Assembly (NCBI GenBank): GCA_964057225.1 | Contig: OZ059899.1 | Location: forward strand, 12,276,001-12,340,000 | DNA from: Auanema rhodensis | Lineage: Eukaryota; Animalia; Nematoda | Direction of reading: 5' to 3' | DNA length: 64,000 nucleotides | Shown here: positions 1-64,000 of the stretch, piece by piece | How positions within the stretch are numbered: the stretch's first letter is position 1 | Layout of the letters: every line of letters starts with the position of its first letter | Made by a program: the position numbers and the translations under genes | The notes under the pieces: model-generated | The model's database searches: none | What the model was told of the DNA's origin: nothing | What the model saw: the letters and a program-made list of their open reading frames with translations, nothing else

Positions 1-3000
1 TGCAGGTTAGAAATATATATCAATTTCAATTTATAAATGATTTCTCTTTAGTACTGATGATAAGATAACCTCATATGCTGAATTTCATGTCAATAAGTAT
101 ACTAAACGAAGAGATGGACATATACGTAGAATTTTATGTTTGAGTGAGTCATGTATAATAGAAAGAGATCCAGCTTCATATTCTGTAATTTGTGCCACCC
201 CATTAAAAAATGTAAGTAATGACGGATCTCTGTATTTACATATTCTTTGTTAATTTCAGATTGTGTGCTTGGCGAGACTTGAAAAAGATCCCCAACAGTT
301 CATTATTGAATATGTTTCTGGTGAAGGTAGAACATATTCTTCAAGCGAACGGTAATTTTGTCTCATTTCATCCTTGATAAACTTTGTTCTATATAGTGAT
401 TTGATTTTGGCTTCTCTTCTCGATGGAATTCGAGCTTCAGGAAATGAGCAGGTTTTCGTGTCTGGACATAGGTTTGACAGAGCTTTGCGGCTCTTACCTC
501 ATAATATGCTTCTCGATGAGGATGGTGAATCTCAGATGATGAGACATGTTATTGCTCCTCCTCGTAAGATTTCTAGTAATTTGGAGTATTTGAAATATTT
601 TTTAAGCTGGATTGAAAAGATCTGATTTGATTCGCAGGTTCAATGCAAATATTCCGTATAATGGTTTAACATATTCTCGTTCACATGACGTAAGCCAAAA
701 ATGGTTAACAGAATATTTTGGTTTTCCTCTTTTAGGGATTCTTTTCTGAAAACAAAGGGAAGGTCATTGTCGCTGCCCTGGAGGCAGTTTTGGGTGAAAG
801 TTATGAGAAGGTAAGCTTAATCTTTTCTTTGAAGCTCATATAAAATTCTAGGATGATCCTCAACATATTCATAAATGTGAAGCACAGCTTCAGTGCTTAA
901 GACGACTCTTCGCCTCCAAAAGTGGATTCCAAGCATTCACTGAAGTCAATGGGTTCGAATAATGAAGTGTTCACCTCACTTTTTTACCAATTTCTTTGCA
1001 GAGTCCGTGAGAAATTAGGAGTGTTAGTAGTTAGAGCTCTTGCCAAAAAGAGTGAATGCGTAGACCATGCAGTGGTTGAAGCGTTATCGGCTCTTATGCA
1101 TCCAATGCATGATCAGTACGAAATCCGTATAGAACAATTGAATAAGAAAAGCTTGCTGTCATCTCCAAAATTTGTTGAGGAATTATTAGATTTGGTTGTC
1201 AATCATGTGGTAAAGCTAAAAACCTACAAAATACAAAATATCTGAATTAAAATTTAGGCCAGAGGGACAGGTTGGCTTGTCATAGCTTCCATGCTTGATT
1301 TTTTAACTTATGCTGTATGTGCCCCATACAGTGAGACTACTGAAGGTGCAACATTCGATTCAATCATCAAAATGGTTGCTGATCGTGGGCGTAGTTTTTA
1401 TCGTCTTTTCCATACTTCTAGCATGACTATCGTGAAAGGTTAGATATTTAGTGTTTCGAGATCATGAATTATAACATTAGGTGCTGGTATGGTTATGAGG
1501 GCTATCATCGAAGAAGCTGATCCTGAAATTTCTAAGCAAATGCAAATTCTCGCAATAACTGAAGGAGCATTTCTTTCTCATCTTTACTCTGCGTTGCTAT
1601 CTAAAGGAAAAGATCTTAGAGTAGGCTATTCGAATTTAGAAATGGTTCAAAATAATGATTATAGGTTTTAACTAACAAGCAGCTTAGTGGCCACTTGATT
1701 AGTTTATGGTTAAGTGATAATATCCCCGCTAATGACCTGATGTCTAGATGCCTTGTATGTCATTTAAAATATTTTCAATTTTATTTGCTTCTTTTTAGCC
1801 CCGCGGACTTCTTAACTTCCTCAGTTCCGATGCCGAAGTTCCTGTCAAAGAAGCAGATCTTCTTATTCCTCGAAATAACTTAGAAGCTGCGACAAATGAA
1901 CAAAAGGCCCAGGGAGCCATCAAAGAGAAACTTGATTATTTGAGGTTTCACAGTTGAATCCATAAAAAATTATTGAGATTTTGTTCAGAGTAACAGCAGA
2001 AGCTGGGCTGGACAGATTTGTTCAACATTGGGACTTGGAACAAAAATTGAATTTTAATATTCCACGTAGAGCAGTAGATGTGAATTTTCTTCATTTTTTG
2101 AAAAAAAATTATCGTTCATTATAGGAAAGACAACAGCAAAGACCGGTTGTGCTGCGTAAACGGAGGCAACGTGTCAGATCTTCATTGAATTGGCGGCTTT
2201 TTGCTTATCAATTCGGTGTAGATCATGCCCAAGCTGATCTTATTTGGAATGAAAAAACCAGAACTGAATTCGGGTAGAGTTATTTGTACGGAAAGTTAAA
2301 TAATAGCACGTTTAAGCAAAGCTGTTGAGACCGAGCTTGCGACATTCAAAGCTGAGAAAGAAAGAGCTTCCAATGATATTCAGTTATCTTGGAATCATTC
2401 TGAATACCAGGTAAGATTTATTATTTTTCTTTATTGTATTTTCCTGGTTTCAGGTCATATATCCTTCTCTGGAAGATGAAATTAAAATTGGAGATTACTA
2501 CCTGAGAGTTATGCTGCAAGAGACTGATGGAGAAGCAACTCCAATTCACAACCCGTACGTATATCCTTGTATTTTTCGACAGCATCCTTTTTTTTAGAAT
2601 TGAATTCTTTAACGACGTTTATCATCGGTTTTTACTCTCGGCCAAAAGTGAAATGCGTTGCTTTTGCTTAAGAGCAATGGCCGTAGCATACTGCCGTAAC
2701 CATGAAAGTATTGGAGTTTTCGCTGATGCGAAATACTTTGTATCCATGTTAAGCAAATGTAACAATCCTCAAGAAAGAGATCAATTGGTAATTATCGATT
2801 TCAATGGAATTTCTCTAAAATATTATCCAATAGGTTTTTCTTCTCTCAAAATTAGCATTAAATAAAGAAAATGTTCGTGAATTGATGATGGCAAACTTAC
2901 TTCCAATTCTGGTTGATTTGTGTGATTTGGCACATTTGGATGTTAAGAGAGCTGTTATTCAGAATCAGGTTAGGGTTTCTATCTTCTTAACACCGCAATT

Positions 3001-6000
3001 GGACTTTTGAACTTTAGAGTAATGCTATCGAAGCTTCCGCTAATCAACAGAATGCCGGAGAGGCTAAAGAATGGCGTTATAACGATAAAGATGGGCAACA
3101 ACAAGGACCATTTTCGTTCAATAAAGTCTTTTTATATAAAAAACATATAATCAGGATTTTTTCATTCAGATGAAAGAATTATATGCTGAAAAGGTCATTT
3201 TTGAAAAAACTGCTGTTTGGGCTTCTGGTATGGATAAATGGCAAACTCTAAGTAGTGTGCCCCAATTCAGATGGACAGCTTGTCTTCCACAGGTATTTGG
3301 TTATGCTGTTCGTTATCGTTATAAATAATTGCAGGGTGCTATTGGACTCTATAGATTCACCGAACTTTGCTCACTTTGCCTAGATATAATGATTAGAATG
3401 TGTGACTATTATCCTTCAAGGTTATATTCTTTTTCTTAGGCAGTATTCGTTTTTTATTTCCAGGGACTCGTATGGAAGCGTTGTTAGACCAATGCCAGGA
3501 GTAAAATTGCGTTTAACTGAACCGGTATTGCTTTACCATATAGTTCAACTTCTCTTAACTTATGAACCTTCAATTGTCAAAAGGGTCGCTACCCTTCTCC
3601 TTCATATTATTGAGGTAATCTTAGTATTTATATCATTTCAATACAAATTACTTTAAGGATAATCCATTCCTTCCTCGTTTACATCTAACTGGTGTTTTCT
3701 ACTTTATCTTAATGTACAATGGTTCGGATGTTTTACCTATTGCCAAGTTCTTGCATTATACCCATAGAAAACAAGCATTCCAATCTGCTATGGTAAACTT
3801 TTTTCATATAAGATCATATTAGGAATTTTGTTCAGTTTGGTGAAAGCCGTCAGTCTATTCTTTCTCCGCTACTCCCCGAGGCTGCTGTATTCTATCTGGA
3901 TCATTATGGACCAGATAAGTATTCTGAAGTGTATTTGGGAGAGTTTGACAACCCTGAAATCATCTGGAATACTGAGATGAGAAAACACATGATTCGTCAA
4001 ATCGCTATTCATATTGGTGATTTTTATCCCAGATTAACGTCTAATGTTAAGGTATTTTCTGAACTTCTGACATATCTATATGTTTTTTCCTCAGGCTTTA
4101 TATCAATTCTGCCCTATTCCTACCATTGATTATCCTGAACTTGAGAACGAATTGTTCTGTCATGTTTATTACTTACGTCATCTATGTGATAAACAAAGAT
4201 TTCCTGACTGGCCTATTAGAGATCCTGTACCTTTCCTTCGAGCATGTTTGGCCGCTTGGCATGGCGAGTTAGTGAAGAAGCCACCAGCAATGTCGATCGA
4301 ACAAGCTTGTGAAACTCTTGGTCTTTCCATGGCTGATGAAAGGTAATTGATTTGATTAAGAATGCAGATTAGCTCAACATATTTCAGTTGGCAAGATCGT
4401 TCTGTTGTTCGTAAAGCTTACTACAAACTTTCTATCTATTACCATCCTGATAAACTGACAGATGAGAATCGTGACAAGGAAATGGAATATAGAGATATGT
4501 TCGCAAAGGTTTGTATTCACACATCTTATGCTAATGGTATATTTGTTTAGGTTAATGCTGCTTATGAATTACTATCCAGCAACATCTCGAGAACTGCTCA
4601 AATGGCTGGTCCTGACACCCAGCGCATTGTTCTTTGTCTTCAAGCCCAAAGCATTATATACGGCAGATACAAAGAAGGTAAATTTATTTATATTTTTATA
4701 AGTTATGTTTTTTATGTTAGAATTATCTGTGTACAAATATGCTGGTTATGATCGTCTTATTCGCACTATTGAAATTGAAGCTAATGATGAATCCCTTTTC
4801 AAGAAGTCGTATGTTTTTGTTCTATTATTAAAATTTAATCAAGTAATTAATTTAAGGGGAGGTGGAATTTTGCTTTCTGCTGCTATTGAGCTCTGCAACC
4901 ATACCTTAATGAGTAGTTCGTTGAATGCTGAGCAGTTACGTCGAGATCAAGGTCTTGAAGCTCTGCAAACTGCTTTTGACAGATGCTATGCCATGGTTAC
5001 AATGAGTTCACAGCCTAATGATATTCCTGTTCAAGTATGTCCAAATCTTAAAGATAAAATTAAATTTTGTTTTTTTTAGGTCTGTGAACATATATGTAAC
5101 TGCTTCGCCACAGCTGCGCAATTTGAACAATGTCGCCAACGTTTGGCTGAACTTCCAACCTTATTTGGAAATATCTGTCATCTGTTGCAATTTGATGTAT
5201 GCTATTGATAACAGATCTAACATCAATTTTTTGTTCATTTAGCAATTACCCCGTCTATCTTCTGCTGCTGCTGAATGTATATGCAACATGGCCGTCGACA
5301 CACTTCTTCAAACTCAACTGTTCCAATCGGGAGTTTTATGGCAGTTGGTACCGCACCTCTTCCATTATGATTATACGTTGGACGAAGGAGGTTTGACTTA
5401 GAGTTTGAAAGTAAATAGTGATGCCGTCTTTAGGTGTTCAACATAGTGAATCTTCGAACAAGCAATCGTTGGCTAATCGTTTGGCAAGATCTTCATGCGA
5501 AGCATTAGCTTGTTTAGCTGGGTTTAGAGAAACAACGCCTGATAACGATGGAGTACAGGTAGTACAAGTTGTAAAATGAATCAGTTCGAATGAATGACTC
5601 TTTCAGAACAGTTTGAGAGCATTACTTACACCTTATGTTTGTCGCCTTATGAGAACTACTACCAACGATGCTGTACTGAAAGTATTGAATTGCAACACAG
5701 AAGATCCATATCTTATTTGGGATAATGCTACCAGAGCGGAAGTTCTTCAATTTGTTGAGCGTCATAGAACTTCGCATGAGCAATCGGTACAGTTCTAAGT
5801 TTTTTCTTTTCTCATTTTCTATTCATTGTAGAGTGAACTATTCGGAGCTGAATTCCAATTATCTGTATACGCTAAAGAACTGATTGTTGGTGATGTTTTC
5901 ATCAGAATTTACAATGAACAACCTAATTTCCCTCTTCATGTAAGCATTGTGTATCTGAATAATCTGTTCACATATTCTTTTAGGAGCCAAAGAAAATGGC

Positions 6001-8270
6001 GATGGATCTGTTAGATTTCATTGCTAAATATGTTGATGAACTTACTGGCAAAAAGAAAATGAATGGAGATTTGATTGATATTGACTGGAGCAGTAATGCC
6101 AATCAGATGTCTGCAAGCGACAAAGTTTTGATGTGCATCGAAGCCATCTGCAATCTTATTACTGCTAATCCAGGTATGTTGTTTTCTATTGATTGAATTT
6201 GAGTTTTTTTTTAATTTTCTACCGTTGTTTTATATAATATTTTAGCTAATATTGAAAAAAATGATAAGGGTAAGTTTGATGTAGTCTTGTGTTGTGAATG
6301 AGTTATATGTTATGAATTAAGCTTTTAGTTTTTGATTTCTTAAACAATCAAACATGTATACTTTTAAGGTGTGGAAATTCTGTTGATCGGACACTTTAAT
6401 CTTCTCATTTCTTATTTACGTGCTAAGACTTATCCAAAAATTCAAATTGGCGTTCTTAAGGTTTTTACTTATCTCTAATATATATTTTAATCTTTGAAAA
6501 TTCAGATTCTTTCTCTTGCTGCTGGTAATCGTGAATGTGTTTCTGATTTTGCGAATGTTCGACCATGTTCAACTTTGTTTGGTTTAATGATTGAAAGAAC
6601 TGACGGTGAAAGGAACATTTTATATTCACCGACAAGATTTTTTTTTCAGAACTCTCACTGATTTTGAACATTCTTATAGCTTTGGCATCAAATGGACAAA
6701 TTGTGAAAGATGTCCTCGATTACGGTATTTTTTATTTATTTTTCAAATCTAAAGTTTATCTTGCTCTATTCAGGTGGAGTTTTATATATATTGGCTGTTT
6801 TCTGTAGTTCACGGAAAGATCCTGCCTTGAGATTACAAGCCGCTGAAATTCTTGCCAAGCTTCAAGTAACAATGATATTTCAAATAATTTTATTTCAAGC
6901 TTTTTAGTCGGATAAACTGACTGGACCTCGTTGGAGCAGATTTATTACCAAGTACTTACCACCCATTTTCGCTGATGCTCTTCGCGATTCACCAACAACA
7001 GCGTAATTTTGATGATTCAATCTATAAGATTAAATTTTTTATTTCAGTATAAGCATGTTTGATTCATGTAATGAAAATCCTGAACTTATTTGGAATGATG
7101 ATACTCGTGCGAAGGTTCAAAGAATTTTGGAAGAAGGTATGAACGACATCTATACTAAGCAATGTAAGGATCCTGACACCAAGTGGAATGTGGTGAGTTC
7201 TTTTTATTATGAATACAGTCAATATATGTTTGTTTTATTCAGACGCTTTCTGATGACTCTTGTGCTTATTCGGAATCTGTATCAGGTGAACTTATCGTTG
7301 GAGGAGTATTTGTTCGGCTGTTTGTTGCCAATCCAGCTTGGACTGTTCGGCATCCAAGACAGTTTGCGACGGAACTTATCGAAAAGTATTTTTTGTTCAT
7401 ATTTTGTTTTCTATTATTGAGTATTCAGAGTTCTCGATTTGATGAAGAAACCGGGAGATGACTTATCTGTTGTAACTAAAGCGTTCACTGAACTCATGAG
7501 GTATCATCCAAACACAGCCGATCAATTGCCAGCCCAAGGATATCTACCACAATTTTGTACAGCTATGAGTTCTAAAGATCCGCGTACTTCTCAAGCAGCT
7601 ATTCTGATTCTTCAGCAACTTTCGGAGAATCAGGTATATTTGAAGTGTGATAGCATGATTTTGAAATCTTGTTTCAGCATTGTGCTGATGCTCTCTGCCG
7701 AATTAATTGTATTCAAGGAATCATGGTTTCTATGAAAAATCAACCAAGTTTGTGTATATATTTTGATTTTGTTAGCAAATCTATCTTCAGCTCTTATGAG
7801 AGAATCTTCACATGCTCTGAAATGCTTGATGAAACGAGGTAGTGGCGATCTTGCTGGCCAAATGCTTAACTGTGGAATGATTGAATATCTTCTTGATGTT
7901 CTGAAAGGATCTATGCCAGGTTTTTATTATTCTTAGTTTTCCCCATTTATGTTGTTCATTTAAAGGTGTGGAAAATGCTGCAGCTGCTAGAGCTGAGATT
8001 GTTGACGCATTGAAGAGTGCTTGTCTAGATCTGAAAGTCGGCGAAAAGATTTCAGCAATCCTGAATGCATCTCCAATCTGGTCCCAATACAAAGATCAAA
8101 GACATGACTTATTCCTTCCTGATGCTCGTATGCAGGCCATAACAGGTTTGTTTTTTGTTAATTGTCTGGCATATTAACAGTGTTTAGGAAATTCCACCGG
8201 CATCAGCGGATACTTAACTGAGGGTATGTTTAACCCGCCACCACTTCACTCACAGCCACCACCATTGTAA
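1..8270 (+). CDS. rme-8: RME-8/DNAJC13 endosomal J-domain protein, multi-exon, 5' part lies outside the window
   Basis: Spliced exons give IWN repeats ([36 protein letters not shown]), a GYF-like segment ([15 protein letters not shown]...WASGMDKW), a J domain ([15 protein letters not shown]...VNAAYELL) and the C-terminus [13 protein letters not shown]...[20 protein letters not shown]. Stop TAA at 8268-8270. Confidence 0.96.
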
Positions 8271-10027
8271 GTACTTATCGATAGAGTGATAGATGTTTAT
8301 GTGTATGTGTGTGTGTGTATGTTGACAGACTTTCAGTATTAATTTTAATTTATTCCCCCCTCCCCTATCTACTTTATTTTAAAAAAGAGCTACTTCCCAA
8401 ATTTTTTTAAAGTATATATCACATAAGCATATTGATTCACTTTTTTATACAAAATGCACCGCCTGTTATTTATATTGCCTTAATCAACTCGGTTTGTACC
8501 ATCTGTGATTTCTTTCATAATCTGTAGGTTTTAATGCAATATCCTGTTAATAATACAATTGGGTGATTATACTATTCTCGATATAGATCGTTTTAATATA
8601 AATAATATTATTAAGATTTTTTTTGCCTGAGTAAGAAGAATAAATGAGTTTACAATTTATTAAGTTTTGATAAATGTTTGTAAAATTATTCATAAAATCT
8701 GTTAAGGCCTCAATGCATAAAATATATATTAAAAACATATACAAACAAAATATTGTGTAAGTTTTAAGTGTGAAGTTAGTAAAGTCAAATAGAACTCTAA
8801 TTAAGACTCGTTGGAAATTTGTGCACTACTCGGGAGAAAGAGGAGGACGAAGAAGTTCAGGAAGTCTGAGAGAGGCTATACGAGATAAGTTAAGTGACCT
8901 CACGTGAGCAGGCAATACAGTATTTCGTCTCTCAGCCTTCAGAAAGTTTCAGAAGAGCTAAACGGAATTAAATCGAGCTGATTGTTTGTGCTTGTGTATA
9001 TGGAGAGAATGAGAATAAAAAGAGAAATAACAAAAAGAGAAAATTGGGTTTGTTTCCCTAATAAAAATGACGTTGTGATAAGAATTCGAGAAAGAAGAGG
9101 GGTAAAAGGTGGGTTCGTATATAGAAACAGGACACATTATCAGAATGACCGGAGCAAATTTCCGGACAAAAGTCAGTTATAAACTCCGGATCCCGCAATT
9201 CGCGAATCAAACAGTTTGAGAATATAGAACAGATAAATATTTGTGAAAGTATGCAAAAAACTACAAGGAAATCAAAGGAATAGTCTGAGACTAGCTGAAT
9301 ATAGAAGTTGTAAGCGTACGTACCCGATGATGCGTATGGCTTACGGAAGAGCAAGTTCTTCCGCGGGCAGTAGGAACCGGACGGGAGGTATCTGAAGGTC
9401 TTCAGAGCAAAACGAAATAGCTAAACTTTTAAAATATAAAAAGAAGAGAATCATTGTTTCTCTTCATATCTCCATAAAATCCTATCCTATAAAAGGTTTG
9501 TTCTGAAAACAATGCGAGGGATGTATGTTGTGTGTTTCAAAGGTAACAGGGAAGGAAGTGTCTGTTTGCAATTTCAAAAGTAAGAAAGGATAAACGATGT
9601 GTCACAGAGAAATATCAACTGGCCTACTACTGCTGCTAGAAGAGAGGGAAAGGGGAACAAAGAAGAAGCTAGACCGAATGAGAAAACCTATATCATGCAA
9701 GACAATGAAGGATTAGAATATCAACATAGAAGATGTTTGATACGGTCAAACAAAGATGAATTGCTTGAAAATTAAATGAGAGAAAGGTGAGAAATTACTT
9801 GAGAATCCCTGCAAACATCGTCTTCCTGATGCTATCTTAACCCGCGTGCACAGCGAAGACAGCATGTTATCATCACATAATCAGTCTAATTGCTTCTGGA
9901 GAAGCATGTTATACGAAAAGAAGTGGAGCTGTCCACGTCGGCTAGAAGACTTAGGAGACGAGAACTGTTAGATGACTAGATGAATTCTTCGAATGAATTT
10001 TTCAACAACGGTTAACCGAACGAGGGT

Positions 10028-14920
<4,893 letters not shown>

Positions 14921-16642
14921 GTCCCATCGGAAGACGCTGTAAGAACTTCAACGGCGCCTCCTACAAAGATGGTAAATTCTAATGATTTCAACGATATTTG
15001 GCAACAATAATCGCAAGAAAAACGACAAAAATTCATCAAATATAATACGAATATTACGAAATTAGATAAGATAGAGATATGAATTGCAATGTTCCTGCTG
15101 GATCTTGAAGTCATCAGAACCGGAAAATTCAAGTGTTCAGCTGTGGGTCGTAGTGCGGCTGCTGCAGTTTCTTTTCCGGCAATCGGACCGTTGAAGAGAA
15201 CATGGCCGGATGAAAGCCGGCATTGATCTCTGTGCACAAAGGATGAAAAGATGACGACGACAACGAAGAGGATGATGCAGAAGACGAAGAAGAAAGCAAG
15301 AAGGAAATAGCGAGAAAAATAGAAACTGAAAGAGAAAACGATGAGCAAAAAGAAAATAGAAAGGATTTAGAAACGAAGAGTTTATAATATTTCCATAAGC
15401 GATAGCAAAAGTTCTTGTATGCGTGAGAAATAATTTAGTTTTCTTTCGTGGAGAATGGTCTCGCCTCATTTTCCTAATCTCACATCTCTTCGGTACTTTC
15501 TTATATCTCTCTCTCCTCCCCTCTCTTTCCCTCCCTCTCTCACTTTTACCTTTTCTTACATTAGCTGACTCTCCCCAACTACACTCGGTATAGGTATTGC
15601 TGTTCACCATATCCCTTGCTTCGAGCTCTCTCACTCACATACGCTCGTTATCTCTATGAAGCTCTTTGAATGTGTAAGTTTGTCGTCAAATCGATCGATA
15701 TCCGAACACTCTGTTCATCTGGCTTCTCGCTCATCTCTTTAGTCCTTTCCAACTCGCTCCTCCCTCCCAAGAGATCGTCGGTTGTAATAAAGCTAGCTTG
15801 GCTTCATCCACCTCCACCTCCACCTTCAGCAAGTAAAGAAGAAGAAAAGAAAAGAAGAGGACATATGAGAAGAGACAAAAAGGAAAAATTCCCCAGTAAT
15901 AGATGAATGGATGTGTATGAAGCTTTCCTGATAGGAAGCTTGATCATAAAACTTGACTTACATTGCTAGAAAATGGAAAAATAGCGACGATTTGGTAGAA
16001 AAAGACAGAAGAAACGACGATAATCCCTGTGATTAAGCTTAGAAAGATTATTCATTGAAAATTAGGCAAATAGATATAGAAATAAGAATCAGAATTTTCT
16101 GGAATACATCATCATAGAATAGTAGGAATGTTGCCAAGAAATGATATAAAACCTGGCGATTTCTATCTAAGCCATTGCCTACCCCCTAAGTAACAGATAG
16201 CTGAGATTGGATGTGAAAACCAGAGGAACAGGCAATATGACTGAGAAGAACCGACAGCTGAATGACTTAATAGCTGATTTGCTCAAAGACGCGTCAAAGC
16301 TCCTTCCTCTTCCTCTTCTTCTTTTCTTTCTTCTTTCGCATTAATTTTCAAATCAAAGATGTATATGACCTTTAGATTAAACTTTCAAGTAAATTATTGG
16401 AAGGAAAATTTCAGAAAAAATCAGGATAAGTTTCTGTCGATGAGTCGAATGTATTCAGAAAAGAAAAAAATTCAAACGAGATACAACAGACAGTTAGAGG
16501 TTTGTTGAGATATAGCATATTGGATAAAGACGATGTGAATCGGAGAGTGAAAAGCTTCAATCACGAGCACCTTCGAGAGAAAGAGCTGATTTGACAGTGC
16601 ACACGACGAAGAAAAGCAGTAGAAGATGAAGATGATGACGAT

Positions 16643-16720
16643 GAAGAAGAAGAAGAAGAAGAAGAAGAAGAGGAGAAAGAAGAAGAAGAAGAAGAAGGCG
16701 ACGACGGCGGCGACGACGAA
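16643..16720. repeat. (GAA)n / (GAC,GGC)n trinucleotide tract
   Basis: gaagaagaagaag... run followed by ggcgacgacggcggcgacgacg. Confidence 0.85.
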
Positions 16721-19106
16721 TCAGACAGTGCTGAAGGATGAGCTGAGAGACAAGACTGTGCTAAGAAGGGGAGGACGACTGAAAGAAGAGAATTGAGACA
16801 ACGAGATATAGAAGAGCTAACTTAAACACAAAGAACATTCAAACTAGGCTTCAGGAATCGGACGAAAGACAACGAATCGCGTTCAAAAGATACAATAAAG
16901 TGAACATGTCAAACTTAAAGCATAATCGATAAATACAAAAATAAACACTTGGAAGTAAAGAAGTTATTGTACAGATATTTGAATGAGAAGATTCTGACTA
17001 GAAATACAGTTATTTTTGGATTGTACTGTCTGAATACTAAGTTGAGATGAATTGAGAGAGAAAAACGGAGGAACAGAGAGAGAGAGAGAAACAGGGAAGA
17101 CAAGGAAGAATTTGAAAAGAATGAGGGAAGAGAAAGAAGAAAACCAAATCAATCAGATCGTTTGCGACTTGACTCTTCGTTATCATCACCTACTCGATCT
17201 GTTGACGGCCTGGCTGTAGTTACTGCTCAGTTCTGCCAAATGTTGTAATGCCCGGAGGCAATGTTTACACTGCCAGCCGCAGAACTCAGCAATCCTATCG
17301 CCATTATCGGTACCGTCTCAATTACGAATTTTTCATGTTTTATGTAATTATTGATCTTTTATCTTCAATGAAATTTTGAGTTTGAAATTAAATTTTAAAT
17401 TTTAGAAATATTAAAAGTTGAGGAATTTGATGACGTCATCATCTGCCGCGTCTGCGGATATCCGACGTTTGTTCATATGTGATAACATGATGACATAACA
17501 AAAAATTGAGAAATTCATCAATATTTCGGAGAATACCTCAGAATATTTGAAAAAACCATCATGATATAGGAAAATTGTGGATGTGGAGACTGAAGAAGAA
17601 AAGCTAGTTGACATCGGGAATGAATGAAACTTCGAAAACGCTCTGTAAAGCTGCCTCAGAGATTTCTTACTGACACGACTACACACGGTTTATAAAACGA
17701 TAAATAGAGCTCACATATGCACGGCTGTCCAGATGTGCATGTGAGGGAATCTCAAATGGTGATTTTTTTGAAATTGGAATCAGAAATCTTAGAAATAGAC
17801 AGGACATTTAAAGATTTTGCTGCAGTTAGCCAGCATATCTAGGAAAAAACGTGATGAAATGGAAGACGATGAGCAACCAGAATAAGAATTACACGATATG
17901 CTTAGCGACTATGAAGCACGATTAAAGAAAAACAAAAATATATAAACTATAGTTATAGCAATAGGAGTGATGAATGAAATCTGAGATCTGTATAACTGCT
18001 GGCAATACTAGTAGCTTTTCATCTGAATAGTAAAGGGAATATATATGGTAAACGACAGTCAACACAGGCGACAAGACATCATGACGGCTGGCAAGGACCT
18101 TTAGGCCGTGACTGCTGGTGATGCTGAGAGCTGGCCATCGAATGAATTATATATGAAAAAGCAGAAGGGAAGAGACGACGAACGGACGGCGAACAACCGT
18201 TGGACGACACCACGGATCCGGAAGAGATGACATTAGACAAGCTGGTATCTGATGTGAGAGAGAGAGGGTAAGAAAGACTGAAAAGAGAAGGGAGAATGAA
18301 GAAGAGAAAGCGAGCTGGAAGCTGTAGATGAAGTAGCAGTGTAGTAGTAGACAAAAGCAAATCAGACATCAAAGTCTCTTCTGTTTTTTTCTTTTTAAGG
18401 TTAGAAAGTTGGGAATAAGATAGAATCGACAAGGCCTAACATGTTTAGGGTAGAGAAGTGAATGACGTAAAACGAATGAGAAAGAAAGGTAGCAATCAGC
18501 ATCTGCGATACACGAAGCCAGCCATAAATGTAAAATGTAGCTCTCGTTTCCTCATTCGACACTACCGCTACCTCTCTTCCCTTTTTCAGCTTTTCTTCCT
18601 TCTTCTCTCTTAGTATCCCTCGGTTTCTTCTCTACATGAATGTCATTTCTGCTCTCTGAACCAACTTTCCTTCATTTTGTTGCGTGAACAAGCAGACGGA
18701 TGAGCGAATTTCAATTTTTTCCGGATACAAATATAAGCAGTAAGGAATTCAAGTTGAGAAAAGCTATAAGCTTGGAATTTTCAGAAGAAAATGATTAAAT
18801 ATCAATGACTAAAGAGAGTTAGGAGGAAAATTGAAGATATTTGGTAATTTAGAGAATCAAAAAGGAGATATTGATTGAGCTTAGTGAGATACAATGCATA
18901 GAATGCGCGACTACGTGAAATCTCGTCCAACTACATTTCATCGAATAGATTGGCCGAGAGCGGTTGAATATGCATATCCAATCTGAGAATTAAACAATTT
19001 CAAATATTCTTTTAATAGATAGTATAGAGAAAAGCTTAATAGGTGTACTTTGAGGAGAAGAAATTTTAAATAATTGAAAGAAAATAGTCAATAAGGTAAG
19101 AGTTTC

Positions 19107-19141
19107 ATATATATATGTATATATATATATATATATATATA
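19107..19141. repeat. (TA)n microsatellite
   Basis: atatatatatgtatatatatatatatatatatat. Confidence 0.9.
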
Positions 19142-19303
19142 CAATCACATGCCTCCTACCACATAAATATATAGCATACATATATTTCATCAGATATTTT
19201 TCACAAAAAAAAACAAAAAAGTTATTTGTTTTGCATGTTTTTCTAACCGAATACGAAAAGAGATTGGAAACAACTCCTGATTTAGAACACAGAGAAGGAG
19301 CAA

Positions 19304-19310
<7 letters not shown>

Positions 19311-19368
<58 letters not shown>
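19311..19368. repeat. (GA)n microsatellite
   Basis: Perfect AG dinucleotide run; it produces the spurious ERERER and SLSLSL ORFs. Confidence 0.95.
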
Positions 19369-19373
<5 letters not shown>

Positions 19374-19870
19374 TAGAGAGTGTGACCGGTGTGATAAGCT
19401 GAACCTGAAGAGATGAATAGGGAGCACAGAATTTGAAATGATAAACAAAACTATGTTATAAGGACAATTTGCCTTTTCTGGCTAAGAATACTTAGTGGGA
19501 GATAAAAAGCATGAATATAGGTAGATCGACAGCTCTGGAAACAAGTTGTAGAAATAGCAGAGAAATAGCTAAAGTTAATAGCTTTGCATAACCATAGAGT
19601 TAGACAAAAGTTATTGAATGAAGATAAGAAACAATTAAACGAATAGGGGAGGTAAATAAATTTTCAGGGTGTCTAAGCTGATTCTCATCCAACTCAGCAA
19701 CATCAGCCACGATGTCTGAATCCCTTTATGGTCGGACAGAGGACGAGAAGACTAGATGCGAGAGTAGTGGCTAATTGAGATCCGTTTGGCTTTCCATGCA
19801 CCCACTCACATACACATATACATGCGAGACATACAGCATAGATGTATTGAGAGAAATGAAAGAGAGATAT

Positions 19871-19874
<4 letters not shown>

Positions 19875-19923
<49 letters not shown>
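19875..19923. repeat. (GA)n microsatellite
   Basis: Perfect AG dinucleotide run. Confidence 0.95.
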
Positions 19924-19926
<3 letters not shown>

Positions 19927-20346
19927 GGAGAAGCTTCTAAATACTTGTCACTGCACTTCATTTAAAAGAAAAAACTGCTCAACAGGAGATATCGAGATCA
20001 GATTATCACACGTGGCAAAAAAAAACAGATTTTTTTTTATGAATCATACACAGGCAATAACTCATATTGAATTATGATCAGAATCACTAAAACGAGAAAA
20101 CTGGAGATAAAAATCAAATAATATGTAATGATATAGAAAACATTTCGTCTAAACAGTTCGAACAGTTGAAATCCAAATCAGAAGAATGAGCAAAAGCTTT
20201 AAAATTTTCATTTTCTTTCTATGTTAATGCTGAACATCTGGTTTGCATACAAAATACGAGCCATAGATTTAGAGAAAGGGTAAGAGAGAGAGAAGGATAG
20301 AGGAAGAGGTGAAGGTTGAAGCGGTTGAACAGAGAGGGACATAGAG

Positions 20347-20351
<5 letters not shown>

Positions 20352-20423
<72 letters not shown>

Positions 20424-20435
20424 GGGGGGGGGGGG
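20352..20435. repeat. (GA)n microsatellite followed by a G12 homopolymer
   Basis: About 60 bp of AG repeat, then 12 G at 20424-20435. Confidence 0.95.
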
Positions 20436-23400
20436 ATTCTACGTGCCTATATTTACCCTTTAGCTAGCTTTGACAATCAATAAGATATTGAGATTCATCG
20501 ATCAAATAAAGCCAAAAATTTCATTTAGAAGAGCTAGCTGTTGTATTGAAATGAATGGAAAAAATATTTTATTCAGAAAAGTTGCAAACGAAAGATTTGC
20601 AGATTCGAAACTAAAATTAGCTCAGGGAATATACGTATGATATGAAAATCAGATGGCAGTTTGCCTTCAAATTAACAAATACAGTGTAAACTATATAAAC
20701 GAATTGTTGTCAACTTACTCTATTATTATCAATAAAAAAGGTAAAAACAAACAAAACAAAACAGAAGACAGACGAAAATGATTTGAAATCATCGTGTTTA
20801 GATGACACAAGGGAAACGATGTAGTAGGCTCATACTATTTAGAAGTTGGTACCTGTTGAATAGATAAAAATTCAAAATAGGGTTACAAGCAAAGAAAAAT
20901 ATTTAAAAACGAGAATACCGCATAGAAATAGCTGATGATGAGGAAAAAGAAAGAGAGAGAGAGATTGAGAGAGAGACAGAGAGAGAGAAAGTCAAAGAAA
21001 AAAGTTGAAGCCTCGTGGCATCTATGTGCAAAGGAAATTCAGGGCCCTAACAACTATTCGGCCCAGTGGCAGCCGGCAGCTAGCTAGCTAGCTAGTTGGC
21101 TACTGAGCGTGAGTGCGACTACGTCCTGGAAAAGCAGGAGGAACATGAGAGGGAGGTAATCAAGAAACAAAAAGAGAGAAAGAATGGGTGAGGGAAAGGG
21201 AGAAAAGGAGATTTTCTTGAATATCGATTAATTTCTTCCTATTGTTGATTGGTGGCGAAGCCAAGAAAGATGTGAAAATCAGAGAATCGTGATGTCACTC
21301 TTGATGAAACTGAATCGGACAAAGAAACACCGTCTAAATACTTATGAAAAAGAATATTTTCATTCAACAAAAGAGAAAAATTGAAAGTCTAAGTTAGGTA
21401 GGCATCTAGCATGTCTATTTCTTAACCCGACGACTGACGTTGTGTCCAAACCTTGAGTTAATCTTTACTCTGACTGTTAGACGTAAGTGAAGGTTTTATT
21501 CAGCCATAAATAGGAAATTTTGAGGAAATTCCCGAAACTGAACCAACACCAAGGCGTAGAAGCAACAAGCTTCTTTCTACTTTGGTTTCTTTATTTTAAG
21601 TTGGAACATCGTTGCCTTCTTCGTCATCTTTTTGGTGCTCCTGGTCGGTGGTTCGTGGTCGTCGACGTCTATTTCCACTTGTTCTCTGTCTTTCTCCTCT
21701 TTCGGCTCATTGTCTCCTGCTTTTCTGCGTATTCATTTTCGCATAGACGAACAACAACAACTGGAAGAGCAGAAGCGGGCCTGAGGGCAATTGGCCCTGT
21801 TAGTTCGCGCTGTCTCCTTCTCTCGTTCAGCTTTCTCTTCATGGCGTGGCTGGTGAGCGGAGAAAAGGGAGAAGGAAGGGAAGGCACTCTACTCTCTGGC
21901 TCTTATTCTCTCCGTGTCACAGCTTTCTCTCCCTGTTTCGCATTTTCTTTTTCATTTCTCTGGTGCTCTCTTAGTCTCCTTCACTCTCATTGTTCACGTC
22001 CCCTAGTTTCGTTTCGTTTTTATTCAGTTTCTCTTACTCTCTCACGTTTTCGTGTTCTTTCAAATGGTCTACATCTATTGGCTCTCTTCTTGCTCATCTA
22101 CAGCTTCTGTCGATGGTCAAAATACGTCAGCTTCAGAGAATCAGACACGCACATACACATATACGAGGAAAAGTATAAGGCGAAGAAGAAGACGGCGACG
22201 TCGACGAAGACGAAGACAAAGGAGCAGGAAAGGAAAGAGAAGCGCAAAACGAGCTAAAGATGGAGATAATGAGTGAAAAGAAGAAATAACGAAGGAAACG
22301 GATCACAACCATCGTTTCGTGATGATTGAGTCACATATAGTGGAAGAAAGGAGAGAAAGCCACAAAGAGGGTGAGCATAGCAAGCTAGAGCTTTAACCAT
22401 CATCTTATGGCAAGATACTAATACAGGTTTGAGATATCAAATTTTCCTAATCCTGCCATCCTTCTTTGCTCTCTCTTACACGGTCTTCACGATCTCATTC
22501 ACTCTCTCTTTCTCTCTTTCTCTTCCTCTCTCTTTCTCTCTCTGCATTGATATCTCTTTCAAGCCGCTATACTTCAGTCCTTAACTTACCCCCTTTCTCT
22601 ATACAATTATTTTCTTTACCCTTCCTTTCCTCATTCAATTTATGATGAAAATGTAGTCAAAATTTCATTTACAATCACTTAGTTCCGAAATTTTCATTTT
22701 TTTTTGTCTTCAAAATTCAGTTGGCGGCAGTTCACATCGTCATCTTAGGCTTGTTGTAAAATCTCAAGTGCCGTCAACGTTTGTTCAAGCTTTTCTTGTA
22801 TATATGAGCCTATTCCTCTCCATGATTCTTCAGAAAGGATCTAGATGTCAGACGAAATTCAGTTGTGACTACCATATCGTAATGTTAATGATAACAAGTC
22901 ATTGTAATTCACAAAGTCAAGAAAAATTTAAAAAACGAATGTTCGATCAGTTATCTGATAATGTTAGTGATATTAGAAGAAACATCAGATAGTTTATTTA
23001 AGAATTTGAGGAAAAAATAAGAAAAAGCGGGAAAGATAGAAAGGTTGGATATATCTGAGATGAAGGAAATTCTCCGCTTTCCCACAATTCTCAAATTACT
23101 GTACGAAAATGGTAAACGAAGCAGATTAATCCGTAGCAGATGGTCGAGCCTGATATAAGATGTATAACATTCACTAATTGAAAGAAAAAAATTTAGGAAC
23201 ATTCTAGAGAAAATACGAGAATATAGTGAGAAAACAAACAAAATTTGGAAGAAGAGCACGATGACAATGGCATTTTTCATATGGAAGTTCAGCAGGCTTT
23301 CCATCAACGGAACAAACAAAATTAGGATCACGTTAAAGCTTTTCTATGGTAATGATTCAGGATAAATGAGTTCAATATGAACTAACTATGGTATAACGTC

Positions 23401-26400
23401 TAAACAGCCAAAAGTGGATATGACACACCCACAACCCTATCCATGCACATACACACACATACATAGACGAGAAGCCCATAGTGCAGACTTGAGAGAGGAA
23501 ATGACAAACTTCCAGCCATGGTTATAGAACAAGCTAGCCAGGAGTAAGATGAGAAATGAACCTACGAGGTTTCAAGTACTAGAGCAGCTCAGGCATTTTT
23601 CCTTTTCCTTCTTCCTCTCATTCAACTTACAGAACTCATCTCTTCAGCTTCCTTACAAAAAAGATTCAAGAAGAGAATAAGTGGCAAAAAAAGAAATAGA
23701 CAAGAAGGACAGTGAAGAGTGACGGCCATATCAAAGAAAATGTACAAGACGAGGAAAAATGAGGAAAGCTGCAGAGTGAATACACTGGCGACTAGTTCAG
23801 ATCAGCGATATGCATGTGAAAATTTTCATAAAGATTTGAATCACAAATTAAAATGACAACACATCAAGAATACGCATGTCTCCTCTCTTATTCAAAATTT
23901 TAGATCTTTAAGTATACATCTATAAGTTGGTTCTCGCCTTGCCATCCTAACCACATGCTCACTAATTAAGACAACAAGTTATACAAATTATGACAGTTAA
24001 AAAACAATAAGGATAGAAGAAACAATCAAAGTAGTAATAGATTGAAGATTTTAAAACGAAGCTGAAAGTGACGATAGCTAAGCTTAACGAGCTCATGCAT
24101 GATATCAGTCATTGTTTTTACGTTTGAAGCAATCAACAAGGTATCAAAGCAAAGATAAAAGAAAACTAACATTCCATGGTTTAGACGATTGTTAAGCAAA
24201 AATATGAAATAAATCAATTGAGTAGCTTGAAAAATATAAAAATATTTTATTTATTTACGTCAAAATTACGTGAAATAAATACGTTTTGAATTTAAGCAGA
24301 TTATGAACCGGTTGAATTTGCACAGAATAAAAAAAAAAGATAAATAAAAGGTAAACTATCCTTGAAGTTCGTATTCTTCTAAAGTCTTTCTGGTATCTTG
24401 TTGATAATTTTTTTTACTTTTTAAAATTCTTTTCTTCTTACTTCTTCTCTTCCTATTTTTACTACTGCTGCCACCTACTCTTTCTTTAAGCATCACACGA
24501 AACGTCGCCCCATACTGAGCTTAAGTAAGCTCTTTTCTTCTCAGAAAAAATATAACTCTGATTTCTTTTTTTTTGGGGGAAGAAGGGATAACAAAGTGAA
24601 AATATAAGAAGTCCACTAGCCAGAAGCTTATCCAAGTAGTGCCAGTTAGCCATTATCGTCATTGTTTGACTTGAAAGATGGCGCCAAGCACACAATGAGA
24701 ATACTCAGCTTCTCAGTCTAGTCAGGCAGCTCTTTCTCCCCTTCATTCTTTTTCAGTCCCTCCCTCCTTCCCCCCTCTCTCTCTCTCTCTCTCTCTCTCA
24801 AGATATCTCTCTCTATCTATTTGGTCCCTTTTTCTCTTTTTCATACTAAAGTATAATCAGTTGCTTTGCTATATAAGGAAATAACATGCCGGAATCGTCA
24901 GTACTGAGCTGTTTCAAATCCTGCTCATTTGTCGCTGTCGGATAGTACGTTGTCTTCCTTCTCATCATGGACATGAGACTCGGGACTTTCGACGTTTGTT
25001 GCGCCTTTTTCAACTCCCAACTCTTACTATTGTACCTTCCACTTGCTTCTAATAGCACACACACAAACACATACACACTCAGTCAGTCCATCAACCAGCC
25101 AGTCAGTCAGTCAGTCATACACTCACCCGCACTCACTCATAAAACAGAAAATATAGCCTGAGGCTAAACGTTATTAAAGATTTCTTTTCTGTTGAGCATC
25201 AAAGTTAAAGCTCAACCACAGCCTGCTATGGGAATTAAGGTTATAGTTCAGCACACATTGCTGTCTATGTATACGTAATGTTTCAGGCCATTTTTTCCGC
25301 TTTTGTTCCGTATATGAGAGAAAAACACTGAAAAGAGTTTCTAAAAACATGGAAGAAAATCAAATTTTCTTGCAATTCAGCTTATAAAATAGCTATAATT
25401 CAAGGAAACTAGCGAGAAAATCACAATTAAACAGATAGAGATAAAGAGATGAAAAGAGGAAGGAATGGTGGAGAAGAAATTGGGCGGGAATAAGGGTGAG
25501 GGTGAGCAAGAAATGTGTATTTTGAACGACAAAACAACAAAGAGAGTTCTAAACTACTAGTCAATCATAGAGCATGATATATAGGAACAATTTATTCAAC
25601 AAATTCTTCATGCCCAGAAAGGATAAGAATATATGTGAGAAGATTTGTTAACTATATTATATAGCAAATGGACTAAAAAATGGCACAACACAGAGGAAGT
25701 ATGGAATGATCACACCAACATGATGAGAGACAGGTTGACGAACTTGAGTTTCCGTGAACGTTGTAACTACGAATGATCCAAATTCAGGAAGTTTAATTAA
25801 AAAAAGTATTTATACGAATGATAAGAGAGAAGATCGTATTTATGTGATTGGAGAAAATCAAGGAAAACAAAACAAGGAAAAGCTGTCAAGTAACAATCAG
25901 ATTCACTAGTCTTAGAATGATATCAACAATGAAAAAATACAATTGAACAAGGGAGAATCGCTAATTTTTGCAAAGAAAAATGTTGATTTTCAACAAAAAT
26001 TAAATAAAATATGAAAAGGAAGAGTTGATTGAAGAATAGGGTACGTACATATATAAGGGTATGAGAGATTTGAAATTGAATCCGGTAGGTAAAAATAGAT
26101 TTGAAGGAAAAGTATAGATGAAACGTATGAAGAAGGTTGTAGACGACAACGCTTATACGATTTATCGAATACACGGCTAAGGTAGGATGATGGAAAGAAG
26201 AGAGCTTAGGTAGACGAAAGATGATCCGCACTCGTGCAAGCAACCCGGGCCTTTTGTCTTTGCTATTTTAATATTTTTTTAATTTTAAATAAGAACATAT
26301 AGTTAGAGCATGTTTAATATACATATGGATAGAGATAAATAGATAGATGGCTCATATACTTGTATACATATTGGGGCGATATATATATATATGAAGAGAG

Positions 26401-27178
26401 AAGGAGAGAAGTTGAGAAGAAAATAGTAGAAAAATAAAAATTTTAATAATGCTTAGAAAACAATTATATAAAGCTGAGTATGCATACGTGAGGGAGTGAA
26501 GAGAGACATCGAGTGTATGTGGTGGACGAACGGCAGCTAGACGAATAGAGAGGGAGAGAAGGAGGGAGAGAAGGGAACGAGCGAGCGAGAGTATAGGAGA
26601 GAGAGAGAGAGAGAGAAAGTGGGACAAGTAAAGAGAAGTGAGAGCGAGAGAGAGTGCGGGAAATGGCTGTGCACAAGAAGAGAGATCAATAGAGAAGAAA
26701 ACAGAGCGACAACGAGTCAGTCATCGTCGTGGCTTGCCGTTGTCGTCGCCGTCGTCGTTGTCGTCGTCGACGACGACTTCGCCGCCGCAGCCGCAGCGGC
26801 AGCAACCTCATCTCTTTGGTTGGCGTATTCGACTTCAGCCGTTGTCAATTATTCGTCATTCTGTGACTGCGACAGTGAGACATCCTCGCGGATGATGAGG
26901 ACGTTGATATAATCAGATGAATACAAAAAGACGAAGAAGAAGCAGGAGATTTAAATTGAATTATCGCCAGATAGCCACAATAATGATGATACACAGTATA
27001 AGCAACTAACAGTTGAGCGAAGTAGAAACCAAAAAAAAAGCCAAGTGATACCTGTGTATCTTCTATCTGTCTCTCATTTTCTCTTTCTTTATCTTTATAC
27101 CTTGTTCTTGTCTTATCGTTCTTGTTACCTCTTCAATTCTCTTCATCTTTTCTTTTTTTCCCGGGGTTCAATAGGACA

Positions 27179-27250
27179 GATAGATGGATAGGTAGATGGA
27201 TGGATGGGTGAATGGACGGGTGGATAGATAGATAGATAGACGGATGGATG
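27179..27250. repeat. (GATA)n/(GGAT)n tetranucleotide repeat
   Basis: gatagatggataggtagatggatggatggg...gatagatagatagacggatggatg. Confidence 0.8.
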
Positions 27251-27886
27251 AATAAATGAAGCCCATGGAAAGGAGGAGACTAAAGGAACAAGAGACAGTG
27301 GTAAATAGTAGAGAAAGAGAAGCCAAGCCGGCAGATAGCCGCCAGGATGGCTTGCTTGCCTGCCAGACGAGTGTGGGCAGCATATCTCTCTCTCACATAC
27401 AAAACGCTCTTTTCTCTCTCTTTCCCTCCCTCCCTCCTCTCTTTTTTTCATCTGGCTTTTCTCTCTTTTCAGCATCTCACGATAAACAAAATCGATGAGA
27501 GAGCAGGCCACGGAGAGCCGATGCTGCTTTCTAACAACCCTCAGCTCTCAATGGACCGACTGACTCTAGACCCGACTCGGACTCCACCCTCAATCTGTAC
27601 GAGATAAGGCTGTCCTTCCCTTACTTCCTGTGGTCTGTTCTGCGTGGGCTTTTCGTCAGTTGGGCTTTTTTTTTCAAAAGCCTTTCAAGAAAATGCTTCA
27701 GTTACCATCCCATCCAAGTGCAACTAGATACCTTAAGAGGAATAAGAAGCGGTTTGTTTTCCCATCTCTTAGGCAACACTCAAATACTTATTGCTTTCAA
27801 TAGCATAGAATAAACCGATTATAAATTAAAATTTATTAAAAATGCAGTAAAACGGTGTAATAGAGATCAAACAGATGTACAAACGA

Positions 27887-29747
27887 TTATGCATTAGGAA
27901 CAGTCTCTTCACTCTCGGCTTTCACTTCTACAACAGACTCTCCAGACTCTTGGTCTCCACCTCTAGTCGTAAGAGCACGGCAGAGTTGCTCCAATTTAGT
28001 GTTCTTTTTAACCAGAGACGTCTTATTTTCTTCCAATTCTTTATTAGTCATTGTAAGAACTAAAACATTCCTGAAAAAAAAGAAGAAAGTATTAGAAGAT
28101 TCCGAAATACTGTGATCATTTTAAAATAGAAGAAAAAAGAGAGAAATGATGGTGTAATGCTTAGAAAAACCATACTTGGAAGCTTCTTCGTACATCTGCC
28201 TCCATTTTCTTGAGTCATTCTCAACTTTCTTCATATTGGAGTTCACCTGAAGTTATCATATTATATATTATTATTCATTCAAATATCTTTCAAAGAGCAT
28301 GATTGGATGAACTTAAGTGAGATTTAGCAAGACCACACAACTAAGGAAATGCCAAGTTTTCACTTTCTCATAAGAGAATTTGAAATCAAGAGACATCGAA
28401 CAGCAGCTCCTGCTAACCATATCAAGCGGCCGATTCAGCTTTCGCCAAATCAAATAAGCAACTTAAGAGACATTCTTTTGATGTGAAAAAGCTATAGAAA
28501 AATATTCCCAAGAGAAAAGGCAGGGAATCTTCATCAGGAAGTGTAAAAACGTCAAGAAAAAGGAAAACTTTGAAAGAATTACAATAAAATAATATTACTT
28601 ACCTTTGATATCTCATTCTTGAACTTATCAAAAGCTTCATTACTAGATGAAAGACTCTTGGTCAATTCTTGATAACGTGAAGCATATTGTTCAACCTAAA
28701 CACAAAAATGGAGTCAGAGATACGACCTAAACAGTACCTCTTTTCTCAATGCTCTTTCGTTCTCTAGAGCACTTCCTACACGTGCCGATCCTTCTAACAA
28801 ACTTCTTGTGAGTTCTTCTTTTTCTAGTAAAAGTTTCTAACAAAACCCTTATTAGTGAATAGATGGATAAGAGATAAAGCTTACTTCAATTTGGCATCGT
28901 GCGGCTTCAAGTTTAGCATTTAGCAATTTGATTTCAACATCTCTTGTTTTTTGTAGTTCAGTATGATAGTTTTCTTTCTTTTCGTACTATAATTAAACAG
29001 ATAATAGAAGAAAACAGGAAAAATACAACGAATTACCTGATCAGCAATACCCCTTAGCCGCTGATCGTATTCTGTGCTTAAATCAAGAAGTTTATTTGCC
29101 AATCTTTTGTTCTCTCCGGCAAGCTCATCAGATCGTTGACGACCTTCATCCATTGACTTCTCAATGTCCTATATGAAATTGCCGTTAAAACAAGCTAAAT
29201 CTAAAGAGATTGGACAAACCTTTAACGTGGTCTTCAGATGTTCAACAGCAGCTTGTCGTTCTCCTTCGATAACTTTCATCTTTTGTGTGCTTTCATCTCT
29301 TAGCTAAACAGTACGTAATTGAAATAAATATAAAACAAAAACATTTTCTAAGATATATTTTTAGATTATCACCTGTTTGTTATATTTTTGAAGTTGACGA
29401 CACAATTCCTCTAACTTGTTCTTCTGTTCATCAGTTTTCAGAAGCATTGTGCTCGTTTTTTCAAACTTTTTCTCCATAGCCACAAAGTTTTTCTGAATCC
29501 TATCAGCCTATAACAGATTTGAATATGAAAATAATAACTTTGAGTAAGAACCTCTGAAGACTTTTCCTTCAACTTGAAGTTTTGCTCCTCAACATCTGAT
29601 AGTCGTTTAGCTAGCTTAGCTACTTTGTCATCCATAGAGAGACCTTCCAAACTCTTCAATATATCAGACATACCTATATGGAAAATAAGATTCTTGAAGT
29701 CGAAATGTACACAAACCTTGAGGAGGTGGTACAGACTTCGCTTTCAT
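27887..29747 (-). CDS. Taxilin-family coiled-coil protein, multi-exon
   Basis: MKAKSVPPPQG-MSDILKSLEGLSMDDKVAKLAKRL...; a coiled coil with the taxilin-type motif KLEQLCRAL in the last exon, preceded by NSNMKKVENDSRKWRQMYEE; stop TAA at 27887-27889. Confidence 0.88.
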
Positions 29748-30222
29748 AGTCGAAAAACTATTTCAGCGGAGAATACACTGAAATGATAGAGAATGATTGT
29801 TCAGATAGATACAACCAAAGAGAAAGAAGCGCGTAGAGGGTGAAGACAATACTGAGGGAGAAAGAGGAGGGAAAACAGCGGATAGAGTGTAACGACAGCT
29901 CGAGCACCATCACAAAACGGCATTTCAGGGAGCCAACCCTGGCTGTAATCAATAAAGAATCAGGAAAATTATACATCTTCATTTACTCTTTCATATACAC
30001 GATATATTTTTTGTTAAATGGATATGATGACACAGAATTGGAATGCATGGCATAGATCGAAATTGAGGTAATTTCTAGAGATCAAAAAAAGAGAACAAGC
30101 ATATGTAATAAAAACCAAAAATAAAAATAAATCAACAGAAAAAATGAGTTAATGTTTCAGAATTGCGAATGTTTAATTTAAAAATAAAATGTGAGTTAAT
30201 TTAGAATTAAAACTGTTTCAAA

Positions 30223-31800
30223 TTATTTTGATTTCATTTTTTTAGCCGTTATGAATGAAGCCAAAGGTAAATCCTCTTCCTCTGATGAACTCATTTTTCT
30301 GTATCGTTTGGGCTTCAAAACTAATATATCATCGTCTGATTCTGAATCTGAAATTAACAAAAAAAAGTAACCGCATTGGGTTAGCAAAGCTCACCAGATG
30401 ATATTTCAACTACGTTTTGGGGTTCAAATTGAAGGCGCCTCTTTCTTGCACTACGTGTGGTACAACTTCTGGTAGGAGTTTTATTTCCCGAATTGCTAAG
30501 TCTTGCTGCAGAACGTGTTTGTAGTGGAGTTGTTTTAACCGTTTTTTCTAATAGTCTAGAATAAGGAGAATATGGGTTGTCATCAGATTTTCGACGTTTA
30601 GCAGCAGTTACTGGCTGAAGTTCATGTTTAAATCGGACACCTAGCACTTTGAGTGCTTCCTTGTGATTAGGCATAGGAGTTCTGTCATAGTGAATAGACT
30701 TAGTAGGGCCAGTGATAAGCAGTTTGCCTCTTGAAGGAGTTTTGATAGGAGCAACTTCACGTCGTACGGGGGTTTCATTTTTGAAATTACTTTTTCTACG
30801 AGATGGGGTCATAGCAGAGTTCTTAGGTGTATTCTCGATTTTAATTTGAAACTCTAATCTCTTATGTTTCGGAAGCAGATTGAAAATAGGCATTTCATCT
30901 TTTCTATCCCAGGTAAATGCTTAAAAAAATACAGTAAGAAAAAGAAAAAAAGCAAAATAGTAAATGACCTGCATGTTTTCTGATACGATTACTACGTCTT
31001 GATGCTGAATCCAAAGGTGATGAAAATATTTTACTCATTTCGTCGAAAGAATCATAATCATCATTTTCGTTTTCTTTTTCTGACTCTTCTTCATCATCAT
31101 CATCATCATCATTATTATTATCATCATCATCATCGTCGTCAGTGTTTTCATCCTCATAATCGTTTCTATTCCGATCGCTATCAGAAATTGTCTCATCGGA
31201 ATCATCACTATCATAACCAGTTAATCTTCTTGATCTTCTTTTTGTGGAAGTCGGGGTTGGTATTTCACCATTAATGATAGCAAGAAGCCTACTACGCCTT
31301 TGTATTCGTCTCGTTAATTTATCAGTTGTAGATTGAGGAGTGTCACAAGCGCTATCATCTTTCTTTCCTGATGAGCGTATAATTTTCTTAGAAAAGGTAA
31401 CAATGTTCAAATAGAGAAACCAATTTTAAAAGCATACCGATGGTGAGTCAATAATTGTACCAAATGCCCCGTAAGGATCATCAGGATCATTTGATTCTGG
31501 ACGAATAAGAACATCAGGCAATGGTTTAGATTTTTCATAAAGCATCATTTTCAATAATTCTTCATTCAATCTTTCTCTACATATTTAAGAAAGTAGTGGT
31601 TAAACATAGTACAAAACTCACCTTATAATCTCTGTGGAATTTTCTTTAGAAGTAAAAGGGGATCTGCTTATTTTATCCTAAGCAAAAACAATACAATAAC
31701 CTTGCCAAACAAGTTTACCAACCTCACAAGATACATCTTGTAATTTTGTACGAAAATTTTCTGCATCTTCATCATCACTAAAAGCTACTGGGGAAAGCAT
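30223..31800 (-). CDS. Uncharacterised, largely disordered nuclear-type protein (acidic tract, many TP sites, basic clusters), about 6 exons
   Basis: ATG at 31800 follows a ttatag acceptor; exons join with consistent phases, including the long exons within ORFs 30904-31410 and 30381-30893; last exon DSESDDDILVLKPKRYRK...KKMKSK with TAA at 30223-30225. Confidence 0.8.
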
Positions 31801-32170
31801 AGTAGTTAAACCTATAATAAAAATTGTCTTATTATCGTCATAATAATTTGTTATATACAATTATAACTAATATTATGTATTCATTTTAGACTATAAATTT
31901 AAGCAATTTTAAACTATTAGACATATTTGAAAACTGCTCTGTGGTATTAGCAGTTAATAGCATAAGATTCAAATCGAGTAAAGGTCTAAATTCTCAATGG
32001 TCTTGTCGTGATGTTGAATCGGCCAGGAAGCTAAATAATTTTGAAGTTAATATTTGAATTTGAATTTTCGCTCTTACTTTTATGTTTTTAATTTTTTTAA
32101 AATTGATTTACATATTAAATATTAAATAATAATTTTAAATTCTAAGAAATAATAAAATCGATTTTAGGAG
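31801..32170. promoter_or_regulatory. Short bidirectional promoter region between divergent genes
   Basis: Only 370 bp separate the two divergent ATGs; each ATG is preceded by an acceptor-like site (ttatag, attttag) that is probably a trans-splice site. Confidence 0.6.
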
Positions 32171-34154
32171 ATGAGGGGGAACAGTTCCAGAGGTAGAGTA
32201 GATTCAGGCCGTGGTGGAGGAATAAAAAAGCTTGATAGAAGTAGATCCAGAAGTCCATCCAGAAATGTCAGAAAACTATCAGGTTTGAAATATTTTTTTC
32301 AAGTTCATTCTTTTAATTTTTTTTTTATTTTGTATACAAATTTCTATAATAGCTTTTTGATATCTGAATCTTCCTTTTTAAAATTTCACAAAGTCACTTC
32401 TTGTTTCTGCTTCGAAAAATTAATTTTTGTTTATGTAAAATATGATAATACATTTCCCTCTTTTTTTAATATTTTTTGTGGTCTAGGTGATCGTGAACGA
32501 AATGATAGAATGGTTTACATTACCAATTTGTCTTACGATGTTCGATGGGTTGAACTGAAATCACTTCTCCGAGAGAAGGGTGGAGAAGTACGATTCTTTT
32601 TTAATACTTTTTTTTTTAAATATATCTTATTTTTTTGAATTATTATAATTTAATCTTCAGGTTATTTTTGTTGAAGTGCTTGAAGATCGTGATGGTCGTC
32701 CGAAAGGTTGTGCTATAGCAGAGTTCCAAACAAGGCAAGGGGCTGAAGAATGTTGCAAAAATTTATCTAGATTCGAGTTCAAAGGCCGTAACCTCAACAT
32801 TAAAGAAATTAGGGTTTGTGTTTTTTTACGATTTCGAGTTTTTAAAGTTATATTTGTGTAGGATCCTGTAGCTTTTATGAGAAAAGTTAAAGAAGAAACG
32901 GGATTTGATTATTTGGCTCGTGGAGCAAAGGATCAGATTGGAGAGCGTCCCCAAAGATCAGGCACTTATGATCTCTTTGGTTTAAGTCCTGAATTTCTGA
33001 GAAAGTTGAATATTGAACCTCCTCTATGTGATAGAGTCTTCATTGCCAATGTAACCTGAGTTTACTTCGAAGTTTTTTTACTTACATAATTACAGTTGGT
33101 TTATACTTTGGGAACTGGACGTTTGTATGAAATCTTCGGACTAGCTGGAAAAATAGTTTGGATGGATCTACATCTTGACAAAGATGGTCGTAGCAAGGTA
33201 TATTAAATTATCCCAAGAATATATATATATATGTTGAAATATTTAGGGAGTATGTGTAGTCCAATATTCCCATCCTATCGAAGCTGTTCAAGCTATCTCT
33301 ATGTTCAATGGGCAAAGACTTTATGATAGGATATTAGCTGTGAAAATGGATGAATATGACAAGGTTCTAATAATACAGTATTTTATTTCTAATTTCCTTT
33401 TAAGGTTGAAGCAATACACGGTGGAGGTTTACCCAAAGGATTAATGTCAATCGGGATGGGACTCGGTGCAGATGGAGCTCCTCTGAAAGATGTAGCTTCC
33501 GTCGTGTCAATGGCTCGGACCGGTGGTCCTCCAGGGGTTTGTCAAATGTTATTATGCTGAACTCAACATTTCTATAGGTTTCAAGCTTGAATTATGGCAA
33601 TCGAGTAATGCCAGATAGCAGAAGCTCAGGCGGATATCCTCCTCTCTCTGGTGCAGCTTCTCAAAACATGGGGCGAATGAGTAGCAATGTTGGTCATACT
33701 TTGAATACCGCTCTAGGATTTGGAAGTAGTGTTAGCAGTGATAGTCTCCTAAATGGAACTCAATATGGATCTCCCGGTATGTTATCGACCTTTTTAAGTA
33801 TTCTCCACATTTTGAGATTTTGAAGGTATGTATGGTCGCCAGTCTTCCTCACCATGGGTATTTATAAAAAATGTAAATTTTTAACTTATAGTCCTTTCTT
33901 ATTGAATCATTGAATTTCAGTTGCCCCATGATTATACCAGACAAATCGTCCGAGATAGAGTGCTACAATTTGGTCCAATGGAAACTGTAGAAATGGTAGC
34001 TCCAGGTTGCGCCCGTATAAGATTTACTCGAGCGCAGGTAAGCTAATATTGAACTATCAGTGAAACCTGCAAGTTGCAGGATGCTGAGAGGATGCGGATG
34101 ACTCTTGATGGTACAAGTGTCGAGGACAGGATCATAACTGTTGAATATATGTAG
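32171..34154 (+). CDS. sup-46: hnRNP M / MYEF2-like protein with three RRMs (sup-46-like)
   Basis: RRM1 RMVYITNLSYDVRWVELKSLLREKGGEV...GRPKGCAIAEF; RRM2 DRVFIANL...DKDGRSKGVCVVQYSHPIEAVQAISMFNGQRLYDR; linker LPKGLMSIGMGLGADGAPL typical of hnRNP M; C-terminal RRM3 ending TVEYM with TAG at 34152-34154. The gene symbol is recalled from the C. elegans orthologue. Confidence 0.85.
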
Positions 34155-35385
34155 ATATTAAAAGAAGCTTGAATAGTACAAATATAATTACATGTATTAC
34201 ATCTTTTATTTATTTCTATCTCACGTATTACGGTTACTTTTTTTGCATTGATTTTCAAGCAAGCAATACACAACTTTGCATACAGTTATATACATACATG
34301 CATGCTTATTGTTGTAATAAATTTTATCAAATTACTTTTCTTTATTTGCCAACACAACACAATCAGCTTTAAGCTCATCTTTTCCTTTCTGGTAAGTGAG
34401 CGAATTGGCGCGTCAAACAATCAGAGCATGATGAAACGACTCTTGTAAAGCAATTGAATTCAGCGCTCAACGGTTCATTACCGTATTCTCGAACTAATAT
34501 GATTTTCCAGACAAAGCCGTCCGTTTGCTGAAAACTCTACGCCCCTTTTGCCTCTCAATCACAGATTAGTGCTCTAGCGCGGTTACATCTCTTCTGATTT
34601 ATGCATCTTCATGTATGCATGTGTGTATGCGCGTGAATATACGTGCACATTTGAGCATGTTTGTGTGTGGCACGTTAACAACCTTTTCTCTCCAAACAAC
34701 ACCTAGCAAGATGCATTTCAATGCACTTTTCCTGGTTACTCAGATTTTAAACTACAGTACACTAAATGAAGTAGCGACCTAACACTTCGTTGTTGTCACA
34801 AGCTTATGCTTCAAGTTTTTATACACACTTAGATATATTTATCTTAACTGATGGAACTACGTAAACTTGGTGTTCCATGAGCTCCTTAACACGCAAGCTT
34901 AAAAACTTTTCTTTTTTTTTCATTTTCTTTTAAAAACAAAGAGAGAGTTGTCTGCAGTTTACTTCGATGTTCAAGAAAAAACAGCAATGTTCAGTAGGTT
35001 AATTCGACTCAGCTATATTTTCTCTAAGTTCCTTCATAAGCATGTCCATTGTTTTTCTAATATTTCAAATATGCTTCCTGTTTGTGTAGATATTTGTAGC
35101 TACATCCGATACACTAAAATTGTTTCCTTTGAACCATATAGCGGTTTCTGACAATCATTATCCACTCACCTTCTCGATTGCCATCACCTGTCTGGCTCAT
35201 TGTGATTTTCCTTCTTCCCCTTTTTCAAAATATCTCAATATACTTGTATTTTCTGAGTAAAAAAGTCAGTTTACATCATGGCTTTATACATTTCGGTTTG
35301 ATCACCAATGTCTTATATTATATTTTTCATGTTATTTTCATTTTTATGTTTTATCTTCAAATTTGCTGCTTCAGTTTTGAGAAAT

Positions 35386-36397
35386 ATGGATCTTTGTGCA
35401 GAAGCTGTACGGGAGTATCAGCGAACGATTCTAGCTTTGAGTCAACCTTCAGTATCAAGCACTGATACTGACTTGAATTCTGCGAACAATCAACTAACTC
35501 GTCTGCTAGAGCACCATCGCACTTGGATTGATAGAACGATAGGATGTCCAATTTTGGATCAACCAAAACCACAGCATTCGTATATTGGCTTGATTGCTAT
35601 GGCCATATTATCATCACCAGAGAAGAAAATGGTTTTATCTGAAGTAGGCACACCAAACATGAAGAAAATTCAAATTATATCTCATGTTCTTTGTTTAGGT
35701 TTATGAATGGATCATGTGTCGATACTCATACTTTCGTACTAGAGGCTCTGGATGGCGAAATAGCATTCGTCATAACCTAAGTTTGAACGATTGTTTTATC
35801 AAAGCTGGACGCGCAGCAAACGGAAAGGTAATAGCTTATGCTATAACATTTTAAAGACTAGCTTTTGGTGCCTTCTGTTGTATTTATTTTGTAAAAATGG
35901 AACATTTTACTGCATATGGTCAGCCAGATGAATCAACTTTGTTTTACTCTGTTTCAACTTCTAAATTGACTTAAATTAGACAACAATTATCAAAAAATAT
36001 TTAGAGACAAATTATACTATTTTTAAAACTTTCAGGGCCATTATTGGGCTGTTCACCCTGCTTGTGTTCGGGACTTTGAACGTGGAGATTTCCGTCGGAG
36101 AAGAGCTCAAAGAAAGGTTAGTTATATGATTAACCTGAAACGAAAAAAACAAAAGAATAACGTCTCACGTTTCATTTTTTTTAATTCAAAAAATAGAAGC
36201 TTTTCGTTTGTTTGAAGGTACGTCGTCATATGGGATTGTCAGTTCCTGCAGGTGATTCATCCGATGATTCTGCTCCTTCTACTCCTGTACACTTTAATCC
36301 ATTTCCATTTGTTCCATTTGTTAACAGCACTCCATCATCAACTCAGAAAAACTTTTCAATTGAGTTTCTCTTGCGAGATGTAACAACAACTCTTTGA
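35386..36397 (+). CDS. fkh-10: Forkhead transcription factor of the FoxQ2 class, 4 exons
   Basis: [32 protein letters not shown]...[60 protein letters not shown]; the basic tail matches FoxQ2/fd102C. Confidence 0.9.
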
Positions 36398-39300
36398 TGT
36401 CTCAAAGTTTTCTGAGCTTGTTTTCACTAAAAGCACAGATAATTTTATAAAAAAAGCATTATCAACTTACTTCGCAGATTTATTGTTCATATTGAATTCT
36501 ATTTCCTTGAATGCAAGGAGAATATGTAACTTTCTAAAAGCTCAATTATCACTCCCGAAATTAAAATGAAAAACCAAAATAATAATAAAATACTTTTTCT
36601 ATTCCCTGTTTATACAATCACCGGGTTATTTATATTTATGTTTAATCCCGTATTTGAAATTGTAAATAACTTTTTTTAAAATGAAAGTTTATAATAATAA
36701 AAGTTTTTATGAAAACTTTCTAAGCTTATTCGTTAATCTAATTGAATCTCAAGCTAATTGCTGTTGATTTACAGTCTTTATATGCTCTCTACTTCAATCA
36801 AGAATCAACTTCAAGCCAACTAAGTCCATTGTTAGAACAATTGAGTTATTTCTATAATTAGGGAACAGTTAGGTACAAAGGAAATCCCATGTTCACAGTA
36901 GGGAATTTTAAAAATTAAATCTAGCTTTCTACAAATGAGTTTCAGGAAAAGAAAATTCAAAATTATTGAAAGCTTGGGTAAGGAAAAATATAAAAAAAAC
37001 ATAAAAAGCTATTTGTAAACTGAATATAAATGTATAATTATATTCTATATCTTACTTTTCTCATAAAAGTCGTAGTTATCGCTTTAGAATGAAAAATAAA
37101 CATTTTTCTTTATTTGGTTTCGAAAATTGATTTGAAGATTGCAAATCTCATAAAATGGTTGAGAGGATGGCGAATTATATGATTTTTTGATTGTTTTCAT
37201 GAAAATATGTGTTTTGGCCTGGTAAAATGAAGCACTCTTGAGTAGGCTAAGGTTAAACTCAGAGAAATGACACAGGCATAAAGATTGTTTGTCTATATAA
37301 GGTAAGAGCAAACACCCTAACCGAATATCATCGATCCAGCTCTAACATAGGCATCAGCAGTACCCCTTTTGTTAGTCCTATTCTAACTTACTAGCAGCTT
37401 CGTTTTTAGATTTTTACTTGTTATTTTATTTCCTTCGTTTTCACAATGTTGTTCCCTTGTTACATTAAAGGTTTTTCCTATTGTGATACAGAAATCTTTC
37501 ATAATTCTTCGTTTTGCTTTGTTTTTTTTCTATTTGGGAGATGCTAGACTAGTTGAGAGATTGGGAGGATAATTAGTATTCTATTCATGCAATTGAAACA
37601 AGCATTTTATGTGCCAACCTTGGCCACATGGTGTCGTTTAGAAAATCTGTTCATTCTTCTCATGGCAGTGCTAGTGTAGGGCTTTCTCTATCTTCTTCTT
37701 CTTCTTTTTTTTTTTCTGTTTCTCTGCGAGATGGTTTGTCCTCTATCTCGAATCCAAATGCTGATCAAAGACGATACAACGAAGAGCAGACGATGCCTTT
37801 GCCATAAACCTTTTGCCAGAGATCTTAGTATTGAGCAACTGTTTAGAATAAGGCCGGACGTTGAAAACCGATTCAGCAAGAGATCGCCAGCAGCAGCGGC
37901 GATAGCAACAGCAGTATGAAAGTTCACGAAATTGAAGAAAAGATGTTAGCGGATAAATGAGAGAATAGCGAAAATAGTGATGTGAATAGAAATTGCAGAG
38001 ACAATTTGAAGATTTCTTGTGAACTATTGGAGAGATTGACCTTTGTGTTTGACCGTTGTGTTGTCGTGAATCGTAGTTTAACTGAAATAATGTGAAGAAA
38101 CTTTGTTGAAAAACTTTCCCAAATCCTTGTAAAGTAGAAATAACACATAGTATTCCTATACTATACTTGTTAGAAAAGGAAAAAAACATCATTGAAATAG
38201 ATTGATTAACAAAAGGTTTAGATGAAGGAACATCTGTTGAGTTGTTCATATTGTTGATTGCAATACTCACCCCTTCTGCTCGTTTCTATTCACCAGCTCC
38301 TATTCTGATCAGGAGGCATTCGTGGTAAAGTGATAGAGATAAATAGAAATAAGGAGGAAGAGATATCGAAAGGATAAAGAGAAAAGGGTGAGAGAGTGAT
38401 CAGTTTGTTGTAAAGTGAACTGCCATCCGTTGTCTTTCTTTTGCCTCCGCATTTGCCGTCTTCTGGATCACATCCACATTGACCTTATGCTTTTATTCCC
38501 TTTTGTTCTGCTCTTCTTTCCAAGCGGTCTTAATATCAGCTTAAAACCTATCTTATTAAGCATTAACTAAACTTTTTTTTCTACGTCCATCGTTCAACCA
38601 ATAGGAATTGCACAGTTTTAGTTCCAAAAATCTGTATTCTGCTTCAATTGTCTAGCCGTCTGTTGTTTTGCCTGTGGGCACTGACCATGAAGAACCCTTA
38701 GCACCTCCTACGAGTTTTCGATTATATCATCATCATCATCATCATCATGAGTCAACTTTTGTCTTTTGCTATGCGATGATATTGAAACAATCATTTTCAG
38801 TATTTCTTTTCAAAAATTCATCATTTTCTCCAAGTTCTTTGGTCGAGTTTGCAACGTTAAGTTGATCCTTTCCTCCTGTTTTCAATTGCAAAAACTTTCG
38901 ATTTTTTCAAAATTTCAGTCCAAATCTTTTGTTTGATAAGTTGTCTATGATGATTCAATTCTTTAATTTCTTCATACGTCCGATGCTGCAAACTATAGAA
39001 TTGGAATTTTTGTATAAGATACTACTTCAAACTTGTCCTAAGCTCTCTTAAGGGAATAATAGTGAACGTTAGTTGAAGCATGAAGTTTCTTTCATAATGC
39101 AAGAGATTCAGATGTAAATATGCGATACAATGATGCAAATTTTGCATTCACACTCGTCTTGTCTTATCCATTCCATAAATCTACTGAAATTAAACTTTTA
39201 TTTATACATATGACATAACGTCCATGAAACCTTACCAGACAAGAAAGTCATATAAAGGGTTTTCCATTTCATTTTTCCCTGCGGACTTTTTTCCAATAAC

Positions 39301-41311
39301 ATTCCTTCATCTCGATTATGCGAATTGAAATGAAGGCAATATTGCTAACGTATCCAATTTTACTGTACAAATTGATAGAAAATGGAAATCTCTTTTTTCA
39401 AGATTTTTAACTTAGAATTATCCAGATTTATTTCTGCACTTCTAATAAGCGTAACCTTTAATGTTTCCGAGTAATTACATAGGAGTGACCGAGGTATTGA
39501 GAGAAAGAGCAGATCGAGGGCAACTGCATAATCTCCAATTTCCTAATTATACCTTAGACCAATTAAAAGCTATTGACACCTATATGTAGATAGATTGCAG
39601 GAATGTTTTCTTACAGATAGAACAGATACAAAGTAAAAACTTCTTTTATCTATTCTCTGTTTGTGATTTGTATGGTACAGAATGTGTGAACCCTTATGGT
39701 TGAAGGCTGTATAACCCTTGTGCGTCTCTAACCATCTTCTTACTCTACCAGTCTGGCTCTCACTTCTTCTGTTACGAGTCGAGCAACCAACGCTCTTGTT
39801 TGATTGAATCATCACAGAACTGTATGTTCTAACTAGTATTTACAACTTTTCTAAGCTGAAATCAATGTATTCACCTAATTACTATGTCGCTGACATATTT
39901 CTATTACTCAATTCTCGATATTCGTTCGCTTTATGTTATGTTTAACACATATTTCCCGCTCTTTTCTCTTTTAAACATCATGGCCCACTGTACAGTGTAG
40001 ACAGAGCACTTAACTCGAACGTCGCCGTTCGTCTTCAGTCCACTTTAAGCCAATAGTTTTCTTTTATCCGCATATGGCTGTATTTGACAGTATGAATTGA
40101 AGCTTTTCAAATAGATAAATCGATTTATCGCCCAACAAAATATCTGTATATAACAGTAAAAGCAATAAATCGATATCAAATCAACAATATCTTTTGAGTT
40201 TTCTGACATTTTTTTATTTTCTCCTCATATGTTGGTTGCCTTTATCATATAGTACAAACCTAACATTTCATAATTTCTAATCACTGTTATCGCATATGCT
40301 AACTAGCTGAATGAACATTTTTTTCTTCACTAATCCTACCGTGATTCATATTTTTTTTGAAATGATAACCGTTAAATTTCAAAGTTAGTAGAATAAGAAT
40401 ATTGTGGTTAAATGGTTGTGACCTTTGGAATGTTATCATCACCATCTGTCGGATTTCCCTGTTCTGTTTCATGAGCCTAGGCCACACCAACACCAATTGA
40501 TTATACTAATAATTACTAATTGATTTTTTGATATTATTTAGTACTATAGTAAATTACTTGCATTCATTGCTGTTGCTCTCTTTCACTTGTTGCATGGGTT
40601 CTCCCCACATCCTACAAATAGTTTCGATCTCTTAGCTATTCCGCATTGATTTTCCGTTCATAGACAACACTAGTTCAATTTCAAATAGTACGTTTATGTT
40701 TGTTAGTTCCAAAGATTGAACTCTTTTCCTTATTTCTTCCTTTTAGTTTAAATTTTAATTTCTCTAATATGTTTGCGATCATAACTTCAGGAAAACAATT
40801 TATTGTTGTTGTGCAATCGAGAAATCAACATTTTTGTTCGTTTTTTCTCGTTAAATCCCTCATCTATGAGTTATCTGGTATTTTTCATTATTTCCTCTAA
40901 ACTCCCTTCTTTTCTCTAAGCTAGACATTTGGCAGCTGTGGTGCGTTGGCGTTTCGCGTTGTAACGTCCCAAGCTATTTTCACCGCCATTCTTCTGTCCT
41001 ATGATGCATCTCTATCTCTTTATCTTTATATTCTGCGATATACTTCAGTAGAATTTCGTTATCTAAATTTGCGAATCTTGGTAAAACTGCAGTTATCCGG
41101 AAATTTCTTAGGTTCTGTTAATGTTTGAGTAGTGGCATTCACCTACAGTTACGGGCTTTGACCTTTTGTCCTTGTTTCTATTTTCGCCGTTCCCTTTCTA
41201 ATTAACCTTCCTAGCCATATTTTTTTCGATATTCTTCTTCTTTAAATTAATTTGTTTGTATGATTTGATATTCAAATTATTTTCAAGATTATTTAGCCGC
41301 CGCCCATCAAA

Positions 41312-44300
41312 ATGGGAGTTTTGACATTAAATGTCATCTCCTCCGAGAGAGGATTGAAAAAAACAATGCAGTTCGACCCAACTATTCTTGTATTCGATGC
41401 CTGCAGACTTATTAGAGACAAACTGGGCCTTCAGAATACAGATCGTAAGTTTTTCTGATTTTTTCTCCTCCTTCAATAAGCCTTTGCCCGCTGTCATATA
41501 TGAATCACACTTTCGCAGTTAGCTATCTGGTATTCTGAAATGTTTCCCGAAGGACAATACATCAACTAGCGTGGCTGCTCCGCACTTATGCATAGTTTTA
41601 GTCCCTTGGGTCATTCTTCACGTCTTCGACTGGCGAAAGTATAAGCCCATAGTTGAACCTGCTCGAAGCTCTAATTGAGCTTTAGAAAATATGGAGAAGT
41701 AAAAATGCTAAGAAGGAAGGGGAACCATAGAAGTGAGAGAATGGCCGGGGGTTCTTCGAATCAATAGAAGAAACAGCATGCTCCTATAAGTAAAAGCATT
41801 ATAACTCAGTGTCCTAAACGAATAGATTAATTCTGTCCATATTTGGAGAATAAGAGGAACGGTCTCATAAAATGACAATGATGCGAGTCCTTGCGTGTAT
41901 GGAGATCATGTCACTGGCTTTGCATTTGAAAGCGTTAAAATTGAGGTCTGACATCAGCTAAAGAGCATGCTTCCAACAATTTTAGGGAGCGAGAATGGAT
42001 TGTCCCTAGAAAATGATGTTCATTCAAGATCCACATTCAGCCACTATTAGAGACTTAATGTATTTATCGATTTATAGCAATTTGATGAATATCTTAAATC
42101 TGCCCTCAATCATTGTCGTTGCTTTGGGTCCCGACTTCCTATAGAGCCGTGATTGCAGTAGATGAAATTGAATTGTCGGACTTGTACCCATAGAAACTGG
42201 CAGCAATTTGTGAACTACATGTGCAATTTGGCAGTTTGGACGTTAACCGTCTTCCTAACATAAAATTGGGGCGGAAGCAAGCTTTTTGAGATGACCATCT
42301 TTCTAATTTGAGCATACATAACATGTTACTTCCTAAAGTACTTATTAGAAATCAGTACCAAACGGGAAAAAATCAACTTACCTAAATGTATAAAATGTTA
42401 GAAATTCATGTTATCTATGTTTAAAAACTAAATATAGTTGGAAATATTGGCGATCGTGATACACCATGCACAACCGGTTAACTGATATTTCTCAATAAAA
42501 CGAAAATACAAAAACCCCGATTTGAGCTCAAATTATTCATTTCTCATCAATTGTGGTACAATTCGGTCTCATTCAAACCTCTATTCGAAAACATGGAAAA
42601 CTATATCTATGGTATATGTTTCAGCTAGTAAATATGGGCTATTTCGTGTGGAAGATGACATCACTAAAGGAGTATGGATGGACGGCGGGCGTACATTGGA
42701 ACATTATTTAGTTCGTAATCAAGTGAGCCGTGTAAAAAGCTATTTATTTTGAGATTTTTCTGTTTTAGGATCGTGTAGAATATAAAAGAAAGATCAGAGC
42801 ATTAAAAGTTAGAATGCTGGATGGAGCGGTAAAAACTGTCCCCGTAAATGAAAGTTTGCCAGTTGGACAGCTTATGCTCAGTATTTGTGGTAAAATTGGT
42901 ATTGCAAATCACGAAGAATACAGTTTGGTAAGAAATGTTTTATAGTTTTTTTGTATTCTGAATGTGTTAAGGTACGAGATGATGATGTACCAGGATCTGT
43001 TGTTAACCTTCGCGAAGAACGAATTAGAACTCAAGATGGTGATACCATGCCTAAACAGAAAGGTCCTTTAGGTCATATGATGGGAACACTCGGACGTAAG
43101 AAGGAACAGAAAGTTGAACAATTGAGGTTTACCGATATTCTGAACGTAATCATACTGCTATTTTTACAGACAAAAATTGCATACTGATGAAGAACTTGAT
43201 TGGGTTGAGCATACAAAAACATTACGTGAACAAGGAATTGAAGAAGATGAAACTTTACTGCTGCGGCGAAAATTCTTCTTCAGGTTAATAATATACCAGA
43301 TTATGATTTATTATTCATCATTTGTTGCTTTTTTTCCTGTGAAATACAGGATAGTTTACTCATCATTATAATAATCTTTTACTATAGTGACACCAATGTG
43401 GATTGTCGTGATCCGGTTCAATTACATTTGCTTTACGTACAATGCAGAGACGGAATTTTAAGGGTATATAATATTTTTTTTATCGAGTTCAACGTTTGTT
43501 TATAGGGTCTTCATCCAGTCACAAAAGAAACAGCTTGTGAACTTGGAGCTTTGCAATGCCAAATTGAATATGGAGATTTTCCTGAGAACAAGCCAAAGTT
43601 CTACGTAGAGTAAGTTATTCATATTAAATTGGTTGTTTTCTTTTTTCTTTTTTTTCTTTTCTTTTTTTTTGTGTAATGATGGAGTGAGATCAATGAGTCA
43701 ATCTACTATGAGTCAATCTACTCCGAAAGCTATTTTTTCAAGTTCAGTCTTGGTCCCCATTCCATTCCTCTGGTGGTTCTTTCCTGCTGTGCTAGTACTC
43801 GCCTCTATCGAGTTGCCAGTAGCAGCTTCTCGTATCTTCCTTCTTTCCCGAAAGCCCATTCGCTTATGCGCCCTCAATTGAGCAATTTGCGTGTTGAGTG
43901 CTTTTCGTTTTCCCCTCTTTCTTCTTTCTTCCCGCACACGCTGCCTAAATCATAAGCAGTCTACAACTTCAGTAATTCAGTTTTAGCTTAAGAGCATGGT
44001 AGAGATAAAAGAAAAGAATGAGAGGGGTGAGAAAGTTGAAAACGTAGAGAAGAAAGATGAACAAGAAATGAGCTAAAAGAAGTTTGGAAAGGAGAGACCT
44101 AGAAAAGACCGCAAGACGAGACAGAGCTATTGAAGCCTTACTGCCATCTACATAAAATGCTTTTTCCCTCTCTGTTTCTGTTTACTCTTTGGACACAGAA
44201 AATTACTATGTGCAGCTTCATGAAGTAGAATCGATATTGCCAGTTGGCCAGAGCCTTTTGCTTTTCTTTTTTTCTTTTCTTGCCATCTATCATTTTCAAC

Positions 44301-47300
44301 TCTCTTCATACCATAGGCTGTTTCTTCTGGTCCCCGAAGACTTGTGCTTGAAGCCCTGCCGTTTAGGCATTACCCAAAGCCACTTTGAAGCCCTCGATAT
44401 GCTGAAGATGATGATAATGTCGCAATGCTTCTCTATAGAACGTTTAATCTTCTCATTTCTTGAATTGTAGTCCTTTGAGTATTATATATAATCCTTTGGT
44501 TACCCAAAAATCTTTTTCCCCTATCTCACTTATTTTCCTTCTCTTATTTTATCTTTTTTCACTAACTCTTCTCTCTTTTCTCATTCATACATCTGAACTA
44601 CCTCTTCTCTCTCATTTTCTACTGTTTTATCTTTTCTCTTTCTTTCAAATACAGCCGCTTTGCGTGTGTATGTAATCGAGGGAAGCCAACCATCCTGTCC
44701 TACTAACCAGCAATAGGTGAACAGTGGATGCCTCGTTGAACCTTTATTGTATACGCACCACTGAATTAAAAACTGGCATACACCAGCAATCTTTTCCACC
44801 AGCATATTTGGAATAACTAGCTACTTACTAAAAAGCCCATCCTTTTCCTATTGTGCTAGTCATTCATCATATTGTGATCTTTATGAGTCCTGTCGGACTT
44901 CTACTAAGTCGCTATGCCAGCTACGACACATTAATTTTAATTTTTCAGCGGAAGAGATCTTCTTCCCAAAGAATATGGAAAAGATAAGGAAAATGAGAAA
45001 ACAATCGTCAGAGTAAGTTTTTATTTAAACTTATTTCTATTAATATAATAATCTAGAATTACAAAGAGTTGGTTGGAACCTCCGAATTGGAGGCCAAGAG
45101 CCGTTACGTGAGGTTATGCCGTGGTTTGAAAACCTATGGCGTTACTTTCTTTGTTGTCAGAGGTGAGTCCACATTTACAAATTCCTAGTATATTCGTTCA
45201 AAATTCGTGCAATTTATTATTTATTTCAGACAAGGTTCGAGGAAAGAACAAGCTTATTCCACGACTTCTTGGAGTGAATAAGGAATGTGTGATGTTGGTC
45301 GATGAAAAGACGAAGGATGTATTGAAAGAATGGCCCCTTGAACAAGTGAGAAGAACAGCTTGCTCACCTAAAACCTTCTCTATGGTTTGATTGACATTAT
45401 AATATTTTTGCAAAATATAAGTGTAGGATTTTGGTGATTATCAAGATCAATACTACTGTGTACAAACACCCGACGGAGAGAAGATCAAGCAGCTCATTGC
45501 TGGCTACATTGATATAATTTTACTCAAGAAGCGTACCGTTGATCACCTGGGTATTGAAGGAGATGAAGGTTCCACCATGTTGGAAGATGTTGTTGCACCA
45601 GCCAAAGCAACTTTGGTTAGTATTTACTTACCAGTTGTATTTATTTCGAGGCGGATTATCTGCTTGAAATTGTTCGAAAATTTCAACTTCTTATTCACAG
45701 GTTTCTCACGGACAAATTGGAAGTGGACAGCATGCTCAAGATGGACATGTTGCTCTTCGTGGGGTCCTTCGTACCCCACAAAGCGGGTATGGATATGGAA
45801 TCAACGGTGCTCAGTATGGAGCCGTTAGCGGTGAAGTTCAAGGAGGATCTGTTCAAAGAGTAAGTTTATGATTGAATACAAGAGTGTTTCTGCAAGCGAG
45901 CAACTCGGTCCCTAGTAACTCAGCATTAGAATTACACTCGATTTTACTACTCTCTCTCTCTGTCTTTCTCCTCCCGCTGTGTCATGCCCTGTCGTGCGTC
46001 CGGTTCCTTCTCCTATTGCCGGATTAAAAGAGGCCAACAGCGCTTGGTCTCTGGTTCAAGAGCTCTCTGACTAGAGAGGTGGCCGCTATTTGGATTCGAG
46101 GCTTGATGTCCTATTATAGGAAACAAGCTGAGCGCCATAAGAGACTAGGAGAAAGATGGAGTGAGTAGGGCTGATGACAGAGGGCAATGGCAGATGTCTC
46201 CGCCGGCTGCTGAATGAGTTATTATTGTTACCGAGGCAACGCTTTCATAGTCTTTGTCTACATTTTTGAATGTCTATCCTTGGTTAAAAACCCTTCATAA
46301 GGCTTGCTCTGTTTTCTCATCATTCCTTTTGAATAAAGAGTAGTATCGAATGAAAATATGATGGTGACTCTCGCGATCGTAGTATTCTTAGTAATGGTTA
46401 GGAGAAGTCTAGCTGCAACTTTTAGTAGTAGTAAGCATAAGGAATACTAGTGTCAGAGAAAAGCGAGAAAAAGCTAAGGAAGGAAACGGAAAGAGATAGA
46501 GGCAGACAGGATGAGAATAGAATTAAACTCGATGAGAATGAAAATGCCCGGAGGAAGATGAACTCCTGGAAATATTCTGTCACATCTTGTTCTCTGTGTC
46601 ATCAGTTACATTTAGGCTCAGCGTACTCGTATCATCGATACCTATGAACAACCACAACGTGCTCTTATTGGAACTATTGAAGCAACCATCCGTGCAGTTG
46701 ACGAGGCGGAAGAGGAATTGAAAAAAGAACCTCAAATTGATATCCCTCGGTTCCACGATGATCTCAATGCCAGAAGGTTAGGAGGACTTCTAAAAACAAC
46801 TAATTTCTTATTACTTAAGATGGATCGATGAGCAAGTTGCCGTTAATAAGGAGAGTGTAAATGAGCGTCTTGCTGCTATGGGTGCTGCTACTGCTCAAGT
46901 TGTACAATGGACCGCCGTACAAGAAGAGTACGATGAACGCGTTGGCTCTGCAATTGCAACTATTGGCTCCAACCTTCCTGATGTTGGTAGAAATGTTCGT
47001 GATTTGGCTGCTCTTATGGAAGAACGTAAAGGGTATATTTTGTTAAGACTTACCATTTCTCATTAGAAACAATTTCAGAGGAGACCTTCTTGAAGCTACT
47101 CGCAAATTATGTGGTGCTTTCGGTGATTTCCTCACCGCTGTCAACCCCGAACAGCAGGTAAATATATGAATCATTTGTATTATTTTATATTCACAAATAC
47201 ATTATTTTTCCGTCAACATTATTCTTTCGTTTTAGGAACGTCGTACAACTGTCCTAGCAGCTGCTGGACGCGTTGGTGACTTTTCTCAAACCGTCATCAA

Positions 47301-50300
47301 TACTATGGATGAACAGACTTATGAGGAACAGACATTCCAAGACAACCTTGTTCAGAAAGCTAAAAATGTTGCTACTAGCACTGCTAATCTAGTCCTACAG
47401 TACGTTGTTTTATTTTTCTTGATTGTAGTCTAAACTCAGTTGTTGAAGTCCTAAAATTGGCCTTGTGTATATCCTTCTGTTTTTAAAAGACAAAGCTGTA
47501 AAGCTTCGTGCTGTTACCGAAAATAGGCATATATGTCCTATGGGAGCTAGTTGTAGATTTAGTAAAGCTTCTGACCCTTGATGGATGCTATGTAAATGCG
47601 GTTGAAGTCGAGAGCAGTGTCTCTAGGGAAAGTAGGAGAAAGGGGTTCAAAGTTAGGGAAATGGAAATAGACAGCATAAGAAATAGGGGATTTAAAGAGA
47701 GGACCCGAGGGCAGATAGAGAATGGGGTATACATGCCACGCTTTAGAGAGCACGAGGCAAATAAGAGATACGAGCCGGGAGCGCTGAGATACAATAGGCT
47801 TACTAGAGGCTGAATGGACATCTGGTCATGCATCTCGTGGGCCTTCAATCGTCCGGGCCACACGTCTCTTGAGGCCATCCATTCAGTTCGATCGGCCTTG
47901 AGATTGTGCCAGCACCAAGGCATCCGTCTCCATCTCTGCCCTCTCTTGCACATGAAGCTGCTCTCCGCTTCTCTGATGTCTCTCTCCCTCCCCCATCTGT
48001 CCAGTTGCCCCTTTTCCCTCCATCGTCTCTAGAAGCCGCGGCAGCAGCTCAGTCCTGGGCGGTTAGCTCCTCCTCTACCCTCAGTGGGCGGTCCTCCATA
48101 TATAGTCATTCGAAGGCTGTGCCTCCAGCCTCCTATTCGTCCAAGCTGTTGGCTAGCTGACTGGCTGCTGCGCTTGGGACTGCACAACTGCTTGCTCACT
48201 TTCTCGTTTACGCGGCAGTCCTATAGTGTCTAGCCAACTCAGTATTATTTATTAAATGTTTTTATTTTTATAATATTTAATATTTAATAATGTTCACATG
48301 CTTTCTTTCGTATTGAAGTTTGTACTTCAAAGAACAATTCTTATCGCATTTATATGCTAAGTCTGAGAGCTATCCTATTGATTTATATTTCTCTTTATAT
48401 GGCTATGAAAGTTTTTTTCTTTTCTATCACCCTGATGAATATCCGCGCGCAACCAGATAGCCGGTTCTTAGTGAAGCGGCCATCACTGACTCCTTTAGTG
48501 GTACCTCCATCATAGGGTGGTTGTCGGCTTTTCTCTTTATCCCTTTTCGAAGAAAATGGAGAAGTGCTTGATAGTCATTCAGTCAGACCACCGTCAGCCA
48601 AGCCAGCCTGCAGATCCTCTGGGTCTTGCGTCTATCTCTTCCGTTGCTGGAGCAGAGTTTGAGCAGTTCAAGATTAGATCCGTACACTGGTCTACTGCTT
48701 GCTCTAATTATATGAAACGCTTGTAATTGACTCGCTATTCTACCATTGCCGTCCGTTCCTTAGCTTGTTAGCCGACCATTATTCTACATCTACGACTCAC
48801 AAACGCACTCCGGAGTTCTACTGAACTTGATCTTGCTGAAACTTAGAAATAGATTAGCTAAGCTCTATAGCAAACTAATCTATAGGAATCAAGATCATGT
48901 TTCCTAGACGACGAAAAGTAGTGACAGATATTCAGATATTCAACTACTATGGCAGCACGCCAGCACTTAGTGCCACTCCGCCGCCACCGACTCGTCGATT
49001 TTCGCCATTGCCGCCTCTGAATCTCACAATTCCGAAGAGGTACCTGCCTTAGATTGTAAGAGATAAAGGAGAATATGAGAGTGCGACATTAGCGAAACAC
49101 TACTGGATGTGAAGTAGAGTGAGTGAAGCGGAGAGCGAGGGAGCTAGAGAACACTATGAAAGAGACGAGGCAGTTGAAATAGGACAAGGAGCACGCCTAA
49201 CTTGGCCTGCTCCCATCTTTATGACGTCATCAAGCGTACTGCCTTGATATATTCTTTTGTCTGCGCTCGGTGATCCGTCTATCCGATTGTCTTTTCACTA
49301 GCCAGCTAGTCATGACCATTGTTCCATTTTCGATTTTTAACACATCAATGAGAAATAGAAAGAGGGCGTGGTTGCGCAACTATTCCTGGCTTTTAGTGAA
49401 AAGATGGAGCTAAACATGTTTCTATCAAATCAGAGATTAGAGTGATATTGAATCTTCTCTCGTTACTTATCTTGCCTGAATTTACTAATATGCTCTCCGA
49501 ACTGCATACTATTCTTATTTCAATTTATTTCCTTTTTTCCAGAGCCAAGACTATCTCTGCAGATTGTGAAGATCATGATCTCCGTGATAATGTCATCCAT
49601 AGTGCCACTCAATGTGCTTTTGCCACATCTCAACTTGTGGCTTGCGCCCGTGTTGTCGCTCCAACTATCGAAAGCAATGCATGTCAAGATCAGCTAACCA
49701 GTGCTGTAAAACAGGTATGTATAATTCTTTATACTTTGGTTCGAAAGCGAGGGAACTATTGGTCGATTTCAAAAATTTTGAATGTATTTTATGAAAACGA
49801 AATTGTCCTCTGATCGTTCACAGTTAGTTCTATGACTTTGCCGTTTTGTCTTTGTGAATGAGTGCGAGATGAAAAAGTACAGTAGTTTGGCGCTAGTTGC
49901 GATATTTGAAATGCAATGAGTTTGAATTCATTTAGGTTTCTCACACTGTCGATGAACTTTTGCATGATGCGGAAATTGCTTGTACAAGAACAAGAGGAAA
50001 TGGTGAACAAGCTTATGGAGATATCCATCAAGCTGCCCGTCAGGTTACTCAAGCTCTGGACAGTCTTTTGGATCATGTAAAGACTAGTCCTAAAATTACC
50101 AAAACTACTGAGGAAGAACAATACAATGCTGTTCTTCGAACCACTAATAGACTTCTTGCCCACCAGGTAACGATTGATATTATTATTTTTTATTTCTCAT
50201 GTCTCATATTCAGGGACCTAGTGAAGATCTCACTCGTGAAGCTAAGAAAGTCATTCGTCACAGTAAGATTTTGATGGAACAGTTCGAGCATGAGGCTCAT

Positions 50301-53300
50301 GAAAGACCTGAGCATAAGGAACGGCTTATGGATGCTGCTAGACGTGTAGCTACGGCTACAAGTAATATGATTGAGGCCACAAGGGTAAGCTATACGGTTC
50401 ATGTTGCTAATTGATATTAAATTTTATTAGGAATGTGAGTCCAGACCTTCTGAAGCAGAATCAGAAATTGCTTTACGTCGTGCAGCTGAACAAATGGCTA
50501 ATGTAACGAACGAAACAACTAGCGAAAGACAAGCTAAGCATATTATGGAGCGTCTAGAGCAAGCTGCTAAGCAGACAGCTTACGATGCCACTCAGACAAT
50601 TGCTGCCGCCAATGCTAGCAAGGTGTGTTTTTTGATTTTTCAAATGAAAAGCTTAAGTTTTATTATGCCAACATGTTTGCGAGCATAGCATCCTTATAGT
50701 TCGACGATAGTTTTTCTAAATGCATGATTTTCTATACATTTTCCTCATATTTTCATTGCTTATGTGCTATCGTCCGGCTATTTGGAGTGATATATCAAAA
50801 AATCAATTCTTACTATACAAACCTCGCATGCTCTCATCTCACTTCATATACAATCAATATAAAAAATCACATTAGACTAGTAAAAACGGTAGGCTGCTTC
50901 TGTTCAGGAAACTCGCAAACGAACGGAAACTACGGAGCAGCTTCTGGTTGATGACACGCACACCATCCTCCGTATTCGCTAAAAACCTCGCCTTGTCCTT
51001 GAATTATTCTGCTTTTTTATCTTTTTTTCCCTGCCTGTATTCTTTCCGTTTACTATAACGAGAATTCTTTAAAAGACTATTTCATCTTAAGTCAACAATC
51101 TAGGAACTTCTTACACCAGTGCTCGATTTCCGATTACTAGTTTCAGCTTGATATTTTCAAGTTTACATATCATTAAGCTCTGCTGTTTTTATTTTAACGT
51201 TATCTTTGTTCTTTTTTTTTAAAGTGACCTAAAACTTCAGCACTGAATTTTCGACACTGTCTATACATAGAAAAAGAGAAGTAACTATTCAAAAACAAAA
51301 TAATTGCGTATGTTTTCAAAACATCCATTAGTTTGACACGTTCACACGCAAAACTTCAGATTTTATTTTGTTTTAGAACTATAACAATGTAACATATTGT
51401 ATCTAGAAATAAACCATAATTTTTTCATTCATTTCTTTCCTTTTTTTCCTCTCCCTCTCAAGCATCTGGTCCTTATTTCCATCAAACTTGGCAGATTGAA
51501 CGTGAGTCGATGTGTGCCGTGCACTCCGGTTACCCATGGGAAGTAGCCTACCGAACTAACATCTGATTGAACAAATTTATATTCAAGCCTATCCTAACTC
51601 ATTATTTCAAGAAACTTGTGATTTATGCACCCTTAACACCTGAAAAATATTTAGCTTAACAAATTTGCTTTAGCTTTTTCTTTTCATTTTATTTTTTAAA
51701 GAATGAAATCATTTTTATATTTTCAGGAGTTGGTCAAGAGTAAGACCGTCATAGAGAATGTGGTATATGAATGTACGGAGACAGCTGAACATGTACCAAA
51801 GTACTGATATTTTTCATTCTTTCTATTACTCATGTTATCTGTTGCAGACTCATCACTTCTATCAGAGATTCTCAACAATCTTCAACTCCTAGCGATAAGT
51901 TCCGTGCACAGAGCAGACTTATTCGTGATTCTCACTATATCTTACAACCGGCAACAAGATTAGTAGAGTCTGCTCGAACTGCTGTAGCTCACATCTCGGA
52001 ACCTAATATTGCCGGCAATCTCCAGCAAACTAGCAATTCCCTTTCAACTACTCTTGCTGAACTTCGTACTGCTCTAAACTCAGCTCAACAACTGAACTTT
52101 AGTCAGCAGTTACAGTTTAGTGAAGAGTTGATCAAGGAATTGGATCAAGAGCTTGTAGATGCACAGAAGGCTGCCAAGGCTGGCTTACTGACTCCATCTC
52201 GTGGTTCTACTGCTCAAACATCAACATCTCACCTTATGGGTTCTGTACGTCAAGTTGGAAGCACCATCGCTCAACTTGTTAGTTCTGCTTCTGTTCAAGA
52301 CCAACAGCACCTCGGCGCTTCTGCGGTTGAAGCTGCCCAAAGTCTTCGATCATTCACAGGAAGTGTCACCGAAGTTGTTAGCACCCGTACTGATATCGAT
52401 CTTGACGAGTAAGTCTTGAATTGACCTTAAATGTTCAATATTTTTTTTTCTAGGTTCATTGTTCACTCAAGATCTGTTGTTCATGATTCTGGACGTGTCT
52501 TTGATCGTGTCCGCGAGAATGCAGCTGTACCGATTCTAAGTGAGTCAGCCAAGCAGGTCTCCACAAGTCTTCGTAAAGTCATTGCTTGTCTTCCTGACAA
52601 TCAAAGTGTTGATAAGGCAATTCAACAAATCCGAACGATAAACGTCAATCAGACAGTTCGTGTTCCTGATGTAAGGCAAGCTGCTTCTCAATTAGTTGAG
52701 TCAACCAGCCAGCTTCAAGCTAATATTCGCACAGCGGGTCAGAATGAATCTATCGATGTGTTTGTGAAAGCATACACAGATTTCCATACATCGGTTATTG
52801 CTGCTATCAAAACTCAACAAGTACCTGTCCAGCAAAGAGCTCAGCAGGTTGAAACATTGGAGCAATGTCGTGAAGAGGCTGTGTCTGTATTATCTCGAGC
52901 ATCTGCAGTGGCCAGTGATATCAGCCTTGCTCCATCACTTACTCAAGATATCAGACACTTCAGTGAAACTGTTAGCTCCATCGTGTCTCAAGTTAGTCAA
53001 GAGCAGTCTTGGCAAAACGAGTGTGAAGCTGCTCTCCGGCAAATTCAATCTGTTCGTCACTTGACCGAACAAGCTACACTACCAGTTAATGATAATAGTT
53101 ATTATGGTAGCTTGGACGCAGTTACTGAGCATTCTCGTCAACTCGGCGAAGCCATGACAGGAATTGCTCGTAACGCAAGAGCAGTGGATAGTAGATCTTT
53201 ATGTACTAGTGTTCGCTCTTCGGCGGACGCTGTTTGTGCTTTAGCAGAAGCTGCTTCCCAATCTGCATATCTTGTTGGTGTAGCTCATCCTAAGAGTGTC

Positions 53301-56300
53301 CGTGGCCAAACAGCTGCTATCGAAACTTCTCGTGTGCAAAGAAATTGCCAACAGGTTCGTCAGATCTGCCAAAGAATCGAAACCCAGGAATACAATCAAG
53401 AGCAAATTTTGGATGTAAGTTTGTATTACCTCCACACTTTAAGTTATTGTTTTTGTTTTCAGGATGCTACCGTGGTTGCTAAGCACACCTCTATGCTGGC
53501 AAACATGTGCCGTGAGGCTTCGGAGAGATCTACTAATGTGAATGTTAAGAAACATTTCATCAATAGTGCTCGTAACATCGCTAGCTACACCGCCAACTTG
53601 ATTACTGCTGTTCGAGATTTTGATGGCAAGAAGTCGCCTGAAACCCGTTCTACCTGTGCTTCTTCCGCATCCATGCTCTCGGAGGCTGTTGATCAACTTG
53701 AGAGATATGTGGACAATCCCGATTTTAATGCTGTTCCAGCTAAGATCAGTCACCCAGGAAGAGATGCTCAGATTCCCGTGCTCGCTTCAAGTCGTCAAAT
53801 GCTTGATGCCAGTTGCGAGATGATTAAGACAGCTAAGGATCTCTCTGTTGCTCCTCGTGACAGTGTAGTTTGGCAACGACTTGCTGACAACAGTAAAGAC
53901 GTTTCTGAATCTATCAAACGCCTTGTTTCGGCAATCAGAGATGCTGCTCCTGGACAAGCTGAAATGGATCGTGTTATTCAACAACTAGAACAACTTATTG
54001 TTGATATCGAGCGTAGTGCTTTAGAATCTATAGGATCGCCTTCCAGTTCGGTTTCTACAGGCGCTGAAAAACGTATTCATCAACAAATTCTTCATGCGAC
54101 CCAGAGTTTGTCCGAAAAAGTCGATACTTTAAGAACCGCTGCCATCAGTAAAGGAGAAGATTTGGCTCATTGTGTTGAAGAACATTGGCAGTTGACTCAG
54201 CCTTTGGCTGCAAGTGCTTGTGATGCTGCCGCTATTGCTGTTGACTCTCACCTCCAAGCTGAGTTGTTCGATAAATGCCGCACTGTGGTTGAAGCTGAGC
54301 TTCAAATGATGTATGCGTGCCGCGATTCTGGAGGAAATCCAAAGGCTGTTGAACACCATTCTCGTGTTGACGATTCTGCTGCCCAACTTCGAGATGCTTT
54401 GGCTGACATGCGATCTACAGTTCAGAAAGTTAGTTCCGATCAAGGAGTAATTCAAGGAATGATTGAAACCATCTCTCATTCGATCGCTAGCGCTGATCAA
54501 GCTAGAGCTCCTTCCCAAGGAAGCTTCGCTGATTTCCAGACCAAGATGACTCAATGTTTGGCGGACATTAGAAGAACTGCTTCAGATATGCCAATGGCAG
54601 AGCCACAAGCACTTGGAAGCTTAGCTCTTAATCTTTCTGAGCGTTATCGTGCCCTTGCCATCGAGTCCAACCAAGCCGTCGGCCTGTTATCCGCCGCCAA
54701 CCTTGCTCTCAAGCTTAAAGTTGCTGTCCAAAAATTGGGCACAGCATGCATTGAGGATGTGAAGATCGCAGGACAAAGACGCAGTCATCCATCAGATCAA
54801 AAGATTCAGCATGAATTAAACAGACAGTCTCAAGTTGTGATTGAGCGAGTAGATGAAGTTCTCGCAGCTCTTCATGAAGGATCAAAGGGAACACAAGCAT
54901 GCATTAATGCTGCTAATACTGTATCTGGAATTATCGGCGACCTTGACACCACAATATTATTCGCCACTAGTGGAAGCTTAAATCCAGCTGGAGAGCATAA
55001 AGATTTCAATGCTCACAGGGAAGCAATTCTAACTACTGCCCGCGCTCTTGTCGAAGATACTAAAGCGCTAGTTGCTGGAGCTGCCTCAAACCAAGAACAA
55101 CTTGCTGTTGCTGCTCAAAATGCAGTCAGAACCATCGTCAATCTTTCGGATGCGGTTAAGAATGGAGCCGTTTGCTTGTCCAGTGACAATGCTGAAGCTC
55201 AAGTTCTTGTCATTCATGCTGTTCGCGATGTTGCATCTGCCCTTTCCGCTCTCATTCAAGCCACGAAAAATGCTTCTGGAAGATCCCTTCAAGACCCTGC
55301 CATGGGTAATTTGAAAGAAGCAGCAAAAGTGATGGTTACTAACGTAACAAGCTTGTTAAAGACTGTGAAAAGCGTTGAAGACAAACAGCAGCAGGGTACT
55401 AGAGCCCTCGAGGCGGCTATTGAGAGCATTGGACAAGAGATCAAGCATTATGACCACGAAACGGCTGATGGTGCCCCAGGACCATCTGGCGCAACCCCAG
55501 AACACTTGGCTAGAGCCACGCAGAAGGTCACTGATGCTACCACAAGACTAGCTAGGGCTGCTCAATCACTGCAGCAATCGGACATCATAGCTGCGGCCAA
55601 TTTTGCCCGAGCGGCTGTCAGTGAGCTACTCATTGTTGCCCGAGCTGCCGCAGCAGACGCTGACTCCCCAGAAGCTCGCTATAGAACTTTAGACTCCGGA
55701 CGAGAAGTTGCAACTCAGGTTAGCTTTTCAAAGTTTAAAGTAAAAATAACATTTATATATTTAGGTTAGAGGACTGCTGGCTTCACTACACAATGTGCTT
55801 ACTCGTAACTCAGATCCTGCAGCCCGTCAACTGCTGCTGGATGCTTCTCGCGGAGTTGCACAGGCTGTCCGCGATCTCATCGGCTGTACGGAACTACTGA
55901 CTGGAGACAATTGGACTAATCAGACCGACCCTACTGTTGTAGCTGAGAATGAGTTGATGGGAGCCGCTAGTTCCATCGATGCTGCTGCCATTAAACTTGC
56001 TGAGCTGCGACCTCGAGTTGAACCTAAGGTTTGTTTTACATTTCTGGTTGTTTTAAATTTTTATATTCTAAATGAAAATAACTCTAACTTTGTTATGAGT
56101 TCCCTGCCCACACAAGGCCAGGTGAACTTTGATATGTCTGGTATTCTTGGGTTCGATAAGCAACCAGATTATTAGACATATCGAAGATCGCTGTGGCGCT
56201 AAGCATTGTCCAAAACTCAGCTATTTCTAGCAATCATGCGCTTGCTGGACAATATTTAAGTCAATTTGCGTGTCTCATTGTCCAAATCGTCCTAATCCTT

Positions 56301-56971
56301 ATCTAATTTCAGAAAGCTGACGAGAATCTGGCATTCGATGAGCAGATTTTGTCTGCAGCAAAATCGATCACATCTGCTGTTCAAACACTGGTCAAGGCTG
56401 CTTCTAACGCTCAAAGAGAATTGGTTGCCCAAGGTCGATTGGAATCCAGAACAAACGCTCATGCTGCGGATGATTATCAATGGTCTGATGGTTTAATTAG
56501 TGCTGCTCGCTACGTTGTAGCTGCTGTACATCAACTTTGTGAAGCTGCCAATGCTCTTGTACAAGGGCAAGCAGGAGAAGAAAAACTTATCTCAGCCGCT
56601 AAGCAGGTACGGTATTACGGCAATGAAATGCCTTTTTATGTTAACTGTTTTAGGTTGCTGCTTCAACCGCTCAGCTTCTGGTAGCTTGTAATGTTAAAGC
56701 TGACATGGAAAGTCAAGCTAAGAGACGTCTTCAAGCTGCTGGCCATGCTGTGAAAACAGCTACCGAACGTTTGGTACAAGCTGCTAGACAAACGGTAGTG
56801 GAAGACGAAAGAAATTTCGTAATTACGGATCGTATGGTCCATGGAATCGCTCAAGTCATGGATGCCCAGGAGCAGGTCCTCCGAAAGGAAGCTGAATTGC
56901 GAGCTGCTCGTCATCAGCTAGCCACTCTGAATCGAGCTAGATATGAACGAGAGGATTCTCCTAAGAACTAA
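41312..56971 (+). CDS. tln-1: Talin, full length; 27 exons assembled, 7623 nt, about 2540 aa
   Basis: F0 [23 protein letters not shown]; FERM motifs [28 protein letters not shown] and LKTYGVTFF; rod motif [29 protein letters not shown]; I/LWEQ domain [34 protein letters not shown]...[10 protein letters not shown]; dimerisation helix [18 protein letters not shown]. Exon phases add up consistently. Confidence 0.97.
48908..49039 (+). CDS. tln-1: Predicted in-frame cassette (or alternative first) exon of talin
   Basis: tttcctag acceptor at 48907 and AG/gtacct donor at 49040; 132 nt, phase 2 at both ends like the host intron; no stop codon. Confidence 0.5.
50908..50982 (+). CDS. tln-1: Predicted alternative terminal exon of talin (short isoform)
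   Basis: ttctgttcag acceptor in phase 0, matching the donor at 50622; encodes [24 protein letters not shown]-stop; AATAAA at 51408-51413. Confidence 0.65.
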   Translation, partial: ETRKRTETTEQLLVDDTHTILRIR

Positions 56972-57249
56972 TAAGCCTTTTCTTGTTACTTAATTATATT
57001 GTTCACCCTATCTTGTTACTTAAATAGGTGCTGGATTGTTTTACCACAGATACATATATATTTATTTGTGCCTTTACCCCTCGTTCTATTGTTCATCACT
57101 AAAAAAGAATTTAATAATAATAATGAAGCATTAAACAGACTGAAGATACATGACCACAATGCTCAGTTTAAAAATGTGTATCATATCTACATGTACTATG
57201 CAACTTGTAATACTTATAATCTCTCTGAAATATTATGTGAAGCTCTAAT

Positions 57250-57255
57250 AATAAA
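57250..57255 (+). terminator. Probable poly(A) signal of full-length talin
   Basis: AATAAA about 280 nt after the stop codon. Confidence 0.5.
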
Positions 57256-58297
57256 TGGTTTATTATTGCATATTGTGTTACTCATGATTTGTTCAATTAT
57301 CCCATCCTCCATGACGATTTTGGCGATTGGCTTCGAAAGTGTTATCTTCATCCAAGTTTGCATTGCGGAACTGGTCTTCTATCTGAAATTGGATGAAATC
57401 AATATAAAAGTTGTAAATTAAGTTCTGAATTTGGAATTCAATGCACTGCTCGTGTACAACCGCTCTGTTACATTGTATATAACAAAATGCAATTGACGTG
57501 ATACGTGAGAATTGGCGTAACTCTATACGTGCACACATGGTTTGGATGTCTATCTAGATGACTAGATGTTTGGTTTGGTGAATCGACATAGCAGAATATG
57601 ATATTCTTGCTTTAAATGAAAATGTTTTCGAACTTTGTTCTACGAATTTATATTATAGAATATGATGTGGGAATAGAAATTTCTGGAAGTAATGTATTGG
57701 ATGAGGGTGAGAGTGAGAGTGCGATGTGTTTCTTGGGGACAAAGTTAGTTGCTAAAAAGAAGACATAGAACTTGATCATATTTAGAATTTATCGTTTTTT
57801 TTTTCAAATAAAGAAAAATTCAAAAATTGATTCTAGCTATGGAAAGAGAAAAAATGAGAGATATACCAGAGGGAGAATGTGTACGTGCGAGAGAATAGAG
57901 AGGTTTGATAAAGAAGTGACAAGCTTCTATATCAAGTTTTTTTTGCTTTCATATGTGTGTATGCCGAAATTGTTTAAACAGAAATAGAAATTTATCATCC
58001 GTTCTATATAGAGTTTACTGTTATTGCAATGACTTCACAATTTCTTTTATGAAGAAAAAGAAAATAAAAACGAAAATACCTCTTTGTGTTGATTATTGGA
58101 TTTCGAAGGCTCAGCGTTGTTGCCCAAGAAGTTGCTTTTACTGTAAAACGTAAAAAAAAGTGAAAAAAGCTTTGCTAATTTGGTTTCAAATTGACGATTC
58201 AGTTATATCATTTATTGAAAAATGTATTGTTTTTAAAATATTTTCTTAACTGAGATCAATACAAAATTTAAAAAAAAACAGATCTCAAGGTATGATG

Positions 58298-58785
58298 TCA
58301 TAAATTTCGAAGAAAGCTAATTAGATATATCAGAGAAACGAACTTTTCGATCTTTCCGCCTGCATTACATCGATTGCCAGTACAACAGCATAAACTTATA
58401 GGAATATTCTTGAACGTGGTTGATATACAACGATCTCTAGCTAACTATAAATAAATAGTTAAATTCAAGTAAAAAGGTCATTTCATAACTAACCATACAT
58501 CTCCAAAGTGAACATCCGGTTTTCACCACATCCAAATAGACATTAGCTGCAGTTGCAGTCATATTATAGCATTGTGCTCCACTATTATCACAACTAATTG
58601 TATTCGTTCCTACACCTTGTCCAGCAATTACTTTTAAGCCCTACCAAAATAAATCTATTGATTGTAATTATGATGATTAGGCTTAATTAGCATACTAATA
58701 GGCAACTTACAGAAAAGCATTCAATAGATGACACATTATGGACTAAATATGATAAACCAATCAAAGCACATAATAAAAGCCTCAT
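58298..58785 (-). CDS. Ly6/uPAR (three-finger)-like small protein, 122 aa, 3 exons (58785-58711, 58640-58494, 58444-58298); not in the ORF track
   Basis: Signal peptide MRLLLCALIGLSYLVHNVSS; mature part IECFSGLKVIAGQGVGTNTISCDNSGAQCYNMTAT...KTGCSLWRCMLARDRCISTTFKNIPISLCCCTGNRCN has 10 Cys and the terminal CCxxxxCN motif; hydrophobic tail; both introns are phase 0 GT-AG. Confidence 0.85.
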
Positions 58786-60344
58786 TATCAAGTTTTGAGA
58801 CAACAGATGTTCTAAACGACTATGACAAAATGCAATTGAATGGATGGATAGATGATAATGTTAGAAAAGACGAGTCGATCGCCTTCTTCTTCGTCTTCTT
58901 CTTCTTGTGTAAAGTTAATGTCGTAAAAATTTGAACAAAAATTTTTTTATTATATGACAACAATTAATAATACTTCCTTCGAGAAAAAAAGCTAATATGC
59001 TATTGTTAAAGCTGTTGTTGCTGTTGTAGACTTTTGAACGTGGACGTGAAGGCGATAAGCTTTTGGATGAAAACATACTAGAAGAATCTGCAGTAATTCG
59101 ATAACAACATGATTAAGTTTCTGAATAACATTCCGTTTAAATCCTGTAATTTGAAATAACTTTGCTATTGTGTTCCATAAATGGTTCAAAGGAATTTTAA
59201 AAGTTCATGAGTGTCTTGCACTGACCTGAGATGAATACAAGCCACTCCAATCAATACATTATTCATATATTCAGCCTGAGCATGACCTGTAATGGTCATC
59301 TGATATGGTTTTCGAACTTATGATTTTGGAGCCTAATGCGAATCTTTAATCTTTTGAATATTCAATTTTTGGATTATTATTGTTTTTAATAAACAATACT
59401 GTAATGATTAAAGGTGGAAAAGGTAAAATAATAATGAGGAGGAGCCTGAAGACTAATAGATATGATGTAATTGCTAGAGGATCACGACGATGAAACGTGA
59501 GCAACAATTTTTGACAAAACTCACGTTCACCATCTGAATGAAAAATTCCTTTTCTGCATATAGTTATAGCAATTTTGAACGCTATATCTAATCTATCTAC
59601 CATGCATTCAATTTCATAGATCCATATATGGTCTGATAGGGAAATTGGCACGTACACTGCACGTGATTTCAGGTGTTTAAATTGGAATTTTCTCTGTAGT
59701 CTTATGATTTTACGTGAGAATAGTCAAGATAAAGAATGAACTGTTTATCGTTTTTTTCCAATTGTTATGTTCCTATCCTGTTTGAAATCAGCTCATATAC
59801 TTAACCTCTTGACTGTGAGACACTTATACACTTAATATGTTTTACATCTGTCTATATCAATGTGTAATGGTCATTATTCAGTTCATATTATTACTCTCTT
59901 TACTTATTCCTTTTTCATATTTTCATTTCTATCTCTTTATGTCTATTCCTGGCCTGCCTATGCTGACTTAAGAATAATATGGCTCATGAGCTTTCTGCTC
60001 TTCTCTCTAGAACAATAAGAACTGATACCTTGGACTTGGTTAATCTAATATATATTGATTGTTTTTCTTATCTAGAGATCATGTACCTGTAGTTTTTCTC
60101 CCACCCATTTCTCCACAAACGTTCAGGTTCCCTGTTCTTCGCACCAATGCGAACCAATAGAGATCCCCTTGTTACATCAGCCATTTTTCCCACCAGTACG
60201 CATTAGGTACACCTGTTTTGATACCGGACACTTGAATATTTTTAAAATCATTTTCTCACTAAAGTCTTTGTATTATGTTTTATTATCTGTATATAATCTA
60301 ATATTAAATGATATTTATATTTAAGGTTTACTAACACTACTAAA

Positions 60345-61944
60345 ATGAACGGCCTTCGCAAAATTAACTTTGGAGCTGGTCCAGCCAAAATTCCAGAAGA
60401 GGTTTATTCGTTTTTTCACATTTTTCTCACTCAAGCTTGGCATTTTAGGTTCTTAAGCATGCTCAAGACGAATTCTTACATTTTGGAAATACTGGTATTA
60501 GTATTTTGGGTAAAAATTGATGTTTGGCAGTTTTATGTGTATCAAATAATTTCAGAAATGTCACATCGTTCTAAGGACTTTGGAGCTGTCTTAGAAGAAA
60601 CCAAGAAACTTATTCGCGATCTAATGTAGTTTTGACGTTTCGAATTTTTGTTGACTTTGATAGCGTTATAGGAAGGTTCCTGATAACTTCGAAATTCTTT
60701 TCATGCAAGGTGGTGGTACTGGTCAGTTTGCTGCTGTTCCATTGAACTTAAAAGGAGATAAGGTCTATGCTGATTATGCCATCACTGGGTCGTGGTCAGC
60801 CAAAGCAGCCCAAGAAGCTGCAAAATACATCGAAATCAAGAAGGTTTATCACATGATGACACACGTACCGCTAATCGTTTTTTGATCATTCAGGTTTTCC
60901 CCCCAACGAAGCCATATAGAACTGTCCCTTCATACGAGCAGTGGAGTCATGATGAAGTAAGAGCAAAAGGATTTTTTTCGGGTCATTTCATATATTTTTA
61001 TAGAATGCCGCTTATCTTTATTATTGTGCTAATGAAACTGTGGATGGTGTTGAGTTTTCTAAGCCACCCGTCTCACCTCATGGAGTTCCTCTTGTAGCTG
61101 ATATCTCTTCTAACTTCCTTTCTCGTCCTTTCGACTTTACTGGGGTTTGATTTCCCAACTGGCATGTTCATTATTTTCCTATTTCTATAGCATGGTGTCG
61201 TGTTCGGAGGAACTCAGAAGAACCTAGGAGCAGCTGGTTTGACTGTAGTTATGGTTCGCAAAGATTTGGTTGGATTGGTTAGTTTTCACTATTCTCCTAT
61301 TCTGTGCAGGAATCATTATTTGTAGGAGAACCCTCTAACACCGGCTATTCTTAGCTATAAAGAAATGGAAAAGAACAACAGCTTGTATAACACTCCTACT
61401 GTTTTCGGGTTAGTTCTTGATCTTTCCGTTCTGCTGCAATGATTTGTGAAATCATCAAAGTATATATTGCTTTTTCTAGAATTTATATCACGAATCTGGT
61501 TTTGAAATGGATCCAGAACAAGGGTGGTGTGGAAGCTATTTTTTCCGAAAATCAGGTTTGTTTTCTACATGTATGAATTGAACTTTAATTTTGAATCTGT
61601 AGAAAAAAGCCCAACTTCTCTATTCCATAATTGACAAATCTCAAGGGTTTTTCCATTGTGGCGTAGATCCTGAATTCCGTAGTCAAATGAACGTTGTGTT
61701 CCGAATTGGCGGTCCAAACGGCAACGATGATTTGGAAGCTAAATTCCTTGAGGGAGCTCAGCAAAGACATATGATTAGCTTGAAGGGACATAGGTTGAAA
61801 TTATCATTGAATAACTAAGTTTTATATTTGTCTTTAAGATCTGTTGGTGGTTTGAGGGCTTCAATCTATAATGCTGTTTCTTTGGAAGATACTAAAGTAT
61901 TAGCTGATTGGATGTTAGAATTCGAAAAAAATCACAAAAACTAA
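60345..61944 (+). CDS. Phosphoserine aminotransferase (PSAT1/SerC family), multi-exon
   Basis: [69 protein letters not shown]-lysine motif [32 protein letters not shown]; TAA at 61942-61944. Confidence 0.96.
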
Positions 61945-62131
61945 AAAAAAACTGATTTTTTATATATTTATATTGAAATTTAATGTGTGGAATACGTTTT
62001 ATTTATTTTGTTACTTCTTAATGCAACCAGTTTTGCAATAATTTGCAAAAAAATGAATAGTTCTTCACGTACTTATGCTAATGAGTTCACGTAATTCATA
62101 TTATATTTGAAAAAAAAAACAATTTTACAAA

Positions 62132-63972
62132 CTAAGGTTCATGATCCTTGTGCAGAATGTCATCCCTGGAGTATCCAAGCTAAAGAATAGAATTAGTTGC
62201 AACTCAAAAATAAGAAGAATGCAAGGGGAGACGAATGAAATAATTGTAACTGCTCTTGGGGATAGAAAAGCATTACGAACTTATTATGAACTACTTACAC
62301 AAACTTCAGCATTATGCCCATAGGTTCGTAACAAGTTTTGATGATAATTCTGCATAGACTTGGCTTATTTGTGAAGTTTTTATTGAAAACTATTACCTCA
62401 AGAGCCTTTTTAGCTTTAACTGTTAATGATAAACTGTATAGCCGACGAAATGGTATTCGTCTAACTCCAGGGTGTGTATTGAAAACTTTATTTACAACAA
62501 CAAATTTATATCCTAAACAGCATAATTGGCTTATCTGTAAGACATGATTAAAGTTTTGAATGTTTAATTAACATTTTCAATTTTAAAATCGAATAACATA
62601 CAAGTGTTGCTTGATTTCTCATACCATATGGTATTTCCTCATGATGTAAAGGTAAACTAGCATGTGATAGAAACATTGGTTCCCATGTTGTAGTATTATG
62701 ATCTTCATAATTTGTTATTTCACTGATTAATTGATCAGTTTGAATACTTAAATATTCAAATTTAAATTAATTCTATGATGGTAGTGATGGAGGGGGGGGG
62801 GATGAAACTCCACTTACCTTTTCTTTATCCAATTGTCTATGTTAGTTACATTATGAGCTTCTGCAAAGGTAAAACCATGGAATTGAAATGTTGTTTTTCC
62901 ATACACAATCGATAATTCTTTTACCGTTTTTGGTATTCTGTAAATCTATAGGTGTATTTGATATTATGATGAATATCTTATATGGATATATACCTGCTTC
63001 CAATTTCATATTCAAATCGTGGAACTATAAAAACAACACGTCTATTATTCATCTGAGAATATTTAGAAATAACTTGTTGCAACAACTTTTCAGCATCTTT
63101 TGAGAAAACTTGCTCTAGATCAGCTTGAAGAAAGTATTCAGAATTATCAAACTGAAGATAGAATAGATTAAACCTTAGAAGGAAAGTGTAAATAAAACAA
63201 TAAGACTAGAAAAACGATAGCGAACCTTTCTAGCTATGTTCCTGGCCACATTTACAGGATAATATTCCAATAAAGGTTTAAAATTAATTGAATCCAATTG
63301 AAATATTCTATTGCAATTTATAGTTTCAGCAAAATCTAACGATAAAAAGATTTCATTGCGAATTTCAACTTGATGAACTTATTACTAATTTCGAAATTTG
63401 TACATGAGATATTAGAAGTTTGCAAATAGAACACATGAACCGATAAAAAATCATAAAGTTTTGGATTGCAATGGTAAATTTGTTGGAGCTAAAATTCAAT
63501 TTCACACTAAAATTCAGGTTTGAACTCATAATTACCTTTTGAATCGTTTGTTCTATGGTTGGCTTCAAATGCATTGGATGTCGAATAGAACTGTCGCTAT
63601 ACACAGCTAAAACTGCTCTCCCATCCCAACTATTTAATGTTTTCAATAATTTGTCATCTAAAACAAATTATAAATTAACAAAAAAAATAGAAAAATTACT
63701 TAACAGATCAGGAGTAGCATGAAGCATCATGGGAATATTTTCCTTTCGTTCATAACTTCTGAATAAATATGGAAGAACACAGAAATTATTATAAGTAACA
63801 GGTTGATAAAGCCTAATATTCAAAGGGTTCAACTGAAATGTCATATTTATTTGAACGTAAACCAATGAATACATACGTCAGTTTCAGTTCTATCAGATTT
63901 CAGATGAAATAACATTAATGACAATAGTAGTATGCTCGAAAATAAATAAAAAAATATTCTATGGTTTTTCAT
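62132..63972 (-). CDS. Type II membrane glycosyltransferase, GT49 family (B4GAT1/bgnt-1-like), multi-exon
   Basis: N-terminal anchor MKNHRIFFYLFSSILLLSLMLFHL; motifs MLHATPDLL, WDGRAVLAVY, YPVNVARNIAR, WEPMFLS and LCCLGYKFVVVNKVFNTHPG. The last exon is uncertain (stop at 62132, or near 62282). Confidence 0.82.
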
Positions 63973-64000
63973 AATTTTATGAGAATTAAACAGAAAATTT

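What the first reader, a model, noticed from the sequence alone, without database searches (positions are those of the whole stretch)
47400..51726. Talin introns appear to encode an isoform switchboard in the mechanosensitive R2-R4 region
Most talin introns here are about 45-60 nt, but two large ones in the rod N-terminus (47400-49542 and 50623-51726) each contain GC-richer, coding-like islands whose splice sites match the reading phase of the host intron. These are two candidate terminal exons and one cassette or first exon, detailed separately below. Together they could produce head+R1, head+R1-R3, R2-insert and possibly headless talins from one gene. From established talin biology, R1-R3 carry vinculin- and RIAM-binding sites, while R4-R8, R13 and the dimerisation helix carry actin binding and dimerisation. 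These isoforms would therefore separate integrin activation from actin linkage. The coordinates and phases are seen in the sequence; the system-level reading is inference.
Basis: partly seen in the sequence, partly recalled or inferred. Interest (0 to 1): 0.8.

Follow-up and report, generated by a model that had tools for sequence, protein, structure and literature searches.

The report
Alternative start and end of talin
Two large introns of this worm's talin gene hold an internal start exon and an early end exon that are transcribed and conserved across nematodes, giving a headless and a tail-less talin; matching isoforms are already annotated in C. elegans, so this is real but largely known.

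Summary
The window carries a nematode talin gene (41312-56965, + strand). Its closest relative among the loci fetched is Auanema sp. JU1783. The two large introns and their GC-richer islands are real.

- **Alternative first exon, 48576-49039.** It is not a cassette. ATG 48897 opens 48 new residues that splice at 49039 into exon 49543, giving a headless talin of about 1878 aa.
- **Alternative terminal exon, 50908 to about 51430.** It is spliced from 50622, adds 24 residues and a stop, and has AATAAA at 51408. The product is about 988 aa: head, R1-R3 and the first R4 helix.

Both coding pieces are conserved in Auanema, two strongylids and a Caenorhabditis, with changes mostly at third codon positions. 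The last 20 tail residues are identical to Caenorhabditis sp. 36.

Two proposed forms are not supported. No 47399>48908 junction was seen, so there is no evidence for the R2-insert cassette. The GC-rich island at 47450-48480 has no RNA and evolves as non-coding DNA, so it is probably regulatory and not a "head+R1" exon.

C. elegans tln-1 already has seven annotated isoforms, including a truncated form b and a published muscle-specific alternative 3' exon. This is therefore a new member of a known kind.

The scan noted both exons separately on this same window (s1-419714, s1-419715).

The parts
47236..47399 (+). Canonical talin exon ending in the phase-2 donor of large intron 1. It encodes most of the first helix of rod domain R2.
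   Evidence: Junctions 47157>47236 and 47399>49543 appear in all four RNA runs. Maps to human talin-1 up to K685.
47526..47598 (.). Conserved non-coding element near the 5' end of intron 1, enhancer-like. The invariant core is TGATGGATGCTATG(T/C)AAATG, with a CATATG upstream.
   Evidence: blastn hits at the same relative place in the O. ostertagi and O. dentatum introns. Four-species alignment A1. No RNA. The reading as transcription-factor sites is my inference.
47750..48160 (.). GC-rich conserved non-coding island (GC 0.53-0.60), probably regulatory for the internal promoter. It is not an exon in the available data.
   Evidence: GC. Identity to Auanema JU1783 is 0.74-0.92 against 0.28-0.45 for neutral intron. 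Mismatches are evenly spread over the three positions and indels are 2, 3 and 4 nt. Zero RNA depth. The checked RNA-like runs hold 0.00 of its words while DNA runs hold 1.00. The hairpin prediction is weak, z -2.6 and -1.2, and there is no Rfam match.
48576..49039 (+). Alternative first exon of a headless talin. The 5' UTR is 48576-48896 with one tiny uORF ATG at 48712. The CDS is 48897-49039 (48 new residues once the split last codon is completed by exon 49543), ending in the phase-2 donor gag|GTACCT.
   Evidence: Contigs of X1-X4 begin at 48576, 48585, 48625 and 48592 and run unbroken to 49025-49039. In X1-X3 they join 49543. There is one ATG in 321 nt of leader against 4.5 expected. The CDS is 95-99% identical to JU1783, with 4 of 5 changes at third positions. 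An orthologous ATG-to-donor exon exists in O. ostertagi, O. dentatum and Caenorhabditis sp. 36.
49543..49714 (+). Canonical exon whose acceptor is shared by the upstream canonical donor (47399) and the alternative first exon (49039). It starts with [10 protein letters not shown].
   Evidence: Both junctions are. Translation.
50431..50622 (+). Canonical exon ending in the phase-0 donor of large intron 2. It encodes the first helix of R4 and ends with AAANASK.
   Evidence: Junctions. Maps to about human S940.
50908..51430 (+). Alternative terminal exon. The acceptor is ttctgttcag|GAA. The CDS is 50908-50979 ([24 protein letters not shown]) with stop TAA at 50980. A conserved internal GT at 50947 could make a 39-nt cassette. 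The 3' UTR carries AATAAA at 51408-51413.
   Evidence: Junction 50622>50908 is in all four runs. X4 contig 18 runs from exon 46817 through every exon into 50908-51414. Contig ends lie at 51414, 51427 and 51454. The exon layout is conserved in four other species. The tail is identical over 20 residues to P0152 and P0155.
51450..51600 (.). Conserved non-coding element downstream of the intronic poly(A) site. Function unknown.
   Evidence: 0.77-0.78 identity to JU1783 with no codon periodicity. Only low-depth contigs lie on it (X2 51441-51652, X3 51407-51624).
51727..51800 (+). Next canonical exon ([15 protein letters not shown]...), reached by the full-length junction 50622>51727.
   Evidence: The junction is in X1-X3, and X4 has a matching loose end.

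Best explanation
The two large introns of this nematode talin gene carry the orthologues of isoform-making elements already annotated in C. elegans tln-1.

**Internal promoter and first exon.** Intron 1 holds an internal promoter with its own first exon (48576-49039). Transcripts start there, carry a roughly 320-nt leader almost free of ATGs, and begin translation at ATG 48897. They splice at 49039 into the normal acceptor at 49543. The product is a headless talin of about 1878 aa. It has a conserved 48-residue N-terminal peptide in place of the FERM head, the linker, R1 and most of the first R2 helix.

**Early terminal exon.** Intron 2 holds an alternative terminal exon (50908 to about 51430). 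When the donor at 50622 is spliced to 50908 and the intronic AATAAA at 51408 is used, the mRNA ends early. It encodes about 988 aa: head, linker, R1-R3 and the first R4 helix, plus an invariant 24-residue tail. [quoted passage not shown]

**Choice between forms.** The choice is set by promoter use at the first site and by competition between splicing and polyadenylation at the second.

**Shown:** the junctions, the transcript extents, and the coding-type conservation.

**Inferred:**
- the conserved GC-rich non-coding islands are the regulatory DNA of the internal promoter;
- the truncated form is a muscle-type talin that must link to actin through vinculin bound to R1-R3;
- the headless form is an actin-, vinculin- and IBS2-bearing rod that cannot activate integrins.
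For: - **RNA junctions.** Spliced contigs at 99% or higher identity from four runs of the same organism show 49039>49543 (3 runs) and 50622>50908 (4 runs), beside the canonical 47399>49543 and 50622>51727.
- **Transcript extents.** First-exon contigs start at 48576-48625 with no upstream junction or loose end. One 3357-nt contig joins upstream exons (from 46817) to the terminal exon and stops at 51414, just after the AATAAA.
- **Rough usage.** Contig depths give about 10-26% use of the internal start and about 22-50% use of the early end. The tool warns that depth is a poor measure.
- **Leader.** It has 1 ATG where 4.5 are expected.
- **Conservation against Auanema JU1783.** Alt-first CDS 0.95-0.99 and tail CDS 0.85-0.88, against canonical exons 0.75-0.86 and neutral intron 0.28-0.45. 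Changes are mostly at third positions, [1,0,4] and [0,0,5].
- **Orthologous first exons.** ATG, the RRKV...NYYG motif and a phase-2 donor occur in O. ostertagi, O. dentatum and Caenorhabditis sp. 36.
- **Orthologous terminal exons.** The same acceptor, a tail ending ILRIR-stop and a downstream poly(A) signal occur in all four.
- **Database proteins.** P0152 and P0155 end in the same 20 residues.
- **Literature.** C. elegans TLN-1 has 7 isoforms; only a and truncated b keep the N-terminus (PMC11642917; PMC13643791). [quoted passage not shown]
Against: - All RNA evidence comes from assembled contigs of one study. Contigs cannot fix true 5' ends, poly(A) tails, strand or abundance, and they drop rare forms.
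- No protein-level evidence exists here.
- I could not retrieve the C. elegans isoform sequences themselves. The equation with TLN-1b and the headless isoforms rests on a sister Caenorhabditis gene model (P0152, L003) and on descriptions in papers.
- The functional readings (vinculin dependence, regulatory role of the islands) are inference.
- AlphaFold2 gave only a low-confidence helix for the tail (pLDDT about 44-65), so the tail's role is open.
Confidence: 0.85

Rival explanations
1. The 48908-49039 piece is a 132-nt cassette exon that inserts 44 residues into R2 of full-length talin.
For: The acceptor tttcctag|A at 48907 is in phase, identical in Auanema JU1783, and the piece is a multiple of three.
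Against: No 47399>48908 junction appears in any of four runs. All contigs run unspliced through 48907 from about 330 nt upstream. The strongylid orthologous exons begin with the ATG at the start of the conserved peptide. The O. ostertagi gene model P0037 starts there.
Confidence: 0.07
2. The intronic transcripts are noise, for example retained intron, cryptic splicing or premature polyadenylation, with no protein function.
For: X1 contig 4 reads on from 50906 to 51754, so some unspliced RNA is present. The evidence is contigs only.
Against: Both coding pieces are more conserved than, or as conserved as, canonical exons. Their changes are mostly third-position, and the reading frames, ATG, stop and splice sites are kept from Auanema to strongylids and Caenorhabditis. 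Twenty of 20 tail residues are identical where the large rod exon is only about 52% identical between the window and Caenorhabditis proteins.
Confidence: 0.04
3. The GC-rich island 47500-48200 is a coding terminal exon, giving a head+R1 talin, or an independent nested gene.
For: It has open frames of 72-121 aa on both strands, high GC and 0.8-0.92 identity to JU1783.
Against: There is no RNA depth, and the checked RNA-like runs hold none of its words. Substitutions are evenly spread over the three positions and indels are 2, 3 and 4 nt. There is no Rfam match.
Confidence: 0.04

Closest known systems
C. elegans tln-1 (Y71G12B.11) isoforms a-g, in particular truncated TLN-1b and the muscle-specific alternative 3' exon (Warner et al. 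2019, PMC6581053; Amezquita et al. 2024, PMC11642917)
   Same: - The same gene, with mir-50 in a downstream intron as in C. elegans (PMC5499184).
- A head-containing truncated form made by an alternative 3' exon, and N-terminally truncated forms.
- A sister Caenorhabditis (sp. 36) has the same tail exon at the same intron position with an identical 20-residue end, and an orthologous internal first exon.
   Different: - A different genus: Auanema-like, with the large rod exon about 52% identical to Caenorhabditis proteins.
- The introns are larger (2143 and 1104 nt against about 590 and 715 nt in Caenorhabditis sp. 36).
- I could not read the C. elegans isoform sequences directly, so one-to-one assignment to isoforms c-g is not made.
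- Caenorhabditis gene models also start a 1589-1597-aa form inside intron 2 (P0010-P0012). No clear equivalent was seen here.
Mammalian Tln2 short isoforms from internal promoters in testis and kidney (Debrand et al. 2009, as cited in PMC3629562)
   Same: Headless talin rods are made by alternative promoter use inside the gene.
   Different: Different start points, and no sign of common origin. The nematode form has its own conserved N-terminal peptide. No vertebrate counterpart of the head+R1-R3 truncated form came up in what I read.
Composite internal/terminal exons decided by splicing versus polyadenylation (immunoglobulin mu secreted/membrane switch; from general knowledge)
   Same: One exon carries both an internal GT (50947, conserved CT(G/A)|GT(T/C)GATGA) and a downstream stop plus poly(A) signal. 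Full-length gene models of N. brasiliensis, C. angaria and C. auriculariae use the first 13 codons as a cassette. Two Mesorhabditis models use longer versions.
   Different: In this window only terminal use is seen in RNA. No 50946>51727 junction was found. Cassette use elsewhere rests on gene predictions.
Human TLN1 cassette exon 17b (from general knowledge; not checked in the library)
   Same: An in-frame optional coding piece in the talin rod.
   Different: That is a true cassette in R7. The piece here is a first exon, and no cassette junction was found.

Membership tests
Nematode truncated talin (TLN-1b type: alternative terminal exon with intronic polyadenylation) | A canonical donor is spliced to an exon inside the intron | tested here: met
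   Junction 50622>50908 with GT..AG ends in all four runs.
Nematode truncated talin (TLN-1b type: alternative terminal exon with intronic polyadenylation) | An in-frame stop, a poly(A) signal, and transcripts ending inside the intron | tested here: met
   TAA at 50980 and AATAAA at 51408-51413. Contigs end at 51414, 51427 and 51454. Poly(A) tails themselves cannot be seen in contigs.
Nematode truncated talin (TLN-1b type: alternative terminal exon with intronic polyadenylation) | The tail exon is orthologous to the Caenorhabditis one | tested here: met
   Same intron position. The tail [20 protein letters not shown] is identical to P0152 (Caenorhabditis sp. 36) and P0155. blastn gives 73-86% identity to L001-L003.
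Nematode truncated talin (TLN-1b type: alternative terminal exon with intronic polyadenylation) | Muscle-specific use (Warner et al. 2019) | not testable with these tools
   The runs are coded and held as contigs only, with no tissue information.
Headless talin from an internal promoter (C. elegans headless isoforms; mammalian Tln2 short forms) | Transcripts begin inside the gene and are not joined to upstream exons | tested here: met
   Four contigs begin at 48576-48625 with no upstream junction or loose end. Contigs cannot prove a capped 5' end.
Headless talin from an internal promoter (C. elegans headless isoforms; mammalian Tln2 short forms) | Own start codon in frame with the downstream canonical exons | tested here: met
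   ATG 48897, no stop up to 49039, and a phase-2 donor that matches exon 49543.
Headless talin from an internal promoter (C. elegans headless isoforms; mammalian Tln2 short forms) | The first-exon coding sequence is conserved in relatives | tested here: met
   JU1783 matches 47 of 48 residues. O. ostertagi, O. dentatum and Caenorhabditis sp. 36 have an ATG-to-donor exon with the shared motif.
Cassette exon in the talin rod | Junctions on both sides (47399>48908 and 49039>49543) | tested here: not met
   Only the downstream junction was found, and contigs read through 48907. Rare forms can be missed by contigs.
Composite internal/terminal exon | The internal 5' splice site is used in some transcripts of the same gene | tested here: inconclusive
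   The GT at 50947 is conserved, and cassette forms occur in gene models P0040, P0046, P0049, P0057 and P0058. No 50946>51727 junction appears in this organism's contigs.

The most novel reading that the evidence does not exclude
The two isoform-specific peptides are dedicated interaction modules, not just spacers. One is the invariant C-terminal tail ending [13 protein letters not shown]. The other is the N-terminal RRKV...I-x-I-(F/Y)-N-Y-Y-G peptide.

On this reading the tail turns head+R1-R3 talin into an integrin activator that does not bind actin directly and depends on vinculin. That could explain why vinculin is essential in nematode muscle. The headless form, and a possible 327-aa double-alternative mini-talin (partial R2, R3, the first R4 helix and the tail), would act as separate regulators of vinculin and RIAM-type partners.

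The tail exon would in addition be a three-way switch: skipped, a 13-residue cassette, or terminal.
Probability: 0.2. Interest if true: 0.6.

Novelty: new member of a known kind. Interest (0 to 1): 0.35.

Why it matters
Talin is the central force-bearing link between integrins and actin. Most structure-function work treats it as a single 2500-aa protein. This analysis shows that nematodes of the Rhabditina (Caenorhabditis, Auanema, strongylid parasites) keep two short forms. The isoform-specific coding pieces of both are at least as conserved as the canonical exons.

That argues the C. elegans isoforms listed in WormBase are functional and ancient. It also matters for practice: N-terminal tags and the ok1648 allele each touch only some isoforms (PMC11642917).

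The analysis gives precise, testable elements: the ILRIR tail, the NYYG peptide, and conserved intronic regulatory blocks. For this genome itself the result is mainly better annotation.

Tried and rejected
- **Tail exon as a diverged duplicate of the next canonical exon.** Ungapped BLOSUM62 scores against shuffles gave p = 0.04-0.35 in four species. Not significant, so dropped.
- **Conserved island 47806-47892 as a miRNA-like hairpin.** z-scores were -2.6 and -1.2 with large internal loops, against -6.7 for mir-50 in the same gene. There was no Rfam hit at E <= 1. Not supported.
- **AlphaFold2 of R2-R3, the first R4 helix and the tail (P0152:640-980, alignment A2).** The tail is a low-confidence continuation of the last helix with no fold-back. 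Uninformative for function.
- **A further headless start inside intron 2, as in Caenorhabditis models P0010-P0012.** The in-frame ATG at 51703 is not kept in JU1783. The frame before the strong GTGAGT at 51502 has no ATG. Left open.
- **Fetching N. brasiliensis and C. briggsae loci** failed; they are not on record.
- **Cluster look-up** added no names.
- **Phylogenetic limits.** Steinernema has no intron at either site. No tail exon was found in Thelazia.
Full report
**What is there**

tblastn with Haemonchus contortus talin (P0039) places a complete talin gene at 41312-56965 on the + strand. Rfam finds mir-50 at 56123-56191 in one of its 3' introns. That is the known position of mir-50 in C. 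elegans tln-1 (PMC5499184).

The nearest relative I could fetch is Auanema sp. JU1783 (protein P0043, locus L004), with exons 88-99% identical at protein level. The large rod exon is about 65-69% identical to strongylid proteins and about 52% to Caenorhabditis proteins.

**Check of the observation**

RNA-defined introns around the finding measure 46, 78, 2143, 221, 47, 46, 1104 and 47 nt. The two large introns, 47400-49542 and 50623-51726, are real outliers. GC reaches 0.53-0.60 at 47700-48200 and 0.44-0.49 at 48400-49300, against about 0.3 in ordinary intron.

**RNA evidence**

Four runs of one study, from the same organism as the DNA runs that hold this sequence, are stored as contigs. All six to fifteen contigs laid per run are at least 95% identical to the window, nearly all at 99% or more, and they are spliced, so they are RNA. 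They show the canonical junctions 47399>49543 and 50622>51727, and in addition:

- **49039>49543 in three runs.** The contigs start at 48576, 48585 and 48625, and a fourth run has a contig at 48592-49025. They run without interruption through the putative acceptor at 48907. There is no 47399>48908 junction and no loose upstream end.
- **50622>50908 in all four runs.** One 3357-nt contig runs from upstream exons (from 46817) through every exon of the region into 50908-51414. Other contigs stop at 51427 and 51454, just after the AATAAA at 51408-51413.

Summed contig depths are coherent: about 222+29 flowing into about 279, which then splits into about 61+197 in run X1. They suggest roughly 10-26% internal starts and 22-50% early ends, but the tool warns that depth is a poor measure.

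Nothing lies on 47548-48482 or 49044-49417. A second search shows that DNA runs hold all sampled words of 47450-48480, while the RNA-like runs of that study that were checked hold next to none.

**The alternative first exon (48576-49039)**

The leader 48576-48896 has one ATG, a 4-codon uORF at 48712, where composition predicts 4.5. ATG 48897 opens 48 new residues, and the donor gag|GTACCT at 49040 is in phase 2 like the canonical donor.

Against JU1783 the coding part is 95-99% identical, with 4 of 5 changes at third positions. Canonical exons score 0.75-0.86 and neutral intron 0.28-0.45.

The same exon exists in intron 1 of three more species:

| Species | Start of the exon peptide |
|---|---|
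| Ostertagia ostertagi (its gene model P0037 starts there) | MRRKVYKEIYIYNYYGS... |
| Oesophagostomum dentatum | MRRKVYTDVRIYNHYGT... |
| Caenorhabditis sp. 36 | ...VVSDVHVFHYYNGT... |

Each has a single ATG, a related motif and a phase-2 donor. This is therefore a conserved first exon, not a cassette. By JU1783 numbering the product is about 1878 aa.

**The alternative terminal exon (50908 to about 51430)**

After the acceptor ttctgttcag|GAA the frame reads [24 protein letters not shown], then TAA. The same layout is present in JU1783, O. ostertagi, O. dentatum and Caenorhabditis sp. 36: acceptor, tail ending ILRIR-stop, a GT right after the LL codons, and a poly(A) signal 160-430 nt after the stop, which is AATAAA in the window, JU1783 and both strongylids and only an AATGAA variant in Caenorhabditis sp. 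36. All five differences from JU1783 are at third positions.

Database proteins P0152 (980 aa, Caenorhabditis sp. 36) and P0155 end in the identical 20 residues.

Full-length gene models of N. brasiliensis, C. angaria and C. auriculariae include the first 13 codons as a cassette. Two Mesorhabditis models include longer versions, and Pristionchus-like proteins embed a related stretch. The exon may therefore be composite, usable as either an internal or a terminal exon. In this organism only terminal use is seen.

**Where the breaks fall in the protein**

Alignment to human talin-1 (6r9t) puts junction 1 at K685|A686 and junction 2 at about S940|T941. In an AlphaFold2 model of P0152:640-980, junction 1 lies six residues before the end of the first R2 helix. 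The tail continues the first R4 helix as a low-confidence helix.

- The truncated form is head, linker, R1, R2, R3, the first R4 helix and the tail.
- The headless form starts at the end of the first R2 helix.
- Neither break is at a domain border, contrary to the neat "R1 / R1-R3" reading.

**The GC-rich islands**

Blocks at 47500-47650, 47800-47950 (0.90-0.92 identity), 48000-48150, 49250-49450 and 51450-51600 are conserved with JU1783. Their substitutions are evenly spread over the three positions and their indels are not multiples of three. They have no RNA and no Rfam match.

One block, 47526-47598, is also kept in both strongylids, with the invariant core TGATGGATGCTATG(T/C)AAATG. I read these blocks as regulatory DNA for the internal promoter. 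That is inference. They are not the proposed head+R1 terminal exon.

**Comparison with what is known**

- C. elegans TLN-1 has seven annotated isoforms. Only a and a truncated b carry the N-terminus, and the ok1648 deletion hits a, c, d and e but not b and f (PMC11642917; PMC13643791).
- Warner et al. 2019 described an alternative 3' exon of tln-1, used almost exclusively in muscle, that removes most rod domains (PMC6581053).
- Mammalian Tln2 makes short headless forms from internal promoters in testis and kidney (PMC3629562).
[quoted passage not shown] This supports the inference that a tail-less talin could work through vinculin bound to R1-R3.

**Verdict**

The phenomenon is a known feature of nematode talin, documented here in a further genus.

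What I did not find described in the papers I read is the depth of conservation of the two isoform-specific peptides and the possible composite nature of the tail exon.

Noticed in passing
window 56123-56191 (+): A mir-50 precursor (Rfam RF00824, 67.5 bits; fold z-score -6.7) sits in a 3' intron of the talin gene. This is the same host-gene arrangement as in C. elegans.
   Followed up: partly
window 47526-47598; L001 725-795; L002 8435-8508; L004 about 6710-6790: A non-coding element near the 5' end of talin intron 1 is conserved from Auanema to strongylids. Its invariant core is TGATGGATGCTATG(T/C)AAATG, which to my eye resembles a Pbx/Hox site next to an octamer site. There is no RNA over it.
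   Followed up: partly
window 47800-47950: A 150-nt block is 90-92% identical to Auanema JU1783, more conserved than the coding exons. It has a palindromic GAATGGA...TCCATTC frame. It is not codon-like, has no RNA, and gives only a weak hairpin prediction. Unexplained.
   Followed up: partly
L003 14403-20850 and proteins P0010-P0012, P0009, P0034: Caenorhabditis gene models start 1589-1758-aa headless talins inside the intron equivalent to 50623-51726. Pristionchus-like proteins carry a roughly 230-residue N-terminal extension containing a relative of the tail exon (EQLLVDEEHT). Use of this intron seems to differ between genera.
   Followed up: partly
window 41450-42617, 43611-44940, 45860-46615: Three more talin introns in the head and linker region are large (about 0.75-1.3 kb) compared with the usual 45-80 nt. 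I did not examine them for further alternative exons.
   Followed up: no
window 49715-49935: This 221-nt intron is the least conserved stretch against JU1783 (0.28-0.32). Run X3 shows roughly doubled depth around 49605-49791, which may reflect some retained intron.
   Followed up: no
L005 (Steinernema hermaphroditum) 3854-5146: Steinernema talin has no intron at either of the two positions and no tail exon. The isoform-making introns may therefore be limited to a subset of nematodes.
   Followed up: partly

Follow-up and report, generated by a model that had tools for sequence, protein, structure and literature searches.

Does the intron that splits the R2 coding sequence of this talin gene contain an exon of its own, and if so, is that exon inserted into the talin message as a cassette or does it begin a shorter protein? 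Talin is the central force-bearing link between integrin and actin, and its isoforms alter cellular force sensing. A sequence-only reading of the window (the whole 64,000-nucleotide stretch of DNA analysed here) had proposed a 132-nt cassette exon at 48908–49039, packed with signalling motifs, or alternatively a first exon beginning at an in-frame ATG just upstream. The layout behind both proposals was confirmed: the 132-nt segment is preceded by tttcctag and followed by gtacct, both of its ends are in phase 2, it is free of stops in that frame and its translation is the peptide given for it, and both the in-frame ATG at 48897 and a ctatag ending at 48885 are present. The features are collected in Table 1.

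Table 1. Features of the R2 intron and its flanking talin exons, in window coordinates.
Feature	Position	Strand	Remarks
Constitutive talin exon (end of R1 and R2 helix 1)	47236..47399	+	Ends with 2 bases of a codon; donor gtacgt at 47400
Host intron, phase 2, 2143 nt	47400..49542	+	Between CA/gtacgt and ttccag/A
CNE1, conserved block near the 5' end of the intron	47527..47600	+	In all three species (L001:4820-4928; L015:2120-2231)
ctatag, possible trans-splice/leader acceptor	48880..48885	+	11 nt before the ATG; seen in the sequence, role putative
In-frame ATG, proposed start of a short isoform	48897..48899	+	In-frame stop 21 nt upstream; A at -3
Conserved coding core, 17 residues including the AGA codon	48906..48956	+	Peptide match to A. 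duodenale and H. polygyrus introns
Proline-rich linker, lineage-specific, with SH3, PKA and MAPK-like patterns	48957..49039	+	Not conserved
gtacct, sole donor in phase 2 from the ATG to the stop at 49050	49040..49045	+	Seen in the sequence
Next constitutive talin exon (rest of R2), proposed splice partner	49543..49716	+	Talin-1 residues 686-739, E = 1e-12

The two exons that flank the intron align end to end with talin-1 residues 633–684 and 686–739, which places their junction at 684/685, in R2. The upstream exon shares 81% protein identity with its counterpart in A. duodenale (L001:4517-4678). Across talin exons the window is 81–88% identical at the protein level to the two strongylids used for comparison, A. 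duodenale and H. polygyrus, versus ~96% between the two strongylids themselves. An open, phase-compatible frame is a weak exon signal in this intron, because stop-free, phase-compatible AG..GT segments of 60–400 nt occur there 51 times, and 16 of these are at least 132 nt long. Taken alone, such a frame says little; it was conservation that singled out the real part of the segment.

When the peptide was looked for in other nematodes, the first 16 codons of the segment were found to recur in the orthologous talin introns of A. duodenale (L001:5515-5565) and H. polygyrus (L015:7418-7465), in the latter as MRRKVFKEIYIYNYYG; the 16-residue stretch itself was placed at L001:5518-5565 and L015:7421-7465. 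The window peptide scored 70 against the A. duodenale intron, where dinucleotide shuffles gave a mean of 15.6 and a maximum of 29 (z = 14.4), and 53 against the H. polygyrus intron (z = 9.6 above dinucleotide shuffles). Over 15 codons of the core, the differences between the three pairs of species fall at first, second and third codon positions as 2/3/11, 2/2/11 and 2/3/8, giving third-position shares of 11/16, 11/15 and 8/13 (p = 0.004, 0.002 and 0.035, respectively). Each pair shows 7 synonymous codon changes, with dN at ~0.2 and dS saturated, and one core serine switches from AGC to TCT. Frame-breaking indels had been named by the sequence-only reading as evidence that would count against the exon; the indels seen are multiples of three. 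In the three species compared, the core carries the signature of translated sequence under purifying selection.

The core motif has one copy per locus and, of the loci examined, is present in these three only. The remainder of the introns is almost unalignable, with blastn and tblastx giving only two other small islands, both non-coding. The orthologous intron is ~2.16 kb long in A. duodenale and >8 kb in H. polygyrus, where the 10 kb examined do not reach back to the upstream talin exon. At three other nematode loci it measures 140–540 bp and holds no trace of the peptide, and given these short-intron loci, the exon may be confined to strongylid-like species with long introns. The comparison comprises three species: the H. 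polygyrus contig (L015) was taken from the same protein cluster as the A. duodenale contig (L001) model, and an S. vulgaris contig and three short Logan contigs carrying the H. polygyrus ORF stop short of the exon.

The sequence upstream of the core bears directly on how it could be used. In A. duodenale and H. polygyrus an ATG stands immediately before RRKV. The former has an in-frame TGA 15 nt upstream of this ATG and no AG between the two, and the latter has no AG within 60 nt upstream. With no usable acceptor, and with the TGA in A. duodenale, the peptide is readable only from its own ATG, so that a cassette exon is impossible in both relatives. The relatives' ATG aligns with the AGA codon at 48906–48908, 9 nt downstream of the window's ATG, and there is a purine at -3 of the ATG in all three species. 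It is the change from ATG to AGA that created the cctAG acceptor, and tttcctAG/A followed by an open frame is accordingly a feature of the window only. The motif-packed cassette of the sequence-only reading is thus not supported, the relatives having no acceptor and the motif-bearing half being lineage-specific, whereas its alternative, a first exon starting at the ATG at 48897 and leading to a headless talin, agrees well with the comparison between species. The basic cluster resembling a monopartite NLS at the N-terminus is RRRK in the window and only RRK, after the methionine, in the relatives.

At the other end of the exon, both relatives have a phase-2 donor (AG/GTT) exactly 68 nt after the ATG, in the phase required by the next talin exon, and it is at this donor that their conservation stops. 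The window has CGT CGA TTT (48993–49001) aligned with the relatives' CGT AG/G TT, the ancestral donor having been lost. Its present donor, gtacct, has no G at +5; the known donors of the talin gene vary (gtacgt and gtatgt, for example). The linker that results is 28 residues long in the window versus 6 residues after NYYG in the relatives, and it is proline-rich in all three species. The signalling motifs claimed for the segment are present as patterns (PxxPxR, RRxS and RRx..LxL), but all of them lie in the unconserved half and have no counterpart in the two relatives.

From these comparisons we consider it rather probable that the conserved element is an alternative first exon, specifying a talin from which the head, R1 and most of R2 helix 1 are missing. 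Either the transcript would begin within the R2 intron, or trans-splicing would add a leader immediately ahead of the ATG, with the ctatag ending at 48885 as a candidate acceptor. Translation would start at 48897, and a predicted splice would run in frame from the donor at 49040 to the talin exon at 49543. The resulting protein would have no FERM head, no R1 and hardly any of R2 helix 1, and its N-terminus would consist of a conserved leader of ~16 residues, RRKV-x2-D/E-I-x-I/V-F/Y-NYYG, followed by the variable proline-rich linker. In the window lineage, the ancestral ATG became AGA and the ancestral donor was lost; their replacements, both in frame, are an ATG lying 9 nt upstream and a donor lying 75 nt downstream. 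At the level of sequence, coding constraint, a start codon and an in-phase donor were each demonstrated in three species.

Other explanations of the same data were weighed against this first exon. The ATG-led peptide might belong to a separate small gene that is not joined to talin, whether as a micro-protein or as exon 1 of a nested gene, and the free-standing ORFs of 51, 63 and 97 codons in the three species would suit such a gene. We regard it as unlikely, however, as the tails of these ORFs are unrelated and unequal in length, the intron holds no other conserved coding block, no relative was found in Pfam, PDB or the databases, and the conservation ends at a donor whose phase matches that of the talin exon that follows, in all three species. 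That the window species, for its part, uses the segment as a cassette or as a hybrid first and internal exon (47399 to 48908 and 49039 to 49543, adding 44 residues close to where R2 helix 1 ends) seems improbable to us. What is impossible in both relatives would have to be new here, the in-frame ATG kept 9 nt upstream would be left unexplained, the intron offers 50 further open AG..GT segments that fit the phase, and one of the helices of a four-helix bundle would be broken by the insert. Nevertheless, tttcctAG/A is acceptable as an acceptor, TAG acceptors stand at ~4 of ~9 conserved exon starts of the gene (approximate figures, read from alignment edges), the ATG-to-AGA change did create the site, and length and phase fit.

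The exon could also be real in other strongylids and decaying in the window lineage, its present ATG and donor being accidental. The ancestral ATG is indeed AGA and the ancestral AG/GT is CG/AT in the window, and 23 further open codons with an in-phase GT are, by a rough estimate, not improbable by chance. Decay is nonetheless quite improbable, given that the 16 codons are intact and have changed mainly synonymously, that the indels are multiples of three, and that an in-frame ATG within 3 codons has a chance of ~5%, again roughly estimated. Least credible, and in our judgement very unlikely, is a conserved non-coding element (an enhancer or a splicing element) with a coding look, or a chance match. 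The same intron does contain two conserved blocks that are clearly non-coding, but the third-position bias is significant in every pair of species, one serine changes from AGC to TCT, the ATG and donor are retained, and the scores lie far above those of the shuffles. No repeat family or transposon accounts for segment 48908–49039.

A predicted protein that already contains the proposed first exon is present in the public record. The ORF surrounding the talin exon that follows, used as a query, led to the partial A. duodenale model ANCDUO_12936 (KIH56879.1), which starts MRRKVYTDIRVYNYYGS, continues for 6 residues and then passes directly into the exon homologous to 49543 onwards. This is an automated partial prediction on a split talin gene, named 'hypothetical protein', and it exists because the predictor split the A. 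duodenale talin in two. The same exon is thus already joined to the next talin exon there, although the model has not been interpreted as an isoform. The annotation of H. polygyrus is without the exon. A protein search with the window's 51-residue ORF gave no match, and residues 1–40 of the A. duodenale model matched KIH56879.1 itself only. A profile of two ORFs run against 1.84 billion representatives gave one match, to the unconserved A. duodenale tail, and is irrelevant here. Across two large databases the peptide was thus found in no protein other than KIH56879.1. Searches of Pfam and PDB with the peptide gave no match, and scans of metagenome contigs with degenerate DNA patterns gave 0 hits. 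As far as we found, the exon and its leader peptide are undescribed apart from this uninterpreted model.

The AlphaFold model of the A. duodenale protein has a mean pLDDT of 53.8, with the leader at ~33 and unstructured, and in this low-confidence model the first helix begins ~10 residues after the junction. Such a start would agree with a junction close to where R2 helix 1 ends, but the model is too poor to carry a structural conclusion. A rod-only talin cannot activate integrin via the head (F3) and would keep the vinculin, actin and second integrin sites of the rod, and an R2 that lacks helix 1 would probably be open. It is a tentative and somewhat doubtful extension of the first-exon reading that strongylid-like parasitic nematodes make a rod-only talin from an internal start in the R2 intron, in which the 16-residue leader would be a new targeting or interaction module and R2, being without helix 1, would be constitutively open for vinculin. 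Such a talin would be mechanically pre-activated, and neither Caenorhabditis nor vertebrates would have a counterpart. If the exon is real, several parasitic nematodes gain a talin with an opened R2 and without the integrin-activating head, and this headless form could act as a competitor or modulator of the full-length protein in muscle or other tissues. Gene models would then be corrected as well, since the A. duodenale talin is split at the exon and that of H. polygyrus is without it.

Of the talin isoforms known elsewhere, one precedent is mouse testis talin 2 (Ts-talin 2), which has alternative 5' exons inside an intron, one of them with an in-frame ATG (Debrand et al. 2009, PMC2702505). 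The talin encoded there lacks the FERM head and gains a short novel N-terminus, as would the product proposed here. Ts-talin 2, however, starts much further along the rod and is without its N-terminal half, its exons and leader are unrelated, and its proof came from RACE and from northern and western blots, whereas the window exon is known from comparative sequence. Among nematodes, C. elegans TLN-1 has 7 annotated isoforms, and the tagged N-terminus is found only in isoforms a and b (WormBase, as cited in PMC11642917). A muscle-specific short talin form of C. elegans arises via an alternative 3' exon (PMC6581053). The sequence-only reading had also suggested an analogue of human TLN1 exon 17b (Gallego-Paez et al. 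2023, PMC9997659), a cassette of 51 nt whose insertion point in the first R2 helix follows Gln665. Both are small unannotated exons affecting the first R2 helix, but the analogy is not supported: Gln665 lies ~20 residues before the 684/685 junction, the peptides are unrelated, and the exon of the relatives cannot be a cassette.

The two non-coding islands differ in how well the window retains them. CNE1 is 90% identical between A. duodenale and H. polygyrus over 112 nt, above the identity of their exons. Its core is TGATGGATGCTATGYAAATG, and the two relatives carry the octamer ATGCAAAT. There is a stop in the only frame that is shared, and CNE1 gave no Rfam match and no significant fold. Neither a structured RNA nor mir-50 holds as an identity for it, mir-50 being located elsewhere in the window. 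CNE1 may serve the internal start as an enhancer or promoter element. The other island is a 34-nt block (L001:5449-5482; L015:7306-7339), 94% identical between the two relatives and 33–78 nt upstream of the conserved ATG, with a small palindrome (TTCTGT..ACAGAA) and a weak window counterpart only, near 48805–48835. Its frame relation to the ATG differs between A. duodenale and H. polygyrus. Lying upstream of the ATG, the conserved non-coding blocks give a hint of regulation.

Several minor features of the introns were also noted. A 19-nt inverted repeat in the window (48817–48835 and 48890–48908), which is 79% complementary and may be due to chance, could bring about pairing between sequence 55 nt upstream and the region holding the ATG at 48897 and the cctag acceptor. 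The body of the window intron at 47600–48230 has a high GC content (up to 0.6), its strand changes near 47800 from purine-rich to pyrimidine-rich, and it contains long stop-free frames in several phases; this body is not conserved in A. duodenale or H. polygyrus. The H. polygyrus intron holds a near-perfect inverted repeat (L015:1850-1975; atgtggcctacatgg ... ccatgtaggccacat) that resembles a small foldback or MITE insertion.

Further along the gene, a downstream talin intron contains the mir-50 precursor in sense orientation (56123–56191, + strand; Rfam RF00824, 67.5 bits). We take its mature sequence to be identical to cel-miR-50, and the Rfam match backs this independently. The location of mir-50/mir-190 within talin is a known and deeply conserved arrangement (PMC3282659).

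What the first reader, a model, noticed from the sequence alone, without database searches (positions are those of the whole stretch)
50908..51413. Alternative terminal exon plus intronic poly(A) site yielding a talin of about 989 aa that lacks the rod actin-binding and dimerisation regions
After the phase-0 donor at 50622 (965 codons by my exon count), the acceptor ttctgttcag opens [27 protein letters not shown] (50908-50982). About 430 nt of UTR-like sequence follows, with AATAAA at 51408 and a U-rich tract. A TGCATG element (the RBFOX/FOX-1/ASD-1 motif) lies upstream at 50721. The peptide loosely resembles the constitutive exon it would replace ([19 protein letters not shown]), so it may derive from exon duplication. 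The product keeps FERM and R1-R3 and ends after the first R4 helix. I recall that C. elegans tln-1 has an annotated short isoform of similar size, but I cannot verify that here.
Basis: partly seen in the sequence, partly recalled or inferred. Interest (0 to 1): 0.72.

Follow-up and report, generated by a model that had tools for sequence, protein, structure and literature searches.

The report
Short talin isoform from intronic terminal exon
A small exon inside an intron of a nematode talin gene is spliced in and polyadenylated, giving a roughly 990-residue talin (head plus rod domains R1-R3) with a strongly conserved 20-residue tail; it is the counterpart of the short talin isoform already annotated in Caenorhabditis.

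Summary

- **Splicing.** Spliced RNA contigs from four public runs (one study) join 50622 to 50908. One contig runs through four upstream talin exons into this exon and ends at 51420.
- **3' end.** Two other contigs end at 51427 and 51454, just after the AATAAA at 51408. Contig depths suggest a major transcript, not noise.
- **Conservation.** The exon sits in the same intron in Auanema, Angiostrongylus, Caenorhabditis sp. 36 and C. briggsae. Its last 20 residues ([12 protein letters not shown][T/S]HTILRIR) are almost invariant. Window versus C. sp. 36 shows 14 synonymous and 0 non-synonymous codon changes.
- **Already annotated.** C. briggsae has a 951-aa isoform and C. sp. 36 a 980-aa protein with this tail. 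C. elegans papers describe a truncated TLN-1b and a muscle-specific alternative 3' exon, so the kind is known.
  - The exon is composite. Orthologues also use its first 13-16 codons as an in-frame cassette, through a weak donor at the Val codon (window 50947).
  - A 5'-splice-site-like element (51502) lies 78-110 nt after the poly(A) signal in all five genomes.
- **Not supported.** The exon-duplication idea fails. The TGCATG at 50721 is not conserved.

The parts
50431..50622 (+). Constitutive talin exon (64 codons, phase 0) encoding the last helix of R3 and the first helix of R4. Its donor (aag|gtgtgt) is shared by the long and short forms.
   Evidence: Spliced contigs in X1-X4. Aligns to mouse talin-1 880-936 and to the start of the R4 structure 2lqg. 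Matches Pfam Talin_R4 positions 1-23.
50721..50726 (+). Present, but not conserved.
   Evidence: It falls in an unalignable part of the window/Auanema alignment. It is absent from intron 1 of Angiostrongylus, C. briggsae and C. sp. 36.
50824..50907 (+). Conserved intronic block before the acceptor. It holds CTCGCATGCT (GCATG at 50826) and about 50 nt that are nearly identical to Auanema. The last 20 nt or so (cggtaggctgcttctgttcag) also resemble Angiostrongylus.
   Evidence: Alignments A1 and A3.
50908..50982 (+). Alternative terminal exon, coding part: [24 protein letters not shown] plus TAA (50980-50982).
   Evidence: The 50622|50908 joint is in all four runs. The peptide matches Auanema at 24/24 residues and Angiostrongylus at 22/24. 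Its last 20 residues are identical in C. sp. 36.
50908..50946 (+). Sub-part that would act as a 39-nt (13-codon) in-frame cassette, [13 protein letters not shown], if the internal donor is used.
   Evidence: Annotated full-length orthologues carry exactly this insert, ending in ...EQLL. These are C. briggsae P0253 (2559 aa = 2543+16), Nippostrongylus P0137, C. angaria P0147, C. auriculariae P0142 and P0153. No such joint appeared in the window's RNA contigs.
50947..50952 (+). Weak internal 5' splice site, ctg|GTTGAT, at the Val codon of LLVDD.
   Evidence: The same GTYGAT occurs in Auanema, Angiostrongylus, C. sp. 36 and C. briggsae. Its use is inferred from orthologous annotations only.
50983..51427 (+). 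3' UTR of the short isoform (about 445 nt).
   Evidence: Contigs cover 50906-51420/51427/51454 at 58-213x, while intron 1 sits at 0-3.5x. Blocks are conserved with Auanema.
51408..51413 (+). Poly(A) signal AATAAA. It is one of only three sense-strand copies inside the 15.7-kb gene.
   Evidence: About 40 nt around it are conserved with Auanema. AATAAA also follows the stop in Auanema (+322), Angiostrongylus (+275) and C. briggsae (+177).
51420..51454 (+). Region where the high-depth contigs end. The likely cleavage site is the CA at 51426-51427, 19 nt from the start of the hexamer.
   Evidence: Contig ends fall at 51420 (X4), 51427 (X3) and 51454 (X2). Depth then falls to 3.6-5.8. No poly(A)-tailed read was seen, because contigs cannot show one.
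51502..51561 (+). Conserved 5'-splice-site-like element, GTGAGTCGATGTGTGCCGTGC..., 94 nt after the poly(A) signal. It contains GTGTGC at 51512 and ACTAAC at 51555.
   Evidence: It matches Auanema at 95% over 63 nt. Each of the five genomes has a single GTRAGT followed by GTGC, 78-110 nt after the poly(A) signal. There is no Rfam hit and no fold signal. Function is inferred.
51727..51800 (+). Next constitutive exon ([24 protein letters not shown]...), reached from 50622 in the long isoform.
   Evidence: The 50622|51727 joint is in X1-X3 and the 51800|51848 joint follows it.

Best explanation
**What it is.** The stretch is a real alternative 3'-terminal exon of the talin gene (the tln-1 orthologue, window about 41312-56970, + strand) of a rhabditid nematode close to Auanema.

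**How it works.**
- Shown: after the shared donor at 50622 the transcript can splice to 51727, giving full-length talin of about 2540 aa. It can instead splice to 50908.
- Shown in part: in the second case translation runs 24 codons to TAA, and the RNA ends about 14-40 nt after the AATAAA at 51408.

**The product.** It is about 989 aa: FERM head, linker, R1-R3, the orphan first helix of R4, and a private tail.
- It lacks R4-R13. That removes the rod actin-binding sites, the second integrin-binding site, the autoinhibitory R9 and the dimerisation helix.
- This domain reading is inferred from alignment to mouse talin-1 and from established talin domain maps.

**Why the short protein is probably functional.** The tail [20 protein letters not shown] has been kept at the protein level across clade V genera, so the short protein itself is under selection. 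The tail is most likely a docking motif for an unknown partner (inferred).

**The exon is composite (inferred from orthologues).** A weak donor at the Val codon (50947) lets its first 13 codons serve as an in-frame cassette in full-length talin. That makes a three-way choice: skip, cassette or terminate.

**Likely regulator (inferred).** A conserved consensus 5' splice site about 90 nt beyond the poly(A) signal probably binds U1 snRNP and tunes use of that signal.

**Orthology.** This is the counterpart of C. elegans TLN-1b, whose alternative 3' exon is reported to be muscle-specific.
For: **RNA**
- Seven GT..AG introns are removed in the contigs, so the runs are RNA.
- The 50622|50908 joint is in 4 of 4 runs.
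- X4 record 13 (1279 nt) runs 49543-49712 / 49934-50163 / 50211-50383 / 50430-50620 / 50906-51420 and ends there.
- Other contigs end at 51427 and 51454.
- Intron 1 depth is 0-3.5, against 58-213 for the exon and UTR.
- In X1-X3 the upstream depth (279/198/200) is close to alt (61.5/58/62) plus downstream (197/145/134).

**Domain mapping:**

**Orthology and conservation**
- The tail is in the same intron in Auanema, Angiostrongylus, C. sp. 36 and C. briggsae.
- Window versus C. sp. 36 shows 14 synonymous and 0 non-synonymous changes in the last 20 codons.
- Annotated short proteins carry the tail: P0016 (980 aa), P0254/P0255 (951 aa), P0252 and P0055.
- mir-50 lies in a 3' intron, as in C. elegans tln-1.

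**Cassette use:**

**Downstream 5'-splice-site-like element:**

**Literature:** PMC6581053 and PMC11642917.
Against: - No poly(A)-tailed read was seen. Contigs cannot show true 3' ends, and the X1 contig reads through to 51754.
- All four runs come from one study, and the tool only guesses that they are RNA.
- Contig depths are one mean per contig, so isoform shares are rough.
- The protein itself, its tissue distribution and its tail partner are untested in this species.
- The C. elegans TLN-1b sequence was not retrieved. Its identity with this tail is inferred from three other Caenorhabditis species.
- The AF2 model gives the tail only low confidence (pLDDT 64 falling to 39).
- No cassette joint (50946|51727) and no joint from 51501 appears in the contigs.
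Confidence: 0.9

Rival explanations
1. The exon exists mainly as a 13-codon in-frame cassette of full-length talin. Its terminal, polyadenylated use would then be leaky processing with no function of its own.
For: Several annotated full-length orthologues include the cassette ending ...EQLL. The internal GT is conserved in all five genomes.
Against: - The 11 codons after the internal donor ([11 protein letters not shown]) are translated only in the short form.
- They still differ almost only synonymously across genera.
- The poly(A) signal and its surroundings are conserved.
- C. elegans uses the alternative 3' exon specifically in muscle (PMC6581053).
Confidence: 0.05
2. It is a poison exon. 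Inclusion would bring a premature stop that lowers talin output through nonsense-mediated decay, and the short protein would not matter.
For: A stop codon enters the reading frame. A strong GTGAGT at 51502 could in principle turn 50908-51501 into an internal exon.
Against: - Contigs end near the poly(A) signal rather than splicing onward, and no joint leaves 51501.
- A decay target would not be expected to be this abundant.
- Protein-level conservation of the tail is not needed for a poison exon.
Confidence: 0.04
3. It is an artefact: retained intron, genomic DNA in the runs, or a separate intronic transcript.
For: The tool only guesses the runs are RNA. X1 has a contig that reads through to 51754, and low-depth intronic contigs exist.
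Against: - Seven introns are precisely removed.
- The exon is joined to the upstream exon by a GT..AG joint in four runs.
- Intron 1 is essentially uncovered.
- Independent annotations in other species use the same exon.
Confidence: 0.01

Closest known systems
C. elegans TLN-1 isoform b, and the muscle-specific alternative 3' exon of tln-1 (Warner et al. 2019, PMC6581053; Amezquita et al. 2024, PMC11642917)
   Same: It is a truncated talin that shares the N-terminus with the full-length form and is made through an alternative 3' exon. It lacks the rod actin-binding and C-terminal regions. The host gene also carries mir-50 in an intron.
   Different: This is a different species, and its closest annotated relative (Auanema sp. 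JU1783) lists only the long form. The C. elegans isoform b sequence was not retrieved here, so identity of the tail is inferred from C. briggsae, C. sp. 36 and C. angaria. Tissue specificity is untested here.
C. briggsae talin isoforms from one locus: 951 aa (UMM10644.1), 2543 aa (UMM10645.1) and 2559 aa (UMM10646.1)
   Same: Same intron, same tail (one T-to-S change), AATAAA after the stop, and the same GTYGAT internal donor. Together the three isoforms show all three outcomes: skip, cassette and terminate.
   Different: The exon is 27 codons rather than 24, with a divergent start (KKQQEHK versus ETRK). The 3' UTR is shorter (+177 versus +426 to the poly(A) signal).
Calcitonin/CGRP exon 4: an alternative 3'-terminal exon with a downstream intronic enhancer built from splice-site-like sequences (Lou, Gagel and Berget 1996, as reviewed in PMC2874999)
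   Same: A tissue-regulated alternative terminal exon lies inside an intron. A consensus 5' splice site sequence lies shortly downstream of its poly(A) site.
   Different: U1 binding and any effect on cleavage are untested here. The element could equally repress, as the 5' splice site downstream of the HIV-1 poly(A) site does. A pyrimidine tract followed by a CAG precedes it only in the window and Auanema.
Composite terminal exons such as the immunoglobulin mu secreted/membrane switch
   Same: An internal 5' splice site competes with a poly(A) site downstream in the same exon.
   Different: Here the whole exon can also be skipped. Cassette use is shown only by orthologous annotations.
Calpain-released talin head, and engineered head-plus-R1-R3 constructs in vertebrates (from general knowledge of talin)
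   Same: An N-terminal talin fragment able to bind integrin tails but without the C-terminal actin-binding and dimerisation regions.
   Different: This one is genetically encoded by RNA processing. It retains R1-R3 and carries a conserved private tail.

Membership tests
Clade V nematode short talin isoform (TLN-1b type) | Shares the upstream exons with full-length talin | tested here: met
   X4 record 13 links four upstream exons (49543-50620) to 50906-51420 in a single contig. The 5' end of the transcript was not examined.
Clade V nematode short talin isoform (TLN-1b type) | Alternative terminal exon lies in the intron after the exon encoding the end of R3 and R4 helix 1 | tested here: met
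   Same position in Auanema L009, Angiostrongylus L002, C. sp. 36 L001 and C. briggsae L011.
Clade V nematode short talin isoform (TLN-1b type) | C-terminal tail [12 protein letters not shown][T/S]HTILRIR | tested here: met
   The last 20 residues are identical to P0016 and P0055, and differ from C. briggsae P0254 at one residue.
Clade V nematode short talin isoform (TLN-1b type) | Own poly(A) signal and 3' end within the intron | tested here: met
   AATAAA at 51408. Contigs end at 51420, 51427 and 51454 with a sharp depth drop. No tailed read was seen.
Clade V nematode short talin isoform (TLN-1b type) | Muscle-restricted use, as reported for C. elegans | not testable with these tools
   Only whole-sample contigs of coded runs were available. 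The claim rests on PMC6581053.
Composite internal/terminal exon | An internal 5' splice site is used to make an in-frame cassette | tested here: inconclusive
   The GT at 50947 is conserved, and orthologous full-length proteins carry the cassette. No 50946|51727 joint appeared in the contigs, which drop rare variants.
Composite internal/terminal exon | Read-through of that donor leads to a stop and a poly(A) site | tested here: met
Downstream splice-site-like regulator of a poly(A) site (CT/CGRP exon 4 type) | Consensus 5' splice site shortly downstream of the regulated poly(A) site, conserved across species | tested here: met
   A single GTRAGT followed by GTGC lies 78-110 nt after the poly(A) signal in five genomes.
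Downstream splice-site-like regulator of a poly(A) site (CT/CGRP exon 4 type) | U1 snRNP binding that changes cleavage/polyadenylation efficiency | not testable with these tools
   Needs mutagenesis or binding assays.
RBFOX (ASD-1/FOX-1) regulated exon | Conserved (U)GCAUG near the regulated exon | tested here: not met
   TGCATG at 50721 is not conserved. GCATG at 50826 is shared only with Auanema. Angiostrongylus, C. briggsae and C. sp. 36 have none in intron 1. GCATG is not enriched across the window.
Exon derived by duplication of the neighbouring constitutive exon | Detectable similarity between the two exon peptides | tested here: not met
   BLASTP finds no alignment at E<=100.

The most novel reading that the evidence does not exclude
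The exon and its surroundings may form a conserved three-way RNA-processing switch.
- The outcomes would be skip, a 13-residue insert in R4, or terminate.
- The 5'-splice-site-like element about 90 nt past the poly(A) signal would act as a U1-dependent regulator.
- In some lineages it would work with a muscle splicing factor binding the adjacent GUGUGC.

The invariant 20-residue tail would then be a docking motif. It would tether a monomeric, non-autoinhibited head-R1-R3 talin to a muscle attachment partner. That would give a force-bearing link that needs neither the rod actin-binding sites nor dimerisation.
Probability: 0.3. Interest if true: 0.6.

Novelty: new member of a known kind. Interest (0 to 1): 0.4.

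Why it matters
Talin is the central force-bearing link between integrins and actin. Most models assume a full-length dimer that is autoinhibited and anchored to actin through its rod.

Here an abundant, naturally encoded talin stops after R3 and ends in a tail held almost unchanged across clade V nematodes. That suggests a distinct, selected role, probably at muscle attachments. It also points to an unknown binding partner that could be found by peptide pull-down.

Practically, the result shows that annotations of Auanema-like genomes miss this isoform. Some gene predictors split talin at this exon (C. sp. 36), and others fold the cassette into the main model.

The conserved splice-site-like element beyond the poly(A) signal offers a compact system, tractable in C. 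elegans, for studying how splicing signals control intronic polyadenylation.

Tried and rejected
- **Exon duplication.** Rejected: no similarity between the alternative and constitutive exon peptides.
- **RBFOX control through TGCATG at 50721.** Not supported by conservation. GCATG is not enriched in the window.
- **The GC-rich patch 51470-51600 as a structured RNA or miRNA.** Rejected: no Rfam hit at E<=1, and fold z-score +0.9.
- **The patch as a coding micro-exon.** Rejected: a 1-nt indel against Auanema breaks every frame.
- **Direct retrieval of annotated short isoforms with the 64-residue upstream exon.** This returned only genomic ORF fragments that read into the intron (K-V-S...) and full-length talins.
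- **Search restricted to the tail.** It found just two cluster representatives, because short isoforms are hidden inside 90% clusters headed by long forms. Listing the cluster members solved this.
- **Deeper phylogeny.**
  - Thelazia and Steinernema have no intron at this position.
  - No tail-like ORF was found in Trichinella, Bursaphelenchus or Aphelenchoides.
  - The Gnathostoma contig ends before the intron.
  - Absence rests on a 24-residue tblastn query, so it is weak evidence.
  - Pristionchus has a divergent in-intron ORF ending EQLLVDEEHTVYTVPIGRG*.
- **AATAAA strand asymmetry within the gene (3 sense versus 17 antisense).** Suggestive only, because the sense strand is T-rich.
- **AF2 of the R2-R3-R4 helix 1-tail region of the C. 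sp. 36 protein.** It gave only a low-confidence helical extension.
- **Left out under the operators' rule.** The window's exons were not joined into a spliced protein for searching or folding. Only exon-by-exon references and database proteins were used.
Full report
**1. What is in the sequence**

- A phase-0 exon, 50431-50622, ends in aag|gtgtgt.
- After 285 nt the acceptor ttctgttcag| opens a 24-codon frame, [24 protein letters not shown], closed by TAA at 50980-50982.
- AATAAA lies at 51408-51413, followed by a U-rich stretch.
- The next constitutive exon starts at 51727.

tblastn with full-length nematode talins places the gene at about 41312-56970 on the + strand.
- The end of the upstream exon corresponds to residue 964 of the annotated Auanema sp. 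JU1783 talin and to residue 975 of the Mesorhabditis protein.
- A product of about 989 aa is therefore a fair count.
- The window's talin is 81.5% identical to the Auanema protein and 66-70% identical to strongylid talins. The genome is that of a rhabditid close to Auanema.
- An Rfam mir-50 hit (67.5 bits, gathering score 43) sits in a 3' intron at 56123-56191. C. elegans mir-50 lies in a tln-1 intron (PMC5499184), which supports orthology.

**2. RNA evidence**

One search found four runs from a single study holding 62-78% of the words of 50431-51800. The tool only guesses that they are RNA. Laid on 49400-52500, however, their contigs skip seven GT..AG introns exactly, so they derive from spliced RNA.

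- The 50622|50908 joint is present in all four runs.
- In X4 one 1279-nt contig runs through four upstream exons, crosses this joint, covers 50906-51420 and ends there.
- The matching contigs end at 51427 in X3 and 51454 in X2. Beyond them only contigs of depth 3.6-5.8 continue.
- In X1 the contig reads through to 51754.
- The intron piece 50648-50855 has depth 0-3.5, against 58-213 for the exon and its UTR.
- In X1-X3 the depth of the upstream contig (279/198/200) is close to the sum of the alternative branch (61.5/58/62) and the constitutive branch (197/145/134). The short form would then be roughly a quarter of the transcripts.
- In X4 the assembler followed the alternative branch. The tool warns that such depths are one figure per contig and that holes prove nothing, so these shares are rough.
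- Contigs cannot show a poly(A) tail. The CA at 51426-51427, 19 nt from the start of the hexamer, is the likely cleavage site, but that is inferred.

**3. What the product keeps and loses**

- The upstream exon aligns to mouse talin-1 residues 880-936 (6r9t). Its last 24 residues align to the start of the R4 structure 2lqg.
- Pfam Talin_R4 positions 1-23 match residues 41-63 of the exon. The rest of R4 is encoded downstream at 51849-52406.
- By the established talin domain map it keeps the FERM head and R1-R3. It lacks R4-R13 and the dimerisation helix.

**4. Conservation**

A search with the first 975 residues of a Mesorhabditis talin found a 980-aa protein of Caenorhabditis sp. 36 (P0016). 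It ends ...[33 protein letters not shown]. Its last 20 residues are identical to the window's.

Further proteins carry the tail:
- A MetaClust protein (P0055) has it.
- The C. briggsae talin cluster includes annotated 951-aa isoforms (P0254, P0255) and CBG22153 (P0252), with one T-to-S change.

Genomic loci show the exon in the orthologous intron:
- Auanema: 24/24 residues.
- Angiostrongylus cantonensis: 22/24 residues.
- C. sp. 36 and C. briggsae also carry it.

Over the last 20 codons, window versus C. sp. 36 differs at 14 codons, all synonymously. The other species pairs give 3-13 synonymous changes and 0-1 non-synonymous. This is stronger conservation than in the neighbouring constitutive exon (69% identity to C. 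sp. 36). It shows selection on the translated tail.

Distribution outside these genera:
- Pristionchus has a divergent in-intron ORF ending EQLLVDEEHTVYTVPIGRG*.
- Thelazia and Steinernema have no intron at this position.
- No tail-like ORF was seen in Trichinella, Bursaphelenchus or Aphelenchoides.

The exon therefore looks like a clade V feature. Absence elsewhere rests on a short query.

**5. The exon is composite**

The alignment built for structure prediction showed that several annotated full-length talins carry the first part of this exon as an in-frame insert ending ...EQLL:
- C. briggsae P0253, 2559 aa, exactly 16 residues longer than the 2543-aa form.
- Nippostrongylus P0137.
- C. 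angaria P0147.
- C. auriculariae P0142.
- P0153.

The C. briggsae locus confirms the geometry:
- The acceptor is at 7340.
- The donor cta|gtcgat follows 16 codons later.
- Read-through reaches the stop at 7421-7423.
- AATAAA is at 7600.

In the window the equivalent donor is ctg|GTTGAT at 50947, a weak site. The 11 codons after this donor are read only in the short form. Their conservation therefore argues specifically for a functional short protein.

**6. A conserved element beyond the poly(A) site**

Against Auanema the intron is mostly unalignable, but four blocks stand out:
- About 50 nt before the acceptor.
- The exon itself.
- About 40 nt around the AATAAA.
- A 63-nt block at 51499-51561, 95% identical.

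The last block begins with GTGAGT. In each of the five genomes there is exactly one GTRAGT between the stop and the constitutive exon. It lies 78-110 nt after the poly(A) signal and is followed by a conserved GTGC.

In the window, Auanema and Angiostrongylus, GTGTGC sits 10 nt after the GTRAGT. That hexamer occurs only twice on the sense strand of the 15.7-kb gene. From memory, GUGUGC is the motif of the muscle splicing factor SUP-12. This is a lead, not a test.

The block has no Rfam match and no fold signal, and an indel rules out coding. No joint leaves 51501.

The best reading is a U1-binding regulator of the nearby poly(A) signal. There are precedents in both directions (review PMC2874999):
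- The calcitonin/CGRP exon 4 enhancer, built from splice-site-like sequences downstream of the poly(A) site, activates.
- The 5' splice site downstream of the HIV-1 poly(A) site represses.

Which direction applies here is open.

**7. Side claims**

- The tail has no detectable similarity to the constitutive exon, so exon duplication is unsupported.
- TGCATG at 50721 is not conserved.
- A second GCATG at 50826 is conserved only in Auanema.
- The other genomes have none in intron 1.

**8. Structure**

AF2 was run on residues 640-980 of the C. sp. 36 short protein with a 36-row alignment.
- It models R2 and R3 well.
- It continues R4 helix 1 through the tail as one helix.
- pLDDT falls from 64 to 39 along that helix.

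There is no confident fold-back onto R3. This fits a motif that binds in trans, but it is weak evidence.

**9. What is known**

- Warner et al. 2019 (PMC6581053) report that C. elegans tln-1 has an alternative 3' exon used almost exclusively in muscle. It gives a shorter protein that lacks actin-binding domains.
- Amezquita et al. 2024 (PMC11642917) state that TLN-1 has seven isoforms, with isoform b truncated and sharing the N-terminus with isoform a.
- A search for TLN-1b found only that work, so the isoform is annotated but barely studied.

The kind is therefore known. This is its counterpart in a lineage whose closest annotated genome lists only the long form.

As far as the searched library shows, three details seem not to have been remarked:
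- The near-invariance of the tail.
- The composite nature of the exon.
- The conserved element beyond the poly(A) signal.

**10. Limits**

- The runs come from one study.
- The evidence is contigs, not reads.
- No tailed reads were seen.
- There is no tissue information.
- The C. elegans isoform b sequence was not retrieved.

Noticed in passing
window 56123-56191 (+): mir-50 precursor (Rfam RF00824, 67.5 bits, E 1.3e-12) inside a talin intron near the 3' end of the gene. C. elegans mir-50 has the same host-gene relationship with tln-1.
   Followed up: partly
window 51499-51561 (+); L009 9902-9964; L002 56521; L011 7678; L001 14180: Conserved 5'-splice-site-like element (GTRAGT ... GTGC) 78-110 nt after the alternative exon's poly(A) signal in five genomes. 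It is 95% identical between the window and Auanema, more than the exons are. GTGTGC follows it at +10 in three genera. Function unknown.
   Followed up: partly
window 49008-49039 and 47370-47399, joining at about 49542-49544: Two different upstream sequences are spliced to the acceptor near 49543 in all four runs. One is the end of the exon at about 47399. The other is the end of the candidate cassette exon at about 48897-49039 (...[10 protein letters not shown]). That cassette is therefore expressed. C. briggsae P0251 (1910 aa) begins in the homologous segment.
   Followed up: partly
window 42494 and 46332 (+): These are the only other sense-strand AATAAA copies inside the talin gene, and both lie in introns. 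Whether they mark further intronic poly(A) sites was not examined.
   Followed up: no
L001 (Caenorhabditis sp. 36, GCA_946814055.1) 10001-13907 and 14403-20850: The public annotation splits talin into two genes at this exon: a 980-aa N-terminal protein ending in the tail and a 1758-aa C-terminal protein. This is probably a prediction artefact caused by the terminal exon.
   Followed up: partly
L007 (Pristionchus mayeri) about 22600-23112: A long open frame in the orthologous intron ends EQKKEHKEEVEQLLVDEEHTVYTVPIGRG*. This suggests a larger, divergent version of the alternative exon in diplogastrids. No GTRAGT follows it.
   Followed up: no
P0006, P0135, P0136 (Mesorhabditis talins): The full-length models include a longer in-frame version of the exon (for example EAPKEKRIRTEVTEELLVDDDHQVLV) before the constitutive exon. 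This is either a different donor choice or a prediction artefact.
   Followed up: no
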